Positions 1 through 64,000 of a stretch of DNA of 64,000 nucleotides are shown one piece after another (the first letter of the stretch is position 1; every line of letters begins with the position of its first letter). A program made the position numbers and the translations under genes. The stretch is from positions 160,001 through 224,000 of the forward strand of contig OZ220733.1 in the NCBI GenBank assembly GCA_965116875.1, given 5' to 3'. Below the pieces are notes generated by a model. It saw nothing but the letters and a program-made list of their open reading frames with translations, made no database searches and was not told the DNA's origin. This stretch comes from Candidatus Latescibacterota bacterium (lineage in GTDB: Bacteria; Latescibacterota; UBA2968; GCA-2709665).

Positions 1-24
1 ATCATCGTCAGGGAGGGTATTCAG

Positions 25-2199
25 ATGAAAAGGTCAACGATTTTCGGGGTCACTCTTGTTTTGACCACTGTCCTGTTTTCACACGACAGCCTCGCACAGG
101 ATCATACACGCCTGGGACTGCCCCAGGGGGCCCTCATGCGCCCGGGCAAAGGAGAGTCACGCCTGTTGGCCTGGTCGCGGGACGGCAAGCGACTGGCGGT
201 TGGGGGTACGATTGGCATCTGGGTCTACGATACCGAAACCGGGGACGAGGTTTCGCTGCTCGCGGGTCATAGATCCGGAGTGGTATCGATGGTGTTTTCG
301 CCGGATGGGACGACGCTGGCAAGCGCCAGTGGCGACTATACGGTGCGGTTGTGGGACGTGGCCACGTGGCAGGAAAGAGGCACCTTGACAGGGCATACCC
401 ATCGGGTCACGTCGGTCGTGTTTTCGCCGGACGGGACGATGCTCGCAAGTACCGGAAATGACCGAACGCTACGGCTGTGGGACGTGGCCGCGGGGCAGGA
501 AATAAGCACCCTCACTGGACATACGTCCTGGGTCACTTCGGTGGTGTTTTCGCCGGATGGGACCACGCTGGCAAGCGGCAGCCGGGACGAAACGGTGCGG
601 TTATGGGACGCGGCCACTGGGCGCTACAAAAACACCCTCACAGGACACACGTCGTCGGTCACGTCCGTGGTGTTTTCGCCGGATGGAAAGACGCTGGCCA
701 GCACCAGTAGCGAACGTACGGTGCGACTGTGGGACCTGGCCACGGGGCAGGAAAAAGGCTCCGTGAAAGAACAAAACTGGTGGCCCGGATCGGTGGCGTT
801 TTCGCCGGACGGGAAGACCATGGCGAGCGGCGGTTACGACAATACGGTGCGATTGTGGGACGTGTCCACAGGTCAAGTCAATCACACGCTCACAGGACAT
901 ACGGCGACAGTCAGGTCGGTGGTGTTTTCTCAGGATGGGATGACCCTGGCCAGCGGCAGTTCGGACAATACGGTGCGGTTGTGGGACGTGGCCACAAAAA
1001 AGGAAAAAACCACCCTGACGGGACATTCGGGGACGATCAGGACGATAGCGTTTTCACCGGACGGGACAACGCTCGCAAGTGCCAGTTGGGATCATACGGC
1101 GCGGTTGTGGGACGTGGCCACGGGTCAGGAAAAGAAGACCCTGGCTGGACATTCCGGTGACGCCAGGTCGTTAGCGTTTTCGCCGGACGGGACATCGCTC
1201 GCAAGTGCCAGTGATCGTACGGTGCGGTTGTGGGATGTAGCCACGTGGCGGGTAAAACGCGCTTTCACAGGACATACCCGTGATGTCAGTTCGGTAGCGT
1301 TTTCGCCGGATGGGAACACGCTGGCAAGCGGCAGCTGGGACGGAACTGTGCGGTTGTGGGACGCGGCCACAGGGCAGGCAAGACACACCCTCACAGGACA
1401 TACCCGAGGAGTCGAGTCGGTCGCGTTTTCCCCGAACGGGTCGATGCTCGCAAGCGGCGACGGCGGGATTGGTACGGTGCGGTTGTGGGACGTGGCCTCA
1501 GGTCAGGAAAAAAGCGCCTTGTCACCACATTTCGGTACGGTCTATTCGGTAGCGTTTTCGCCGGATGGAAAAACGTTGGCAAGCGGCAGTTCGGACAATT
1601 CAGTGCGGCTGTGGGATGTCGCCTCGGGGCAGGTGGAAAACACCTTTACAGGACATACACTACATGTCCTTTCTGTCGAGTTCTCGCCGGACGGGACGAC
1701 GCTGGCGAGTGCCGGTAAAGACAATACGGTGCGATTGTGGGACGTGGTATCAGGGCAACAAGAGTTCACCCTCGCGGGACATACGGAATGGGTCTTTTCG
1801 GTGGCGTTTTCACCGGATGGAAGCACGCTGGCCAGCAGCAGCTGGGACGGTACAGTGCGGTTGTGGAACGCGGCCACGGAGCATGAAGAAGCCACCTTCA
1901 CGGCGCATACGTATTGGGTCCCGACGGTGGCGTTTTTTCCGGATGGACGCACGCTGGCCAGCGGGGGCAGCGCGATCTTATTGTGGGATGTGTCGCCGTA
2001 TGTCGCGCCTCAATCCCTTGTTGCCGACTTCGACGGCGACGGGACCGTGGGCTTCCCCGACTTCCTGCAGTTCGCGTCGCAGTTCGGTCAGAGCCGGGAC
2101 GACGCCGGATTCGACGCGCGTTTCGATCTGGACGGCGACGGCGAGGTCGGGTTCAACGACTTCGTGATCTTTGCGCGCAGCTTTGGCCGGGGGACATGA
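25..2199 (+). CDS. Secreted WD40-repeat protein with C-terminal dockerin-like (double DxDGDG Ca-loop) domain, array gene 1 (type A)
   Basis: Signal peptide ending SLA-QD; 14 GH..FSPDG..WD repeats plus a degenerate first repeat; ADFDGDGTVGFPDF..FDLDGDGEVGFNDF tail; GGAGGG RBS. Confidence 0.93.
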   Translation: MKRSTIFGVTLVLTTVLFSHDSLAQDHTRLGLPQGALMRPGKGESRLLAWSRDGKRLAVGGTIGIWVYDTETGDEVSLLAGHRSGVVSMVFSPDGTTLASASGDYTVRLWDVATWQERGTLTGHTHRVTSVVFSPDGTMLASTGNDRTLRLWDVAAGQEISTLTGHTSWVTSVVFSPDGTTLASGSRDETVRLWDAATGRYKNTLTGHTSSVTSVVFSPDGKTLASTSSERTVRLWDLATGQEKGSVKEQNWWPGSVAFSPDGKTMASGGYDNTVRLWDVSTGQVNHTLTGHTATVRSVVFSQDGMTLASGSSDNTVRLWDVATKKEKTTLTGHSGTIRTIAFSPDGTTLASASWDHTARLWDVATGQEKKTLAGHSGDARSLAFSPDGTSLASASDRTVRLWDVATWRVKRAFTGHTRDVSSVAFSPDGNTLASGSWDGTVRLWDAATGQARHTLTGHTRGVESVAFSPNGSMLASGDGGIGTVRLWDVASGQEKSALSPHFGTVYSVAFSPDGKTLASGSSDNSVRLWDVASGQVENTFTGHTLHVLSVEFSPDGTTLASAGKDNTVRLWDVVSGQQEFTLAGHTEWVFSVAFSPDGSTLASSSWDGTVRLWNAATEHEEATFTAHTYWVPTVAFFPDGRTLASGGSAILLWDVSPYVAPQSLVADFDGDGTVGFPDFLQFASQFGQSRDDAGFDARFDLDGDGEVGFNDFVIFARSFGRGT

Positions 2200-2281
2200 T
2201 GCGAACACGCCTTGTCAGATTGGTCCGCATCGGGCGATCGGATATGCAACCGGGCTGAAGCGGTCGCGGTTATGTCCATGA

Positions 2282-2388
2282 TCTGAAAGGAGGTGACTTC
2301 GGAACCCACGTTGAGAAGAGTCAGGCCGCGGTATGTTAACGTGACAAGCTATGGATCGGGGCAGGTGTCGAAATGACACGACGTGCAA
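2282..2388 (+). promoter_or_regulatory. Conserved intergenic module with (A)AAGGAGGTGA core; other copies at 4779-4826, 4895-4925 and 7292-7398
   Basis: Alignment by eye of the intergenic regions in front of array genes 2, 3 and 4. Confidence 0.6.
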
Positions 2389-2556
2389 AGGGAGCGGACG
2401 CACGTTGCGGTCGATCATTGCGCACAACGTCTCTCCATATCTGAATCACTCGCTACAGGGTAATAGAATTGCCACATCAGTCGCAGATTTTCCATGCGGC
2501 TTAAATGAAGTCGATCCGAACAAACCCAGTTTGAGATTGTCCGGGAGGATTTACAA

Positions 2557-4632
2557 TTGAAAAGGTCACAGGTATTGAGTCTCATTCTTATTACCACGGC
2601 TGTAATGATCGCCCAGAACAGCAGCGCGCAGGATTACGTTCGCTGGAATCTGCCCCAAGGGGCACTCATGCGTCTGGGTAAAGGAAACGTGCTAGACGTG
2701 GCCTGGTCGCCGGACCGCACGCTCATGGCCGTGGGCACCAGCCCTGGCATCTGGCTCTACGATGCCGAAACCGGGACGGAGATTTCCCTGATCACCGGAC
2801 ATTCGTTCAGGGTCAATGCGGTTGCGTTTTCTCCAGATGGTCTGACGCTGGCAAGTGGCAGTCGGGACAATACGGTGCGGTTGTGGGACGTGGCCACCGG
2901 AGATGAAAGGAGCATCCTCACGGGACATACCTACAATGTCGAGGCGGTAGCATTCTCGCCGGATGGGACGACGTTGGCAAGTGGCAGTCGAGACGGCACG
3001 GTGCGGGTGTGGGACGTGGAGACGGGGCAGGAAAAATACACCCTCCTGAACGAAAAGTACCGGGAGTTGCGGAACAGGCCCTGGGTCTATTCGGTCGCGT
3101 TTTCACCGGACGGTCTGACGCTGGCAAGCGCCAATCGGGACACGACGGTGCGGGTGTGGGACGTGCATACAGGGCAAGAAAAACACACGCTCACCGGACA
3201 TACGAATAGACCCATTTCGGTAGCGTTTTCGCCGGATGGAACGACGCTGGCAAGCGCCGGTCGGGACAGTACCGTGCGGTTGTGGGACGTGGAAACGGGA
3301 CAGGAAGAGAGAACCCTGAAAGGACATACCCATGTGGTGTATGCGGTGGTGTATTCGCCCGATGGATCGGAACTTGCAAGCGGCAGTCAGGACCGGACGG
3401 TCAGGTTGTGGGACGCGGCCACAGGGCAGGAGAAACACACCCTCACAGGACTTACGTCCACCGTACTGTCGGTTGTTTATTCACAGGATGGGATGACGCT
3501 GTCAACCCGCAGTTTCGACAATACGGTCCGGGCGTGGGATGTTGAAACCCAGCAGGAAACAAACACCCTCACCCTTACAGGGCATACCCAATCTGTAAAT
3601 TCTGTAGCGTTTTCGCCGAATGGGACAACCCTGGCAAGCAGCGGGAACGACCCAGGCATCCGGTTGTGGGACCCGGCTACAGGGCAGGTAAAAAGCACTT
3701 TCGCAGGAAATGGGTCGGTGGCGTTCTCGCCGGATGGGATCACGTTGGCAACCGGCGGCGGTCGGGACGGGCCGATGCGTTTGTGGGATGCGGCCACGGG
3801 GCAGGAGAAACACACCCTCTCCGGGCATACGTCGTTTGTCGAGTCGGTGGCGTTCTCGCCGGACGGGACCACACTTGCAAGTGCGGGCGGTCGGGACGAA
3901 ACGGTGCGGTTGTGGGACGTTGACGCAGGCCAGGAGAAACATACCCTCACTGGACATACGGAGACTGTCTCGTGGGTGGCGTTTTCGCCGGATGGATCGA
4001 CGCTTGCAAGCGCCAGCTACGACAATACGGTGCGGCTGTGGGATCCGGCAACCGGACAGGAGAAAAACATCCTCACAGGACATACCCATGGGCTCCATTC
4101 GGTCGTTTTTTCGCCGGATGGGCAGACACTGGCAAGCTCCGATTCCCGGGGTACGGTACGGTTGTGGGATGCGGCCACGGGGCACGAGAAAAACACCTTC
4201 TCGGCACAGGGAGAGAATTTCTTTTCCATTGCGTTCTCGCCGGATGGGACCACGCTGGCAACCAGCAGTCCGTACAGGGCGGTATGGCTGTGGGACGTGG
4301 CAACCGGACAGAATATACGCGCCCTCAGAGGACATACAGCTCCGATCTGGACGGTAGAGTTTTCACCGGACCGTAGAACGCTGGCAAGCGCCAGTTACGA
4401 CGGTACGATTCTGCTGTGGGACGTCTCGTCACGTGACGCGCTGCAACCCCTTGCCGCCGACTTCGACGGCGACGGGACCGTGGGCTTTTCCGACTTTCTG
4501 CAATTCGCCGCGAGTTTCGGGCTGAGTTGGGGAGATGCGGGATATGACGCGCGCTTCGATCTCGACGGCAACGGTGAGGTCGGGTCCCGCGATTTGTGGA
4601 TCTTCCAGAAAAGCTTCGGCCGGGGTTCATGA
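2557..4632 (+). CDS. Secreted WD40-repeat protein with dockerin-like tail, array gene 2 (type B)
   Basis: TTG start after GGAGG; signal peptide; YVRWNLPQGALMRLGKG cap; ~14 WD repeats; double DxDG loop tail. Confidence 0.93.
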   Translation: MKRSQVLSLILITTAVMIAQNSSAQDYVRWNLPQGALMRLGKGNVLDVAWSPDRTLMAVGTSPGIWLYDAETGTEISLITGHSFRVNAVAFSPDGLTLASGSRDNTVRLWDVATGDERSILTGHTYNVEAVAFSPDGTTLASGSRDGTVRVWDVETGQEKYTLLNEKYRELRNRPWVYSVAFSPDGLTLASANRDTTVRVWDVHTGQEKHTLTGHTNRPISVAFSPDGTTLASAGRDSTVRLWDVETGQEERTLKGHTHVVYAVVYSPDGSELASGSQDRTVRLWDAATGQEKHTLTGLTSTVLSVVYSQDGMTLSTRSFDNTVRAWDVETQQETNTLTLTGHTQSVNSVAFSPNGTTLASSGNDPGIRLWDPATGQVKSTFAGNGSVAFSPDGITLATGGGRDGPMRLWDAATGQEKHTLSGHTSFVESVAFSPDGTTLASAGGRDETVRLWDVDAGQEKHTLTGHTETVSWVAFSPDGSTLASASYDNTVRLWDPATGQEKNILTGHTHGLHSVVFSPDGQTLASSDSRGTVRLWDAATGHEKNTFSAQGENFFSIAFSPDGTTLATSSPYRAVWLWDVATGQNIRALRGHTAPIWTVEFSPDRRTLASASYDGTILLWDVSSRDALQPLAADFDGDGTVGFSDFLQFAASFGLSWGDAGYDARFDLDGNGEVGSRDLWIFQKSFGRGS

Positions 4633-5063
4633 AGCGAACAAACGGTGTCAAAAGCAAGTCGAGCCAGGTTTGCATTAAGGCAGGGAACCCACCCCCGTCA
4701 GGCGAGTTCCCGGCCTGAAAACTGAAGCCTTGGCAGACCTCTGTTTTGCCTTTCCATCGATCACTCAATCTGGCCACGTCTGGGAAGGGGGTAATTTCGG
4801 AACCCGCGTCGAGAAGAGTCAGTCCGTCGAACGTCTGCTTTAACGCGATGATCGCCGTCACAAGGGGTTATGCCGACCACGGATCGGATCGCGTTCTGAA
4901 AGGAGGTGATATTGGATTCCACGTCGCTAAATCTCTCGCCTTTGTACGACTATGTGAGAATCCAAGGCATTGAAGTTGCCACATCAGTCACAGATTCTCC
5001 ATGCGGCTAAATTGAAGTCAATCCGAACAAACCCAGTTCGTGATTATCAAGGAGGATTTACAA

Positions 5064-7148
5064 ATGAAAGGGTCAACGACTTTAATCACCCTCCTTCTGT
5101 TGACGGCCGTCTTGATCGCCCAGGACAGCAGCGCACAGGATTACACTCGCTGGAGTTTGCCCGAAGGGGCCCTCATGCGGTTGGGAAAAGGCTCCGTGCG
5201 TGACGTGGCCTGGTCGCCGGACCGGACGCTCCTGGCCGTGGGGGGCACCGCTGGAATCTGGCTCTACGATGCCCAAACCGGCGCGGAGATTTCCTTGATC
5301 ACAGGACATTCGTTCAGGGTCAATGCAGTTGCGTTTTCACCCGATGGTCTGACGCTGGCAAGTGGCAGTCGGGACGATACGGCGCGGTTGTGGGACGTGG
5401 AAACCGGAGAGGAAAAAGGCATCCTCACGGGACACTACTACGACGTCGAGGCAGTGGCATTCTCGCCGGATGGAACGACGCTGGCAAGCGGGAGTCGCGA
5501 CGGTACAGTGCGGGTGTGGGACGTGGCCACAGGCCAGGAAAGAAATATGCTCTTAAGTGAAAAGTACACGGAAAGGTGGCAGGCGCCCGCGGTTGTGTCG
5601 GTGGCATTCTCGCCAGATGGGAGGACGGTGGCAAGCGCCGCTGCTGACACTACGGTACGGGTGTGGGACGTGGAAGCCGGGGACGAAAAACACACCCTCA
5701 CAGGACATACGAACAGGATCTATTCGGTGGTGTTTTCGCCCGACGGAACGACCCTTGCAAGCGCCAGTCGGGACAGTACCGTGCGGTTGTGGGACGTGGA
5801 AACGGGGCAGGAAAAGACCACTCTCGCAGGACATACAAGCAGGGTCTATTCGGTCGTGTTTTCTCCCGATGGTCTGACGCTGGCAAGCGGCAGTTACGAC
5901 CATACGGTGCGGTTGTGGGACGCGGCCACAGGACAGGAAAAAGGTACCCTCACAGGACATACGTCCACTGTCCTGTCGGTTGCGTATTCGCCCGATGGTC
6001 TGACACTGGCAAGCCGCAGTTTCGACAATACGGTGCGGAAGTGGGACGTGGAAACCGTGCAGGAAAAAAGCACTTTCACCCTCAGAGGACATACCCGCCG
6101 TGTCGATTCGGTGGCGTTTTCGCCGGATGGGCGGACCCTGGCCAGCGGCCATTACGACAGTAAGGTACGGTTGTGGGACGCGGAAACCGGGCAGGAAAAA
6201 AGCACCTTGGCAGGACATACGCGCGGGGTCGCGTCGGTGGCGTTTTCGCCGGATGGTCAGACCCTGGCAAGTGGCAGTTTCGACAGTACGGTGCGGCTGT
6301 GGGACGTGACCACGGGGCACGAGGAACACACGCTTACAGGACATAATGGCACTGTAAGGGCGGTTGCGCTCACGCCAGATGGGAGGACGGTGGCGAGCGG
6401 CGGTCGGGACGAAACCGTGCGATTGTGGGACGTGACCACCGGGCACGAGAAATATACCCTCGCAGGACATACCGATGATGCCACTTCGGTGGCGTTTTCG
6501 CCAGATGGGTCGACCCTGGCAAGCGGCAGTTACGACAATACAGTGCAATTGTGGGATCCGGAAACCGGGCAACAAAAGGACACCCTCATTGGACATACCC
6601 GTGCAATTCATGGAGTGGCGTTTTCGCCCGATGGGATGACGATTGCAAGCGCCGGTAATGACGCCGCGGTGCGATTGTGGGACGCGGCCACAGGGCAGGA
6701 GAAAAACACCCTCGCAGCAGCAAGTGCCGAGAACTTCTGGTCGGTGGCGTATTCACCACATGGGACAACGCTGGTATGCGGAAGTCCGTACAAGGCAATT
6801 TGGTTGTGGGACGTGGTCACTGGACAGGATATACGCGCCCTCATAGGACACACCGATCCAGTGCGGACGGTCGTGTATTCGCCGGATGGGATGATGCTGG
6901 CAAGCGCCAGTTACGACGGTACGATTCTGCTGTGGGACGTCTCGTCACGTGACGCGCTGCAACCCCTCGCCGCGGACTTCGACGGCGACGGGACCGTGGG
7001 CTTTTCCGACTTTCTGCAATTCGCCGAAAAGTATGGTCTGAGCTGGGGAGATGCGGGATACGACACGCGCTTCGATCTGGACGGCGACGGTGAGGTCGGT
7101 TCCGCCGATTTGTGGATTTTTCAGAAGAGCTTCGGCAGGGGTAGCTGA
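5064..7148 (+). CDS. Secreted WD40-repeat protein with dockerin-like tail, array gene 3 (type B)
   Basis: ATG at 5064 after AAGGAGG, homologous to the gene 2 start; same architecture. Confidence 0.93.
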   Translation: MKGSTTLITLLLLTAVLIAQDSSAQDYTRWSLPEGALMRLGKGSVRDVAWSPDRTLLAVGGTAGIWLYDAQTGAEISLITGHSFRVNAVAFSPDGLTLASGSRDDTARLWDVETGEEKGILTGHYYDVEAVAFSPDGTTLASGSRDGTVRVWDVATGQERNMLLSEKYTERWQAPAVVSVAFSPDGRTVASAAADTTVRVWDVEAGDEKHTLTGHTNRIYSVVFSPDGTTLASASRDSTVRLWDVETGQEKTTLAGHTSRVYSVVFSPDGLTLASGSYDHTVRLWDAATGQEKGTLTGHTSTVLSVAYSPDGLTLASRSFDNTVRKWDVETVQEKSTFTLRGHTRRVDSVAFSPDGRTLASGHYDSKVRLWDAETGQEKSTLAGHTRGVASVAFSPDGQTLASGSFDSTVRLWDVTTGHEEHTLTGHNGTVRAVALTPDGRTVASGGRDETVRLWDVTTGHEKYTLAGHTDDATSVAFSPDGSTLASGSYDNTVQLWDPETGQQKDTLIGHTRAIHGVAFSPDGMTIASAGNDAAVRLWDAATGQEKNTLAAASAENFWSVAYSPHGTTLVCGSPYKAIWLWDVVTGQDIRALIGHTDPVRTVVYSPDGMMLASASYDGTILLWDVSSRDALQPLAADFDGDGTVGFSDFLQFAEKYGLSWGDAGYDTRFDLDGDGEVGSADLWIFQKSFGRGS

Positions 7149-7258
7149 CGGGAACACGCCGTGACCGAACGAGGCGGCTCCAGGTCTGCATGATTGCCGG
7201 GAACCCACCGTTCGTGAAGGGTCCCAACTCGCCAGTGGTACCATGGCGGATATCTGTA

Positions 7259-7287
7259 TTGACATTCTATCGATCTCCTAATATGAC
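7259..7287 (+). promoter_or_regulatory. Possible sigma70-type promoter (TTGACA-N17-TATGAC) just upstream of the conserved module
   Basis: Perfect -35 box, weak -10 box, 17-nt spacer. Confidence 0.35.
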
Positions 7288-7492
7288 GGCGTCTGAGAAG
7301 GAGGTGATAACAGGAATCCACATCGCGAAAAGTCAGGCCGCTGTATGTTTACGTGAGAGGCAATGGATCGGGACAGGTGCTGAAATAACACGTTGCACTG
7401 GGTGAGCGGGAGGGCAATGCCGCCTTGCGACGTCTACAAGGTCTCTCGATGCGGTTTAATCAGAGTTAATCATAGTAAGGGAGGGCATTCAG

Positions 7493-9580
7493 ATGAAAAA
7501 GCTCGCGATTTTGAGCCTCATTCTTGTTTCGACGATTGTCTTGCCGGCACAGAACAGCAACGCGCAGGATTACCTTCGTTGGCGCTTGCCAGAAGGCGCA
7601 CGCATGCGTCTGGGCAAGGGAAACGTACTTGACGTGGCCTGGTCGCCGGACCGCACGCGCCTGGCCACGGGGGGCACCGCCGGCATCTGGCTCTACGATG
7701 CCCACGCCGGCACGGAGATTTCCCTGATCACCGGCCATGCGTTCAGGGTGAATGCGGTTGCGTTTTCACCCGATGGTCTGACGCTGGCAAGTGGCAGTCG
7801 CGACGATACCGTGCGGTTGTGGGACGTGGAAACGGGACAGGAAAAAAGCATCCTCACGGGTCACAGGTACGACGTCGAGGCGGTGGCATTCTCGCCGGAT
7901 GGGACGACCCTGGCAAGCGGCAGTCGCGATGGCACGGTGCGAGTGTGGGACGTGGAAACCGGGCAGGAACATCACAGGCTAATCAACGAAAAGTACACGG
8001 ATAGGTTTAGTAACCCCTGGGTCGTGTCGGTGGCGTTTTCGCCGGATGGAGCGACGCTGGCCAGCGCCAGCCGGGACAGTACCGTACGGGTGTGGGACGT
8101 GGCCACCGGGGAGGAAAAGCACACGCTCACGGGACATACACATGGGGTCTGGTCGGTGGCATTTTCGCCGGACGGAATGACGTTGGCCAGTGGAAGTCGG
8201 GACAACACGGTGCGGTTGTGGGACGTGGAAACGGGACAGAAAAAGTTCACCATGGACGGGCATACCCATTGGGTGTATTCGGTCGTGTTTTCGCCCGATG
8301 GATCGACGCTGGCCAGCGCCAGTCGGGACAGTACCGTGCGGGTGTGGGACGTGGAAACCGGACAGGAGAAACACACACTCACAGGGCATGAGTCCAGAGT
8401 CCAGTCGGTTGCGTATTCGCAGGACGGGATGACCCTGGCGAGCCGCGGTGTCGACAATACGGTGCGACAGTGGGACGTGGGAACCGGGCTGGAGAAGGGC
8501 ACCCTCAGACTTACAGGGCATACCTCCGCCGTCGGTTCGGTTGCATATTCGCCGGACGGAACGATACTGGCAAGCGGCGGTAGCGACCGCATGGTCCGGT
8601 TGTGGGACGCGTCCACAGGGCAGGAATTGAACACCCTCACAGGACATACGCGGTTTGTCAATTCGGTGGCGTTTTCGCCGGATGGGTTGACGCTGGCAAG
8701 CGCTGGCAGCTATCGGGACGATACGGTGCGGTTGTGGGATGCGGCCACCGGGCACGAGAAAAACACCCTCATAGGACATACGGGCAGTGTCGAGTCGGTG
8801 GCGTTCTCGCCGGATGGCAAGACGCTGGCAAGCGCCGGCGGCTATCGGGACAGTACGGTGCGGGTGTGGGACGCGTCCACAGGGCAGGATATACGCACCC
8901 TCACAGCACATACCGGAAGGGTCGAGTCGGTGGTTTTTTCGCCGGACGGGTTGACGCTCGCAAGCGCCGGAAACGACTCTACGGTGCGGTTGTGGGATGT
9001 GGCCACAGGGAACGAGAAACACACCCTCACAGCAACTACCTATAGGATCCATGAGGTGGTGTTTTCGCCGGATGGGACGACGCTGGCAAGCGCAGGTATT
9101 GACGGTACGGTTCAGTTTTGGGACGTGAACACAGGGCAGGACATACGCACCCTCACTGGCGATAATTTCCGTTCGTTGGCGTATTCGCCGGATGGGATGA
9201 CGCTGGCAACCGGCAGTGCGCACAAGGCGGTATGGCTGTGGGACGTGGCCACAGGGCAGAATGTACGCGCCCTCACGGGACATACCGATCCGATCAATTC
9301 GGTGGTGTTCTCTCCGGATGGGAGAACGCTTGCAAGCGCCGGTTACGACGGTACGATCCTGCTATGGGACGTCTCGTCACGTGACGCGCTGCAACCCCTC
9401 GCCGCCGACTTCGATGGTGACGGAACCGTGGGCTTTACCGACTTTCTGCAATTTGCCGCGAAGTACGGGCTGCGCTGGGGAGATGCGGGATATGACGCGC
9501 GTTTCGACCTTGACGGCGATGGGGAGGTCGGGTCCTGGGATTGGAGGATCTTCGGCCAAAGCTTCGGCCGGGGTAACTGA
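7493..9580 (+). CDS. Secreted WD40-repeat protein with dockerin-like tail, array gene 4 (type B)
   Basis: Same architecture; shares the TILLWDVSSRDALQPLAADFDGDG junction with genes 2 and 3. Confidence 0.93.
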   Translation: MKKLAILSLILVSTIVLPAQNSNAQDYLRWRLPEGARMRLGKGNVLDVAWSPDRTRLATGGTAGIWLYDAHAGTEISLITGHAFRVNAVAFSPDGLTLASGSRDDTVRLWDVETGQEKSILTGHRYDVEAVAFSPDGTTLASGSRDGTVRVWDVETGQEHHRLINEKYTDRFSNPWVVSVAFSPDGATLASASRDSTVRVWDVATGEEKHTLTGHTHGVWSVAFSPDGMTLASGSRDNTVRLWDVETGQKKFTMDGHTHWVYSVVFSPDGSTLASASRDSTVRVWDVETGQEKHTLTGHESRVQSVAYSQDGMTLASRGVDNTVRQWDVGTGLEKGTLRLTGHTSAVGSVAYSPDGTILASGGSDRMVRLWDASTGQELNTLTGHTRFVNSVAFSPDGLTLASAGSYRDDTVRLWDAATGHEKNTLIGHTGSVESVAFSPDGKTLASAGGYRDSTVRVWDASTGQDIRTLTAHTGRVESVVFSPDGLTLASAGNDSTVRLWDVATGNEKHTLTATTYRIHEVVFSPDGTTLASAGIDGTVQFWDVNTGQDIRTLTGDNFRSLAYSPDGMTLATGSAHKAVWLWDVATGQNVRALTGHTDPINSVVFSPDGRTLASAGYDGTILLWDVSSRDALQPLAADFDGDGTVGFTDFLQFAAKYGLRWGDAGYDARFDLDGDGEVGSWDWRIFGQSFGRGN

Positions 9581-9744
9581 TGGCAACACGCCGTGTCGGT
9601 GTCCGGTTGCTCCAACTTTCTCCACGAATCCATCGCTCGGTGCAGGTCGTCGACATACTGGAATCAATCACTGTCTTTTCGTGCCATTAAATCCTGGTTC
9701 ATCCCTCGTAGTCAAAGTTTATCATAGTCAGGGAGGGCATTCAG

Positions 9745-11796
9745 ATGAAAAGGTCAACGATTTTGGGCGTCACTCTAGTTTTGACGACTGTCCTGTTTTC
9801 ACACGACAGCCTCGCACAGGATCACACACGAATGGGACTGCCCCAGGGGGCACTAAAGCGGCTGCGCAAAGGAGAATCACGCCTGGTGGCCTGGACGCGG
9901 GACGGCGCGCGACTGGCGGTGGGCGGTACCATTGGCATCTGGGTTTACGATACCGAAACCGGGGACGAGGTTTCTCTGCTCGCGGGTCATAGACGTGAAG
10001 TGGTATCGATGGAGTTTACGCCCGATGGCCTGACGCTTGCGAGCGGCAGTCTTGACCATACGGTGCGTTTGTGGGACGCGGCCACGTGGCAGGAAAAAAG
10101 CACCCTGAAAGGACACACCCGCGGGGTCAATTCGGTAGCATTTTCGCCGGATGGGACCACGCTGGCGAGCGGCAGTCGCGACGGCACGGTGCGGGTGTGG
10201 GACGTGGCCACCGGGCAGGAAATACACGCTCTTACGGGACATACCCGTGATGTCAATTCGGTAGTGTTTTCGCCGGACGGGACAACGCTGGCAAGCGCCA
10301 GCCGGGACGAAACGGTGCGGTTGTGGGACACGGCCACAGGGAATTAGAAAAACACCCTCACCGGACATACGTCGTCTGTCACGTCCGTGGTGTTTTCGCC
10401 GGATGGGAAGACGCTGGCTGGCACCAGTAGTGATCGTACATTGAGATTGTGGGAAGTGTCCTCCGGCGAAGAGAAAGGCGCCGTAACAGAACAAAACTGG
10501 TGGCCCGGATCGGTGGCGTTTTCGCCGGACGGGAAGACTATGGCGAGCGGCGGGTACGACAATATGGTGCGATTGTGGGACGTGGCGACAGGGCTAGTCA
10601 ATCACACTCTCACAGGACATACGGCGACCGTCAGGTCGGTATTGTTTTCGCAGGATGGGATGACCCTGGCCAGCGGAAGTTCGGACAATACGGTGCGGTT
10701 GTGGGACATGACCACCCAAATTGAAAAAAACACCCTAACGGGACATTCGGGGACGATCAGGACGATTGCTTTTTCGCCGGACGGAACATCGCTGGCAAGC
10801 GCCAGTTGGGATCATACGGCGCGTTTGTGGGACGTGGCCACGGGACAGGTAAAGAGCACCCTCACGGGACATTCCGGGTCTACCAGGTCGGTGGCGTTTT
10901 CACCGGATGGGGCGACGCTTGCAAGCGGCAGCTGGGACGGAACTGTGCGGTTGTGGGACGCGGCCACAGGGCAGGCAAGACACACCCTCACAGGACATAC
11001 CCGAGGAGTCGAGTCGGTGGCGTTTTCCCCGGACGGGTCGATGCTCGCAAGCGGCGACGGCGGGATTGGTACGGTGCGGTTGTGGGACGTGGCCTCAGGT
11101 CAGGAAAAAAGCGCCTTGTCACCACATTTCGGTACGGTCTATTCGGTAGCGTTTTCGCCGGATGGAAAGACGTTGGCAAGCGGCAGTTCGGACAATTCAG
11201 TGCGGCTGTGGGATGTCGCCTCGGGGCAGGTGGAAAACACCTTTACAGGACATACACTACATGTCCTTTCTGTCGAGTTCTCGCCGGACGGGACGACGCT
11301 GGCGAGTGCCGGTAAAGACAATACGGTGCGATTGTGGGACGTGGTATCAGGGCAACAAGAGTTCACCCTCGCGGGACATACGGAATGGGTTTACTCCGTG
11401 GTGTTTTCACCGGATGGAACCATGCTGGCCAGCAGCAGTTCGGATGGTACGGTGCGGTTGTGGAACGCGGCCTCGGGGCAGGAAGAGGCCACCTTCACAG
11501 CGCATACGTATTGGGTCCCGTCGGTGGCGTTTTCGCCGGACGGAAGGAAACTGGCCAGCGGAGGCAGCGCGATCCTATTATGGGATATGTCGCCCTTTGT
11601 CGATCCGCAACCCCTTGCTACCGACTTCGACGGCGACGGCGCCGTGGGCTTCCCCGACTTCCTGCAGTTCGCGTCGCAGTTCGGGCAGAGCCGGGACGAC
11701 GCCGGATTTGACGCGCGTTTCGACCTGGACGGCGACGGTGAAGTCGGGTTCAACGATTTTGTGATCTTCGCTCGCAGCTTCGGCAATGGTACGTGA
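9745..11796 (+). pseudogene. WD40-dockerin array gene 5 (type A), interrupted by one in-frame TAG at 10345-10347
   Basis: ORFs 9745..10347 and 10387..11796 share a frame and are colinear with gene 1; the TAG aligns with TAC (Tyr) of gene 1. Confidence 0.8.
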
Positions 11797-11948
11797 GGCG
11801 CCGTCGGCTCACGTTAGAGGTTGGGGCCGACATTCCTGCGCGCCCGCCTCGATGCTATTCTGCCGACGAGAAATCGGAACGAAAGCGTTTGCAGCCGAGC
11901 CAGTCGCGCAGCAAACGGGCGGCTGGACCCCGAGTCTGCGGGGTGGCT

Positions 11949-12539
11949 TCACGAAGGGCCGGTGGGCTGACAGGTGGGGCTGACGGCCTGCCATTGGCGC
12001 AGAACCTCAAAGACGAGGACGGCGCTGGCCGCGGCGACGTTGAGGCTGTTTTTGTAGCCGTACATGGGAATCTCAACCAGCTCGTCGCAGCATTCCAGTG
12101 CGTCGCAACTCACGCCGAGGGCCTCATTACCCACGACGAGGGCCAGGGGGCACGGATAGTCCAGCTCGGTGTAGCGGCGACTTTGCGATGTCGTCTCCAG
12201 CGCCCACACCGGCACCTTGCGCGCGCGCAGGTGCTCAATGGCTTGTAGCGTGGTGGCGAAGTGGCGGGTCTCGATGTACGAGAGGGTGCCCAACGCCGTC
12301 TTGTCGAGCTTGGGATGGGGAGGGTGAGCCGTGTAGCCACAGGTGTAGATACCTTGCAAGCGACCCGCGTCGGCCGTGCGGAAGATCGAGCCGACGTTGA
12401 AGGCGCTGCGCAAATTGTCGAGTACCAAATAGAGCGGGTGCTTGGGCAGGCGGGCGTATTCGTCGACGGGCATCTCCGCGTCGAACGTACGGACCTCGAA
12501 GCTGGTCTCCTTGCCGTAGTTACCCGGCCGCAATTTCAC
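11949..12539 (-). CDS. TrmH/SpoU family RNA methyltransferase
   Basis: LDNLRSAFNVGSIFRT, VGNEALGV and IPMYGYKNSLNVA SPOUT motifs. Confidence 0.9.
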   Translation of the reverse strand: MKLRPGNYGKETSFEVRTFDAEMPVDEYARLPKHPLYLVLDNLRSAFNVGSIFRTADAGRLQGIYTCGYTAHPPHPKLDKTALGTLSYIETRHFATTLQAIEHLRARKVPVWALETTSQSRRYTELDYPCPLALVVGNEALGVSCDALECCDELVEIPMYGYKNSLNVAAASAVLVFEVLRQWQAVSPTCQPTGPS

Positions 12540-13573
12540 CCGACTTCCTCCGGGGCCACGGGCCGCTGCTCGGCGGCAGAGAGCTGGGCGGCCTCAATAG
12601 CGACCATGGTCTGCCGCACGCTCTCGGCGGTGACGGCCAGCTCGGCGCGGCCGGCGAGCGCGTCGGCGATGTTTTCGTAGTAGGAGCGCCAGCGACCGGG
12701 TGCCGTCTTAATGATGGATTCCTCGGCTGACCGATAGAGGTGGGCGTAGTGCTCGGGTGCCTCTTCAGCCGCGTCGATGTCGCCGGCGATCATGGCCTTC
12801 TCCTGCGGATCCACGCCTTCTTTGACCAGCGCGCCTTCCGTGCCCAGCACGTACCAGCGCGGCTTGGCTTTGCTCGCCAGCGACGAGGTCTCCACGCGCG
12901 CTTCGACGCCGTTGGCAAAGTGGAGCACGGCCAACGCGTGGGACTCGACGTCGATGCTGAGCGGATCGCCGGAGTGGAACGTGGCGTACACTTTTGCGAG
13001 CGGCGCGTCGATGATCTGGAGGGCTTGATCGACCAGATGCGCGCCTAAATCGAAGAACTTGCCGCCGCCGTGCTGTGCGATGCTGCGCCAGCCTCGCGGA
13101 GGCCCGTATTGGCCCCAGAACATCTCCAGCACAAAGAGATCGCCGAGCAGCCCTTGGCCCAGCGCGTCTTTAACGGCGAGAAAATCGCCGTCCCAGCGGC
13201 GGTTCTGAAAGACGCTGAGCAGGCGGTCGTGCGCCTGGCTGGCAGCGATCATCCGGTCGGCCTCGGCCATGCTCAAGCACATGGGCTTGTCGGTGACGAC
13301 GTGTTTGCCCGCTGCCAGCGCCTGGATCGCGTGCGGAGCGTGGAGGTCATTGGGCGTGGCGAGGACGACGAGATCGACGGCTGGATCGGCCAGCACCTCA
13401 TCGAAGTGGCGGAAGGTCTTTACCCCCAGGTCGCGCTGAATTTCGTCGCGGGCCTCCGGCCGGCTGGTGGCGATGCCGTAGAGGTTCAGGCCGCTGGCCA
13501 GACCCACCAGATAGGCGTGGAAGCAGCGGCCGGCAAAGCCATAGCCGATGACGACGACATTGGGTTTTTCCAT
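12536..13573 (-). CDS. Gfo/Idh/MocA family oxidoreductase
   Basis: IGYGFAG Rossmann motif; GKHVVTDKP; FQNRRWDGDF; DLGAHLVD. Confidence 0.9.
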   Translation of the reverse strand: MEKPNVVVIGYGFAGRCFHAYLVGLASGLNLYGIATSRPEARDEIQRDLGVKTFRHFDEVLADPAVDLVVLATPNDLHAPHAIQALAAGKHVVTDKPMCLSMAEADRMIAASQAHDRLLSVFQNRRWDGDFLAVKDALGQGLLGDLFVLEMFWGQYGPPRGWRSIAQHGGGKFFDLGAHLVDQALQIIDAPLAKVYATFHSGDPLSIDVESHALAVLHFANGVEARVETSSLASKAKPRWYVLGTEGALVKEGVDPQEKAMIAGDIDAAEEAPEHYAHLYRSAEESIIKTAPGRWRSYYENIADALAGRAELAVTAESVRQTMVAIEAAQLSAAEQRPVAPEEVG

Positions 13574-13666
13574 GATTCTACCTGTGAAACGGGGGTTTTC
13601 GCGGCCGACAAATGGGTACTCATTTTAAGAGAATTCACGGGAGAGGTCTGTTCCTCTTCCGCAGAT

Positions 13667-14473
13667 TCAAACCGGATGTTTGCTGCGATGAAACGCAACG
13701 AAGAAGTCGGACACCTTGCTGACGATGATCTCCAGCATGGCCTGCCCGTCCTCCACGGTGGCATCCGCGGGGTTATCCGTGTACCCGACGCCCGCCTGCC
13801 ATTCGCCGTGGACCTGGACCACCGCGCCCGACAGGCCCACGTCCAGGCCGGCATCGTCGTGGACCTGACCGCTCATTGCGTCCAATGCCTCCCCGTTCAC
13901 CAGGTCCGGCCGGATCGCCATCATCAACGCCGCCTCGAATCGCCCGGCGTGGCCGGGAATGACCGGCGACGGCATCACGCCGGTGAGCGCCTCACCTGCG
14001 ATGTTCCAGTAATCGCCCGTCGCCACGGCCGCCGGATTGCCCAAACGGTTCACGAAGTCCTGTCCCACGAGTCCGTTCGGGTTGCAATTTCCTCCGTGGC
14101 CGTTCAACACCACGAGCCGCTTGAATCCGCTTCTCGTAAGGCCTTCAAGAACATCAGTCACTGCGCCGACGTACGTGGTGGTCCTGAACGACAGGACGCC
14201 CGGAAACGGATAATGATGATGGGAGTTGCCGAATTGCAGCGTGGGGGCCACCACGATGGGGGCCCGTTCGTTTGCGCGCGCCGCGGCCTGGCGCGCGACC
14301 GTACCGCAAAGAACGGCGTCCGTACACACCGGCAGGTGGGGTCCGTGCTGCTCGATGGCCGCCGTGGGCAGGACGGCCGTGGCCGTGGGCGCAACCTCCC
14401 GGATCTCTTCCCGGGTCATCTCTTCGAATAGAATGGACACCGGCTGTCCTCCTGACGTGTGGTTAGTTGACAA
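13667..14473 (-). CDS. Creatininase-family amidohydrolase
   Basis: EQHGPHLPVCTD, NGHGGN and GHAGRFE motifs; start uncertain. Confidence 0.88.
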   Translation of the reverse strand: MSTNHTSGGQPVSILFEEMTREEIREVAPTATAVLPTAAIEQHGPHLPVCTDAVLCGTVARQAAARANERAPIVVAPTLQFGNSHHHYPFPGVLSFRTTTYVGAVTDVLEGLTRSGFKRLVVLNGHGGNCNPNGLVGQDFVNRLGNPAAVATGDYWNIAGEALTGVMPSPVIPGHAGRFEAALMMAIRPDLVNGEALDAMSGQVHDDAGLDVGLSGAVVQVHGEWQAGVGYTDNPADATVEDGQAMLEIIVSKVSDFFVAFHRSKHPV

Positions 14474-14499
14474 GAACCGATCTGAAATTCAGCTTAATA

Positions 14500-14564
14500 T
14501 ACTGAGCTTGCCGGAGCGCGGACATTTCGACAAGCTCAATGAACGCACTTCGGCAAGCTCAGTA
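14500..14564. repeat. REP-like cluster with TTCG(A/G)CAAGCTCA motif, three copies, outer pair inverted
   Basis: tactgagcttgccg ... ttcgacaagctcaat ... cggcaagctcagta. Confidence 0.6.
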
Positions 14565-14639
14565 CGAGAAATTCGTTACAGAATCCTATTCGGGCTACGT
14601 TGGTGAGGATCCTCTCCCCGCCACTCTGGCGCGGAGAGC

Positions 14640-16112
14640 CTAAATTTCTTCGAACGGATACAACGGCCGCCTGCGATGGTGGAACTCGAACTTGCGCATA
14701 TCCGCCGCTGTCGCGCCGGGCGTATCGACACGGATCAGGCGCGTACACACGGGATCGTACGCCGCCACGGGCGCGTGCACCCCCTTGGCGACGATAACGT
14801 CGAAGGCGTCCGGACTCAGTTGACAACTGGTCATGAGTCCCAGACTTACTGGGACGACCCGGCGCGACGTCAGGCTGATCGTCAAGCCGCTGTCCGTGTC
14901 CACCACCGCCGTCTGACCCATATCGAACGCCGTCCGGCCGCCGTGGCGAATCTCGGACTCCCTGAACCGACCGCTGTAGACGCCGCGTACCCGCACGGGA
15001 GCCTCCAGGGGAGGGCCGTGCAAATCGTCGGTCTTGCCGCCCATCCGGAGCGTCACCCGGGCGCCCACGCCAGCCGCGGCCGCTCTTGAGACGGCTTCCC
15101 TGTCGTACAGGCACACGAATGCCCTGATATTTCCGCGCCTGTGCAATTCATGCGCAAGCATCGTGCCGTCACCCGCGGAACCGCCGCCCACGTTGTCGCC
15201 CATATCCAGCAGACAGACAGGACCGTCTGTATCCACCGCCATGTCGACCGCCTGCGGGATTCCGATGAACTCACCTTTGAAGTCACTGCGAAAGGCGTGG
15301 AGATGATCCGCGAGTTCTCCGGCCACGGATTCCGCAAGGCGTGTATCTCCGTCCGTCACGGCAATCATCGCGGCGCCCATCTCCGGCACGTCGGAGTACG
15401 GGAATCCCAACACGATGCTGTTCGACAACACGCCAGGCCGGTCCAGAAGCCGATCGGCAAGATCGTACATCGGCCGGCATGGAGCGGAGCCCGTCGACTG
15501 CCGTTCAATGTTGATGGCGATCGGCGGAAACGCGGCCGCCTGCGTGGGCCAGATCTCGCCCCGAAGCGTCCGCGCCATCAATCGCGAAGCCTGCAGCCCC
15601 ACCTCCTTCTGGTCCAGATGCGGGTTGCTGCGATAGGCAATCGTCGCGTCACAGGCTGCAATCATCCTCTCCGACAGGTTCGCGTGCGGATCGATTGTGC
15701 AGATGATCGGCGTCTCGTCGCCGACATTGCGCCGCAGCCGGGACAGCCAGTATCCATCCAGGTCCCAGTAGTCCTCTCCCTCACCCACGTTCGCCCCATG
15801 GGGCGCCACCAGCCAGCCTTCCGGTTTTCCGGCGCGTTCAACCTGTTCGAACATCATCTGCATCAGCGCATCGCATGCGTCCTTCGTAATCCTGCCCGAC
15901 GGCTCCGTGCCGGCGTAAAAGAGCGGCACGGCCTCGATATTCGACTCGGCCAGACCCTCGAAAAAACCGCTCACTTCGTTCAGCCCGCTTTCGTAAACCT
16001 CCGCCACCTCGTTTCCGATCAGAATCCGTCTCGACCGGAACATCTCCAACGTGGTGGGCGTACCGATGAACGTATTGGACTCGTGAATCAAAGAGAGAAT
16101 GCCAACGCGCAT
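14640..16112 (-). CDS. M81 family metallopeptidase (MlrC-like)
   Basis: HESNTF, PHGAN, DPHANLS, YRSNPHLD and DMGDNVGGG motifs. Confidence 0.9.
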   Translation of the reverse strand: MRVGILSLIHESNTFIGTPTTLEMFRSRRILIGNEVAEVYESGLNEVSGFFEGLAESNIEAVPLFYAGTEPSGRITKDACDALMQMMFEQVERAGKPEGWLVAPHGANVGEGEDYWDLDGYWLSRLRRNVGDETPIICTIDPHANLSERMIAACDATIAYRSNPHLDQKEVGLQASRLMARTLRGEIWPTQAAAFPPIAINIERQSTGSAPCRPMYDLADRLLDRPGVLSNSIVLGFPYSDVPEMGAAMIAVTDGDTRLAESVAGELADHLHAFRSDFKGEFIGIPQAVDMAVDTDGPVCLLDMGDNVGGGSAGDGTMLAHELHRRGNIRAFVCLYDREAVSRAAAAGVGARVTLRMGGKTDDLHGPPLEAPVRVRGVYSGRFRESEIRHGGRTAFDMGQTAVVDTDSGLTISLTSRRVVPVSLGLMTSCQLSPDAFDVIVAKGVHAPVAAYDPVCTRLIRVDTPGATAADMRKFEFHHRRRPLYPFEEI

Positions 16113-16365
16113 TTCAGGATTTCCAATTCATGTCAATTGGGAGTGGACGAGTCGCGTCTTCAATTCAGGCCTACCGTCAATATAGAAGCCGGCTTTCCTC
16201 AAATCAAATGGTTCTTTGTCTGTTTCGGACAAACGACTCGTGCGTTTATGCAACCTGTGCTAACCAGGAGATTCAGGTCGTCTTATGTATTTGACTCCCA
16301 GATTTCATTATAAACGAATTTACAGTATCGATGGAATTTTAACAAAATTAACTAATGGATTCGTC

Positions 16366-16394
16366 TTGCCATTGTAACGTAAATACTTTATATT
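16366..16394 (+). promoter_or_regulatory. sigma70-type promoter for the CBS-OFOR operon
   Basis: TTGCCA-N17-TATATT in an AT-rich divergent intergenic region; palindrome aatttt-aac-aaaatt at 16335-16349. Confidence 0.55.
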
Positions 16395-16537
16395 AAAACC
16401 GGATAAGATAAGCGCGGCTTATTCTTGGTTGTGGGATCGGAAAACTGCATCCGGGCCGGAATACCGTATCGTGCAGACCGTCCGCCGGCCTCACAGACCG
16501 GCCGCCGCATGGAGTGTTGCGATTCCGGAGGAGCCAG

Positions 16538-17005
16538 ATGGACCTTAAGGAGAGTATTCAAACCGCTCCGATCACCCAGGTCGACCTTTCGTATTACGTC
16601 GAGACGGAACATGGTACGCGAGCGGGAGACGTTCTGGCCAAGATGAAGGCGAGCCACAGGAAATGCGCGCTCGTTATGAGACACGGCCGGCTGATCGGCA
16701 TCTTCACCGAACGTGATATCATGAAGAAAGTGGCGGGTAACCCGGACAGCGGCAATGCGCCGATCGATGACCTGATGACGCCCGATCCTGAAACAATCGA
16801 CGCGGACATGAACATCCTGGACGCGACGAGGGTGATCGCCTCCAACCGCTTCCGTTATATGCCGGTAACGAACAAAGAAGGCAGGGTCCTGGGTACGTTG
16901 ACCTATTATGCCATTATCAAATACATTTGCGACTATTTCCCGCAGGAAATCTACAACCAGCCACCCGTGCCGGACGTGTTCGCCAAGGCCCGCGCCGGCG
17001 CCTGA
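16538..17005 (+). CDS. Stand-alone CBS-domain (Bateman module) protein
   Basis: LIGIFTERDI, LMTPDPETI, FRYMPV; ATG after GGAGGAG. Confidence 0.88.
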   Translation: MDLKESIQTAPITQVDLSYYVETEHGTRAGDVLAKMKASHRKCALVMRHGRLIGIFTERDIMKKVAGNPDSGNAPIDDLMTPDPETIDADMNILDATRVIASNRFRYMPVTNKEGRVLGTLTYYAIIKYICDYFPQEIYNQPPVPDVFAKARAGA

Positions 17006-17066
17006 CAGCCCGTTGGAAAAGCCCATCCGGGCTACGGCCGGCGGAGCGATTTTCTCAACGAACTGT
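17005..17066. mobile_element. Internally deleted copy of the 161-bp MITE
   Basis: Both ends retained: acagcccgttggaaaagcccatccgggct ... tttctcaacgaactgt. Confidence 0.65.
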
Positions 17067-17126
17067 TAGCTCAATTGATCTACTTCTCCAGATCCGCAGC
17101 CCAATAGTACCGGGAGGTCGATACAG

Positions 17127-19001
17127 ATGGCCGAAACAGCCGTCGGGGAAATTGAAGAAGAAGCCGAACTGCTGGACGAATTGAACGAGGTTGAGTCTAT
17201 TGCCGTCCGATTCGCGGGCGACTCCGGCGATGGAAGCCAGTTCATCGGGGGAGAATTCGCCAACACGTCCGCCATCGTGGGCAACGATATCAGCACCATG
17301 CCGGATTTTCCCGCGGAAATCCGCGCGCCCGCCGGCACTTTGCCGGGCATAAGCGGATTTCAGGTCCGCATATCCAGCGAAGACATCTACACGCCAGGAG
17401 ACGAGCCCCAGGTGCTCGTTGCCATGAACCCGGCCGCGCTCAGGGCCAACCTGCAGGATCTGCCGCCGGGGGGCGTGGTCATTACCAATTCCAATAACTT
17501 CACCCGAAACAACCTGCGCAAGGCCGGCTACGAGACCGACCCGCTGGAAGACGGATCGCTGGAGGGTTATCGGCTATGCAAAGTACCGTTGACAACGTTG
17601 CACAAGCGCGCAGTGGCCGGTGTCGAAGGCCTGTCCAACCGGCAGATCGATATGATGAAGAACTGCTTCGCCCTCGGACTTGCATACTGGATCTTCGACC
17701 GTCCGCTGGAACCGACGATCCGCATGCTGGAAGAGAAATTCGCCAGCCGCCCAAACGTCGTTGAGGGCAATGTAACCACCCTGAAGGCCGGGTACAACTA
17801 CGGGGAAACGACCGAACAGTTTCAGTACAGGTACAAGATTCCCAAAGCCGTGGTCGAACCGGGCACCTATCGCGCCGTTACCGGCGCCCAGGCCACCGCC
17901 ATGGGATTCGTCACCGCGGCGCACAAGGCCGGCAAGACCCTTTTTTACGGGAGCTACCCCATCACCCCCGCGAGCGTCCTGCTCGAAGCCCTGGCCGCCC
18001 TGAAAAACTTCGACGTGCGCACGTTCCAGGCCGAAGACGAGATTGCAGCCATCGGCTCCGCCATTGGCGCCGCGTTCGGCGGCGCCTTTGCCGCGACAGG
18101 CACCAGCGGCCCGGGCATTGCGCTGAAGAGCGAAGCCATCAACCTGGCTCTTGTGCTGGAATTGCCGCTGGTTGTCGCCAACTTTCAACGCGGTGGGCCC
18201 AGCACGGGGCTTCCTACGAAAACGGAACAGTCCGACCTGCTCCAATGCATGTTCGGCCGCAACGGCGAAAGCCCGATTCCCATTGTCGCGCCGGCCACAG
18301 CCTCCGATTGCTTCAACCTGGGCATCGAGGCCTTCCGCATCGCCGTTGAGAGCATGTCGCCGGTTTTCTTCCTGTCCGACGGCTACCTGAACAACAGTTC
18401 CGAACCCTGGAAGATCCCCGATCCCGATGACATCGAGACGATCGACGTGGAACATCGAACGGACCCTGAAGATTTCCAGCCGTACACGAGGAACGTGCAG
18501 ACCCTGTCGCGCCCATGGGCGCTTCCCGGCACGCCCGGTTTGGAACACCGAATCGGCGGCCTGGGTAAGCAGGACGGCACGGGCAACGTCTCGTACGATC
18601 CGAAAGACCACGAACACATGGTCAGGGTCCGGGCGGAAAAAGTCGCGCGAATCGCCAATCGGATTCCAGGGCAGGACGTGTTCGGGCCAAAGGCCGGCGA
18701 TCTGCTTGTCGTCGGTTGGGGCAGCACATTCGGCGCAATCCGGTCCGCGGTTCGCCGCGAGGTCTCCAACGGCCGGTCGGTTGCCCATGCCCATATCCGA
18801 TATCTGAACCCGTTTCCCGCGAACCTGGAGAGTCTGCTTCTGCGCTATCGAAAGATCCTGGTGCCGGAGATCAATGGGGGACAGCTTTCCCTCCTGCTCA
18901 ACGCCAGGTATCCTCTACGTGTCATCAGCTATCCCAAAGTCCAGGGGCAGCCATTCAAGATTTCCGAGATTGTGGATAAAATCCGCGAATTGCTGGACTA
19001 G
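17127..19001 (+). CDS. korA: 2-oxoacid:ferredoxin oxidoreductase alpha subunit
   Basis: FAGDSGDG, YPITPAS, QAEDEIAA, TSGPG, QRGGPSTGLPTKTEQSD. Confidence 0.93.
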   Translation: MAETAVGEIEEEAELLDELNEVESIAVRFAGDSGDGSQFIGGEFANTSAIVGNDISTMPDFPAEIRAPAGTLPGISGFQVRISSEDIYTPGDEPQVLVAMNPAALRANLQDLPPGGVVITNSNNFTRNNLRKAGYETDPLEDGSLEGYRLCKVPLTTLHKRAVAGVEGLSNRQIDMMKNCFALGLAYWIFDRPLEPTIRMLEEKFASRPNVVEGNVTTLKAGYNYGETTEQFQYRYKIPKAVVEPGTYRAVTGAQATAMGFVTAAHKAGKTLFYGSYPITPASVLLEALAALKNFDVRTFQAEDEIAAIGSAIGAAFGGAFAATGTSGPGIALKSEAINLALVLELPLVVANFQRGGPSTGLPTKTEQSDLLQCMFGRNGESPIPIVAPATASDCFNLGIEAFRIAVESMSPVFFLSDGYLNNSSEPWKIPDPDDIETIDVEHRTDPEDFQPYTRNVQTLSRPWALPGTPGLEHRIGGLGKQDGTGNVSYDPKDHEHMVRVRAEKVARIANRIPGQDVFGPKAGDLLVVGWGSTFGAIRSAVRREVSNGRSVAHAHIRYLNPFPANLESLLLRYRKILVPEINGGQLSLLLNARYPLRVISYPKVQGQPFKISEIVDKIRELLD

Positions 19002-19030
19002 GACGAACCCCTGAATCTGGAGAACGATCC

Positions 19031-20587
19031 ATGGCCGAAGCCACACCGGAGCTTCTACAACTGACCCGCAAGGACTTCGTTTCCGACCAGGAAGTCCGCT
19101 GGTGTCCGGGATGCGGAGACTACGCCATACTGGCGCAGATGCAGAGGGTGCTTCCCGAACTCGGCATTCCCCGGGAACAGATCGTGTTCATCTCCGGAAT
19201 CGGCTGTTCCAGCCGTTTTCCGTACTACATGAACACCTATGGGGTGCATTCCATTCACGGGCGGGCGCCAACCCTGGCCTCGGGCCTGAAAGTGGCCAAT
19301 CCGGACCTGCACGTATGGGTGATCACCGGGGACGGCGACGGTCTGTCCATCGGCGGCAACCATCTTCTGCACATTCTGCGCCGGAACGTGAATGTGAACA
19401 TCATCCTCTTCAACAACCGCATCTACGGCCTTACCAAGGGGCAATATTCGCCCACGTCATTGCCCGGCCACAAGACGTATTCCTCGCCCATGGGCTCGAT
19501 CGAACAGTCCTTCAATCCCATTTCCGTCGCCATTGGGGCCGAGGCCACCTTTGTCGCGCGTTCCGTCGACAGAAACACCAAGCACCTTGCCGAAATGCTC
19601 CGCAGGGCGGCTGCTCACAAGGGCACCTCGTTTGTCGAAATCTATCAGAATTGCAACATCTACAACGATGGCGCGTGGTTCCACATTACCGAAGCCGACG
19701 TCAAGGAAGACAATACGTTGATTCTTGAAGACGGTCAGCCGATGATTTTCGGAAAGGAGCGGGACAAGGGCGTCCGGATGAACGATCTGCGTCCGGAAGT
19801 CGTGGCGCTGGGCAACGGCACATCCGCAGACGACCTGTTGGTACACCACGAGTCCGCGGATCCGCCCGCGCTGGCATACATGCTGAGCCGCATGGAATAT
19901 CCGGATTTTCCAGTGCCGCTGGGGGTTCTCCGCTGCGTGGACCGACCCGTTTACGAGGAGGAAATTCTCGCACAGGGTCGCGCCGCCGTCACTCAGAATG
20001 GGGAAGCCGATCTGACCACGCTTTATAATGCTTCCGATACCTGGATTGTATCGGAAGAGGACAGCGTTCCGGTCGAGCGGGACGTCGTGGAGGAAGTCGA
20101 GACGGATATCCCGGATATCATCCCGGGAATCGGCGGAGAGGACCCGATAGACCCGAAGGGTGAATTCGAGCGTCTGGTCATCGATCCGATCTCCACGGTA
20201 AAACTCCACACCCCGGAATTCATCACGCCGGGGGCCTCAATGCTCGAAGCCATGCTGCTGATGGAAGAAAAAGAGGCCGGCTGCCTTCTGGTTTCCGAAG
20301 ACGGCGTCACCCTTCAGGGCATCCTGGCGGAAGGGGACTTCTTCGTGAAAGTCGTGGGCAACGACGTCGATCTGGCAACCACGCGCGTGGAAGACGTAAT
20401 GACGCCAAATCCCACAACCATGAGATTGTCCGATCCCATCGGTTACGCGCTGCATCTGATGGACCTGCACGGCTACCGGCATATCCCGGTTGTCGACCCC
20501 GGTGGACGGGTCGTCAAGGTGGTGTCGTTCAGGGCGGCTCTCGAGTTCTTCACTCAACTTTACGACAACGGGGCGAACGGCAACTGA
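19031..20587 (+). CDS. korB: 2-oxoacid:ferredoxin oxidoreductase beta subunit fused to a C-terminal CBS pair
   Basis: WCPGCGD, GIGCSSR and GDGDGLSIGGN TPP motif; acidic linker; then GILAEGDF..VMTPNP..YRHIPVVD CBS domains. Confidence 0.92.
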   Translation: MAEATPELLQLTRKDFVSDQEVRWCPGCGDYAILAQMQRVLPELGIPREQIVFISGIGCSSRFPYYMNTYGVHSIHGRAPTLASGLKVANPDLHVWVITGDGDGLSIGGNHLLHILRRNVNVNIILFNNRIYGLTKGQYSPTSLPGHKTYSSPMGSIEQSFNPISVAIGAEATFVARSVDRNTKHLAEMLRRAAAHKGTSFVEIYQNCNIYNDGAWFHITEADVKEDNTLILEDGQPMIFGKERDKGVRMNDLRPEVVALGNGTSADDLLVHHESADPPALAYMLSRMEYPDFPVPLGVLRCVDRPVYEEEILAQGRAAVTQNGEADLTTLYNASDTWIVSEEDSVPVERDVVEEVETDIPDIIPGIGGEDPIDPKGEFERLVIDPISTVKLHTPEFITPGASMLEAMLLMEEKEAGCLLVSEDGVTLQGILAEGDFFVKVVGNDVDLATTRVEDVMTPNPTTMRLSDPIGYALHLMDLHGYRHIPVVDPGGRVVKVVSFRAALEFFTQLYDNGANGN

Positions 20588-20612
20588 TTCAGGCGCCTTC
20601 CCCGGACAGACC

Positions 20613-20650
20613 AACAGGAGCCCCGGACGCGGACGTCCGGGGCTCCTGTT
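20613..20650. terminator. Hairpin between convergent genes, probable bidirectional terminator
   Basis: aacaggagccccggac / gtccggggctcctgtt perfect inverted repeat. Confidence 0.75.
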
Positions 20651-20666
20651 CCATTGGATTGCAGTG

Positions 20667-21143
20667 TCACGAATACACTTGTCCGACCTTCGGCCGATTG
20701 TACACCACCTCTGCCGTCAGGTCCTGCGGGAATTCATCCATCCTCTCCTGTCCCAACCGCTCCACCTCCGCCAGCCCCTGTTCGATTTTTCGCCTCAGCG
20801 CGCCGACGTCCACGCCCAGAAAGCGGTCGGGAAACTGCTTCAGCTTGAAATATGAATTATTGTAGTGCTTGACAGTCCCGTGGTAGATTCCTCGTCGAAG
20901 CTGGTGATAGGCGGCCGCGAGCTGGATCAGGCCCTGAAAGAAAATCCGGCTCGGCTCTTTATGCCTGCGCCAGACCTGCTCCCATGCCTCGTGGCTTTCC
21001 CAGTGCTCCCGGCAGTTGAAGAGGCGCACGCCCTTCTCAAAGTCCGCCCAGTCCTCGGCCGACATTGGGGGCTCAACCACGTCCGCTGCACGAATGAGGT
21101 ATGCCTCCTTCATCCGCGCCGATTTCAGGTCGAAACCTTCCAC
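20667..21143 (-). CDS. DUF309 family protein
   Basis: LFN..WESHEAWEQVW..FFQGLIQLAAAYHQ motif. Confidence 0.85.
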   Translation of the reverse strand: MEGFDLKSARMKEAYLIRAADVVEPPMSAEDWADFEKGVRLFNCREHWESHEAWEQVWRRHKEPSRIFFQGLIQLAAAYHQLRRGIYHGTVKHYNNSYFKLKQFPDRFLGVDVGALRRKIEQGLAEVERLGQERMDEFPQDLTAEVVYNRPKVGQVYS

Positions 21144-21146
21144 GCG

Positions 21147-21923
21147 CTACCCTCTTGACTGCACCTCCAGCATCGTCTCCAGCGCCACCAGATGCGCCCG
21201 AACCCGTACATCCATTGCCAGCGTCGACGGCGTCTCGGACGTAATCAGTCGATCGGTATACGACTGCTTGAACAACACGATCGGCACGCCGCCGCCAAGA
21301 CGCCGCTTTTCCACCTGCAGATTTGGAAATATCACGCCATTCGCCGCGGTTTCACCCTCGATCGTCGTCTGTGTATTCAGCGGACAGACCCGGGACACCT
21401 GTTTTGTTATCGACCGTCCCGCGGGCGCCAGCCCGCGAACCTGTTCGTAAAGATAGTACCCGGGGCTCTCCCAGTCTTCGTGCAGGTCCATTACCGCCGC
21501 GAACTTCCTCCCGCGAACAAACCGCTTCAACAGGCCGATCTCCGGAACGTCGTCCCGGAGGAATGCCCAGTTGATGTCCACGTCCTGCGCATTCGACCGG
21601 GTATTGTGAACGTATCCGTAGGGATTCAGGCAGGGGATCACGAAGAACCTGAATCGATCCAGCCATTGCTCGCACCCTTTCTCCAGAAAAGCCAGAGCCC
21701 CTTCCGTTCCCGCCGGTTCGTCGCCGTGCGTTCCACCGTTGACGTAAACCGCAGGAAGCGATGAATCTTCAGGAAGCGTTGCGCAATAGACCGGATAGCC
21801 GGCGACTCGGCCCAGCACTTCGATTCGGATATCCCGGCGCGATAGCGCCTCGGTGCGTTCTACGACCTCATTGTAGTCACGCATGAAATCCTGCCCCATG
21901 ACCTGGCCGCCCACACAGAACAC
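21147..21923 (-). CDS. M14-like zinc carboxypeptidase / desuccinylase-family protein
   Basis: GGTHGDEPAG, PCLNPYG, DINWAF, DLHED; start may be slightly downstream. Confidence 0.82.
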   Translation of the reverse strand: MFCVGGQVMGQDFMRDYNEVVERTEALSRRDIRIEVLGRVAGYPVYCATLPEDSSLPAVYVNGGTHGDEPAGTEGALAFLEKGCEQWLDRFRFFVIPCLNPYGYVHNTRSNAQDVDINWAFLRDDVPEIGLLKRFVRGRKFAAVMDLHEDWESPGYYLYEQVRGLAPAGRSITKQVSRVCPLNTQTTIEGETAANGVIFPNLQVEKRRLGGGVPIVLFKQSYTDRLITSETPSTLAMDVRVRAHLVALETMLEVQSRG

Positions 21924-21932
21924 GGGCGGGAT

Positions 21933-23257
21933 TCAGTCAAACATGTCCCTGCCGAGCGTAATCCCATGCGCTTCGACGGGATCCCGGGTCCTGCCGGCTC
22001 GGGCCAGCCGCCGGGACAATTCCGCGGCCAGAATTTCACCCATCTCACGCGTCTTATCGGGCAGTTCCCGCGCCAGATTTCGCTGCTCCGAAGGATCGCC
22101 GCCCAGATCATACAGTTCCAACATGGGATTGCCGTAAAAGTCCGGTTCGAGTGCGGCGATCAGCTTCCATCCGCCTTCGCACACGGCCCATTTCGCCATC
22201 CAGGTGCATTCCTGCGAAAGCAGCAGTTCCCCCTCTTCACGATCCAACCCGCCAAGAATGAACGGAAGCAGCGAACGCCCATCCATCCCGCGCGGGACCG
22301 GCAGCCCGGCGCCTTCAAGTACCGTAGGCGCGAGATCCGTGTGTTGAGCCAGCGACCGGATGCGGCGCCCGCCGACCTCGACCCCGGCCACCTCACAATC
22401 AACGGTACCCGAATATCGCTCTCGTACAATCCATGGTGATCGAAGTAAATGCCGTGCTCACCCAACTCCTCGCCGTGGTCGCTGAAAATGAATACCGCCG
22501 TTTCTTCCGCGATACCCAACCCGTCCAGCGCCCCCAGCAACTCGCGGATGCCGTCGTCCACACATTTCACTTCGGCATCGTACTGGCTGCGTACGAATTC
22601 GACGTCGGTAATCTGCGCCCCCGCCGCATCGGGCCACTCCATCGCCATCCGCCCGAGCCAGCCGGACGTCCACCAGCTTCTCAGGGGCCGGCGGTAGAAT
22701 TCGTCAAGGCTGCCCCTGTTTTCCACCGTGGGATCGCTGGTGTAAAAGAGGTCCCTGTACTCCACGGGAGGCATGTAAGGCGTGTGAGGATCCCAATAGT
22801 GTACGAAGAGAAAGAACGGCTCACGGCCATGGGCTTTGAGCCACTCCACGGCCAGCTCATTGAACCGAAAGCATTCGGGATAACTTCCCGCCTCTCTCGG
22901 ATTCAGACAGACGTCGAACCCCCTTGAAAACCAGGGTTTGTGATGCTCCGCCAGATTGTCGATCGCTGCCGTGGCGTACCCGGCCCGTTGCAGAAATTCA
23001 GGCAGAAAGGGCGCGCCCTTGCCGAGAGACCAGCGGCCCCGGTGCGCCACGATTCCATGCGTGGTGGGCCACTGTCCGGTAAACATGCACGTAAATGAAG
23101 GTTGCGTGGGTATGGACGGCGCGTAGCAATTCTCGAACACCGCCGACCGGCCTGCAAACGCATCGATGAACGGCGTGGTGGGCCGGTCGTATCCGTAGCA
23201 CCCGAGTCGATCCGCTCGCAGGCTGTCGACGGCGATCATCAGGAAATTCATCCGCAC
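21933..23257 (-). pseudogene. Sulfatase-like (alkaline phosphatase superfamily) hydrolase split by a 1-nt frameshift near 22382-22385
   Basis: DSLRAD..HYWDPHTPY..SDHGE..VPLIVRWPG in one frame; QHTDLAPT..WKLI..ELYDL..DPSEQRNL in another; one extra G in the G4 run restores the frame. Confidence 0.8.
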
Positions 23258-23312
23258 GCCTTCATGATATATACAGTCTGCCGAAACAACCCGGGGACGA
23301 ATTCTCCGCCCG

Positions 23313-24191
23313 TCAGTTCTCCCGAACCACCCAGTCCTCGAATTCCAGGCCTTCGGACAAGTGCCAGGCCGTCAGATAAAGCGACGCGGTAAACTTCACC
23401 GCCTCCCGCGCACGCTCCATACCGAATGCCACGACGTCCGGAACCGCCGTCCACTCGCCCTCACCCGCGGGCGGCAATTGAACCTCCAGGCCATATACGG
23501 CGTCCAGAAGCGACCTGCTGTTGTCTATCTGCGCGGCAATTCCCGCCATCAGACTGTCCAGCACCACGGGCTGTTGACCCGATGCCAGAGCCCCCGGCGC
23601 AGGGTCAATCCTGCGGATCAGATCGTCCACCTTGTAGTGTATGCCGCTGGGTTGAATGGCGCCGTCCGGGCCGGGCCGTCCGTTGAAGTACATGGTCACG
23701 TGCAGCGGCTGGCAGAGGTCCTGGGCGTAATTCGCGACAAAACCGGCGTACATCAGACACTTTTGTCTGATGTGGCGATTGTCCGGCCAGCGCCTGTGTT
23801 CTGCGAACGCCACTGCCAGCCTCTGCGTCCACTCGGCGACCGAATAGGGAAGGAAACCGACCCTGTCCGGCGCGATGCCCTGCTCCGCGCAAAACTCAAG
23901 AAACCCGTTGCGATCGGCCGGCAACGAAGCGTCTTTCAGTCGTTCCGGATTGAAATAGTGCTCGGGAACTTCGGCGCGGCGCAAAATCGGCGTTCCGCGA
24001 TTCCTCGCCAGGTCGGGGTCCCACACATAGTGTGCGATCGCGTCTCCTCCGGCGCGAAAGAAGCCCGGCATCCGCTCCGGAAGCGAGGCGACCGCAGCTC
24101 TGGTGACGATGCCGTGCCCGCGGACCCACCATCCCTGGGCGGCGCTCGCATTCAGGACGATCAATACCAGTACGACAGCCCATCTCGCCAT
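23313..24191 (-). CDS. Secreted S1/P1 nuclease / phospholipase C-like zinc protein
   Basis: Signal peptide then WWVRGH; PD; EHY; QDLCQPLHVT; IHYKVD. Confidence 0.7.
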   Translation of the reverse strand: MARWAVVLVLIVLNASAAQGWWVRGHGIVTRAAVASLPERMPGFFRAGGDAIAHYVWDPDLARNRGTPILRRAEVPEHYFNPERLKDASLPADRNGFLEFCAEQGIAPDRVGFLPYSVAEWTQRLAVAFAEHRRWPDNRHIRQKCLMYAGFVANYAQDLCQPLHVTMYFNGRPGPDGAIQPSGIHYKVDDLIRRIDPAPGALASGQQPVVLDSLMAGIAAQIDNSRSLLDAVYGLEVQLPPAGEGEWTAVPDVVAFGMERAREAVKFTASLYLTAWHLSEGLEFEDWVVREN

Positions 24192-24304
24192 CTGGCACCC
24201 CCTATATGCGCGTCAGCTCTGTTCCGTCTGCGGGAACATTGCGTTTCGGAATCCTGACTGCGAAGTTACATCGGCACAGCTTCTTTGTCAACGACTGGTT
24301 AACA

Positions 24305-24336
24305 GAAGCGGAGGCCCCGTGTGAGACCTCCGCTTC
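24305..24336 (-). terminator. Hairpin immediately downstream of tRNA-Sec
   Basis: gaagcggagg / cctccgcttc inverted repeat. Confidence 0.6.
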
Positions 24337-24342
24337 GGATAA

Positions 24343-24440
24343 TGGCGGGAATGTGTGGGAATCGAACCCACCCAGCGTGTGATTAGCACGCCGCAACGGG
24401 TTTGAAGCCCGCGAGGGCCACCAGTGCCCCATCCACTCCC
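24343..24440 (-). tRNA. selC: tRNA-Sec (anticodon UCA)
   Basis: 98 nt; GGGAGTG/CATTCCC acceptor stem + GCCA; CTTCAAA anticodon loop; long variable arm; GTGGG-TTCGATT-CCCAC T arm; adjacent to selB. Confidence 0.96.
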
Positions 24441-24478
24441 GCACAATGTCGGTCGACTGGATCCGTTGACCTGACCCT

Positions 24479-26380
24479 TTATCGACTCGCCAACACCCGG
24501 ACGTCCCCCTTTCTCAAGGTGACGCCCCTGTTATCGAAATAGTTCAACAATGGAACGGCGTATTTGCGCGTGGTGCCCACCAGGTCGCGGAATGCCGAAA
24601 CACTCATCTCCCGGTTTCGCCGCAGGTAATCGACGAGCTCCTGCTCAATCTCCTCGAGCGTACGCGGCGGAAACACCAGATGCTCGTCGAGCCTCACGAT
24701 CTCTCCCATCGCCTGCATGGCGGCCGAAACAGCGTGAACTTCGGCGGAGTCCCGCGCCAGGTGAACCCCCATCTCGTTCAGATCCGGAGGGGCGGACCGT
24801 CCAGCCTTCAGAAGCGCCAGCATTTCCTCTCTGATCCGGCCCTGGTCTCCTGAGAACTGGATCCGGTGATCGGCCAGACGCAGGAGGGGACCCGAGGATA
24901 TCAACCCCTTCTCCGAGAGCAGATGGTCGATTGCCCGCTCGAATGTACTGTCCGGCGGCCTTCCCTCCACCAGCCGGTGGAGTTCGCTGTGCGAAACCCC
25001 CGCCTTGAGGGGATGGGTCCGGTGATAGATGGACAGCGCATCCCGAACGTGTTGCAGCAGCGACTGCCACGAATCCGTATGAACGTATACGGCCTTTCCC
25101 GCGTGGCGAAAGACGAATGCCTCTCCCCTGTCCTGCAGGTCCTGCAGCCGGTCGTCTGTCTCGGACAGAGACAACCCCAGCGCCGCCGCAAGATCAGAGG
25201 CCGACTGGGCCCGGTATCCCGCCGCCTTCAGACGAAGGCCCAACACGCGGGTCGGATCCTCAACTTCGGACGCGCGCAGCGGTTCGAGCGTGTCCTCCCG
25301 AAAGCGGCGATGCTTGGCCGGCTGCGCATCCAGCACCACCCCTCCGCCCAGCGTTTGCACGGGCGAATAACGTCGGATCACGAATCGGTCGCCCCGGGCC
25401 GCCACGCCGCGCTCTTCCAGGCGGAACTGCACCAGCTGGGATTCGCCGGGGTGCAACTCGTCCCCCTCGAGGAGAACCACGCGCGCCAGTACGTCTCTCG
25501 GTCCAAGGTGCAGATGCACCCGCGCCCGGTTCTCCAGTGACACCGGCGCATCCTTCAGCAGACGCAGCCGTGCGTCCAGCATATAGGTGGAACTGAAATA
25601 CCCCCGCTGCGCCAGAAGATCTCCCCGCGCGACCTGATCCACCTCCACGTCGGCCAGGTTGATCGCCGCCCGGTGACCAACGACGGCTGTCTCCACGTCC
25701 CTGCCGTGTACCTGCACGCCACGCACCCGAACGGCATGGTTGGCCGGCTGCAGCATCACCACGTCCTTCGGCCGAACCCGGCCCGACAGTACGGTGCCCG
25801 TTACAACCGTACCGAATCCCCTGACGGAGAATACACGATCCACCGGAAGACGAAACACGCCGCCATCGGGGCGCGTCTCCGCATTCCCGATTTCTTCCTC
25901 CAGCAGCGCCCCCAGCGTCTCCATCCCCTCGCCGGTCACCGCGGACACCGGTACGATCGGAGCGCCCTCCAGAAACGTGCCTTCGAACAGGTCGCGCAGG
26001 TCCTCCTCCACCAGGTCCGCCCAGTCCGGCTCCACCAGGTCCACCTTGTTCAGCGCCACAACACCCCGCCGTACGCCCAGAAGATTCAGAATACCCAGGT
26101 GCTCACGCGTCTGGGGCATGGCCCCGTCGTCCGCCGCCACCACAAACAGGGCGAGATCCACCGAACACACGCCGGTCACCATATTCTTCACGAACCGTTC
26201 GTGACCGGGCACGTCGATGATCGTGACATCGTCCTTCCAGTACGCGAATCCGATATCGATTGTCACGCCCCGGTCCTTCTCCTGCGGGAGCGTATCCGTA
26301 TCGATACCCGTAAGCGCCTTGATCAACGCGGTCTTTCCATGGTCGATATGACCCGCCGTACCGATAATCACGTGCGACAT
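24479..26380 (-). CDS. selB: Selenocysteine-specific elongation factor
   Basis: [20 protein letters not shown]-terminal [10 protein letters not shown] winged helix. Confidence 0.96.
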
Positions 26381-27804
26381 CAGGTTGACTCCGCACCGAT
26401 CCCCGCCGCGCGCCGCAGCGCGTCCTCGACGAGGCGCAACTCACCGGAAGCCACCGTCCGCAGGTCCAGAAACAGCCGCTCGTCCCGCACGTATCCGACG
26501 ACCGGCGGATCGTTGGAGCGCAGCCTGGCCGCGAGGTCGGTCACGGACCCATCGTTGACGAAAGACACACAGAGCGCCGCGCTTGCGATTTCCTCCAGGG
26601 GCATGGCGCCGCTGCCCGTCTGCGCAACCGAATCCACCAGGTCAACCCGCAGCCCGCAGTCCTGCAGCTGACTCAGCCGGGCCAGACTCCGCCTTCCCCG
26701 CCGCATCAGAGCGGTAACAGGCTCAGTGAGCATCCCCAGCGTTGGATGCGCCCGCAGCAGATCCTTCCGGTTCAGGAAGAGCCTCAACGTTGCCGCCAGT
26801 GCGGCGTACGTGAGCTTCCCGCACCGCAGCGCCCGCATGAGCGGGTTCCGCCGGATTTTCCGGATGGCGTCTTCCCTCCCCACCAGAATGCCCGCCTGGG
26901 GTCCGCCCAACACCTTGTCGGCGCTGAACGTGACCACGTCGGCGCCGGCCGCGACGCTGTCCGACACCAGGGGCTCGTGCGGCAGACCGAACTCACCCAT
27001 ATCCACCAGCGCCCCGCCTCCGAGGTCGTGGACCACGGTCACACCGCGCCGATTGCCCAGCGCAACCAATTCCGGGAGTGAAACCGCGGCTGTAAAGCCC
27101 ATCACCTTGTAGTTGCTCGGGTGTACCGCCAGCATCAGACCGGCGCGGTCGGTCAGCGCGGCCTCATAGTCCCGCAGGTGCGTCCGGTTGGTTGTACCCA
27201 CCTCTACGAGTACCGCGCCGCTTCGCTCCATGATTTCCGGAATGCGAAAAGAATCACCGATCTCGATCAATTCGCCTCGCGAGACCAGCGCTTCTTTTCC
27301 AAGACAAAGCGTATTCAGGGTCAACAATACGGCCGCCGCGTTGTTGTTGACCACAGCCGCCGCTTCCGCGCCCGTCAACGCACACAACAGTTCCTCAACC
27401 AGCGCCGTTCGGGACCCGCGCCGGCCGGATTCAAGGTCTGACTCCAGATTGCTGTACCCGGAGGCAATTCCCGCGACCGCACGGGCGGCGGCATCCGACA
27501 GCGGCGCGCGCCCGAGGTTCGTGTGCAACACGATTCCGGTGGCGTTGACGACCCGCTTGAGGCCGGGTTCGGTCAAACGCGCCACCCGCAGACAGACCCG
27601 GCGGGTTACACGCGCCAGGAGCGTATTCCGGGATTCGCCGGTCGCCTCACCGCTGAGTATGGACTGCCGAACGGCGACGATTTCCTCGCGCACAAAACGC
27701 GCAACCAGCGGCTGATTGCAGCATTCACACAACGCGCGAACCCCAGGTTCAGCCATTACCGAGTCAACCGAAGGAATCACCGACAAGTTGGCCTGCTCTG
27801 CCAT
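26380..27804 (-). CDS. selA: L-seryl-tRNA(Sec) selenium transferase
   Basis: NATGIVLHTNLGRA, VNNNAAA, EVGTTNRT, FSADKVLGGPQAG; ATG at 27804 after GGGAG. Confidence 0.96.
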   Translation of the reverse strand: MAEQANLSVIPSVDSVMAEPGVRALCECCNQPLVARFVREEIVAVRQSILSGEATGESRNTLLARVTRRVCLRVARLTEPGLKRVVNATGIVLHTNLGRAPLSDAAARAVAGIASGYSNLESDLESGRRGSRTALVEELLCALTGAEAAAVVNNNAAAVLLTLNTLCLGKEALVSRGELIEIGDSFRIPEIMERSGAVLVEVGTTNRTHLRDYEAALTDRAGLMLAVHPSNYKVMGFTAAVSLPELVALGNRRGVTVVHDLGGGALVDMGEFGLPHEPLVSDSVAAGADVVTFSADKVLGGPQAGILVGREDAIRKIRRNPLMRALRCGKLTYAALAATLRLFLNRKDLLRAHPTLGMLTEPVTALMRRGRRSLARLSQLQDCGLRVDLVDSVAQTGSGAMPLEEIASAALCVSFVNDGSVTDLAARLRSNDPPVVGYVRDERLFLDLRTVASGELRLVEDALRRAAGIGAEST

Positions 27805-27853
27805 GATGCTCCCGATAGCGGACGCCATTGACGACGCGCGGCGCGGTCTGCCT

Positions 27854-30067
27854 TTACGGAACGATTCTGAATGAAATCTCCTTCGAAACCTGCTCATCCG
27901 CCATCAGGTCCGATACGGCCACCCTGACCAGCTGCCTGCCTTCCTGCGTTCCGGTCAGATCCAGCTCCACGTACGCCACTTCATCCGGCCGGTTTCCGGC
28001 CTGGTCGTATGCGATCACAATCTCCTGGTCCTTTTCGGACAGCCTGAATACCCGTCCCAGACCGTGCAGGATCTTCGCGGGCAGCGCCCGGTCCCGATGC
28101 GACCGCAACGTGTATTCCACACGATAGCGCGTCTGACCGAAGGCATCCTGTTTCAGATTGTAGATTTCAAAATAGACAAACGCGTTCTGGTGGCTCCGGA
28201 ACGCCAGCGACGACATCGGGATCACCTTGAGGCCGTTCTTTATGTAATCTCCGGCCGTTTCTTCCGTCGGCTCCGTCGCGAAGGCGAGTTCGATATCGCT
28301 GATCAGCAGCCCGGTAGGCTTGTGATAGTCCTCCAGGACAACCGCCTGCTGATAGACCTGGGACTTTCCGGAAACCACGTCCCGTACCTGGAGGGCCATC
28401 TGGTACGTGCCGGGAGGAAGATTCACGGGCATTACGCCAGGAATGAACGCGCCGTCGGAAACCTCCTGGTCCGTGGGGGCCGTGAAGGCCATCTGATCCA
28501 CCTCACGATAGACTTCGTTCCACAGGCTGTCGAACAACGCAACGCCCCGGTCCAGCAGAATGAGACCCGCTTTCTCATCCACGTTCAATCGTACCACCTC
28601 GGATGCAGGCAACCCGTAGTAGATCTCCAGTCGCGTCCTGGATTCCTGCCCCTTGAAATCCGCCGGATAGTAGTAAAAGTCGATGGGCAGATCGGCGAAG
28701 TCGGGCGAATAGCGTGAGGGCCGACTCGCCACGACATTCTGCATGATCACACCACCCTGATAATCGGCCAGGTGGACGCCGACGTGCGGTGCAACCGTGA
28801 GCGGAAACGGCGCGAAGTCGTACCGCCGGCCTTTGAAGACTTCGGTGAACGTGATCTCGATACCGCCGTCTACCTGTGTGTAGATCCAGTATTCCCACCT
28901 CGCGTTCGCGGCAACCGGAAAGATCGGAAGCCCCGGTGAAATGGCCAGCGCGATCCGGGAACGGTTCACGAAATTTACTCGCGTTTCCTGTAGTTCCCGG
29001 TCCCGTTCGGCCTGAACGTCGTCCCATCTGCTGATATGGTCCGGATTTCCCAGCCGGATGAATACCTCGCCACGTTTGTCCCAGCCGCCGTCCGGCCGGG
29101 TATAATATTCGAGCGCGTATGCCACACGCCGATAGTGCTCCAGCAACCGTTCGTTTTCGGGCGTGAGGGGTGTGGGGTCGCGCCGGTTCCAGAACCGCGC
29201 GGCAAGCGCATCTTTTTCCGCCGGCAACGCCGCTTCGTAGCGCGCCAGGTCGTCGTCGTCCGCCACGAGGGATATGTCGCGATACCTGCGTTGTTCGGCT
29301 TTCGGAAGTAAGGAGAAATAGACCCCGAACAGTTCGTTCGCACGCTCGAAGTCCCGATTCATCAGGGCAATAACGGCAAGATCGCGATGGGCCGGAATAC
29401 GGGCGTCGCCGCCGGCCGTCAGCAACCCAGAGAGCATGTTGACCGCTTCCCCGGTCCTCCCCAGAGAGAGCCACAGCCGTGCCAGCCGGATTCCTGCGCG
29501 GGGGTGTGCCGGATTCGCCTCCATCTCCTGCCGGTATGCTGAAATCGCCTCGTGCAGCTTTCCGTCGTCCTCCAGCAGCAGTCCAATCCGGAAATGCGCG
29601 TCCGGGTAACCGGCGTCGATCTCAATCACTCTCTCGAATGCTTCCCGCGCCCGTCGCTTCCGCGTTTCCAGGTAGACGCACGCCAGATGGTACTGCGCCT
29701 CGGCCATGTCCGGGTCTGCTCTCAGGGCTCGTTTGAAATTCGATTCGGCCTGCCTGTACCCCTTCTCTGAAGCCATGTAGGCCAGTCCCAACCCGTTGTA
29801 CCCCGCCGCCTTTGCGCCCTTCTTCACCGCCTTCCTGAACGCCTTTCTGGCTGCCTTCTGATTGCCGGCATCCAGATACGCATGTCCGAGAAGAACAAAA
29901 TCCCTCGCCGTCTCCTTTCCCGCAGCGATCACACGCTTCAGCGCGGCAACGGCGCGTTCCGACCGACCACCCTCGACGTCCTCCTGCGCCACAACCCGGA
30001 GTGAATCAGCCGGCGTCGCCGGTACGGGCGCAACGATCGTGAGGGACAGGGCGATTATCCAAGTCAT
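27854..30067 (-). CDS. Secreted TPR + GWxTD-domain protein
   Basis: Signal peptide; TPRs; FWNRRDPTPLTPENE..EHYRRVAYA..GWDKRGEVFIRLGNPD. Confidence 0.85.
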   Translation of the reverse strand: MTWIIALSLTIVAPVPATPADSLRVVAQEDVEGGRSERAVAALKRVIAAGKETARDFVLLGHAYLDAGNQKAARKAFRKAVKKGAKAAGYNGLGLAYMASEKGYRQAESNFKRALRADPDMAEAQYHLACVYLETRKRRAREAFERVIEIDAGYPDAHFRIGLLLEDDGKLHEAISAYRQEMEANPAHPRAGIRLARLWLSLGRTGEAVNMLSGLLTAGGDARIPAHRDLAVIALMNRDFERANELFGVYFSLLPKAEQRRYRDISLVADDDDLARYEAALPAEKDALAARFWNRRDPTPLTPENERLLEHYRRVAYALEYYTRPDGGWDKRGEVFIRLGNPDHISRWDDVQAERDRELQETRVNFVNRSRIALAISPGLPIFPVAANARWEYWIYTQVDGGIEITFTEVFKGRRYDFAPFPLTVAPHVGVHLADYQGGVIMQNVVASRPSRYSPDFADLPIDFYYYPADFKGQESRTRLEIYYGLPASEVVRLNVDEKAGLILLDRGVALFDSLWNEVYREVDQMAFTAPTDQEVSDGAFIPGVMPVNLPPGTYQMALQVRDVVSGKSQVYQQAVVLEDYHKPTGLLISDIELAFATEPTEETAGDYIKNGLKVIPMSSLAFRSHQNAFVYFEIYNLKQDAFGQTRYRVEYTLRSHRDRALPAKILHGLGRVFRLSEKDQEIVIAYDQAGNRPDEVAYVELDLTGTQEGRQLVRVAVSDLMADEQVSKEISFRIVP

Positions 30068-30257
30068 GGCCAAACCTTCCTCAATGGGTCACTGAGAAAA
30101 TCTATCGAATATACTTTGCCCGCGCAAAGGAATTCTATGCGTGACGGACGGACCGGGAGCCTGTTCGCAAACCCGGAAAATCAGCGCGCTTCGGCATTGA
30201 CAACGCGCCAGTGCAGGTTTATCTTTGCGACCAGTCCAATCCCCGGAAGGATCCTCT

Positions 30258-31172
30258 ATGAACGTCCGAAAAGTCGTCATTCCGGTTGCCGGGCTCGGCA
30301 CCCGCCTATTGCCCACGACAAGAGCCCTGCCAAAAGAGATGCTGCCCGTTGGGAGATACCCCGCAATACAGCACGTCGTCGAGGAAATGGCCGCCACGAA
30401 TCTGACGAAATGTCTCTTCATAACCTCCCACAGCAAAACCATGATTGAAGACCAGTTCGACAACAACGTCGATCTCGCCTCCCAGTCCGATCCAAACCAC
30501 GGCGCCAATGACACGGGTCCACTCGACTACAGTCTGCGCGGCATCGAGTTCTTTTATACCCGTCAGCAGGCGTTGACCCCGGCGAACAGACTCCGGGGCA
30601 CGGGCGCCGCAATACTCGCTGCCGAGAGTTTCGTGGACAAGGAGCACTTTGCGGTTGCCTACGGCGATACGATCATCAACACCAGGCATACGCCGAACTT
30701 CCTGGCACGCATGATCGAATCTCATTTCGAACACGGGTCCGCGTGTACCGTGGGCGTCCGACCTGTCACGTCGGATATGGTTGGACGCTACGGAATCGTC
30801 AAGCCGGACCCGGAAGACGATCTCAACGCAGACAGCTTCGCCATCCACGATCTGGTGGAAAAACCCGGCGCGGAAGAAGCGCCCAGCCTTATGGCCGTGA
30901 GCGCCCGCTATGTGTTCAGTCCTCACATCTTCGACGAAATCCGCGCGCTTACGCAGGCCGCGGGCGAGGAAGTCGGCGTCACGGAGGCCATTCGAGCCCT
31001 GATTCGGCGAGGGAAACCGGTCAGATGCGTGCGGCTGTTACCCGACGAAACAAGATACGATATCGGAAGCCACGCGAGTTACTATCGCGCGTTTATCGAC
31101 TTTGCCCTTCAGGATCCGGAATGCGGAGACAGGATTCGGGAGTACCTCGAAGCCTGTTTAACAGCCCGTTGA
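30258..31172 (+). CDS. galU: UTP--glucose-1-phosphate uridylyltransferase-like nucleotidyltransferase
   Basis: VIPVAGLGTRLLPTTRALPKEMLPV, VEKP, RYDIGS. Confidence 0.8.
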   Translation: MNVRKVVIPVAGLGTRLLPTTRALPKEMLPVGRYPAIQHVVEEMAATNLTKCLFITSHSKTMIEDQFDNNVDLASQSDPNHGANDTGPLDYSLRGIEFFYTRQQALTPANRLRGTGAAILAAESFVDKEHFAVAYGDTIINTRHTPNFLARMIESHFEHGSACTVGVRPVTSDMVGRYGIVKPDPEDDLNADSFAIHDLVEKPGAEEAPSLMAVSARYVFSPHIFDEIRALTQAAGEEVGVTEAIRALIRRGKPVRCVRLLPDETRYDIGSHASYYRAFIDFALQDPECGDRIREYLEACLTAR

Positions 31173-31321
31173 AAAAGCCCATCCGGGCTGCGGCCGGCCC
31201 TTGCGGTCGAAACCTGCGTTGCGCTCCCTCGCCGAATCGCAGGATGGGACTCGGTCGCGCGCCTTGTCTTCGGCCACAATGGCTCGGCCTCGCCTGCAGA
31301 GCGACTTTTCCAACGGACTGT
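31161..31321 (+). mobile_element. ~161-bp MITE with terminal inverted repeats and TA flanks
   Basis: acagcccgttgaaaaag ... cttttccaacggactgt; similar inverted copy at 44874-45035. Confidence 0.8.
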
Positions 31322-31384
31322 TAGAGCGCGTGGCAAAGAACTCCTGATCCGGCGGCAGATGGGCAGGCATTCTCACTGACATAC

Positions 31385-31420
31385 AAAAAAGCCCTTCGGA
31401 ACTCCAATATCCGAAGGGTT
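31385..31420 (-). terminator. Rho-independent terminator
   Basis: Minus strand cccttcgga..tccgaaggg hairpin followed by CTTTTTT. Confidence 0.75.
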
Positions 31421-31564
31421 CAACCAAATGCAATTGGGGATGAATCCGCCGACCTGAAAGGTGTTTCGCGCCTGCCGGGTGATCAGCCAGTCAATCCTGC
31501 ATCGATGGCTGCATGGTTTTCGACGGCTCCCGCCCCGCTACCTTGCCGGACCCGGCATACCCGT

Positions 31565-32020
31565 TCAACGCCCTTTGTCATCGCCGGTCACGAATTTCTC
31601 GCCGTCGAATATCAATTTTCCCTTTTCATAGATGCAACCGGTCTCCTCCACCAACTCGTATTTCATCAACTGCCCGTGTGACATGTGGTTGAAGACCTCT
31701 TTCGGGTCCTTGTATTTTTCAATGAGCTTTGCGATTGGACCCTCGAACCGGATGGCCCTTCGAACGGGCCGTTCTTTTTCACGGCGTTCGCGCTCCTCCT
31801 TCGTGAGGATGGGCAGGCGTTCGGCCGCGGGACCCAGCCGGCTGGCATATTCCTGACGCTGGCGAAACCGGTCGTGCCTCTTTTCAAGTTCCGACTTTTC
31901 CCCCACATTGTCGAAATATTCCGAAACCTCCTCCGCCCTTTTTCTGAATCGCTCCTGTTCCTGGTCCTTCAATTCATCCTCTCCCATCTTCCGCATGATT
32001 TCCTTAACGGACTTGCTCAT
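31565..32020 (-). CDS. Hypothetical highly charged protein
   Basis: 151-aa ORF with GGAGG RBS and downstream terminator; no recognised motif. Confidence 0.7.
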   Translation of the reverse strand: MSKSVKEIMRKMGEDELKDQEQERFRKRAEEVSEYFDNVGEKSELEKRHDRFRQRQEYASRLGPAAERLPILTKEERERREKERPVRRAIRFEGPIAKLIEKYKDPKEVFNHMSHGQLMKYELVEETGCIYEKGKLIFDGEKFVTGDDKGR

Positions 32021-32366
32021 TCACTCGCCTCCAGATTATTGGAACGCCGGATCAATTGATTTCATCAGGTGCAGGGCGACAGTATGTTGCGATGCAGATC
32101 CACGGCGAAAAACATACATCGCCACCCGGCTTTTGTCAACGGCTATTTTCAACTGGTTGCGCCGCCGCAATCCCGATAACCGTTGACTCACACAGCCCTC
32201 CGGCATAGTTTGTCGTCACGCGAAGAACCGGCCCTACCAAGCCTGGGCCACGCCCTGGATTCGCAAGTGGCGATCTCCGGCGCCCGGTCTTCCACCGCCT
32301 GTATCATCCCGTTGGAAGCGTCCATCGGATCGACCCTGTCAACGGACTGTCAACGAGGACCCCGGA

Positions 32367-33173
32367 ATGTCCGAACTCGATCGACTCGTCAAGCTCATGG
32401 CACGGCTGCGCGGCCCTGACGGCTGTCCCTGGGACCGCGAGCAGACCCACCAGAGCCTGAAACCCTATCTGATTGAGGAAGCCTACGAAGCCCTGGATGC
32501 CATCGACAGGGACGACGACGATGGTTTGCGGGACGAACTGGGCGACGTGCTCCTTCAGATCGTCTTTCACGCACAACTTGCCCGGGAAGAATGCAGGTTC
32601 ACGCTCGAAGACGTGGCAGCGTCCACGTCCGAAAAGCTCATCCGCAGGCATCCGCATGTATTCGGGGACGCCTCCGCGAACACCCCCGGACAGGTCGTCG
32701 AAACCTGGGAAGCCGTCAAATCGCGGGAAAAACGGGAAAGGGGCCTGAGTCCATCCATCCTCGACGGCATACCCCGGCAACTTCCCGCGCTGCTCAGGGC
32801 ACGGCGCGTTCAGGAACGGGCGGCCCGTTCCGGATTCGACTGGACGGATACGGAAGAGGTTGTGAACAAAGTGCGGGAAGAAGTGGACGAGTTTCTCGAG
32901 GCGTGGCGGGACGCGGACGAAAAGGGCATGGAAGAAGAACTTGGGGATCTCCTGTTCTCCTTGGTAAACCTCGCGAGGTTTCTGCGGGTCTGCCCGGAAG
33001 AAGCGCTGCGGAAGACGGTTGGAAAATTCGAGAACCGCTTCAGCTTTATAGAACAGGAACTTGAAAAGCAGGGAAAGAGCCCGCAGAGTGCCAGTCTGGA
33101 AGAAATGGACCGGCTGTGGGAGGTTTCCAAGAAAAACCAATCGAAGAATGAGATCGCCGATCGCGACTCATGA
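32367..33173 (+). CDS. mazG: Nucleoside triphosphate pyrophosphohydrolase
   Basis: GCPWDREQTH, EEAYE, DELGDVLLQIVFHA, RRHPHVF. Confidence 0.95.
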   Translation: MSELDRLVKLMARLRGPDGCPWDREQTHQSLKPYLIEEAYEALDAIDRDDDDGLRDELGDVLLQIVFHAQLAREECRFTLEDVAASTSEKLIRRHPHVFGDASANTPGQVVETWEAVKSREKRERGLSPSILDGIPRQLPALLRARRVQERAARSGFDWTDTEEVVNKVREEVDEFLEAWRDADEKGMEEELGDLLFSLVNLARFLRVCPEEALRKTVGKFENRFSFIEQELEKQGKSPQSASLEEMDRLWEVSKKNQSKNEIADRDS

Positions 33174-33197
33174 CAGTCCGTTGAATGAAACCCGAAC

Positions 33198-34199
33198 TCA
33201 CCGCCCTGCCACGCGTTCATACACCTGTACAGCCGCCATCAGGTCCTGGATCGCCATTCCGGTGAAATAGGCGATCGCGCCCCGGCCGCGCCGGTCTTCC
33301 AGGCGGCCCAGCGCCGCGTCTCCAATGGTCAGCACGCGCCCCTCACGGTCTGTCGCGAACCGGTCCCCGCCCAGACCGGCCAACAGGAAATCCCCGGACT
33401 TCAGAACCTGTTCGGGATGGTCTGCGACCACCTCCCGGCTGTTCAACAGCCCGGGGTTGAGTTGAGCCGTCCTCGGGTCGCCCGCGATGACGGACAGGTG
33501 CATCGTGTCGCCCACGTCCCGCCTTCCAAGGATCGGGCGGGGCGTGGGAACCGCCGTCAGCACGGCATCGGCGCCCTCCAGGCAGTCGCCAATGGCGTTC
33601 GTACTCCGTATACGGGCGTTCACCTTCGGTTGCACGTACGCGGCGAACGCCTCGACGTTGGCCGCGCTGCGGCTGGTCGCCCTGATTTCCCGCGGACCGA
33701 GGGCAGCGTCGGCGCACAGGGCAAGCGCGCGTGATATGCGACCTGTCCCCACAATCGCCAGCGCCTCCGTACTGCCGGCAAGATAGCGGACACCGAGGGC
33801 GCCCGCGGCGCCCGTCCGCATATTGGTGAGATATTCCGCATCCAGTTCGGCGCTCCGGCCCGTGGCGACGTCCTCCAGTTCGATCACCGCGGTGCGCTCC
33901 GAAAGCCGCCCGGACGAGACATCCGACCGCTCCACGATCACCTTCCTCGCACGGTAACGCCCGGGCCACTCGGCCGGCATCTCCAGGCGAAACAGGTCCG
34001 CGCCTCCCGTCCTTCGCACCTCTTCACGTCGCGGCGGATTCAGCGCCTCACCCGACCCATAGAGGCGAAACGCCCGGTCACAGCTTTCGACAACTTCCCC
34101 CGGGGACAGGTTTTCCGCGATTTCGGTATCCGAGATCCTTAATGTTTCTTCCACTCGTCCACCCTCCATTGCATCTTCCCCGAAACGGATTCCACTCAA
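33198..34199 (-). CDS. Ornithine cyclodeaminase / mu-crystallin family protein
   Basis: LTNMRTGAAGALG, IVGTG, TGMAIQDL; start uncertain. Confidence 0.8.
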   Translation of the reverse strand: MSGIRFGEDAMEGGRVEETLRISDTEIAENLSPGEVVESCDRAFRLYGSGEALNPPRREEVRRTGGADLFRLEMPAEWPGRYRARKVIVERSDVSSGRLSERTAVIELEDVATGRSAELDAEYLTNMRTGAAGALGVRYLAGSTEALAIVGTGRISRALALCADAALGPREIRATSRSAANVEAFAAYVQPKVNARIRSTNAIGDCLEGADAVLTAVPTPRPILGRRDVGDTMHLSVIAGDPRTAQLNPGLLNSREVVADHPEQVLKSGDFLLAGLGGDRFATDREGRVLTIGDAALGRLEDRRGRGAIAYFTGMAIQDLMAAVQVYERVAGR

Positions 34200-34369
34200 G
34201 CGAACTTACGCGACTGCTGGCAAAATGGAAAGCGAAATATGTGAGGAGCCCGCGAGGTTCCGACCCGTTTCAGGCGCGGAAATTCGACTTGACGGGCCCT
34301 GCCTCCGGAACAATATTGGAAGTCCGTTTCAAGAAATTCCGGCCCCAGATACCCAAAACGAGGCGCTTC

Positions 34370-35536
34370 ATGAGGATTACGGACGTTGAGACGTTTATTG
34401 CGGGCAACCCGTGGAAGAACTGGCTGTTCACACGCGTGCATACCGACGAGGGGGTATACGGCGTTGGCGAAGGCACGGTCAATTTCATGGCCAGGACCGT
34501 TGAGTCGGCGATCCACGAACTCAGGCCGCAGTGGGAAGGCCAGGACCCGTTCCAGCCCGAACGCATCGTCCAGCGGATGTACCGCGACGTGTACACGGAC
34601 GGCGGTCAGATTCACAAGCACGCGGTTGCGGCAATCGAAGTCGCGTGCTGGGACATCATGGGCAAGTGCCTGAACAAGCCCGTCTACCAGCTTCTGGGCG
34701 GCGAAATGCGCGACAGGATCCGCGCCTATGCGAACGGCTGGTATCGCGGTCCGCGGACGCCGGAGAACTTTCACGAGAAAGCGCTTGATGTCGTCCGCCG
34801 CGGGTACACGGCGCTTAAATTCGATCCTTTCGGTTCCGCCTACCAGATTACGGACCTGGATGACGAGGCGCTGGCCGTCGACATCATCGCGGCGGTCCGC
34901 GACGCCGTGGGACCGGGCGTGGACGTTCTCGTGGAGGGCCACTGCCGGTTCAACACGTCCACCGCCCTCAAATTCGCCCGCAAAATGGAATCCAGCAACC
35001 CAACCTGGTTCGAGGAACCGACACCTCACCACAAAATCGATGCCCTCGTCAGGGTCGCGAGAGAGTCGCCGGTTCCCATCGCCACGGGGGAAAGCCTCCA
35101 CACGAAATACCAGTTTGCGGAACTGCTGAAGCACGACGTCGTACATATCCTTCAGCCGGAGCCGCTGGCATGCGGCGGAATCTGGTCAACCCGGATGATC
35201 TGCGATATGGTCGACGCGCACTACGGCGTGGTCGCGCCGCACGACGCGCAGGGCCCCGTCTGCACCGCCATCTGTCTGCAGCTCGCGGCGTGTACTCCCA
35301 ACCACTTCATTCAGGAAACCTTCGACGAATTCAACGTGGCGTGGGAACGGGACCTGGTAACCGGCGAAAAGTATGAGGTCGTCGACGGGTACTTCAGCCT
35401 GCCCGCCGCACCCGGACTGGGCATCGACCTCAACGTGGAGGAGATTCGCAAACACCCCTATTCGGTGAACAACCACCTGCCGCTGTTCAGGGACGGTTGG
35501 GAACGCCGCGTTTCCCAGGAGGAGGTGATGTCATGA
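34370..35536 (+). CDS. Mandelate racemase / galactonate dehydratase-like enolase superfamily enzyme
   Basis: ACWDIMGK, YANGW, KFDPF, EGHCR, WFEEP, ATGE, APGLGIDL. Confidence 0.9.
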   Translation: MRITDVETFIAGNPWKNWLFTRVHTDEGVYGVGEGTVNFMARTVESAIHELRPQWEGQDPFQPERIVQRMYRDVYTDGGQIHKHAVAAIEVACWDIMGKCLNKPVYQLLGGEMRDRIRAYANGWYRGPRTPENFHEKALDVVRRGYTALKFDPFGSAYQITDLDDEALAVDIIAAVRDAVGPGVDVLVEGHCRFNTSTALKFARKMESSNPTWFEEPTPHHKIDALVRVARESPVPIATGESLHTKYQFAELLKHDVVHILQPEPLACGGIWSTRMICDMVDAHYGVVAPHDAQGPVCTAICLQLAACTPNHFIQETFDEFNVAWERDLVTGEKYEVVDGYFSLPAAPGLGIDLNVEEIRKHPYSVNNHLPLFRDGWERRVSQEEVMS

Positions 35537-36903
35537 ACGTCGTCTTCATTGTACTCGACAGCTTCCGACAGGATCACGTGAGCCTGTACCACCGGGGCGT
35601 ATCCGCCTTTCCAGGTATCGACCCGTGCAGGACGCCCAACATAGACGCATTCGCCGGGGAGGCGGTGGTCTTTGACAACGCCTATCCGGAAGCCTTGCCG
35701 ACGATCCCGATCCGATGCCAGCTGATGACCGGACAGCGTACGCTGCACAGCCGCGGATGGCAACCCCTGACCGCGGAAGACGTACACATCGCCCAGATCC
35801 TCTCCGAAGAGGGATACGTCTGCGGACTCGTCACCGATACCTACCACTATCGCGCACCCGGAATGAACTACCACCGAAATTTCGCTTCTTACGACTGGAT
35901 CCGAGGCCAGGAATACGATCCCTGGATCAGTGCGCCAACCCGGCGCAACCTGGATGACTACGTCAACGGAAATTTCCCGGAGACCTGGGGCCGGCGCATC
36001 TCACAGTTCCTGGCCAACACCGACGGCTTCCACACGAAGGAGGACGAATTCGCGTGGAAGGTGGTCGACAGCGCCATCAACTGGCTGGAATCGAACCGGG
36101 CGCACGAAAACGTGATGCTCTGGGTGGATTCGTTCGACCCTCACGAACCGTGGGATCCCGTTCCGGAATTCGACAGCTACACCGATCCCGGGTACCGGGG
36201 GCCACGCCTCATCATGCCAATGGGCGGACCGTCGGAAGACTGGGCCTCATTGGACGAGGTCTCCCATATCCAGGGTCTCTACGCGGGCGAATGCGCCTTT
36301 GTGGACCACTGCCTGGGGCGGCTGTTCGAAGCCCTCAGAAACCTGGGATATTACGACGACAGCGTCATCTTTCTGCTGGCCGACCACGGGCATCCCCTGA
36401 ATGACCACGGGAAATTTCTGAAGGGCGCGGACCGGATGTACAACGAATTGCTCAGGGTACCGTTCATGGTCAGACTGCCGGGAGGGAAACACGGGGGTCG
36501 TCGGACGTCGGCGATCGTACAGTACCAGGACGTGCTGCCCACCCTCCTCGACGCGCTCGGTCTGGACGGCAGCGCCGACGCCATGGCGGGACGGAGTTTC
36601 ATGTCCGTTCTCAAGGGCGATGCGGACGAACACCGGCGGACGATGATCACCGGTTATCACGGCGGAATCGACCGCTGCACCCGCGACAGGACCTGGAGCT
36701 ATATCCAGCGCCCCGCGGGCGAACCCGACGAACTGTACCATCTTGCGGACGACCCGAAGGAAGAAGACAACCTGATCGACGATCACCCGGACGAGGCCCT
36801 GCGCCTGGCCGGCGCGTTCGGCAAGGTGTTCAAGCGCCGATCTTCGAATACCGTAAAAGGCGTCCAGGGAGAATACGAAATGGCCTCGTCGAGCATCGAC
36901 TGA
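35533..36903 (+). CDS. Sulfatase-like hydrolase (Thr at the formylglycine position)
   Basis: LDSFRQDH, PTIPIR, FDPHEPWD, ADHGH, ELYHLADDPKE; ATGA overlap with the upstream gene. Confidence 0.88.
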   Translation: MNVVFIVLDSFRQDHVSLYHRGVSAFPGIDPCRTPNIDAFAGEAVVFDNAYPEALPTIPIRCQLMTGQRTLHSRGWQPLTAEDVHIAQILSEEGYVCGLVTDTYHYRAPGMNYHRNFASYDWIRGQEYDPWISAPTRRNLDDYVNGNFPETWGRRISQFLANTDGFHTKEDEFAWKVVDSAINWLESNRAHENVMLWVDSFDPHEPWDPVPEFDSYTDPGYRGPRLIMPMGGPSEDWASLDEVSHIQGLYAGECAFVDHCLGRLFEALRNLGYYDDSVIFLLADHGHPLNDHGKFLKGADRMYNELLRVPFMVRLPGGKHGGRRTSAIVQYQDVLPTLLDALGLDGSADAMAGRSFMSVLKGDADEHRRTMITGYHGGIDRCTRDRTWSYIQRPAGEPDELYHLADDPKEEDNLIDDHPDEALRLAGAFGKVFKRRSSNTVKGVQGEYEMASSSID

Positions 36904-36955
36904 ACCGGCGCCATTGAATTCCGCCGCGAACAACCCACCCAAAGAAGGAGACCCC

Positions 36956-37696
36956 GTGGAAAATCCCGTCAAAGCGAAACTCCTCAGGGGCGAACTGTCC
37001 CTGGGCGGCTGGCTGAACCTGGGTTCCCCACTCGCCGCAGAGGTCATGGCGGCCGCCGGATACGAGTGGCTGGCGATAGACGCGGAGCACTCGCCGTTCG
37101 ACATCCCCCTGATCGCGGACACGTTCCGCGCGATCGAGGCGCGGGGCGCCGTGCCCTTCGTCCGCGCGTGGGACCACGATCCGGTATCGCTGGCGCGCAT
37201 CCTGGACGCCGGCGCCTACGGCATCATCGTGCCGCACGTAAGCACGCCCCGGCAGGCCGAAGCCCTGGTGCAGGCCATGCGCTATCCCCCCGAAGGGGCC
37301 AGGTCCGCCGGCACGGGTCGTGTCGCCGTGTACGGCGACGCGTATCGCGGGAGCGCCAACGACGCGGTGATGATCGTACCCCAGATCGAAGACATGGAGG
37401 GGATCAACAACACGGAAGCCATCATGTCCGTCGAGGGAATCGACGTCGGATTCCTGGGGCCCGGCGACCTGGCCCTGTCAATGGGTGTGAACCGGGGGCA
37501 TCCGGACCACGAAGACGCCATACAGACGTTCGTATCGGGATGTAAGAGAGCCGGCAAGCCATACGGAATGCCGGAACGCGACCTGGAGATCGTCCGGAAA
37601 CGCATTCGCGAGGGATTCACGTTCATGGACGTCGCCAGCGATCTGCGCGCCCTGGAAGCAGCCGTACAGGGTGCGTTGGCCGATGTAAGGGTCTGA
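36956..37696 (+). CDS. HpcH/HpaI aldolase family protein
   Basis: IDAEHS, ILDAGAYGIIVPHV, RYPPEGARS, QIE, GPGDL. Confidence 0.9.
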   Translation: MENPVKAKLLRGELSLGGWLNLGSPLAAEVMAAAGYEWLAIDAEHSPFDIPLIADTFRAIEARGAVPFVRAWDHDPVSLARILDAGAYGIIVPHVSTPRQAEALVQAMRYPPEGARSAGTGRVAVYGDAYRGSANDAVMIVPQIEDMEGINNTEAIMSVEGIDVGFLGPGDLALSMGVNRGHPDHEDAIQTFVSGCKRAGKPYGMPERDLEIVRKRIREGFTFMDVASDLRALEAAVQGALADVRV

Positions 37697-37707
37697 CGCG
37701 GCAGGCA

Positions 37708-37731
37708 GGCGACCAAAGGGGTCGCCCCTAC
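37708..37731. repeat. GTAG-type REP (hairpin ending CCCCTAC); relatives at 58856-58887, 58941-58967, 62296-62320 and 63941-63965
   Basis: Shared GGGCGCCC-ACAA-GGG(A)CGCCCCTAC-like consensus, all intergenic. Confidence 0.65.
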
Positions 37732-37762
37732 AAATGCAACGTCGCCACGGAAGCACGATCGA

Positions 37763-38971
37763 TCAGACCAGATTCCCCTCCGCGCGACTGTTCGAACCCG
37801 TCACCACAACCGGTTCCCGCATCCCCACGCACATATTGCCGCCGATCAGGTTGTAGTCGCTGGACCCGCTCTCCACGATGCCACAGGTCTGCGTGGGAAC
37901 CGTCTGATCGTCGGCGCATCGGTTTCCCCGCACAATCGTCCGGTCCAGGTCATGCATCCGGATCCCGGGCCATCGACCCGGCGCTTCCTGCGAGTTGCTC
38001 AACAGCAGGTTTCCCGAAAGCAACTGCTCCTCGCCCCGGCTGGCGTCGATCCCGCTGCGTCCGTTGTAAGCGCAGACATTGTCGCTGACGATGTTATGAT
38101 GATCGCCTCCATTCGCCACCCCGCCGATACCGTGCTGACCGTTGCGCGAAAACACGCTGTCACTGCACACCGTATGGTGCACGCGGGCGCAGAAGAAGAA
38201 GCCGTCGCCGCCGTTGCCTTCGGCGATATTGTGGGACCAGACGCTTGCTCGCAGGGTTGTGCCGGGATGAAACCCGTGACCGCGGCACCCGTGCGCCTGG
38301 CATTGCATCACCTGGACGTCGCTGCCTCGTTGGATCCCGAAGCCGTCGCTGGGCCAGTCCGACACCGTGCAATTCACCACTCTCACGCGCCGGCATCCAA
38401 CCAGATGGACCGCCGCGTACGTAAAATCCCACCAGGGTCCCCGGTACTGTTCCGGACCCCGTATGGTCAGGCCCTGAATCTCGATATCGACCTTATGCAG
38501 TGCGTAAATCGCCGGAAAGAGGCGCACGGCCCGCGCATTGTCCGCCACCCTCAAGTCCCGTTCCACCGGCGCGTCGATCCGTACACTGGCGCCGCTTCGC
38601 TCGAGTACGATGCCGTGGGTACCGTGCCAGCCGGTCTGCCGATCGTCGCACAGCCCGACAGCGTCGCCCTCCCGGAAGGGCGGGCGCGTGCTGCAATCGA
38701 ACTCGTTCCCGCCCTCGTGTACGTCTTGCTTCAGAGCGACCGACTCCGGGGGCCGTATCGCCAGGACGGTTGCGGGCCCATCGCCGATCAGGCTCACGCT
38801 ACCGGGCAGATCAATCGACTGCCGCAACAGGTAGGCGCCCGCGGGCGCGCGGACCCGTCCTCCATCGGGAGGCAGAGACGCGATCGCGTCGGCAATCCCG
38901 CACGTGGGTGATTCCGGATCGTAGAAATCCGCGACATTGACTTCGCCGCGGGGTCCCGGCGACTCTGCCAT
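37763..38971 (-). CDS. Right-handed parallel beta-helix (pectin lyase-like) protein
   Basis: IADAIASLP..GGRV..PAGAY N-terminus; repeated NGxDG/NGxHG turns; no signal peptide. Confidence 0.75.
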   Translation of the reverse strand: MAESPGPRGEVNVADFYDPESPTCGIADAIASLPPDGGRVRAPAGAYLLRQSIDLPGSVSLIGDGPATVLAIRPPESVALKQDVHEGGNEFDCSTRPPFREGDAVGLCDDRQTGWHGTHGIVLERSGASVRIDAPVERDLRVADNARAVRLFPAIYALHKVDIEIQGLTIRGPEQYRGPWWDFTYAAVHLVGCRRVRVVNCTVSDWPSDGFGIQRGSDVQVMQCQAHGCRGHGFHPGTTLRASVWSHNIAEGNGGDGFFFCARVHHTVCSDSVFSRNGQHGIGGVANGGDHHNIVSDNVCAYNGRSGIDASRGEEQLLSGNLLLSNSQEAPGRWPGIRMHDLDRTIVRGNRCADDQTVPTQTCGIVESGSSDYNLIGGNMCVGMREPVVVTGSNSRAEGNLV

Positions 38972-39032
38972 GACGGTCCTCCCCTTCGATCGACGGCATC
39001 CGATACCGCACCCCACACCCTGGACTGCACGC

Positions 39033-39761
39033 TCAGACCGCCGGCGGCTCCAGAAGGACCGTCACGCCCATATCCAGGTATTTCGAACGATGTTCCGCCG
39101 CGGCGATCCGGTGACACACGGCCACGCCGGTTCCCCGGAGAGACCTTGCCACGTAAGCCACGGCGTCATCGACCGACTTCAGGGCGTGATTGGGGTGCGA
39201 TCTGAGGTTGAACGCCAGGTCGGTGGGTCCGAACGAAAGGCAATCCACACCGGGCCTGGCCAGAAAATGCGCCCGGGTCGCGGCCTCCACCGACTCGACC
39301 TGCAGCCACAGCACACCGTATGCGTTCCACCAGTGCGCATATTCGAAAGGATCGGTGTACGTCGACGCACCGCGCCGCGATCGTCCGCCAATGCTCCGTA
39401 TCCCCGCCTGCGGATAGTAGAACGCGTTCACCGCCTCGATCGCCGTCTCGTCCGTCTCCGTCTGCGGCACCTCGATTCCACACGGTCCGAGATCCAGGTA
39501 ATTCCCGATGAGGTACGCGTTCCTCGTGTGTTTGATGCGGAACTGAACGAATACGTCCAATTCCTCAGCGATGCCGCAGAATTCCTCCAATCGCTCTTCA
39601 TTGAGCGCCGAATGCTGGCTGTCCGTCGATACGAAATCGTACGGTCCGCTGTCCATCACCTGCAGGAAACGCTCCCGGGTCGCATTCAGCGGCAGCATGG
39701 TACCGACGATCCGCTCTCCATCGCGAATCCTTTTCTTCAGTCCAACAGCGTTTTCGAACAT
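39033..39761 (-). CDS. HpcH/HpaI aldolase / citrate lyase family protein
   Basis: DSQHS, YYPQAGIRS, QVESVE, FGPTDL. Confidence 0.82.
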   Translation of the reverse strand: MFENAVGLKKRIRDGERIVGTMLPLNATRERFLQVMDSGPYDFVSTDSQHSALNEERLEEFCGIAEELDVFVQFRIKHTRNAYLIGNYLDLGPCGIEVPQTETDETAIEAVNAFYYPQAGIRSIGGRSRRGASTYTDPFEYAHWWNAYGVLWLQVESVEAATRAHFLARPGVDCLSFGPTDLAFNLRSHPNHALKSVDDAVAYVARSLRGTGVAVCHRIAAAEHRSKYLDMGVTVLLEPPAV

Positions 39762-39927
39762 TGTACCTCCACCATTATCGGGGTTCACGGGGCGAAAAAG
39801 CGTAAATTATCGCGGGGAGCGTGGAAAATTCGCTGTTTTTCCGTTGGTAGGGTCAGGATAACTTTCTATATTTGGTTTTAGAGGAAATAACTCGAACCGA
39901 AAGTCCCAACAGATCGGAGACACGCTT

Positions 39928-40158
39928 ATGGCAACCGCAACACCCGCCGACGCCGATTTTGACAATCGCCTGTCCGCCGTTGAATCCCGCCTGTCACGCC
40001 TGGAGGGAATCGTTGAGCAGATGGACAAACGCTTGACGGCCATCGAGCAGCGCCTTGCCAGCCTGGACTCACGCGTCGAGTCCGGTTTCCGCTGGATTAT
40101 CGGTATCCAGTTCACAACGCTTGTAGCGCTTGGCACGCTGATTCTCGTCAAGCTGTAA
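39928..40158 (+). CDS. Small coiled-coil protein with C-terminal membrane anchor
   Basis: Heptad RLxxxE repeats then FRWIIGIQFTTLVALGTLILVKL; GGAG RBS. Confidence 0.75.
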   Translation: MATATPADADFDNRLSAVESRLSRLEGIVEQMDKRLTAIEQRLASLDSRVESGFRWIIGIQFTTLVALGTLILVKL

Positions 40159-40288
40159 CTCCCATATCGCCGCCGTCACGGCGGGGGATGCCGTCGCGCA
40201 CCGTTTGCGGCAGGTCCTCATCGTCCCCGTTTTCGCCCGTCTTCAGGATTCGGTGTCGCGGGTGGTCGCAGATCGACCTTCCTCGCCG

Positions 40289-41530
40289 TCAGCGCAAGTC
40301 TGCCGCGTGCGTTCTCACCTTCTCAAACGCCCTGCAAAGATCCGTCATCTTCGCTTCGGAGGCGAGCAGCACCGTCTGGGACAGCCAGATCCGGTCTTTA
40401 CAGGCCGCTTCCACGTTCGGCAGATGAAGACTTCGATAGTCGGGCGCTTCATCCATCGTGGTCCAGGCGTAGGGTCTGTACGCGCCGGCCTTCCAGTCGT
40501 TCTGAAATACGGGATTCCGATAGACCGGCTCGGTATAGCCTCCACTGGCGGGCACCCCTTCCGCTCTGAGCGCCTGAAGGAACCGCTCCCGGGATACCCC
40601 GTCGAATTCCTCCGGTTCGTACCTGGCGCTGAAAATGTGCCAGCTCGCTCTTGTCGCTTCAGGAAGTCTTTCGACCGGCTCGACGCCGTCGAGCCGCGAC
40701 AGCGTCCGGGTCAGCATCGCGGCATTCTGTTCCCGGATATCCGTCTGCCTTTCAACGCGCTCCAGCTGGCACAACAGGATCGCGGCCGAAAAATCCGTCA
40801 TTCGATGGTTGCCGCCCCATCGGTGACCCTCGGGCACACGGTCGAACCGGGACTGTCCCGAGTTGATCACGCAGTTCATCCGGTCGGCCACGTCTTCGTC
40901 GTTCGTCAGCGCGATGCCGCCTTCTCCGGAAGTGATATTCTTGCTTCGCTGAAAACTGAAGCCCGATGCCAGGCCCCAACTTCCCAGCCCCCGGCCTATA
41001 TACGACGCCCCCCAGCCGTGGCAGGCGTCTTCCAGCACGACGAGATCGTGGCGATCCGCAATGCTCAGGATTCGCCGCATATCACACGCCAGGCCGCCGA
41101 AATGCACCACCATGATCGCCTTCGTTCGGGGGGTAATCGCCGCTTCAATCGCATCGGGGTCGATATTGTCCGAATTCGGAGCGATGTCCGCAAAGGTCAC
41201 CGTCGCTCCCGCGGCCAGAATTCCCATACAGGTGCCATGGAACGTATACGGACTGGTGATCACTTCGTCTCCAATGCCGATCTGTGCGCCCCGGCACGCA
41301 GCTTCCAGCGCATTGGTGCCCCCGTTGCAAACCACCCCGTATGCGGCATCCTGAAAACAGGCGAATTTCTCCTCGAATTCCTGACACCTGGGGCCATGGT
41401 TCCAGTTCCGGCTGCGCAACACCTCCAGCAACATGGTCTCTTCAGTCTCGTCGAACTGCGGCCAGGGATCCGCAATCCGCTGCGCAAGCTCGGGCTCTCC
41501 GCCAAACAATGCGAGTCGGTTGGACATCAC
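40289..41530 (-). CDS. DegT/DnrJ/EryC1/StrS PLP aminotransferase
   Basis: NGGTNAL, VHFGG, EDACH, FSFQRSKNITSGEGG. Confidence 0.9.
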   Translation of the reverse strand: MMSNRLALFGGEPELAQRIADPWPQFDETEETMLLEVLRSRNWNHGPRCQEFEEKFACFQDAAYGVVCNGGTNALEAACRGAQIGIGDEVITSPYTFHGTCMGILAAGATVTFADIAPNSDNIDPDAIEAAITPRTKAIMVVHFGGLACDMRRILSIADRHDLVVLEDACHGWGASYIGRGLGSWGLASGFSFQRSKNITSGEGGIALTNDEDVADRMNCVINSGQSRFDRVPEGHRWGGNHRMTDFSAAILLCQLERVERQTDIREQNAAMLTRTLSRLDGVEPVERLPEATRASWHIFSARYEPEEFDGVSRERFLQALRAEGVPASGGYTEPVYRNPVFQNDWKAGAYRPYAWTTMDEAPDYRSLHLPNVEAACKDRIWLSQTVLLASEAKMTDLCRAFEKVRTHAADLR

Positions 41531-41629
41531 GCGCCTTCAGGAAAGAAAAATCAGCGTTGCGTAACGGGCAGGGCGGACATAGATTTCAAGGCGCCGTAAA
41601 TCAAACGTCATTTCAAACGGAGCCTATTC

Positions 41630-42253
41630 ATGAAAGTCGAAATCAGCAGCCGGTCCACGCCGTACGAATTCCATTCGCCCCACGGGCGCGTGCCTTTCCG
41701 CATGGAAGAAGCCATGGTTTCGCACGAGCGTTTCGACGGCCGGATGAGCCCCGCGGTCAAACGGGTGCATTTCAGCCGGGGCGACAGCGTTGCAGTGCTC
41801 CTGTACGCGAGAGAAACCGACGAAGTCGTCCTCGTCGAGCAGTTCCGCTATCCCGTGTATGCGGGTTATCCTGAATCGGAACGGGACGGCAAGGGCTGGA
41901 TTTTGGAAACCGTCGCGGGCATCAAGGATGCGCGTGGACCGGATGTTGCCAGGCGCGAGATACTCGAAGAGACCGGATACGCCCTGCAAGGCGCGCTGGA
42001 ACATCTCACCACCGTCTACGTAAGCCCCGGAGGCACGTCGGAACGCACCGAACTCTATCTCGCCCGCGTGAACAGGCTTGAGGGCATCCGCAAGCACGCA
42101 GGGCTGGAATCCGAAACAGAAGACATCCGTCCGCACGCCATTCCATTCGCGGAAGCCCTCCGCATGGTTGCCGACGGACGCATCGTCGACTCGAAGACGG
42201 TGATTGCGCTGTACATGCTCAAAGAGCGGCTGGATGGAAGGCGCGAGGCGTAA
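41630..42253 (+). CDS. NUDIX hydrolase (ADP-ribose / NDP-sugar pyrophosphatase-like)
   Basis: VEQFRYP, ETVAG..ARREILEETGY, SPGGTSE. Confidence 0.88.
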   Translation: MKVEISSRSTPYEFHSPHGRVPFRMEEAMVSHERFDGRMSPAVKRVHFSRGDSVAVLLYARETDEVVLVEQFRYPVYAGYPESERDGKGWILETVAGIKDARGPDVARREILEETGYALQGALEHLTTVYVSPGGTSERTELYLARVNRLEGIRKHAGLESETEDIRPHAIPFAEALRMVADGRIVDSKTVIALYMLKERLDGRREA

Positions 42254-42265
42254 CGGAACTGCACG

Positions 42266-43693
42266 TCACAGCAGCCGGCCCTTCCGCACACTGCCGGCTT
42301 CAGGGTACCGCTCGGCCAACGCATCCACCGCATTCACGAATCCTTCCGCCTGCGTCTCCGCCTGCCCCACGAAGCGTTCGCTGTCACCCAGGATGTCCTC
42401 GATCTCGTCCGCGGCAAGCGGAATCCGGCTGTCATCTCCAAGGCGCTGCACGAGGTCGTTTTTCTCCCGGCCCTCCTCGCGCATTTCCAGCGCCGCGGCT
42501 ACCGCGTGCTCCTTCAGCGCGTCATGGACCTGTTCGCGTCCGGCGCCTCGCTGGACGGATGCCATCAACAGCGTGGTTGTGGCAAGAAACGGCATATACC
42601 TGGTCAGTTCATTCCGAATGACCGCCTCATAGACGCCCATTTCGTCCAGCACGTGCAGCGTCGTTTCCAGCATCCCGTCAAATGCGAATATGGCGTCGGG
42701 CAGCGCCACGCGGCGCACCACCGAGCAGGACACGTCGCCTTCGAACCACTGGTCGCCGACGAGTCCGCCGACCATATGTACGTATCCGCCGAGAAGCACC
42801 TGAAAGCCGTTGATCCGCTCGGAGCTCCGCGTATTCATCTTGTGGGGCATGGCTGATGAACCCACCTGGCCCTTCGCGAATCCCTCGGTTGCGATCTCGG
42901 CGCCAGCCATCAATCGCAACGTGCGTGAGAGATTGGCGATACCCCCACCCATCTGGTAGAAGCAGCTGATCACTTCGAAATCCAGACCCCTCGGATACAC
43001 CTGCCCCGCCGCGTTCAGCTCGCGCCCGAACCCCAGGTAGACCCGGACTTCCTGCTGGAGGGCTTCCAGTTTCCGATGATCGCCGTCTACGAGTGTCAAC
43101 TGGTCCAGCGAAGTCCCCACCGCGCCTTTCAGCCCCCGCAGCGGGTAGTTCTCTACGAGGTGCTCAAATCGCCCGAACGCGTGCAGCATTTCCTCGCCGA
43201 ACATGGCAAATCGCTTACCCACCGTTGTCGGTTGAGCCACGGCATGATGTGTGCGGCCGACAATGGGCATCGCCTTCCATTCCCGCACCCGACGGCCAAG
43301 CCGCATCAGCACCGCCACGTACTTGGTCGCCAGGGGCCGTAGCGAGCGCAACACCTGAAACTGCTCCACGTTGTCCGTGAGGTCCCGGCTGGTCATCCCC
43401 TTGTGTATATGCTCGTATCCGGCCAGCTCACAGAATTCTTCGATGCGTGCTTTCACGTCGTGCCGGGACCGGGCTTCCCGGCGCTGAATCGAGTCCAGGT
43501 CAACGCGATCCACAACCTCCTCATAGGCGCGTATCGCCTCCTCCGGCACATCCAGCCCCAGTTTTCGCTGGGCCTTCATCACCGCGATCCAGAACCGCCG
43601 TTCCAGCACGATTCGCCCCTCTTCCGACCAGATTTCCCTGATTTCCGAACTCGCGTACCGGCCGGCCAGAACGTTTGGTATATTGTCCGACAT
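42266..43693 (-). CDS. purB: Adenylosuccinate lyase
   Basis: RHDVKA, HKGMTSRD, GSSAMPHKMN signature. Confidence 0.93.
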   Translation of the reverse strand: MSDNIPNVLAGRYASSEIREIWSEEGRIVLERRFWIAVMKAQRKLGLDVPEEAIRAYEEVVDRVDLDSIQRREARSRHDVKARIEEFCELAGYEHIHKGMTSRDLTDNVEQFQVLRSLRPLATKYVAVLMRLGRRVREWKAMPIVGRTHHAVAQPTTVGKRFAMFGEEMLHAFGRFEHLVENYPLRGLKGAVGTSLDQLTLVDGDHRKLEALQQEVRVYLGFGRELNAAGQVYPRGLDFEVISCFYQMGGGIANLSRTLRLMAGAEIATEGFAKGQVGSSAMPHKMNTRSSERINGFQVLLGGYVHMVGGLVGDQWFEGDVSCSVVRRVALPDAIFAFDGMLETTLHVLDEMGVYEAVIRNELTRYMPFLATTTLLMASVQRGAGREQVHDALKEHAVAAALEMREEGREKNDLVQRLGDDSRIPLAADEIEDILGDSERFVGQAETQAEGFVNAVDALAERYPEAGSVRKGRLL

Positions 43694-43731
43694 CTCTCCG
43701 CCTGCTTTCGTTTTCCGGTGATTCGCCGATG

Positions 43732-44784
43732 TCACTCGACCGCTTCTCCGCGAGCCGGTTCCGACGGCTCGACCTGCAAGATTTCATCGGCATAGGCGAA
43801 CAGGGCCGGCGTGCCGCCGGTATGCACGAACACCACCGTCTGTCCCTTCCCCCATTGACCTTCACGGATATGCCGGACCATCGCTCCGAACGCCTTGCCG
43901 GTGTACACGGGATCCAGAACAAGCGCCTCGGTGCGTGCGGCCAGGACTACCGCTTCCCGGCCCGCGTCAGTCAGCGTTCCATACGCCTCGCCCGCAAAGG
44001 CGCCGTAGCTCTCGAAATCGTCTCCTGTGAACGACAGGTCCAGCCCCAGCATTTCGGCCACCCTGTTCGCCACGTCGGCGAGGTTCGCCGTGTCCTCCTC
44101 GTCATCCTGGGGACTGGGACTGATCCCGACGACGCGGAGCGGAACCCCCAGCGCGCGGGCGCCCACGACCAGCCCCACGTGCGTATGCACCCCCGAGCAG
44201 AGATAAAGCCCGTCCGGTCGTATTTCACGCTCCTGAAGCTGTTCCCACATTTCCAGAAATCCGTCGACGTAGGAGATGCTTCGCAGATAATATCCGTCCG
44301 TACTCGTATTGTAGACCCGTTGACCCTCCGCCTTCAGGCGCTCGATGACCCGCTCTTTCTCTTCCGGATTCTCGACGAGGTGGACCTCGGCGCCGAACAA
44401 ATGGGCAAGGAGCAGGTTTCCGTTCACCGGATGGGAATGCGCGTCCCTCCGTCCGACCATGACGGCCTTCAGCCCGAACCGCGCCGCCATCGCCGCGGTC
44501 ACGCGGGACTGATTCGACTGGGACGCCGCCCCGTGCAACAGAACGTCGTAGCCCTCCCGGATCGCCGGCGCAATCGAATACTCGAACTCCCGGATCTTGT
44601 TTCCCCCAAAGGCCATGCCGGTCAGATCCTCCCGCTTGACCAGAATCCGGGGTCCTCCCAGCTTTTCCGAGAGCCGGGGGCACTCCAGGAGCGGTGTTGG
44701 CAGGTCTGCCAGCGACAGGCGGGAAAAACGATCCAGGCGCTCCTTCAACGCTTCGGGTGCAACCACGGGCTTCACAACCGCCAT
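43732..44784 (-). CDS. D-cysteine desulfhydrase / ACC deaminase family PLP enzyme
   Basis: KREDLTGMAFGGNKIR, QSNQ, LDPVYTGKA, HTGG. Confidence 0.88.
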   Translation of the reverse strand: MAVVKPVVAPEALKERLDRFSRLSLADLPTPLLECPRLSEKLGGPRILVKREDLTGMAFGGNKIREFEYSIAPAIREGYDVLLHGAASQSNQSRVTAAMAARFGLKAVMVGRRDAHSHPVNGNLLLAHLFGAEVHLVENPEEKERVIERLKAEGQRVYNTSTDGYYLRSISYVDGFLEMWEQLQEREIRPDGLYLCSGVHTHVGLVVGARALGVPLRVVGISPSPQDDEEDTANLADVANRVAEMLGLDLSFTGDDFESYGAFAGEAYGTLTDAGREAVVLAARTEALVLDPVYTGKAFGAMVRHIREGQWGKGQTVVFVHTGGTPALFAYADEILQVEPSEPARGEAVE

Positions 44785-44873
44785 TCGAGCACCTTTCCTT
44801 CACTCCGTGAATTCCTCGGGTTCCCGCGACTGCCAGCAAATATAGTCTCCGGAAATATCAGACGCAATGACTA

Positions 44874-45035
44874 TCAGTCCGTTGATAAAGTCGCTCTGCA
44901 GGCGAGGCCGAGCCATTGTGGTCGAAGACAAGGCGCGCAACCGAGTCCCATCCCTCGATTCGGCGAGGGCGCGCAACGCAGTATTTCGACCGCAAGGGCC
45001 GGCCGCAGCGCGGATGGGCTTTTTCAACGGGCTGC
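44874..45035 (-). mobile_element. Second full-length MITE copy, inverted relative to 31161-31321
   Basis: Reverse-complement match along the whole length; TA on both sides. Confidence 0.8.
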
Positions 45036-45056
45036 TATCCCCGAGGCGCCAATGAA

Positions 45057-45085
45057 AACCCCGCCGGAGCGGGGCCGGCGGGGTT
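45057..45085 (-). terminator. GC hairpin downstream of arsC
   Basis: aaccccgccgg / ccggcggggtt inverted repeat. Confidence 0.55.
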
Positions 45086-45129
45086 CAATTCCCGGATCTG
45101 TCAACGCGGCGTCTCTGGTGTCCTGTTCC

Positions 45130-45480
45130 TCAAAGAATCTCCAGTACGTTTTCCGGCGGTCGACCCACCCTTGCCCGGTCGCCGTTGAGAACGATCGGCC
45201 GCTCGATCAGGATGGGATGTTCCGCCATCGCCCGGATCAGCGTCTTCGGCTCGTCCGTCTTTTCGTGGAGGCCAAGCGCCCGGAATTCATCCTCCTTCGT
45301 TCGTACCAGGTCCAGCGGCTGGATTCCCAGCATGTCCAGAATGCCGGAGAGCGTCTGCTCGTCCGGGGGCGTTTTCAGGTATTCGACGATTCTTGGCTCG
45401 ATACCACGCCCTCTCAGAAGGTTCAACGTCTCCCTGCTCTTGCTGCATCTCGGATTGTGGTACATCACGATATCGCTCAC
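45130..45480 (-). CDS. arsC: Arsenate reductase (glutaredoxin-dependent ArsC family)
   Basis: YHNPRCSKSR, ILIERPIV, GRPPE. Confidence 0.9.
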   Translation of the reverse strand: MSDIVMYHNPRCSKSRETLNLLRGRGIEPRIVEYLKTPPDEQTLSGILDMLGIQPLDLVRTKEDEFRALGLHEKTDEPKTLIRAMAEHPILIERPIVLNGDRARVGRPPENVLEIL

Positions 45481-45497
45481 GAAAGCCTCCTCCGTTT

Positions 45498-47201
45498 TCA
45501 GGGAATCACCGGCAAAATCACGCGGGACGGCCGGTTCCCATCGTGGAAAATCCGCTGATGCGCGGTCTGCAGGGCCGTCTCGCGGTAATCGTCGCCACCG
45601 GTATTGTGGTTCCGGTTGAAGTTCGGAAAATCACTGCTGGAAACGTCCAGCCGGATGCGGTGCCCCTTTTTGAACAGATTGCTGGTCGGATTCACTTGAA
45701 TCGTGTATTCGTACACCCTTTCGGGTTCGATTAACGACGGGTTATCGAAAGACTCGCGATACCGGGCGCGCACGATGCCATGACACAGTTCCTGGACGAA
45801 TCCGTCGGGCCATACGTCCATCAGCTTGACGACAAAGTCCGTATCGCGGGCCGACGACGACGCAAACAGACGCACTTCGACCGGTCCGGTCACCTCCATG
45901 GGAGCGCCCAGCGGCGGGGTCATATACACCATGACGTCGCGGCGTCCGTTTAGGGCCCGCTGGTCCATTGGCGCATGCTGGCCGCCCGGGGTGTAGAGGG
46001 TCATTAAAGGGTCTCTCGGATCGTAATCGTACGTGTCCGGCGTTTCCTCCCCGGGAGGCTCCACGGAAAGGCATCCCGCGCCCGCCGGCAGGTCCGCGTG
46101 GCCCGAACTGTGCAGATAGAACGGCGTATACACCGTTCGTTGCAGCGGCCATTCCCGCTCGCCGCGCCAGGTATTGGCTCCCATCACGAACAGTTGCAGC
46201 GGCGGCCAGTCCGCGGCCTCGCTCCGTCCCCCTTTGAGCCAGCGCGTAAACCACGCGTCCGCGATCTGGTAGAAATCCCGCACGGATTCCGGGCCGAAGT
46301 CCACCTCACCCACATGGCGTCCGAGGTCCAGGAGCGTGTGGGTCCAGGGCCCGACGATCATGTACTGATTCTGCCTGGCGCGTTCGCTCCCCCCGTTCTT
46401 GCGCATTCCCGTAAAGTGCTTCAAGATGCCGATCTGCTGATCGTACCATCCCGCCGTACCCAGAACGGGAACCTCCACGCGCCGGTGTTTCTTCTGAAAG
46501 CCGAAGTGGTCCGCCGCATGGTCCGCGAGCCACCGCCGCCAGTGCCTGCCCATCCCCCGCATCACATCCTCCGGAACGTCCATCAGCGGCAGATACCATA
46601 GCCATTTGCTGCGGTCGCGGTCCTGCCAGAGCCGGGACGCGTCCTCCTTGGCCTTCTCCTTCCACGTATGACCCGCCCTGCGCGCTGTATCCACCGACAG
46701 ATTGTTGATCGTCCAGTCCATCACGCGGCCGAGGCGAAGCACGCCGCTCAGTTCCCTGTCCAGCAGGTTCGCCGCAATCCCGCCCGCAAGCATCGCCACC
46801 AGATTCGGCGGCCGCGTGTGCGCGAGTTCCCACTGTGTCCACCCGTCGTACGAATTTCCGAACGTGCCCACCCTGCCGTCGGACCAGGGCAGTCCCGCCG
46901 CCCACGCGACCGAATCGAAGCCGTCCTCCGAGTCTCGGTGATCGGCGCTGAAGAATCCGGGTTGAAACGCTCCGTCCGAAGCATACCGCCCGCGCACGTC
47001 CTGCATGACCACGACGTACCCGCGCTCGGCCATTTCCGCGCCGATCTCAAGCTGTTTCTCATCTCCCTTGTCGTAGGGCGTCCGGCAAAGCAGCACCGGA
47101 AACCGCCCCGGCCCGTCGGGCCGGTACACGTCGGCGCGGAGCACCGTGCCGTCCCGCATCACTGCCTGCAGATCGCTGTCCTTTACCGTTGGATAAGACA
47201 T
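45498..47201 (-). CDS. CocE/NonD family hydrolase
   Basis: MRDGTVLRADVYRP, RTPY, GNSYDG nucleophile elbow, GPWTH, SSSDFPNF. Confidence 0.9.
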   Translation of the reverse strand: MSYPTVKDSDLQAVMRDGTVLRADVYRPDGPGRFPVLLCRTPYDKGDEKQLEIGAEMAERGYVVVMQDVRGRYASDGAFQPGFFSADHRDSEDGFDSVAWAAGLPWSDGRVGTFGNSYDGWTQWELAHTRPPNLVAMLAGGIAANLLDRELSGVLRLGRVMDWTINNLSVDTARRAGHTWKEKAKEDASRLWQDRDRSKWLWYLPLMDVPEDVMRGMGRHWRRWLADHAADHFGFQKKHRRVEVPVLGTAGWYDQQIGILKHFTGMRKNGGSERARQNQYMIVGPWTHTLLDLGRHVGEVDFGPESVRDFYQIADAWFTRWLKGGRSEAADWPPLQLFVMGANTWRGEREWPLQRTVYTPFYLHSSGHADLPAGAGCLSVEPPGEETPDTYDYDPRDPLMTLYTPGGQHAPMDQRALNGRRDVMVYMTPPLGAPMEVTGPVEVRLFASSSARDTDFVVKLMDVWPDGFVQELCHGIVRARYRESFDNPSLIEPERVYEYTIQVNPTSNLFKKGHRIRLDVSSSDFPNFNRNHNTGGDDYRETALQTAHQRIFHDGNRPSRVILPVIP

Positions 47202-47272
47202 TCGCGTCTTCCCGTTCCCCGGTTGGCGGGACCGAATCGCAAAAGCCTGAATCGACCCTGGCCGGGCGACAA

Positions 47273-49075
47273 TCAGGTCAATCTCCAGACCAGCACGGTG
47301 GTGTCTGCGGAACCTGACAGAAGCCATCGTCCGTCCGGGCTGGCCGCAAGCGCGTGTACAGCCCCCTCGTGCCCGGTGAATTCGGCCGCCGGAGCAAGGG
47401 ATCCGGTATCCCGGACGGCCGCCCTGCCGTCCTCTCCGGCCAGACAGATCGACCCCGCTTCCGGAAGGTACAGGACTTCCTCCAGGCCGCCTCCATGCTC
47501 GTACGAACGCACCTCCCGTCCGTCCCGCAGATCCCACTCGACCACCCACCCGTCACGGCCCGCGGAGATCACATGGCCCTCAGGCCCGTAGGCCACGGAC
47601 TGGACCCAGCCACGGTGTGCGGTTGCCGTCGCGTTCAATGTCCCGGTCGCCAGGCGCCAGACCCTCACGGTGCCGTCCCGTCCACCACTCGCGAGTTGCC
47701 GCGCATCCGCCGAGACCGACAGCGCCAGCACGCCGCCCAGATGCCCTTCCAGCGTGCGCAAGGCCCGTCCTGTATCGGCATCCCACACGCGTATTGACCC
47801 GTCGTCGGCGGCGCTCACGACGTTGCGGGCGCCCGCAAAAGCCACCGCTCGAACGTATCCCCGGTGCCCTTTCAGTACGCGCACGTCCTTTCCGCTCGCA
47901 CACTCGAGAATCCTGACGCTGCCGTCCTTGCACCCCGTCGCAACCCGCGCGCCGTCGGGAGAGACCGCCAACGCGTGGACCTCGCCGCCCGTACACTCGA
48001 CCGTTCGCGTTGCCGTCCAATCCTCCGTGTCCCACCACCGGATGGTCTTGTCCGTCGATCCTGAAATCGCATGGGTACCGTCGGGAGTAACGACGAGCGC
48101 CCGCACACCCGCCATGTGCCTTTCCCACTGAAGGCGAGGCCGCCCGGTCGCCAGGCCGGTCTCCGCCAGCAGCCCGTCGCTGCCGTGTGACAGCGCCCAG
48201 TTTCCGTCGGGCGAAACCCGGATCCGGTTTACGTGGCTCTGATGCGGGTACCATCGCCGCAGGACCGTGGCGGTGTGACGGTCCCACAGCCGGATCGAAC
48301 CGTCCCTGGATCCGGTCAGGACCTGCCGGTCGTCCCGGCCATAAGCCACGGACGGCACCGCGTGCCCCAGGTGTCCTGTAAAGGTCTCAAGACACTCATG
48401 ATCGCGCAGCCGCCACTCGTTCGACTTGTGACGCGTGCCCACCAGCAGCCGCTCACCGTCTGCGGACAGGCACATATCGTAACAGACGTAGTCCTCCACG
48501 AAAGTCTTCAACCGGGCGCCGGTCGTCAGGTCGAACTGATAGACATTGCGGCCGGGTTGATGTGCTACCAGCGCCGTCCTGCCGTCCGGGGCATACAGGC
48601 AGTGATCGAAGTGCTCGCCGGCATCTGAAATCGCGATGCGACGCCGGCCCGTTTCCCGGTCCCACTCCTCCACGGTGCTCGTATCGCGGTCAAGCGTGAG
48701 CACCCGTTTTTCGTCCGGCGAAAACCGCAGTGAGACGAGCGACGCGCGTCCGGTGTCGAAGCGGACCGGTTCCCGCGTTTCTTCGGCCAGGTTCCACTCC
48801 CTTATCACGCCCGCTTCGTCGGCGAACAACGCCCTCGACACGTCGCGGTTCCATGCCGCTGCCGTGAGTCGATGCTCCGAAACCTGTTGCCGTGCAATGC
48901 AATTGCCCTGTATCAGATCCCAGATACAAAGGCATGCCCCCGAAAGCACGAATGCCCGCCCTCCGTCGGGGGAATAGGACATATCGGTCACCGACCCCCT
49001 CATCCGGCGGGTTCCCAGGCGCTGGATCGCGCGGTCCGGCAGGGGATCGCCAAGATGGTCCTTTAAACCGTTCAT
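47273..49075 (-). CDS. Cytoplasmic WD40-repeat protein
   Basis: GDPLPDRAIQRLG cap; divergent GH..SPDG..WD repeats; no signal peptide or dockerin-like tail. Confidence 0.85.
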   Translation of the reverse strand: MNGLKDHLGDPLPDRAIQRLGTRRMRGSVTDMSYSPDGGRAFVLSGACLCIWDLIQGNCIARQQVSEHRLTAAAWNRDVSRALFADEAGVIREWNLAEETREPVRFDTGRASLVSLRFSPDEKRVLTLDRDTSTVEEWDRETGRRRIAISDAGEHFDHCLYAPDGRTALVAHQPGRNVYQFDLTTGARLKTFVEDYVCYDMCLSADGERLLVGTRHKSNEWRLRDHECLETFTGHLGHAVPSVAYGRDDRQVLTGSRDGSIRLWDRHTATVLRRWYPHQSHVNRIRVSPDGNWALSHGSDGLLAETGLATGRPRLQWERHMAGVRALVVTPDGTHAISGSTDKTIRWWDTEDWTATRTVECTGGEVHALAVSPDGARVATGCKDGSVRILECASGKDVRVLKGHRGYVRAVAFAGARNVVSAADDGSIRVWDADTGRALRTLEGHLGGVLALSVSADARQLASGGRDGTVRVWRLATGTLNATATAHRGWVQSVAYGPEGHVISAGRDGWVVEWDLRDGREVRSYEHGGGLEEVLYLPEAGSICLAGEDGRAAVRDTGSLAPAAEFTGHEGAVHALAASPDGRWLLSGSADTTVLVWRLT

Positions 49076-50106
49076 GGTCCCACCCTCTGATCCGCCACGA
49101 GCTGACCCCCGGACCCCAGGAGGTTTCGGTACGCCCGCGTATTTCCCCCGGCCCGCACGACGTTTTCGGGCAGCGAACTGAGGCAGCGGTTATGGTGAAT
49201 GCGGGCATCCTGGCAGGGCGCACCCCGGATTACCACGCTGCGTACGTCCTGTGCGATAAACGTATTGTGATGAATATCCATCCAGTCGCCGGAGATCTCG
49301 GTTGCATCTCCCCGATCCTGCCCGCCGTGCATGTCGAAAAGGTGGCCGTTGGCGTGATTCAGGCAAATATTGTAACGCGCCTCGTAGCCGGAACCGGGCG
49401 TTCCGCTGGATGCGATATGGTGCCTGCACCAGTCGAACAGATTCGCCTCAACCAGCACCGTGGCGCCGTTGATGCTGACGCCGTAGCCAAGGCCGCCTTT
49501 CTGGTTGTGGTGGATAAAGTTGTGGTGCACGTAACCCCGGACCGCACCGTCGTCGAACCGGGTCGCCGCCACGCTGAATCCGCTGATCTCGCAGTTGTCG
49601 ATCTCCAGCGAGAAATGGGCGGCAAGGATTCCGTTGGATGTATGCGCCGCCCGGTCGCGGTGGGGGTAGGGGCCCCGAAGACGCAGCCCCGTTACGCGGA
49701 CGCAATCCCCCTCCGACCGGAAGAGAAAGGGCGTATCCGGCGCGTTTGAATAGACCAGACCTCCCGCCGAGCCGCCCGCGCCGCGGTCGCCGGCCAGCGT
49801 CACCGCTTCCGGAATACCCAGGCCCGGCCGACCGCCCATATCGATCTCGACGTTGGCCGGTACGAAGACCACGTCGCCCGCCGTCGCAGCTTCCAGCGCC
49901 CGCGCCAGCTCATCGTAACTGCGGACCGACCGGTCGCCGCGCCCGAACCCGTCCGTGTAGCCATCGCCTCCGCCAATCGGATTTCCCGTGGGATTGTTTT
50001 CCGCCCCGAATGTCTCCGGCCCGCCCTCCTGTTTCTCTTCACTCGCCCAGCGCGCCGTACGCGCCGTGAGAATCCCCCCGCCCGACCTCCGTTCGATTGA
50101 AATCAC
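49072..50106 (-). CDS. Right-handed beta-helix domain protein
   Basis: AGDVVFV, VTGLRLRGP, HHNFIHHN, HHNTF; GTG after GGAGG; ATGA overlap with the WD40 gene. Confidence 0.72.
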   Translation of the reverse strand: MISIERRSGGGILTARTARWASEEKQEGGPETFGAENNPTGNPIGGGDGYTDGFGRGDRSVRSYDELARALEAATAGDVVFVPANVEIDMGGRPGLGIPEAVTLAGDRGAGGSAGGLVYSNAPDTPFLFRSEGDCVRVTGLRLRGPYPHRDRAAHTSNGILAAHFSLEIDNCEISGFSVAATRFDDGAVRGYVHHNFIHHNQKGGLGYGVSINGATVLVEANLFDWCRHHIASSGTPGSGYEARYNICLNHANGHLFDMHGGQDRGDATEISGDWMDIHHNTFIAQDVRSVVIRGAPCQDARIHHNRCLSSLPENVVRAGGNTRAYRNLLGSGGQLVADQRVGP

Positions 50107-50141
50107 GGAAACACCTCCGGTTTTCGACGTCCGCAAATCCG

Positions 50142-51323
50142 CTAGTCCACCACGCCGCAGTAGTTCATCGCGATAAGCGCGTACACCTTCGCTGCCGCCT
50201 CGATGCGCGGCACCGACACCCACTCGTCATCGGAATGGGCCGTCTCATTCGACGGACCGTAGTAGAAGGTGGGCACCCCTGTCTCGTTCATATAGATGTT
50301 GGCATCGCCCACCAGCCGTCGTCCCACGTACCTGACGTCCGCGCCGACCACCTCCCGGTGGGCCGCGGCCGCAGCCCGGACCGCCGGATCGTCCCGCGGC
50401 GTTTCAAAAGGCTCACGCTGGAGCGCCATGTCGACGGTGAGCTTCATTTCCCCCGCCCTGGCGAACGGCTCGGCCATCGACTCCAGTTCAATCAGAATCG
50501 ACGACATCGTCTTTCCCGGCAGCCAGCGCCGCGTACCCGTAAGCACGCACCGGCCCGGCGTCCGGTTGAAGTAATCGCCGGCCTGTACGATGCCCAGATC
50601 GATCCGCTCCGGTCCGGCCAGGGGATGTACGTTCCCGGCATCCAGCTCCTTCTGGCGCTCGGTGATTCTCCGGATCAGGTCGCCCACGTGGCGGATGGGG
50701 TTTTCCGCAAACGGAACGTAGTTCGTGTGGGTGCCGCCCCGTTCGGACGTCAGCGTGATTGTAAACACCATCGACCCCATGCTCATCACCCAGAGTTCGT
50801 CTCCTCCCTCCACGATGAGAATACGGTCGCAACCGAGGCGTCCGCTGTTCACGTCCGCCACGAGCGCCAGGGGGCCGTCTTTTTCCGCTTCCGGCTCCTC
50901 GTGGCCGACCACACCGGTGACCAGAAGATCGCCCTTGAGACGCACTCCCGCGTCCTGCAGCGCCTTTGCCGCACCGAGCATGGCTGCCACGCCGCCCTTC
51001 ATATCCGTTGAACCCCGCCCGTAAATGCGGTCGCCCTCCCGTCGCACCGGGGTGCAGTCGCCAATGGGAATCGTATCCAGGTGACCGTTCAGAAGAAGCG
51101 TGGGGCCTTCGTTCGCGCCCCGGATCCCGGCGTACAGATTTCGCCGCCCCGGCGTCACCTCGTGCGCGTCCACGGCAAGGCCCAGGTCGGCCAACTGCCC
51201 CTCGAAACACGCACAGACTTCGGCTTCCTCGCCGGTAACGCTTGGAATCTCCACCAGCCTGAGCGCCTGCCGGGCCATCCAATCCCCGTCTATCGCATTC
51301 AGAACCGCCTCTCTTGCGTTCAT
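50142..51323 (-). CDS. M20 family metallopeptidase/deacylase (ArgE/DapE-like)
   Basis: LNGHLDTI, GRGSTDMKGG, GHEE, AHSDDE. Confidence 0.9.
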   Translation of the reverse strand: MNAREAVLNAIDGDWMARQALRLVEIPSVTGEEAEVCACFEGQLADLGLAVDAHEVTPGRRNLYAGIRGANEGPTLLLNGHLDTIPIGDCTPVRREGDRIYGRGSTDMKGGVAAMLGAAKALQDAGVRLKGDLLVTGVVGHEEPEAEKDGPLALVADVNSGRLGCDRILIVEGGDELWVMSMGSMVFTITLTSERGGTHTNYVPFAENPIRHVGDLIRRITERQKELDAGNVHPLAGPERIDLGIVQAGDYFNRTPGRCVLTGTRRWLPGKTMSSILIELESMAEPFARAGEMKLTVDMALQREPFETPRDDPAVRAAAAAHREVVGADVRYVGRRLVGDANIYMNETGVPTFYYGPSNETAHSDDEWVSVPRIEAAAKVYALIAMNYCGVVD

Positions 51324-51324
51324 T

Positions 51325-52056
51325 TCAGACCTCGCCGCAGGCACGGACAAATGCGTCCGACGTGGAAGTATAGCCGACGTTCGCTTCGATGAAACGGATC
51401 CCGAGGAAGCCCGCCAACCCTTCTGCCTCGGTTTCCGGGTATTCGAGGGTACTGCAGCAATCCCGAAGCACGATGACGCGGTAATTCCGGTACATGGCCT
51501 CGGTAACCGTCGTCCCCAGGCAAATCCGTGTGTCGAAGCCGACCGTCACCAGGTTGCGGATCCCCAGACTTCGCAGCAGCGAGTCCAGGTGGGTCTCGAA
51601 AAAGCCGCTGTACATCTGCTTCTTTACCAGATATTCGCCGGCCTCAGGGGCGATCACATCGGAAAACACAAGGATATCATTCGGTTCGGGCCACGCATCG
51701 AGCACGTCCACACCGCAGGTCCGGATGGACATGTTGCGCCACTCGGTCCGTTCATTGGTCGAGGGCGCCAGGTAATTCGTCACGTACACGACGGGAAGCC
51801 CAAGACTTTTCGCCGCGTCCTTGGCCGGCCGGATGTGCTCCACCACAATTTTCCGGTTTTTTTCGACTGCGGCGCGATACAACTCCGGAACATTCCCCGG
51901 ATCATCGTCGGGGTCATAGCCTTTTCCGTAGACGTCCACAAGGAAAAACGCCGTATCGTCCAGGCCCAGTTCAAGCTCCTGCTCCGCGTGGCCGAGATGC
52001 CGGGCGGGCGGGTGCTGCCGGTAATATCTGCATCTCAGACGGATCTTCTTTGACAT
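51325..52056 (-). CDS. Isochorismatase-family cysteine hydrolase
   Basis: LVDV, KKQMYSGF, GFDTRIC, LRDC. Confidence 0.85.
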   Translation of the reverse strand: MSKKIRLRCRYYRQHPPARHLGHAEQELELGLDDTAFFLVDVYGKGYDPDDDPGNVPELYRAAVEKNRKIVVEHIRPAKDAAKSLGLPVVYVTNYLAPSTNERTEWRNMSIRTCGVDVLDAWPEPNDILVFSDVIAPEAGEYLVKKQMYSGFFETHLDSLLRSLGIRNLVTVGFDTRICLGTTVTEAMYRNYRVIVLRDCCSTLEYPETEAEGLAGFLGIRFIEANVGYTSTSDAFVRACGEV

Positions 52057-52071
52057 CGACGCCTCCAGCGA

Positions 52072-53055
52072 TCAGTGAGTCTCCACCGTTACCGGCGTCC
52101 TGCGTTCCAGGGACAGATATGCGGCTTCCGAAAGCCGCGCGACCTGCAGGGCAAAGTCGGGGGCTTCGTACCCCTCACCGCCGCTCCGGATCCAGTCGAA
52201 AAACGCCGCATCGGGCGTTGTCTCGCGAATCCGATCGGGGATCGCCATGGGTTCGTCGTTCACCAGCACCGCCTTTACATCCCACTTGTAGAGATGGAAG
52301 ACGATGCATCCTTCCGACCCGTGGATGGCAATGCGCTCATCGTGATCCCTGGCGTTCCCGAAGGTGCTGATCGTGCCAACCGAGCCTCCTTCGAAGCGTA
52401 CGTTCAGAACCGCGTTGATGTCCACCTCCTTGTCGCCGTAGTCCATAAGCGCGGAGACTTCCACCGGCGCCAGCCCGGTGATCCAGAGCGTGGACGCGAC
52501 CAGGTGACTGCCGGTATCCATGAACATACCGCCGCCCGAAAGCTCCGGATCCAGGCGCCATCCCTTCACGCCCCCCCAATTCTGAGTCACGTAGGACACC
52601 ACCCCTCGCAACGCTCCGATACGCCCCTCCCGAATCAGTTCACGGGCGCACACGTGAGGCGCGAAATAGTTCCTCTGGTAGCTCACCTGCAGAAATCGTC
52701 CCTTCTGCGCCGCCAGGTCGATTAAAGCCCGTGTGTCCCTTGAGGAAACCGTCAGAGGCTTCTCCACCAGCACGTGCAATCCCGCTTCAAGCCCGAGCCG
52801 CGCCTGCTCGAAGTGCATCGAATGCGGTGAACTGATGAAGATCGCATCGAGCGCCTCGTCCTGAACCATGCGGCGGTAGTCTTCGTAGTGGGTGACTCTT
52901 CCGCCGTATCGATCCATCAACAGACGGGCCTGTTCAGGCACCGGATCCGCCACGCAGACCAGCCTCACGTCCTTTTCCGCCTGAATCCGCGGTACGTGGG
53001 CGCCGCGCATATTGCCGCCGCAACCGATCAGACCCAGTCGAATTGCTTCAGCCAT
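52072..53055 (-). CDS. Gfo/Idh/MocA family oxidoreductase
   Basis: IGCGG, HVLVEKP, GGGMFMDTGSH. Confidence 0.9.
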   Translation of the reverse strand: MAEAIRLGLIGCGGNMRGAHVPRIQAEKDVRLVCVADPVPEQARLLMDRYGGRVTHYEDYRRMVQDEALDAIFISSPHSMHFEQARLGLEAGLHVLVEKPLTVSSRDTRALIDLAAQKGRFLQVSYQRNYFAPHVCARELIREGRIGALRGVVSYVTQNWGGVKGWRLDPELSGGGMFMDTGSHLVASTLWITGLAPVEVSALMDYGDKEVDINAVLNVRFEGGSVGTISTFGNARDHDERIAIHGSEGCIVFHLYKWDVKAVLVNDEPMAIPDRIRETTPDAAFFDWIRSGGEGYEAPDFALQVARLSEAAYLSLERRTPVTVETH

Positions 53056-53071
53056 TCCACCCTCCATCGTG

Positions 53072-53917
53072 TCATTTGTTATCGCCCCCAGACCCGCACA
53101 AACACGATCTGACGTACTCCAGATTCCTGAGACTGTTTGCCGCCAGCCCGGTGAACGCGCTGTCGGCCACCTCAAACGCATCCGGACTGATGTCCAGATG
53201 CGTCTCCACCACAACGAAGCCGCTGAACCCGTCTGCAGAAAGGGCGCCCAACTGCCCGGGCCAGTCCACGAGCCCCGCTTCCGCCAGAGACCAGGCGCCC
53301 GTGCCCGGATCGAAATTCTTCACGTGTACGTGGGTTACCAGATCCTTCAGATTCGCATATTCCTCCGGATACGGCGACGCAGTACCCGCCCGGGCGGAAT
53401 TGCCGGGGTCCCAGCAAAGCGAGATTCTCTCTTCGCCCACCTGTCGAATCAGCCAGGCCGCCTCGGCGCCTGTCGCCCCCCAGCAGACCGCTTCGTTTTC
53501 CAGGGCCAGACGACAACCCTCCCTCGCCGCGACGTCGGCCATCTGTCCCAACCGGTCCACAGCCGCCGCGGGAGGACGGGGCGCCGCCGTCCGCTCAAAC
53601 GCGAAACAGGACATGCGATCGGTGCCCAATCGCAGCGCCCATTCGCACGCCCTGGGAAGCGATTCGCACAGGTGTGCGTCGATCCGGGGATTATCCAGCG
53701 GCCCCTTGAAAAAGCCCGGAGAAACCCCCGAAATGCCCAGACCCGCGTCCCGGACGCGCTCGTGGAAGGCTGTCAGCTCACTGTCGTCCACGGCCGGGAA
53801 CCGGCCGCCCGCGAGCTGACGCAACTCCACGTGCGAAACCCCCCAATCCGCCGCGAGGGATAGTGCCCGCGCCGGATCGTACCGATCGATTTCATCCGCA
53901 AAGATCGAAATCTCCAT
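53072..53917 (-). CDS. Sugar phosphate isomerase/epimerase (TIM barrel)
   Basis: FADEI, LALENE, WDPGN, HVHVKN, VVETH. Confidence 0.85.
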   Translation of the reverse strand: MEISIFADEIDRYDPARALSLAADWGVSHVELRQLAGGRFPAVDDSELTAFHERVRDAGLGISGVSPGFFKGPLDNPRIDAHLCESLPRACEWALRLGTDRMSCFAFERTAAPRPPAAAVDRLGQMADVAAREGCRLALENEAVCWGATGAEAAWLIRQVGEERISLCWDPGNSARAGTASPYPEEYANLKDLVTHVHVKNFDPGTGAWSLAEAGLVDWPGQLGALSADGFSGFVVVETHLDISPDAFEVADSAFTGLAANSLRNLEYVRSCLCGSGGDNK

Positions 53918-53976
53918 TTTCCACTCCCCGGCGTCTCCGTCCACTGCGCCCGTTCTGCGATTTATCGCGTGTCCCT

Positions 53977-54768
53977 TCATGAATCCTGCGGCCCCACAGG
54001 TTGGAGTGCCTCGATCATCTCTGTAGAAGTGACCGAGTACTTGCCGAACATCTCCAGAAACAGAATCGCGCCGCGGGTCTGCCACAACCCGTCCTGTGTT
54101 TCGAACGACTCCATGCCCGTACCACAATCCCTCAGGATGATGACCTCGTAGCCGCGCTTGCTCATTTCGATCGTTCCATAATCCCGCAGGAGGATGCACG
54201 CGTTGGTATTGAACCCCAGAAAGAACAGGAACAGGATCCCCTCTCGTTCGCAATACCGGTGCAGCTCTTCCCCGTTGTAGATGACAACCTCTCCGTCTTC
54301 CACGTGAACCAGCGGGTGCATCCGGCGCCTGGAACGCATTTCCACGATTTCTGGCTCCCTCGGCTCATCGGGTCTGGCATAGGCCGCGTACGCTCCGGCT
54401 TTGGATCTGAACTCCCGGGGCGGCCACGTTTCCCCCGAACCGGCCGGCTTCGACGGATCGTCGATCAGCTTCACCCAGGCCGGATGATGTTCGGCCAGAC
54501 CCGGCGCCGGCGCGTGGATGAGCCGCATGCCGCCCTTGCGGCAAGCCGCGAGCAGCGGAACGATGCGCGTCTCCACGATCGCGTCCGCCCGCTCCGCCGG
54601 TTCCTTCAGGTAGTGCTCTTCCCACACGTCCACCAGCACAAGCGCGGACTGCGAAAGCGGTACCCGCCAATCCAGATGGGCGTAATCCGTATTCTTCTCC
54701 TCCCAGGATACACCGGGGTCCACGTGCCACCGGTAATACCTCGGCCTGATGTGAAGTTCCCTTTCCAT
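53977..54768 (-). CDS. Isochorismatase-like cysteine hydrolase
   Basis: LVDVWE, IHAP, GFNTNAC, ILRDC. Confidence 0.78.
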   Translation of the reverse strand: MERELHIRPRYYRWHVDPGVSWEEKNTDYAHLDWRVPLSQSALVLVDVWEEHYLKEPAERADAIVETRIVPLLAACRKGGMRLIHAPAPGLAEHHPAWVKLIDDPSKPAGSGETWPPREFRSKAGAYAAYARPDEPREPEIVEMRSRRRMHPLVHVEDGEVVIYNGEELHRYCEREGILFLFFLGFNTNACILLRDYGTIEMSKRGYEVIILRDCGTGMESFETQDGLWQTRGAILFLEMFGKYSVTSTEMIEALQPVGPQDS

Positions 54769-54849
54769 AATTGCTCCATCGTTGAAGGGCAGGAAGGAAT
54801 GCGACGTTTCTGATGGTGTATCCGGATACTGCAGGTCCGCCTGATGCAG

Positions 54850-55656
54850 TTACGTATGCGCCGTCAGTGTCAGGGTGCGCTTGCCGTCCAGGCCGGAGAC
54901 CACCGGAAACGTTTTTTCGGATGGACCCTTTTCGCCCGGCACATAACGGACCGTCGGCGGGAAATAGGCATACAGCGCGGTGTGGCGCGGGCGAGGCGAC
55001 GTGTTCGGACCGGACCCGTGCACTGTCAGCGAATGAAACAGTACGGCGTCACCCGCCTTCAGCGATACGTCGATTCGGTTGGAAAGATCCACGTCTTGCC
55101 GATCCGTCAGCGATTCATCCTGACGACGGGCAATGTGTCCCCAGGACTGCAACCCCCATCTGTGGCTTCGGGGCAGGACCTGGATGCACCCGTTTTCCGG
55201 GCTGGCATCGGTCAGTGCGATACTTACGGTGACCAATGCCGGGGGCTGCATCGGCCAGTACGCGGAATCCTGGTGCAACCCGTGCGACGACCCGTGCCGG
55301 GCGGGTTTCAGCATCAGCGTACTCCGGAACAGAAGCAAGTCAGGTCCAAGAAACGACCCGACGAGGCGAATGAGCCGTGGATGCGCCGCCAGATCCCTGA
55401 AGATCTCGGAAAATTCCCGAGTCTGTTCGATTTTACGCAACACCGGCAGACCCTTCCGCGTGGCCTTTCCTGTAAAGGGTTCGAGTTGAAAACGACCTGA
55501 TGCGGGATCGCCGCGCGCATCGAGTTCGACTGCCAGACGATGCAACCGCTCGATTTCCCGCTCGCAAGCGGCCACCTCTTCCGCGGAAAGCAACGCCCTC
55601 GCCACGAGATAGCCATCTTCCTCGAATCGAATTTTCCGTGCATCCGGTTCCATCAT
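54850..55656 (-). CDS. Phytanoyl-CoA dioxygenase (PhyH) family 2OG/Fe(II) oxygenase
   Basis: HQD, ENGC..PRSH, AGDAVLFH..HGSGPN..R. Confidence 0.9.
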   Translation of the reverse strand: MMEPDARKIRFEEDGYLVARALLSAEEVAACEREIERLHRLAVELDARGDPASGRFQLEPFTGKATRKGLPVLRKIEQTREFSEIFRDLAAHPRLIRLVGSFLGPDLLLFRSTLMLKPARHGSSHGLHQDSAYWPMQPPALVTVSIALTDASPENGCIQVLPRSHRWGLQSWGHIARRQDESLTDRQDVDLSNRIDVSLKAGDAVLFHSLTVHGSGPNTSPRPRHTALYAYFPPTVRYVPGEKGPSEKTFPVVSGLDGKRTLTLTAHT

Positions 55657-55834
55657 CAGCCTTCTGAGATGTTTACGCCGCCTGCATCCGTAAAACCGTA
55701 CAAAACGAACCCGATTCTGTCAAACACAAAACCATAAGGCAGTCAGAGAATCTGAAATGCGACAATCAGCCTTCCACTGCGATTACACAATGGAGTTCCC
55801 GCGCGATCCGGACGACCAGTACAGCGGAACAATG

Positions 55835-56303
55835 GCCACAAAAAGCTCAGAAGGCACAGAAAACAACAAATGCAAAGCGGGATGTGTAAGAACCTCTCCT
55901 GGACCGTATTGGGTACAGCTGCCACCGGTGCTATTCGCCGGTCAACAGGGTCGTTTTTCTCATTTTGTGTTTTTGTGCCTTTTATGGCAATTGCCTTGCT
56001 GGAAAAATGACCACAAAGGGACCAAAAGCCAACCATTGTGAAGAAAAGTCGACCGTCCGAATCGGGTCTTTGCCTTATACGTAACCATCCTGCGGTTCAC
56101 GGAATATGGTATTTTGCATTTGTGTTCTTGTGCATCTTGTGGCAGATTGACCTACTAAAGTATGATTTCCTTACCTGGAGTTTTGGTGCCCCAGGGTGCG
56201 ACGAAACGCCCTGTGTCCATGTGGAGTTTTCGCAATATTCTTAACCATTTAATGGTTCACGGAGTAAGGCCTATCCCACACTGTGTCTTGCGCCCTTTGT
56301 GGC
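55835..56303. repeat. Cluster of five (G)CCACAAA..GCACA-type REP-like units in mixed orientation
   Basis: Forward units at ~55835 and ~56009; reverse units ending at 55988, 56143 and 56303. Confidence 0.6.
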
Positions 56304-56319
56304 AATGGGAGGACCGCTA

Positions 56320-56607
56320 ATGCGATTTCCAGTTGCGATTCACAAAGACGACGGTACTGGCTATGGCGTCACCGTGCCGGACCTTCCGGGGTGCTTCTCG
56401 GCAGGAGAAACTCTGGAAGACGCCATTGTCTCAGCTCACGAAGCCATCGCCTGCCACATTGAGGGGCTGTTGATGGATGGTGAGCCGATTCCCGATCAGG
56501 CGCCCATCGAGAACCACCGGGCTCGCGAAGCCGGAGATCCGACCTGGGCAATCGTGTCCGTCGACGTATCCAGGCTGTCGAGTGCGATCCAACGAGACGA
56601 ATCTTGA
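56320..56607 (+). CDS. hicB: HicB-family antitoxin, N-terminal domain only, orphan
   Basis: YGVTVPDLPGCFSAGETLEDA..EAI..HIEGL; GGAGG RBS. Confidence 0.85.
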   Translation: MRFPVAIHKDDGTGYGVTVPDLPGCFSAGETLEDAIVSAHEAIACHIEGLLMDGEPIPDQAPIENHRAREAGDPTWAIVSVDVSRLSSAIQRDES

Positions 56608-56644
56608 GCGTCGGAGGAGGCCGCAAACCCCGTCTCAAGGGTCC

Positions 56645-58831
56645 TCACCCCGGATTCATAGCCAGCCAGGATCTCAGCGCCGGCGCCTGCGGGTGGTTTG
56701 GTGCAAGGGTCAAAACTTTCCTGAAATTCGTGCGGGTTTTCTCCACGTCCCCCAACGTGTGATAGACTACGCCCAGGTTGTAGAAGCCCTCGGCGTACCC
56801 GGGGTCCAGCGCCACGGCCTGCTCGTAGGCGGAAATGGCCTGTTGAACCTTCCTCAGGCCGTGATACGCGTTCCCGAGATTCGAATGCGCCCTCGCATTG
56901 CCGGGATTCAGCTCAATCGCTTTTCGGTATGCGCCAACGGCCGCGTCGAACTGTCCCGTTCTATAGTACAGATCGCCCACATTGTAATAGGCCGCCACGA
57001 ACTGCGGATTCAATCCAATCGCGTCCTCGAAATAACCTGCCGCCCGGTCATATTCCCTCAGACCGTACAAAGCGTTGCCCATCTGGAACCGGGCTTCCGC
57101 GAAGTCCGGCTTCAGCGCAATCACCTTCTCAAAGTGTTCGATCGCCAGTTCGTACTTCCCGGTATCGTAGTAAAGATTCCCAAGGTTATAGTGGGCTTCC
57201 GCGAAGTCCGGCTGCAGCGCAATACCCTTCTGAAAATAAGCCGCCGCGCGATCGTACTGCTTCAAATCGTAATACAGATTGCCGAGATTGTAATAGCCGC
57301 CCGCGAATTCCGGATCGGCATCAACGACGCTTTCATACGCCCGGATTGCCTGAACGCCCCTGCCGTGATCCCTGTGATATACCGCAAGCGTCTCCCATCC
57401 GTGCGAGCGGGCGTGCGCCGACAGATATCTCCCCTTCAGATGGCTGGAAAACCGCGCTTTTGCCGATAATTCGTCCGCGTTGACGCCAATCCAGGACACC
57501 GTGTGCAGGACCGCGGCCGCGCAGATCAATCCGGCGGTGTCCGCCGAGACAAAGCGATCCCGAAGCTCGCGGACCAGAGTAAGCGCCGCCCACAACGTCA
57601 TGGGCAATGCCGCAAAAGCGAACACATCCCAATCCCTGAAAGCGCCAAGTTCGGGGTTCGCGACTACGGTAAACAGAATCGGAAACAGCGCGGCGATCAA
57701 AACAAACTGCCGATCGGGCCCCTGCAGCCAGCGCGTCCTTCGGCATAGAAGCAAAACCATCAGAGAAGCTGGCGCAACGAGGAAGGTTTGATTCACGAAA
57801 TCAACCCATTTTCCCATCGAAAACAACCTGTAGTGCTGTTTGGGGCCGGGTTCCGCAAACAGGTTCAGGATATAAAACCCCTGTCTCTTTTGAAGATACG
57901 CGAACAGGTCGAACTGGATCAGCAGGAGCGCACCGAAGAAAACCACCGCGCTTAACAGCATGGCGAATGCCGCTCTTGCGGCCGACCGCCCGGAAACCGT
58001 TGTACCGGAGAAGCCATGCGCCCGGCCTTTGAGTATCGCCAGCGCCAGCAGGGAAGGCGCAAGCGTCATCATCGTAATGTGGAGCGCCATCAGGACGCCC
58101 AGCAACGCCGCGGGCCACCAGATCGCCAGCCTGCCTTCGAGCACGCGAATGCCCAGGAGCAGGTAAAGCAACATAAACGGGAACAGAAACGCGTAATTCT
58201 CAACGTATGCAAAAAAGAGTTGCATATACCCGGCCCCCAACAGCAGAGCCAGAATCAGAAACCGCTCGAGGGCGTCTTTTCCAAGGTGCCGTGCGGCATA
58301 TCTGGCAACAACCAGAAACAGAACCCCGGAAAGACAACTGAATATGCGATACGTGGTCTCGGCGGAAGTCCAGGCGAACGCCCCGGCACGGTGCAGCCCC
58401 CTCACGGTCCAGAACGTCAGAGGCGCGCGGTCCGTCCTCGGGATTTCCGACCAGAAATCCTCCAATTCGCGCATCAGCATCATTCCGTCGCCGAGCAGAT
58501 GCACAGCGGAACGCATGCCCAGGAATAACAGGAGGCCGCCCGACAAGAGCAGGACCCACGAAAGAACCGCTTGCCGGGCGCTGTCTCCGCTGTCGAAAAG
58601 CCGCGCAAAGCCCCACGTCCATCTCCCCAGGCGACCACGAGCGGCCAGAATAAGCAGCGCCACGCTCAACAGAACGAATATCAAACGGAACACGGAGTCG
58701 TGGAACCGAAGGGAATCGGCGCCCCAGACTGACACGGGTTGCCAGTAGGCGAACAGAACGTGCAGCCCGAGAAAAAACCCGACCACAACAATCGGCTTGC
58801 CGGAACCCGAGCCATCTTCTTTGCGGGGCAT
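56645..58831 (-). CDS. Polytopic membrane protein with C-terminal TPR array
   Basis: Multiple hydrophobic helices then repeated AEAHYNLG-type TPRs. Confidence 0.82.
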   Translation of the reverse strand: MPRKEDGSGSGKPIVVVGFFLGLHVLFAYWQPVSVWGADSLRFHDSVFRLIFVLLSVALLILAARGRLGRWTWGFARLFDSGDSARQAVLSWVLLLSGGLLLFLGMRSAVHLLGDGMMLMRELEDFWSEIPRTDRAPLTFWTVRGLHRAGAFAWTSAETTYRIFSCLSGVLFLVVARYAARHLGKDALERFLILALLLGAGYMQLFFAYVENYAFLFPFMLLYLLLGIRVLEGRLAIWWPAALLGVLMALHITMMTLAPSLLALAILKGRAHGFSGTTVSGRSAARAAFAMLLSAVVFFGALLLIQFDLFAYLQKRQGFYILNLFAEPGPKQHYRLFSMGKWVDFVNQTFLVAPASLMVLLLCRRTRWLQGPDRQFVLIAALFPILFTVVANPELGAFRDWDVFAFAALPMTLWAALTLVRELRDRFVSADTAGLICAAAVLHTVSWIGVNADELSAKARFSSHLKGRYLSAHARSHGWETLAVYHRDHGRGVQAIRAYESVVDADPEFAGGYYNLGNLYYDLKQYDRAAAYFQKGIALQPDFAEAHYNLGNLYYDTGKYELAIEHFEKVIALKPDFAEARFQMGNALYGLREYDRAAGYFEDAIGLNPQFVAAYYNVGDLYYRTGQFDAAVGAYRKAIELNPGNARAHSNLGNAYHGLRKVQQAISAYEQAVALDPGYAEGFYNLGVVYHTLGDVEKTRTNFRKVLTLAPNHPQAPALRSWLAMNPG

Positions 58832-59011
58832 AATCGCTCGCTCTCTGTGCAGCCGGTAGGCGCGCGCCCATAAGGGACGCGCCTGCAAGACCAGGTATCC
58901 ACGAATTGAACGCTCAGGGTTCGACGCCGGCGTCAGAATTGCAGGGGCGTCCCATGTGGGCGCCCGGACAATGGTGCTGACAACCGTGAGTCAATTGCGC
59001 AGGGGGAGAGG

Positions 59012-61546
59012 TCACCGCGGCGTCCGTTGCACGATCCGCCGCCCCACCAATACCACAGCCGCCGCGAGCAGCAGGACGACGTCTACGATCAACAGGGAGA
59101 ACCGCAGCGGCGAAAGCGTGGGTTCCAGTACAATCCGGTTCTCGCCGGGACCCAGTTTCAACGCCACAAACCGACCGGCCGTCGTGTACGGCTGCACGTC
59201 ACGGCCGTTCAGGGTGATGCGCTGATGCGGATAGGCCGTATATGCCAGCCGCGCAAAACAGGCCGCGCTGGCGTGTACGACCAGTTCGACCCGCTGGTTC
59301 CATACCCGATGCGCCAGAACGTCCACCCGCGGCGACGTGTCCAGGTCTTCCTTCACGTGCTCGTCTGTCACAAGAATCTGCTTGCACGTACGGTTCCCTG
59401 CATCGACTTCCATCGCCTGCAGCATCTTCACGAAGTTGCTCAATGCGAAGCTCTTCATTCTGCGCGCTTCCCGTTCATCCACGTTGGACCCGGACCGGGC
59501 GCGCGCCCGGTCCAGTTCACGAACCGGATAGGGCCATCCGGAGATCCTCGACGAAACGACGACAGGACTGGCTTCCGGGAACTCTTCGTGAAAGATCCGG
59601 TCCTGTTCGGAATCTGAATACAACAGGTGGCGCGTGTTCATCAGGAAGAATCCCGCGCGGATGAGATCGTATCCCGTCATCTCGTTCAGGCTCGAACCTT
59701 CTTCCAAGCGCTGCAGCGAAAGGTGAAGCAGATCCTGGAAACGACGGACAAAAGCAGGTACCGACAGCGGGTATTGCGTGAACGTATCCAGAGGTGTTGC
59801 CAGACCCGTCCGGAGGGCCATCCAGGGAATGATGAAGTGATAATAGATCCTGTTGGTCGTATGGAACAGCCGATGGCCTGGAATCTGCCCGTCTTCATAG
59901 GTCGCAAGTTCCTCCCGGAACCGTCTGTACACGGGATGATGCTGCAGGGGAAGCGGCTTCACAACCGGCCAGGCGTTCGGGTCCCGTCGCAGGTCCTGCA
60001 AATCGCGCGGGCCGATTCCGGACGCCACGCCGGAAGACCGGTAGGGCTGCTGGAAGGTGGTTGGCCCCAGGTCCGCCAGCACCACCACGAGAATTGCCAC
60101 GAAGACCCCGACGGGGCGTTTTCGCCCGGCGGCTCGCGCGGCCGCAAACAAACCAACCAGCACGGCGATAAAGAACACCGTAAACAGCAGGTAGCGAGAG
60201 GCGCTCATCGCCTGCACAACCTCGAGGGACTTGAGAACCGGCCACCGGTAACCGAATACCAGGAGCAGCGACCCGATCAGACAGATGCCGATCGGAAATC
60301 CCCATTTCCGCACTTCAGCCCGTTCGCTCCGGACTGTTTGCACCAATCCCCACAACGCAATCGCTGCGAGACTCACCCCAAGGTATCCGCCGTACCAGTG
60401 GTCCTGCGCCTGAAAGAGGCGGAAGCGGTAGTTGGACCAGAGCAACAGATGCCGCCACGTGGGCACCGGAAAGTCGGACATGTAGAACCCGGCGTGAAGC
60501 CCCGTCAATCCCCGTTCCAGAACCATCGGAATCGTCAGATAAGCGCCCAGCATCGTGCCCCCGCCGAAGAGCAGCAGACCGTGCCGGACTGAAAAAGGCG
60601 TGTCTCCCCGTCGGGTCATCCGGTACCTGACGACCGCGTACAGGAGCAGAAAGAACGTCGCCCAGAATCCGTACCCGGGATGCGTAACGTGCAGACAGCC
60701 CAGCGCGATCCCGCCGCCTATGGCCTGGGCAAGCCGGTTCGCATGGTTCCGTAGCCCCTCCCAGAAGAAGAACGGAAACGGCAGCAGGGCATAGAACAGC
60801 GACAGCGGCAGCCTGCCCATGATGAGAACCTGCTGCGTATGCCAGAAACTCAACACGTATGCCAGCCCCGCGGCGAATCCGGCCTGTCGCGACCCGGTAA
60901 GCCGCCTCACGAAGAGATATACGCCGAGCCCGGAAAGCGCGTGCGTGGCGCCAAGCGCGAATTTGATTGAAACGAACGGCGCCTGAAGCACGAGATTGAC
61001 CAGCCCGACCAGGTAGTAGAACAGGAAGCCGTAAAACTGCAGGTAGGGTGTGCCGTTGCAGAAATAGTGCGTCCAGATCGGGACTTCACCCTGCATCATC
61101 GACGTGGCCGCCAGCCAGGCGTACGTCACGTGCAAATACGTATCTGCGCCGTGCGCAAATTCCCCCCCGGCAAAATAAAAGCGAACCAGTATCAGACTCC
61201 CCAGAACAAGGAGTACGACCGTTCGCCTTTCGCTTTCGAAAACATGCTCGAAAAACGCCGAGAGCCGCCGCCCGCGCCACTCGATACCGACCAGCAGTAT
61301 GCAAACGGAAAGAATCAGCACCAGCAGCGATGCATCAACGGCGCTGAGATCCACGAACCGCGATACAACGGAAAGGAATCCCTGTAGACTTTGATACCTC
61401 AGGCCCGGTCGGAGAACGCCGAACTTGCCAAGCGTCACAACCTGGAACAAAATCAACAGCCCTGCCAGCAACGCCAGCAGGGCCGACACGTCCAGGGGCC
61501 ATCCGGTCCGTTTACGTCCCTCAGGCCGATTCAAATTGTTGTCCAC
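59012..61546 (-). CDS. Polytopic membrane protein, YfhO / PTPS-related (GT-C-like)
   Basis: GAD..H, PIWTHYFCNGTPYLQFYG, AGLAYVLS, terminal TM helix. Confidence 0.7.
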   Translation of the reverse strand: MDNNLNRPEGRKRTGWPLDVSALLALLAGLLILFQVVTLGKFGVLRPGLRYQSLQGFLSVVSRFVDLSAVDASLLVLILSVCILLVGIEWRGRRLSAFFEHVFESERRTVVLLVLGSLILVRFYFAGGEFAHGADTYLHVTYAWLAATSMMQGEVPIWTHYFCNGTPYLQFYGFLFYYLVGLVNLVLQAPFVSIKFALGATHALSGLGVYLFVRRLTGSRQAGFAAGLAYVLSFWHTQQVLIMGRLPLSLFYALLPFPFFFWEGLRNHANRLAQAIGGGIALGCLHVTHPGYGFWATFFLLLYAVVRYRMTRRGDTPFSVRHGLLLFGGGTMLGAYLTIPMVLERGLTGLHAGFYMSDFPVPTWRHLLLWSNYRFRLFQAQDHWYGGYLGVSLAAIALWGLVQTVRSERAEVRKWGFPIGICLIGSLLLVFGYRWPVLKSLEVVQAMSASRYLLFTVFFIAVLVGLFAAARAAGRKRPVGVFVAILVVVLADLGPTTFQQPYRSSGVASGIGPRDLQDLRRDPNAWPVVKPLPLQHHPVYRRFREELATYEDGQIPGHRLFHTTNRIYYHFIIPWMALRTGLATPLDTFTQYPLSVPAFVRRFQDLLHLSLQRLEEGSSLNEMTGYDLIRAGFFLMNTRHLLYSDSEQDRIFHEEFPEASPVVVSSRISGWPYPVRELDRARARSGSNVDEREARRMKSFALSNFVKMLQAMEVDAGNRTCKQILVTDEHVKEDLDTSPRVDVLAHRVWNQRVELVVHASAACFARLAYTAYPHQRITLNGRDVQPYTTAGRFVALKLGPGENRIVLEPTLSPLRFSLLIVDVVLLLAAAVVLVGRRIVQRTPR

Positions 61547-61617
61547 ACCTGTATTCCGTTCGTCTGCCAGGACCGGCGCATGCCGTGTGCCAATTGTCCT
61601 GCCACCCGTCCGCAGGT

Positions 61618-62256
61618 TTATTCAAAAGAAATTCCGACGCGAGCGGGGAAGAGCTGTGTGCTACCCCGCTCTCCCGAGGTAAATCCGACTTCGAACCGTC
61701 CTTCAACAAAGAGATGTACCCGGTCCGTCATCCGGATGTCGATCCCCGCGCCCGCGTTAATTGCAAATCCTGTCCCTGATTGCCCGGGCACCTCTATCTC
61801 CACGCCGCCAATCTCGGTACCCTGGATATCCACTTCCGAATACGACAGGATCCCGATCCCGCCAACCGCATACGGTACCGCCCGTACATCCACGTCGTCC
61901 GAATCGATCGCCTTCGTATATTTCATACTGGCGAATGCGCTGAAGAGGTGTTTTTCTCCACCTGACGTGGCGATCAACACTTCGAGCGCTTCGTTTTCCG
62001 CCTTGAATTTGCCTTCATCCAGTGCGAAACGGGCGTAACCGAACCTGCCCTGGACGGCCACGCTGGGGTGAATGAAATACTCGACGCCGGCGCCTGCACC
62101 GATACCCGGAAACCAGAATTCCGATACGGAAATGGATGCTGGCGCGGCGATTCCCGCCGTAACAAAATAGATCGGCTTCTGTTGCGCTTCCGCGTCGCCG
62201 CCCCCTCCGCCGGCCAGCAACTGTGCTGCAAGAAAAATCGACAACAATCGCGTCAT
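61618..62256 (-). CDS. Outer-membrane beta-barrel protein (small, OmpA-barrel-like)
   Basis: Signal peptide; GAGVEY, PYAVGGIG, NAGAGIDI; aromatic residue near the C terminus. Confidence 0.78.
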   Translation of the reverse strand: MTRLLSIFLAAQLLAGGGGGDAEAQQKPIYFVTAGIAAPASISVSEFWFPGIGAGAGVEYFIHPSVAVQGRFGYARFALDEGKFKAENEALEVLIATSGGEKHLFSAFASMKYTKAIDSDDVDVRAVPYAVGGIGILSYSEVDIQGTEIGGVEIEVPGQSGTGFAINAGAGIDIRMTDRVHLFVEGRFEVGFTSGERGSTQLFPARVGISFE

Positions 62257-62580
62257 ATTATTTCTCCTTTTTCGATATGACTGCGGCGGAAAGGCGGGCA
62301 CCCACAAGGGGCGCCCCTACAACGGTCGAGGGAATGATCGCAAGGTAAAGGCGCTCGATAAGCCAACGCAAATGCAAACGCGGATCTGCTTTTACGGGAT
62401 TTCCGATAAGCTGCGGACGAAGCGCCTCTGTTGCTTTTCGCGTTGCGCAAGATCTACGTGAGCAGACAGGAATGTCCGCTGCACCCTCGAATCATCGTTC
62501 GCCCCGTTCAATTCCCACACAGTCACAGGCCCGGAGAAAATCACATAAAGGGCCATCAGATCCTTCTCACGTCTAACGTC

Positions 62581-63921
62581 TTACCTCTTGCCGCCTTGCC
62601 CCAGCCTGCGCCATCCCTGAAGTATTGACGGGATCATCTGTTCGGGTTGTCCGGCCTTACGGAAGACGGCCCACATGACGTCCCAGACCTGCGGATTCCA
62701 CTGGCACAGATCGATCCAGTCCGCGCACGGCGTACTATCCCCTTCCTTTGAATCCACGCGCCCGCCAATCACGGGATTATCCACCGACCCGTTCCACATC
62801 TGTTCCAACAGGGTATGCCCGAACCGCTTCATATCGGCGTTGTTGAATACGACGCCACTCCGGCACGCATCGACTGCAAATCCGACGTCGATTCGCCCGT
62901 GGCTGGTATCTTCAATGGCGCTGTGCCCGTGTACGCCGCCTTCGTTCCAGTCCCAGTAGTACCAGGTATACGCCCGGCCTGTTTTCCACAGGTGCCGCTT
63001 GTAATTTTTCGCCATCCGCTGCGCCCGGTCCGCGAACAGGCGTTTCCGCGATACGCTCTGCAAACACAGGTACGCCCGACCCAGCGCGAGATACTGATTG
63101 TGCGGCATAATCCGGTTCGGAAACCGTTCCGTCATCCACGGAGAAAACCGGTATCCGCCTGAGGAAGGGGACGCGTCCACCCAGTCACGTTCGTGCTTGT
63201 CCGCGATCTGCTTTCCGATAAAGCGAAGATACGTCCGGGCGCTGGTTCCAAATCCGGCCTTGAGCCGGTCATTCTTCAGGACGTGCTCGACAAACCTGCT
63301 CACGGGATGCAGGAACATCCCCTGGTGGACGATATATTCCAGCGGCTCACCCGCGAAAACCTGCACCCAGAACCGGTCACCGGCGCGCACAGCGCCATCG
63401 ATGCGTATCTTGAACGGAGCAAAACCGTTCAGCGCGGCGCCTGACCGAAATCGGCCGCCGGCCAACTCCTTCCGTGTACCATACTCCTGGACGACGTACC
63501 GGCGTCCGGGGAGGACCTCCACGACTCGAATGCAATTCTTCGCCATGTCGCCGCCTCGGATCACCCACACCCGATCCTCTCCAGGTGTAATCCGGGCCGT
63601 TCCCCGGTTGTGCATCGATCCCGTTCTCACCAGCGCCACCGAATAGGTCGGTGTAACCCAGGTCGGATGACCGTCGGCAAAGTGGTCCCGGCTTGTTCCG
63701 ATCATCCTGTCGAAATGGTTTACGATCTTCTCCAGCCACTCCTCGTCTCCGGTTGATTCGTACAATTTCACGTACGCATCCAGGAAACCGCTTTCGCCCC
63801 ATCCCAGGCTCCCGGAGTCCGGTACGTCGGCCTGTCCCCGGCCCCGATTATGCGACCGGTCATAGCCGGCGAACCTCTCGACCATTTCCTCGAGATCAAA
63901 TGGCGCTTCGCGCGTGTTCAC
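62581..63921 (-). CDS. Hypothetical protein, possibly (alpha/alpha)6 glycosidase-like
   Basis: Long ORF; LYESTGDEEWL helix motif; GTG after GGAGG; the fold call is tentative. Confidence 0.65.
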   Translation of the reverse strand: MNTREAPFDLEEMVERFAGYDRSHNRGRGQADVPDSGSLGWGESGFLDAYVKLYESTGDEEWLEKIVNHFDRMIGTSRDHFADGHPTWVTPTYSVALVRTGSMHNRGTARITPGEDRVWVIRGGDMAKNCIRVVEVLPGRRYVVQEYGTRKELAGGRFRSGAALNGFAPFKIRIDGAVRAGDRFWVQVFAGEPLEYIVHQGMFLHPVSRFVEHVLKNDRLKAGFGTSARTYLRFIGKQIADKHERDWVDASPSSGGYRFSPWMTERFPNRIMPHNQYLALGRAYLCLQSVSRKRLFADRAQRMAKNYKRHLWKTGRAYTWYYWDWNEGGVHGHSAIEDTSHGRIDVGFAVDACRSGVVFNNADMKRFGHTLLEQMWNGSVDNPVIGGRVDSKEGDSTPCADWIDLCQWNPQVWDVMWAVFRKAGQPEQMIPSILQGWRRLGQGGKR

Positions 63922-64000
63922 GGATGCCTCCACTATGTACGGGCGCCCACAAGGGACGCCCCTACACGGTAAGGGGCGAATAATTCGCTATATAGCAGGA

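Follow-up and report, generated by a model that had tools for sequence, protein, structure and literature searches.

Cellulosome-like systems built for purposes other than cellulose degradation have been described. In Ca. Stygibacter (Cloacimonadota), such a complex comprises proteins with signal peptides, C-terminal dockerins and non-cellulose cargo, together with a cohesin protein whose C-terminal sorting domain was proposed to act as a surface anchor; its cohesins are arranged in tandem on a single large scaffoldin, and its cargo is mostly enzymes (PMC8542988). The 'Planctosome' of freshwater Planctomycetes is also non-cellulosomal, with a single-cohesin anchor and adaptors carrying a dockerin plus a cohesin. 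It was proposed to function in peptide degradation with a lamin-tail anchor, and the text of PMC6461901 mentions neither a T9SS tail nor WD40. In the fungal HET-E proteins, the WD40 repeats vary at codons 7, 9, 25 and 27, which flank the conserved codons 8 and 26 (PMC1805685). Finally, WD40 and other eukaryote-like repeat proteins are abundant in sponge-symbiont lineages, and their export route is called unresolved in the relevant passages of PMC3909097, PMC8163846 and PMC12993501; the second of these describes both the export route and the targets as largely unknown.

A preliminary description of the window, the 64,000-nucleotide stretch of DNA that was analysed, had reported a tandem array of five co-oriented WD40-dockerin genes. 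All five were borne out at the coordinates in Table 1, but they are the last five of eleven: the array spans 145283-171796 of the genome and six genes lie upstream of the window. Each window gene is preceded by a GGAGG-type ribosome site. The DNA of gene 10 is 90% identical to that of gene 6, located directly upstream of the window, in which the assembly shows a 5-base insertion that causes a frameshift. At the site of the stop codon in gene 11, gene 7 and a paralog in genome G008 have sense codons.

Table 1. Coordinates of the array genes and associated features within the window.
Feature	Position	Strand	Remarks
Gene 7 of 11 (window gene 1)	25..2199	+	subfamily A; signal peptide, 15 WD40 blades; intact
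Gene 7 dockerin	about 2023-2190	+	C-terminal
Near-identical tract, gene 7	1324..1793	+	partner 10921..11390
Conserved intergenic motif	2287..2297	+	about 270 bases before gene 8; perfect 16S tail complement
Gene 8 of 11	2557..4632	+	subfamily B; TTG start; signal peptide, 14 blades; intact
Conserved intergenic motif	4900..4910	+	before gene 9
Gene 9 of 11	5064..7148	+	subfamily B; ATG at 5064 after GGAGG; 14 blades + dockerin; intact
Conserved intergenic motif	7298..7308	+	before gene 10
Gene 10 of 11	7493..9580	+	subfamily B; two 7-bladed propellers + three-helix C-terminal module (model)
Gene 11 of 11 (window gene 5)	9745..11796	+	subfamily A-like; 14 blades + dockerin; probable pseudogene
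In-frame TAG splitting gene 11	10345..10347	+	one stop, as seen in the assembly
Near-identical tract, gene 11	10921..11390	+	partner 1324..1793

Several features proposed for the encoded proteins were upheld. According to a hydropathy heuristic, all five have the hydrophobic N-terminus of a Sec-type signal peptide, ending before a conserved QD. The A-B-B-B-A order was recovered as two subfamilies with support of 100/99-100 in trees of the N-terminal, C-terminal and dockerin regions. These trees took in 46 intact genes and left out gene 11, which was assigned to subfamily A by its 84% DNA identity to gene 7. The absence of a catalytic domain also agreed with our searches: no catalytic family occurred among the best 25 Pfam matches of each protein, and WD40 scored far over the cut-off.

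About 14 highly regular repeats per protein had been described, with 15 in window gene 1. The counts held but the regularity did not, mean within-gene amino-acid identity being only 51-65%. To examine the fold, we used an alignment-based model of the gene 10 product (pLDDT 88.7, pTM 0.80) in place of a poor single-sequence model (pLDDT 51). As had been predicted, the 14 repeats form two 7-bladed propellers in this model. The first spans 18-315 and the second is closed by the N-terminal strand; fold searches, which covered the propellers only, gave a Z of about 48 and an rmsd of about 1 Å. The LPxGAxxRxxKG motif, previously taken for a separate cap, forms no domain of its own; in the model it supplies the closing strand of the second propeller. 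The protein is 47% identical to PDB 2YMU, a repetitive prokaryotic WD40 protein, and generic WD40 proteins dominated the matches in a protein homolog search.

The C-terminal double Ca-loop module had been called dockerin-like, and its profile indeed matched dockerins best in the PDB. The top match was 2Y3N_B (E 1.4e-13, positions 2-59 without gaps), and this entry, 4WI0_B and 4U3S_B all ranked ahead of calmodulin. We take these three to be type II dockerins. The module shares with them two calcium loops, a helix after each and the same spacing; D1, D12 and the loop residues are kept in both repeats. It differs from them in that 90% of the modules outside the array have a Phe at position 10 in each repeat. 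Single-sequence evidence was less specific than the profile: the window modules scored 18.5-25.1 bits against Pfam Dockerin_1, three of five passing the cut-off of 22.9, with similar or higher scores for the generic EF-hand_1, and calmodulins occupied the best 60 of 336 matches in a single-sequence PDB search. In the gene 10 model, the module consists of three helices at a pLDDT of only about 60-76. Overall, the array proteins are predicted from their sequence to end in a type II-like calcium-binding dockerin. The second dockerin repeat of gene 8 is divergent. The preliminary description's constant anchor does not apply to subfamily B as a whole, in which the second repeat lacks F10 and F13, otherwise 90% conserved, and the symmetry of the module is gone.

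The module extends well beyond the array: 110 proteins of the source genome carry it. We scanned 90 of the 99 carriers outside the array. Those with annotations bear mostly repeat or adhesion domains; typical cargo includes cadherin, fibronectin III, LRR and heparinase-like domains and peptidases. Four carriers had glycoside hydrolase matches (GH5, GH12 twice and GH113). The proposed non-catalytic character therefore does not extend to the system at large, since peptidases, glycoside hydrolases and heparinase-like proteins carry the same dockerin. Plant-wall hydrolases, the main dockerin cargo expected of a cellulosome, did not predominate among the 90 scanned carriers.

We then considered the cohesin scaffolds to which such dockerins had been suggested to attach. 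Cohesins are present, but a multi-cohesin scaffold was not found: an iterated HMM search of the source genome, which more distant cohesins may escape, yielded 17 cohesin-like domains, each in a protein of its own. In one class of these, the domain sits immediately before a dockerin. The best PDB match of the cohesin profile was a ScaB cohesin (E 0.0011); a single-sequence PDB search gave no match. Five to six of the cohesin proteins have a T9SS tail (TIGR04183 over the cut-off), the genome thereby containing cohesins with a surface sorting signal, as expected of a non-cellulosomal cohesin-dockerin surface system. No type B tail scored over the cut-off. The T9SS core genes encoding SprA, a PorU-like protein and PorV are present. 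Cohesin-tail proteins occurred in all 31 relatives searched. Across the phylum, 98 of 100 genomes with at least two dockerin matches had a cohesin match, compared with 1 of the 21 that had at most one dockerin match, in a comparison that draws on a few related lineages and on profiles built from this one. Some observations were counted against surface docking: among the 110 dockerin proteins, a single one bears a T9SS tail itself, no secretin was found in any of the seven genomes searched, and no cohesin gene was found in or adjoining the array, the nearest being about 360 kb away.

The locus varies among relatives. Copy number at the same syntenic location ranges from 0 to 11 across 14 congeneric genomes, and the array therefore resembles a shifting collection of putative surface binders. 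Thus neither of the outcomes named beforehand as refuting occurred: cohesins and a dockerin-like module were found, and the locus is neither invariant nor one-to-one orthologous. The array is dispensable, since the site is empty in two congeners and occupied solely by broken genes in several others. Pseudogenes, blade losses and conversion tracts were found at the site in these 14 genomes. Within the window, genes 7 and 11 share exact runs of 98, 136 and 221 bases in the near-identical tract; outside it, 126-base windows are 71-93% alike, save for a blade missing in gene 11. The tract was probably generated by gene conversion, judging from these alignments. Several paralog lineages persist across species, each with its own top-face residues.

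No conserved ORF lies downstream of the intergenic motif. A leader peptide after the motif was rejected because reading frames and starts are not conserved. There was no Rfam match in the array, including its upstream part, and promoter-like matches fell mostly within genes and were repeat-derived.

The propeller had been expected to be the variable part, and the variation does sit on its top face. Blade positions 15, 16, 18, 34 and 36 have entropies of 3.1-3.6 bits. Four of these five most variable positions, 16, 18, 34 and 36, correspond to HET-E codons 7, 9, 25 and 27. In the source genome, 92 blades contain 76 distinct four-residue combinations, in which R, Y, S and W are abundant. Subfamily A varies throughout, and subfamily B has an invariant patch on blades 2-3 beside the variable face. 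We also considered a target of a diversity-generating retroelement and rejected it: no PF00078 match to a reverse transcriptase was found in the source genome (97.7% complete), and the hot-codon changes involve all base pairs with no adenine bias.

On balance, and with moderate confidence, we favour a family of non-catalytic binders that evolves by birth and death and whose members would dock on T9SS-anchored cohesins with a single socket each. The proteins would be exported by Sec, judging from their signal peptides, and would fold as two 7-bladed propellers, as modelled. The dockerin would plug into one of the few single-cohesin proteins with a T9SS tail; these partners exist, and we infer their binding. 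Because the cohesins found are single, with no multi-cohesin scaffold, the cell would display a single binder on each socket, with about 110 proteins bearing the dockerin tag to draw on. Tandem duplication, loss, exchange of paralog segments at matching blades and rapid change in the four or five top-face residues of a blade are all seen, and would give rise to new specificities. The ligands would most likely be extracellular proteins or glycans of the host or of neighbours. Counted against this explanation, along with the dispensability of the array and the near-unity dN/dS at its hot sites, WD40 repeats are reported as not enriched in sponge vs seawater genomes (PMC8163846). A further reading, which we regard as possible but doubtful, is that the dockerin is an in-trans tag for secretion and display: a small cohesin-T9SS-tail adaptor would bind its cargo in the periplasm and export it via SprA. 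About 110 proteins without an outer-membrane signal of their own could share six adaptors, and the array would encode adaptively diversifying, two-faced binders with a fixed patch and a variable face.

The array genes are under purifying selection, as the scaffold dN/dS is 0.28-0.30. At the hot sites, dN/dS was 1.09 (bootstrap 0.84-1.38; 168 close blade pairs). For subfamily B it was 0.7-1.0. In site tests, P exceeded 0.9 at only 2 of 50 and 2 of 44 hot sites, or 4 of 94 over both sets. The codon-selection fits are of our own implementation, which handles recombination in part only. These values would suit a neutral accordion, in which all copies perform a single, redundant function, unequal crossover between similar neighbours makes their number drift, and the top-face residues vary as unconstrained loop positions that form no repertoire. 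The frequent pseudogenes and the empty site in two genomes fit this too, as do the variable hot-spot sites described in PMC5587647 as general in repetitive WD40 proteins. By contrast, the subfamily A hot sites evolve at 1.9x the scaffold synonymous rate if that rate is shared, a ratio that becomes 1.2 (p 0.07) or 0.54 with their own rate. Unconstrained loops would also sit poorly with the bias towards R, Y and W, with the persistence of several paralog lineages across species, each with characteristic top-face residues, and with purifying selection at 18 of the 44 subfamily B hot sites. We consider the neutral reading unlikely. The hot-site dN/dS is near 1 and model-dependent, and positive selection is not robust.

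Somewhat less probable is that the proteins have no surface tether, being periplasmic or released in vesicles or on lysis, or that the module only binds calcium or self-associates. The imbalance of 110 dockerins to six T9SS-tailed cohesins points this way, as do the missing secretin, the cargo devoid of T9SS tails and the loss of F10 and F13 in subfamily B. However, the cohesin-tail proteins found in every relative searched co-occur with dockerins, and the adhesion, heparinase-like and peptidase cargo would best fit an extracellular role. Least probable in our estimation is HET-E-like recognition of non-self or phage, in which propellers diversified by concerted repeat shuffling in an arms race would trigger a defence. 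The preliminary description had likened the proteins to such variable sensors. The hypervariable positions do map onto those of HET-E (PMC1805685), but the mechanism was not supported: none of the 92 blades is closest in DNA to a blade of its own gene, within-gene repeat DNA identity is at most 83%, and positive selection is not robust. Moreover, the proteins are predicted to be exported and have no parts beyond the signal peptide, the propellers and the dockerin, lacking a NACHT NTPase or effector domain; the genome encodes no detectable reverse transcriptase, and the flanking genes scanned are housekeeping or metabolic.

The favoured explanation, docked non-catalytic binders, offers a concrete, testable route from dockerin to cohesin to T9SS tail. 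The 47 intact paralogs form a natural series with one scaffold and differing binding faces. The organism is uncultured, but every part could be made in a laboratory strain. If the in-trans reading is true, it would give symbionts without classical secretion systems a way to export their eukaryote-like proteins.

The literature searched contained nothing joining Latescibacteria, dockerin and cohesin, or WD40, sponge symbiont and dockerin. Only fungal-microbiome work surfaced for Latescibacteria and dockerin, and none of the matches listed for dockerin and cohesin in sponge symbionts was on the subject by title. An older single-cell study reportedly proposed cellulosome parts in Latescibacteria. 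No precedent for T9SS piggyback export appeared among the best 12 of 162 matches, nor in the available portion of PMC9251779.

The components of this system are individually known. In contrast to the tandem scaffoldin and enzymes of Ca. Stygibacter, the cohesins here are single and the array cargo consists of non-catalytic, copy-variable WD40 proteins. The array shares with the fungal HET-D/HET-E (NWD) sensors its four variable top-face positions, which occur in numerous different combinations; as described in PMC1805685, the fungal proteins differ in possessing a NACHT domain, repeats up to 100% identical, concerted evolution and strong positive selection. Repetitive prokaryotic WD40 proteins are likewise multi-propeller and moderately repetitive, with variable hot-spot residues. 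They are described with neighbours or fusion partners such as kinases and caspases, and the terms 'signal peptide' and 'tandem' are absent from the text of PMC5587647. Finally, the Por-secretion tail of Poribacteria is described as part of the WD40 protein itself, whereas here a separate cohesin protein bears the tail and the dockerin belongs to the WD40 protein.

The five co-oriented ORFs of the preliminary description are all present in the window, but they are only the end of an array of eleven WD40-dockerin genes, and the last of them is split. In the source genome (G000), of which the window covers positions 160001–224000, nine array genes are intact; of the other two, one has lost its reading frame through a 5-base insertion and the second carries an in-frame stop. 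All eleven N-termini have a charged and then a hydrophobic segment followed by a conserved QD, as judged by heuristic only. The named records nearest to window gene 4 share 70–85% identity with it along its whole length and bear the title Ca. Latescibacterota or, in some cases, Gemmatimonadota. A motif perfectly complementary to the 16S tail, with a conserved stretch after it, lies ~170–290 bases upstream of several array genes. Six of its 15 exact genome-wide matches fall inside the 26-kb array, it also occurs in seven congeners, and no conserved ORF was found after it.

Locations of the array, its intergenic motif and other features; L### denotes loci extracted from G000 or its congeners
Feature	Location	Strand	Remark
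Eleven-gene array	G000 145283-171796		extends upstream past window edge
Window gene 1 (array gene 7)	window 25-2199	+	
Window gene 2 (gene 8)	window 2557-4632	+	
Window gene 3 (gene 9)	window 5064-7148	+	
Window gene 4 (gene 10)	window 7493-9580	+	
Window gene 5 (gene 11)	window 9745-11796	+	in-frame TAG 10345-10347
16S-tail-complement motif	window 2287, 4900, 7298		
16S-tail-complement motif	genome 150240, 152751, 157294		
tRNA-Sec, SelB, SelA	window 24347-27897	-	selenocysteine machinery
Further WD40 protein	window 47273-49075	-	600 aa, no dockerin
Long ORFs	window 59012-61546, 62581-63933	-	no Pfam match at 1e-10
Conserved gene immediately upstream of array	L017:2516-3418		no Pfam match at 1e-10
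Half-dockerin protein	L197:2970-4187, L198:3185-4462, L200:5190-6371, L201:916-2175, L094, L090, L092		
ORF resembling transposase by eye	L088 ~10400-11480 (G013)		directly after truncated array gene
Second tandem set, four genes	L040:1-4530		dockerin + sulfatase-modifying-factor-like (FGE) domain
PorU-like gene	G000:C1 806352-807434		near 774-800 kb dockerin cluster and cohesin-tail gene
Best PorV match	G000:C1 757327-758274		near same cluster and gene

A structure model of window gene 4, built from a 43-sequence alignment (pLDDT 88.7, pTM 0.80), had as its best Foldseek match 2YMU, a repetitive propeller. Structural alignment identified a 7-bladed propeller at residues 18–315 and a second propeller. 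Because an N-terminal strand closes the latter in this alignment, the LPxGAxxRxxKG segment, earlier described as a cap, is predicted to be that closing strand. In keeping with the reported lack of a catalytic domain, catalytic families were absent from the best 25 family matches listed per protein. The last 60 residues of the window genes scored 18.5–25.1 bits against Pfam Dockerin_1, three of five passing, and EF-hand models scored similarly. The ranking of dockerin and calmodulin matches was settled by a profile made from 61 C-terminal modules: because it placed three PDB dockerins, 2Y3N_B (no gaps, E 1.4e-13), 4WI0_B and 4U3S_B, ahead of calmodulin, the Ca-loop module is predicted to be dockerin-like, as first proposed. 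Three helices were modelled in this module with modest confidence. Dockerins of subfamily B have lost F10 and F13 of the second repeat, which are kept in ~90% of non-array modules.

The array site is flanked by a DapA-family gene and an unannotated gene on one side and a spoU/oxidoreductase/creatininase/M81 block on the other; the downstream flank of G013 differs. Across 14 genomes, representing different species of one genus rather than strains, the locus proved variable, as had been anticipated: it holds eleven copies in G000, G007 and G013, nine in G010, six in G008 and G012, two in G002, G005 and G009, one in G011 and G014, at least one in G004 (contig end) and none in G001 and G003. The site was not located in G006. 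Disrupted genes are common, as are in-frame losses of blades. A half-dockerin protein occupies the site's downstream edge in seven genomes with 0–2 array genes (G004 ends at the contig edge); none was seen at that edge in G000, G007, G008, G010, G012 or G011. Trees of 46 intact genes split them into two old subfamilies, A with 22 members and B with 24, whether the N-terminal, C-terminal or dockerin region was used; inside each subfamily, partners appeared to shift from region to region. Genes 7 and 11 of G000, an 84% identical pair, have exact common runs of 98, 136 and 221 bases, and genes 6 and 10 one of 146 bases; as sequence comparisons, these are consistent with conversion or recent duplication.

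Variation was highest at five blade positions. In a set of 458 unique blades of 42 residues, drawn from nine genomes, entropy reached 3.1–3.6 bits at positions 15, 16, 18, 34 and 36 (next highest, 2.9), and the 92 G000 blades held 76 combinations at the four positions 16, 18, 34 and 36. Intact G000 paralogs have 6–16% (A) or 19–58% (B) of variable-position residues in common, as against 66–83% elsewhere. Such hot-spot variability is also reported as general in repetitive WD40 proteins (PMC5587647). Substitution rates bear on neutral expansion of the array genes, a reading that we consider unlikely. Scaffold dN/dS was 0.28–0.30; counting on 168 close blade pairs gave 1.09 (0.84–1.38) when limited to the five variable positions, a set picked post hoc. 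By likelihood, the four positions gave 1.9 in A with a shared synonymous rate and 1.2 (p 0.07) or 0.54 with the rate free, and 0.7–1.0 in B. A grid method reached P > 0.9 at 2 of 50 A and 2 of 44 B sites and detected purifying selection at 18 of 44 B sites, including a near-invariant patch in blades 2–3 (R61, N63, R79, D103, E105, R121 and G123, mature gene 4 numbering). The top face thus changes at three to five times the rate of the scaffold, and adaptive diversification is suggested.

On balance, we favour a birth-and-death family of exported binders docked on T9SS-tailed single cohesins. The array protein would leave by Sec, fold and bind calcium, as family knowledge leads one to expect, and its dockerin would dock onto a single-cohesin T9SS-tailed protein. 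At the surface, each socket would hold one binder, whose specificity would be renewed through the observed duplication, loss, exchange and top-face change. A genome-built profile found dockerin modules in 110 G000 proteins, one per protein; in 61 of these the module lies no more than 20 residues from the C-terminus. A family scan of 90 of the 99 non-array proteins (nine WD40-type omitted) identified repeats (LRR, fibronectin III, cadherin, LDL-receptor, FG-GAP) and enzymes (peptidases S8, M4, M8 and M10; GH5, GH12 and GH113; heparinase-like domains). Pfam Cohesin gave three G000 matches over cut-off and an iterated profile 17 domains, each single in its protein, contrary to the cohesin scaffold initially envisaged. 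Five proteins are small, with signal-cohesin-T9SS-tail order; one is large (dockerin-cohesin-tail); one domain stands alone; and ten sit 13–22 residues ahead of a dockerin. These ten may be true cohesins permitting chains or may be supports resembling X-modules. The anchor-type profile, whose best PDB match is a ScaB cohesin (weak, E 0.0011), matched 31 of 31 relatives. Among 121 phylum genomes, it matched 98 of 100 with at least two dockerin matches and 1 of 21 with fewer than two, in a set with few independent lineages and with both profiles less sensitive with distance.

That the array proteins are untethered or periplasmic is quite improbable in our estimation, and export is where that reading bears. 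SprA was found in G000 and PorU-like and PorV genes in 7/7 genomes; the PorV family has 11 matches in G000. T9SS is reported to move folded cargo and to require a C-terminal domain (PMC9251779). Because only 1 of 110 G000 dockerin proteins has a T9SS tail, and with secretins found in 0/7 genomes searched, no export signal of their own across the outer membrane was detected for the array proteins. The display model thus has a missing step here, which is also the basis for proposing that dockerin cargo might bind a cohesin-T9SS-tail adaptor in the periplasm and be exported via SprA.

In literature with few subscription journals, no publication was found on this combination of WD40 array and dockerin-cohesin-T9SS. 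Non-cellulosomal cohesin-dockerin assemblies (PMC8542988, PMC6461901) and WD40-rich sponge symbionts (PMC3909097, PMC8163846, PMC12993501) have been described, and top-face variation in WD40 proteins is itself known. The array system resembles cellulosome-type display, but has single sockets and does not belong among cellulosomes. Nor do its proteins belong among HET-E sensors, and a HET-E-like defence system is very unlikely. The array varies at equivalent top-face positions: positions 16, 18, 34 and 36 bracket conserved Val and Asp as HET-E codons 7, 9, 25 and 27, reported to lie on the propeller top face (PMC1805685), bracket 8 and 26. However, the mechanism differs from that of HET-E: no reverse transcriptase was found in G000, 0 of 92 G000 blades have a blade of their own gene as nearest neighbour, and mean blade identity inside a gene is 51–65%.
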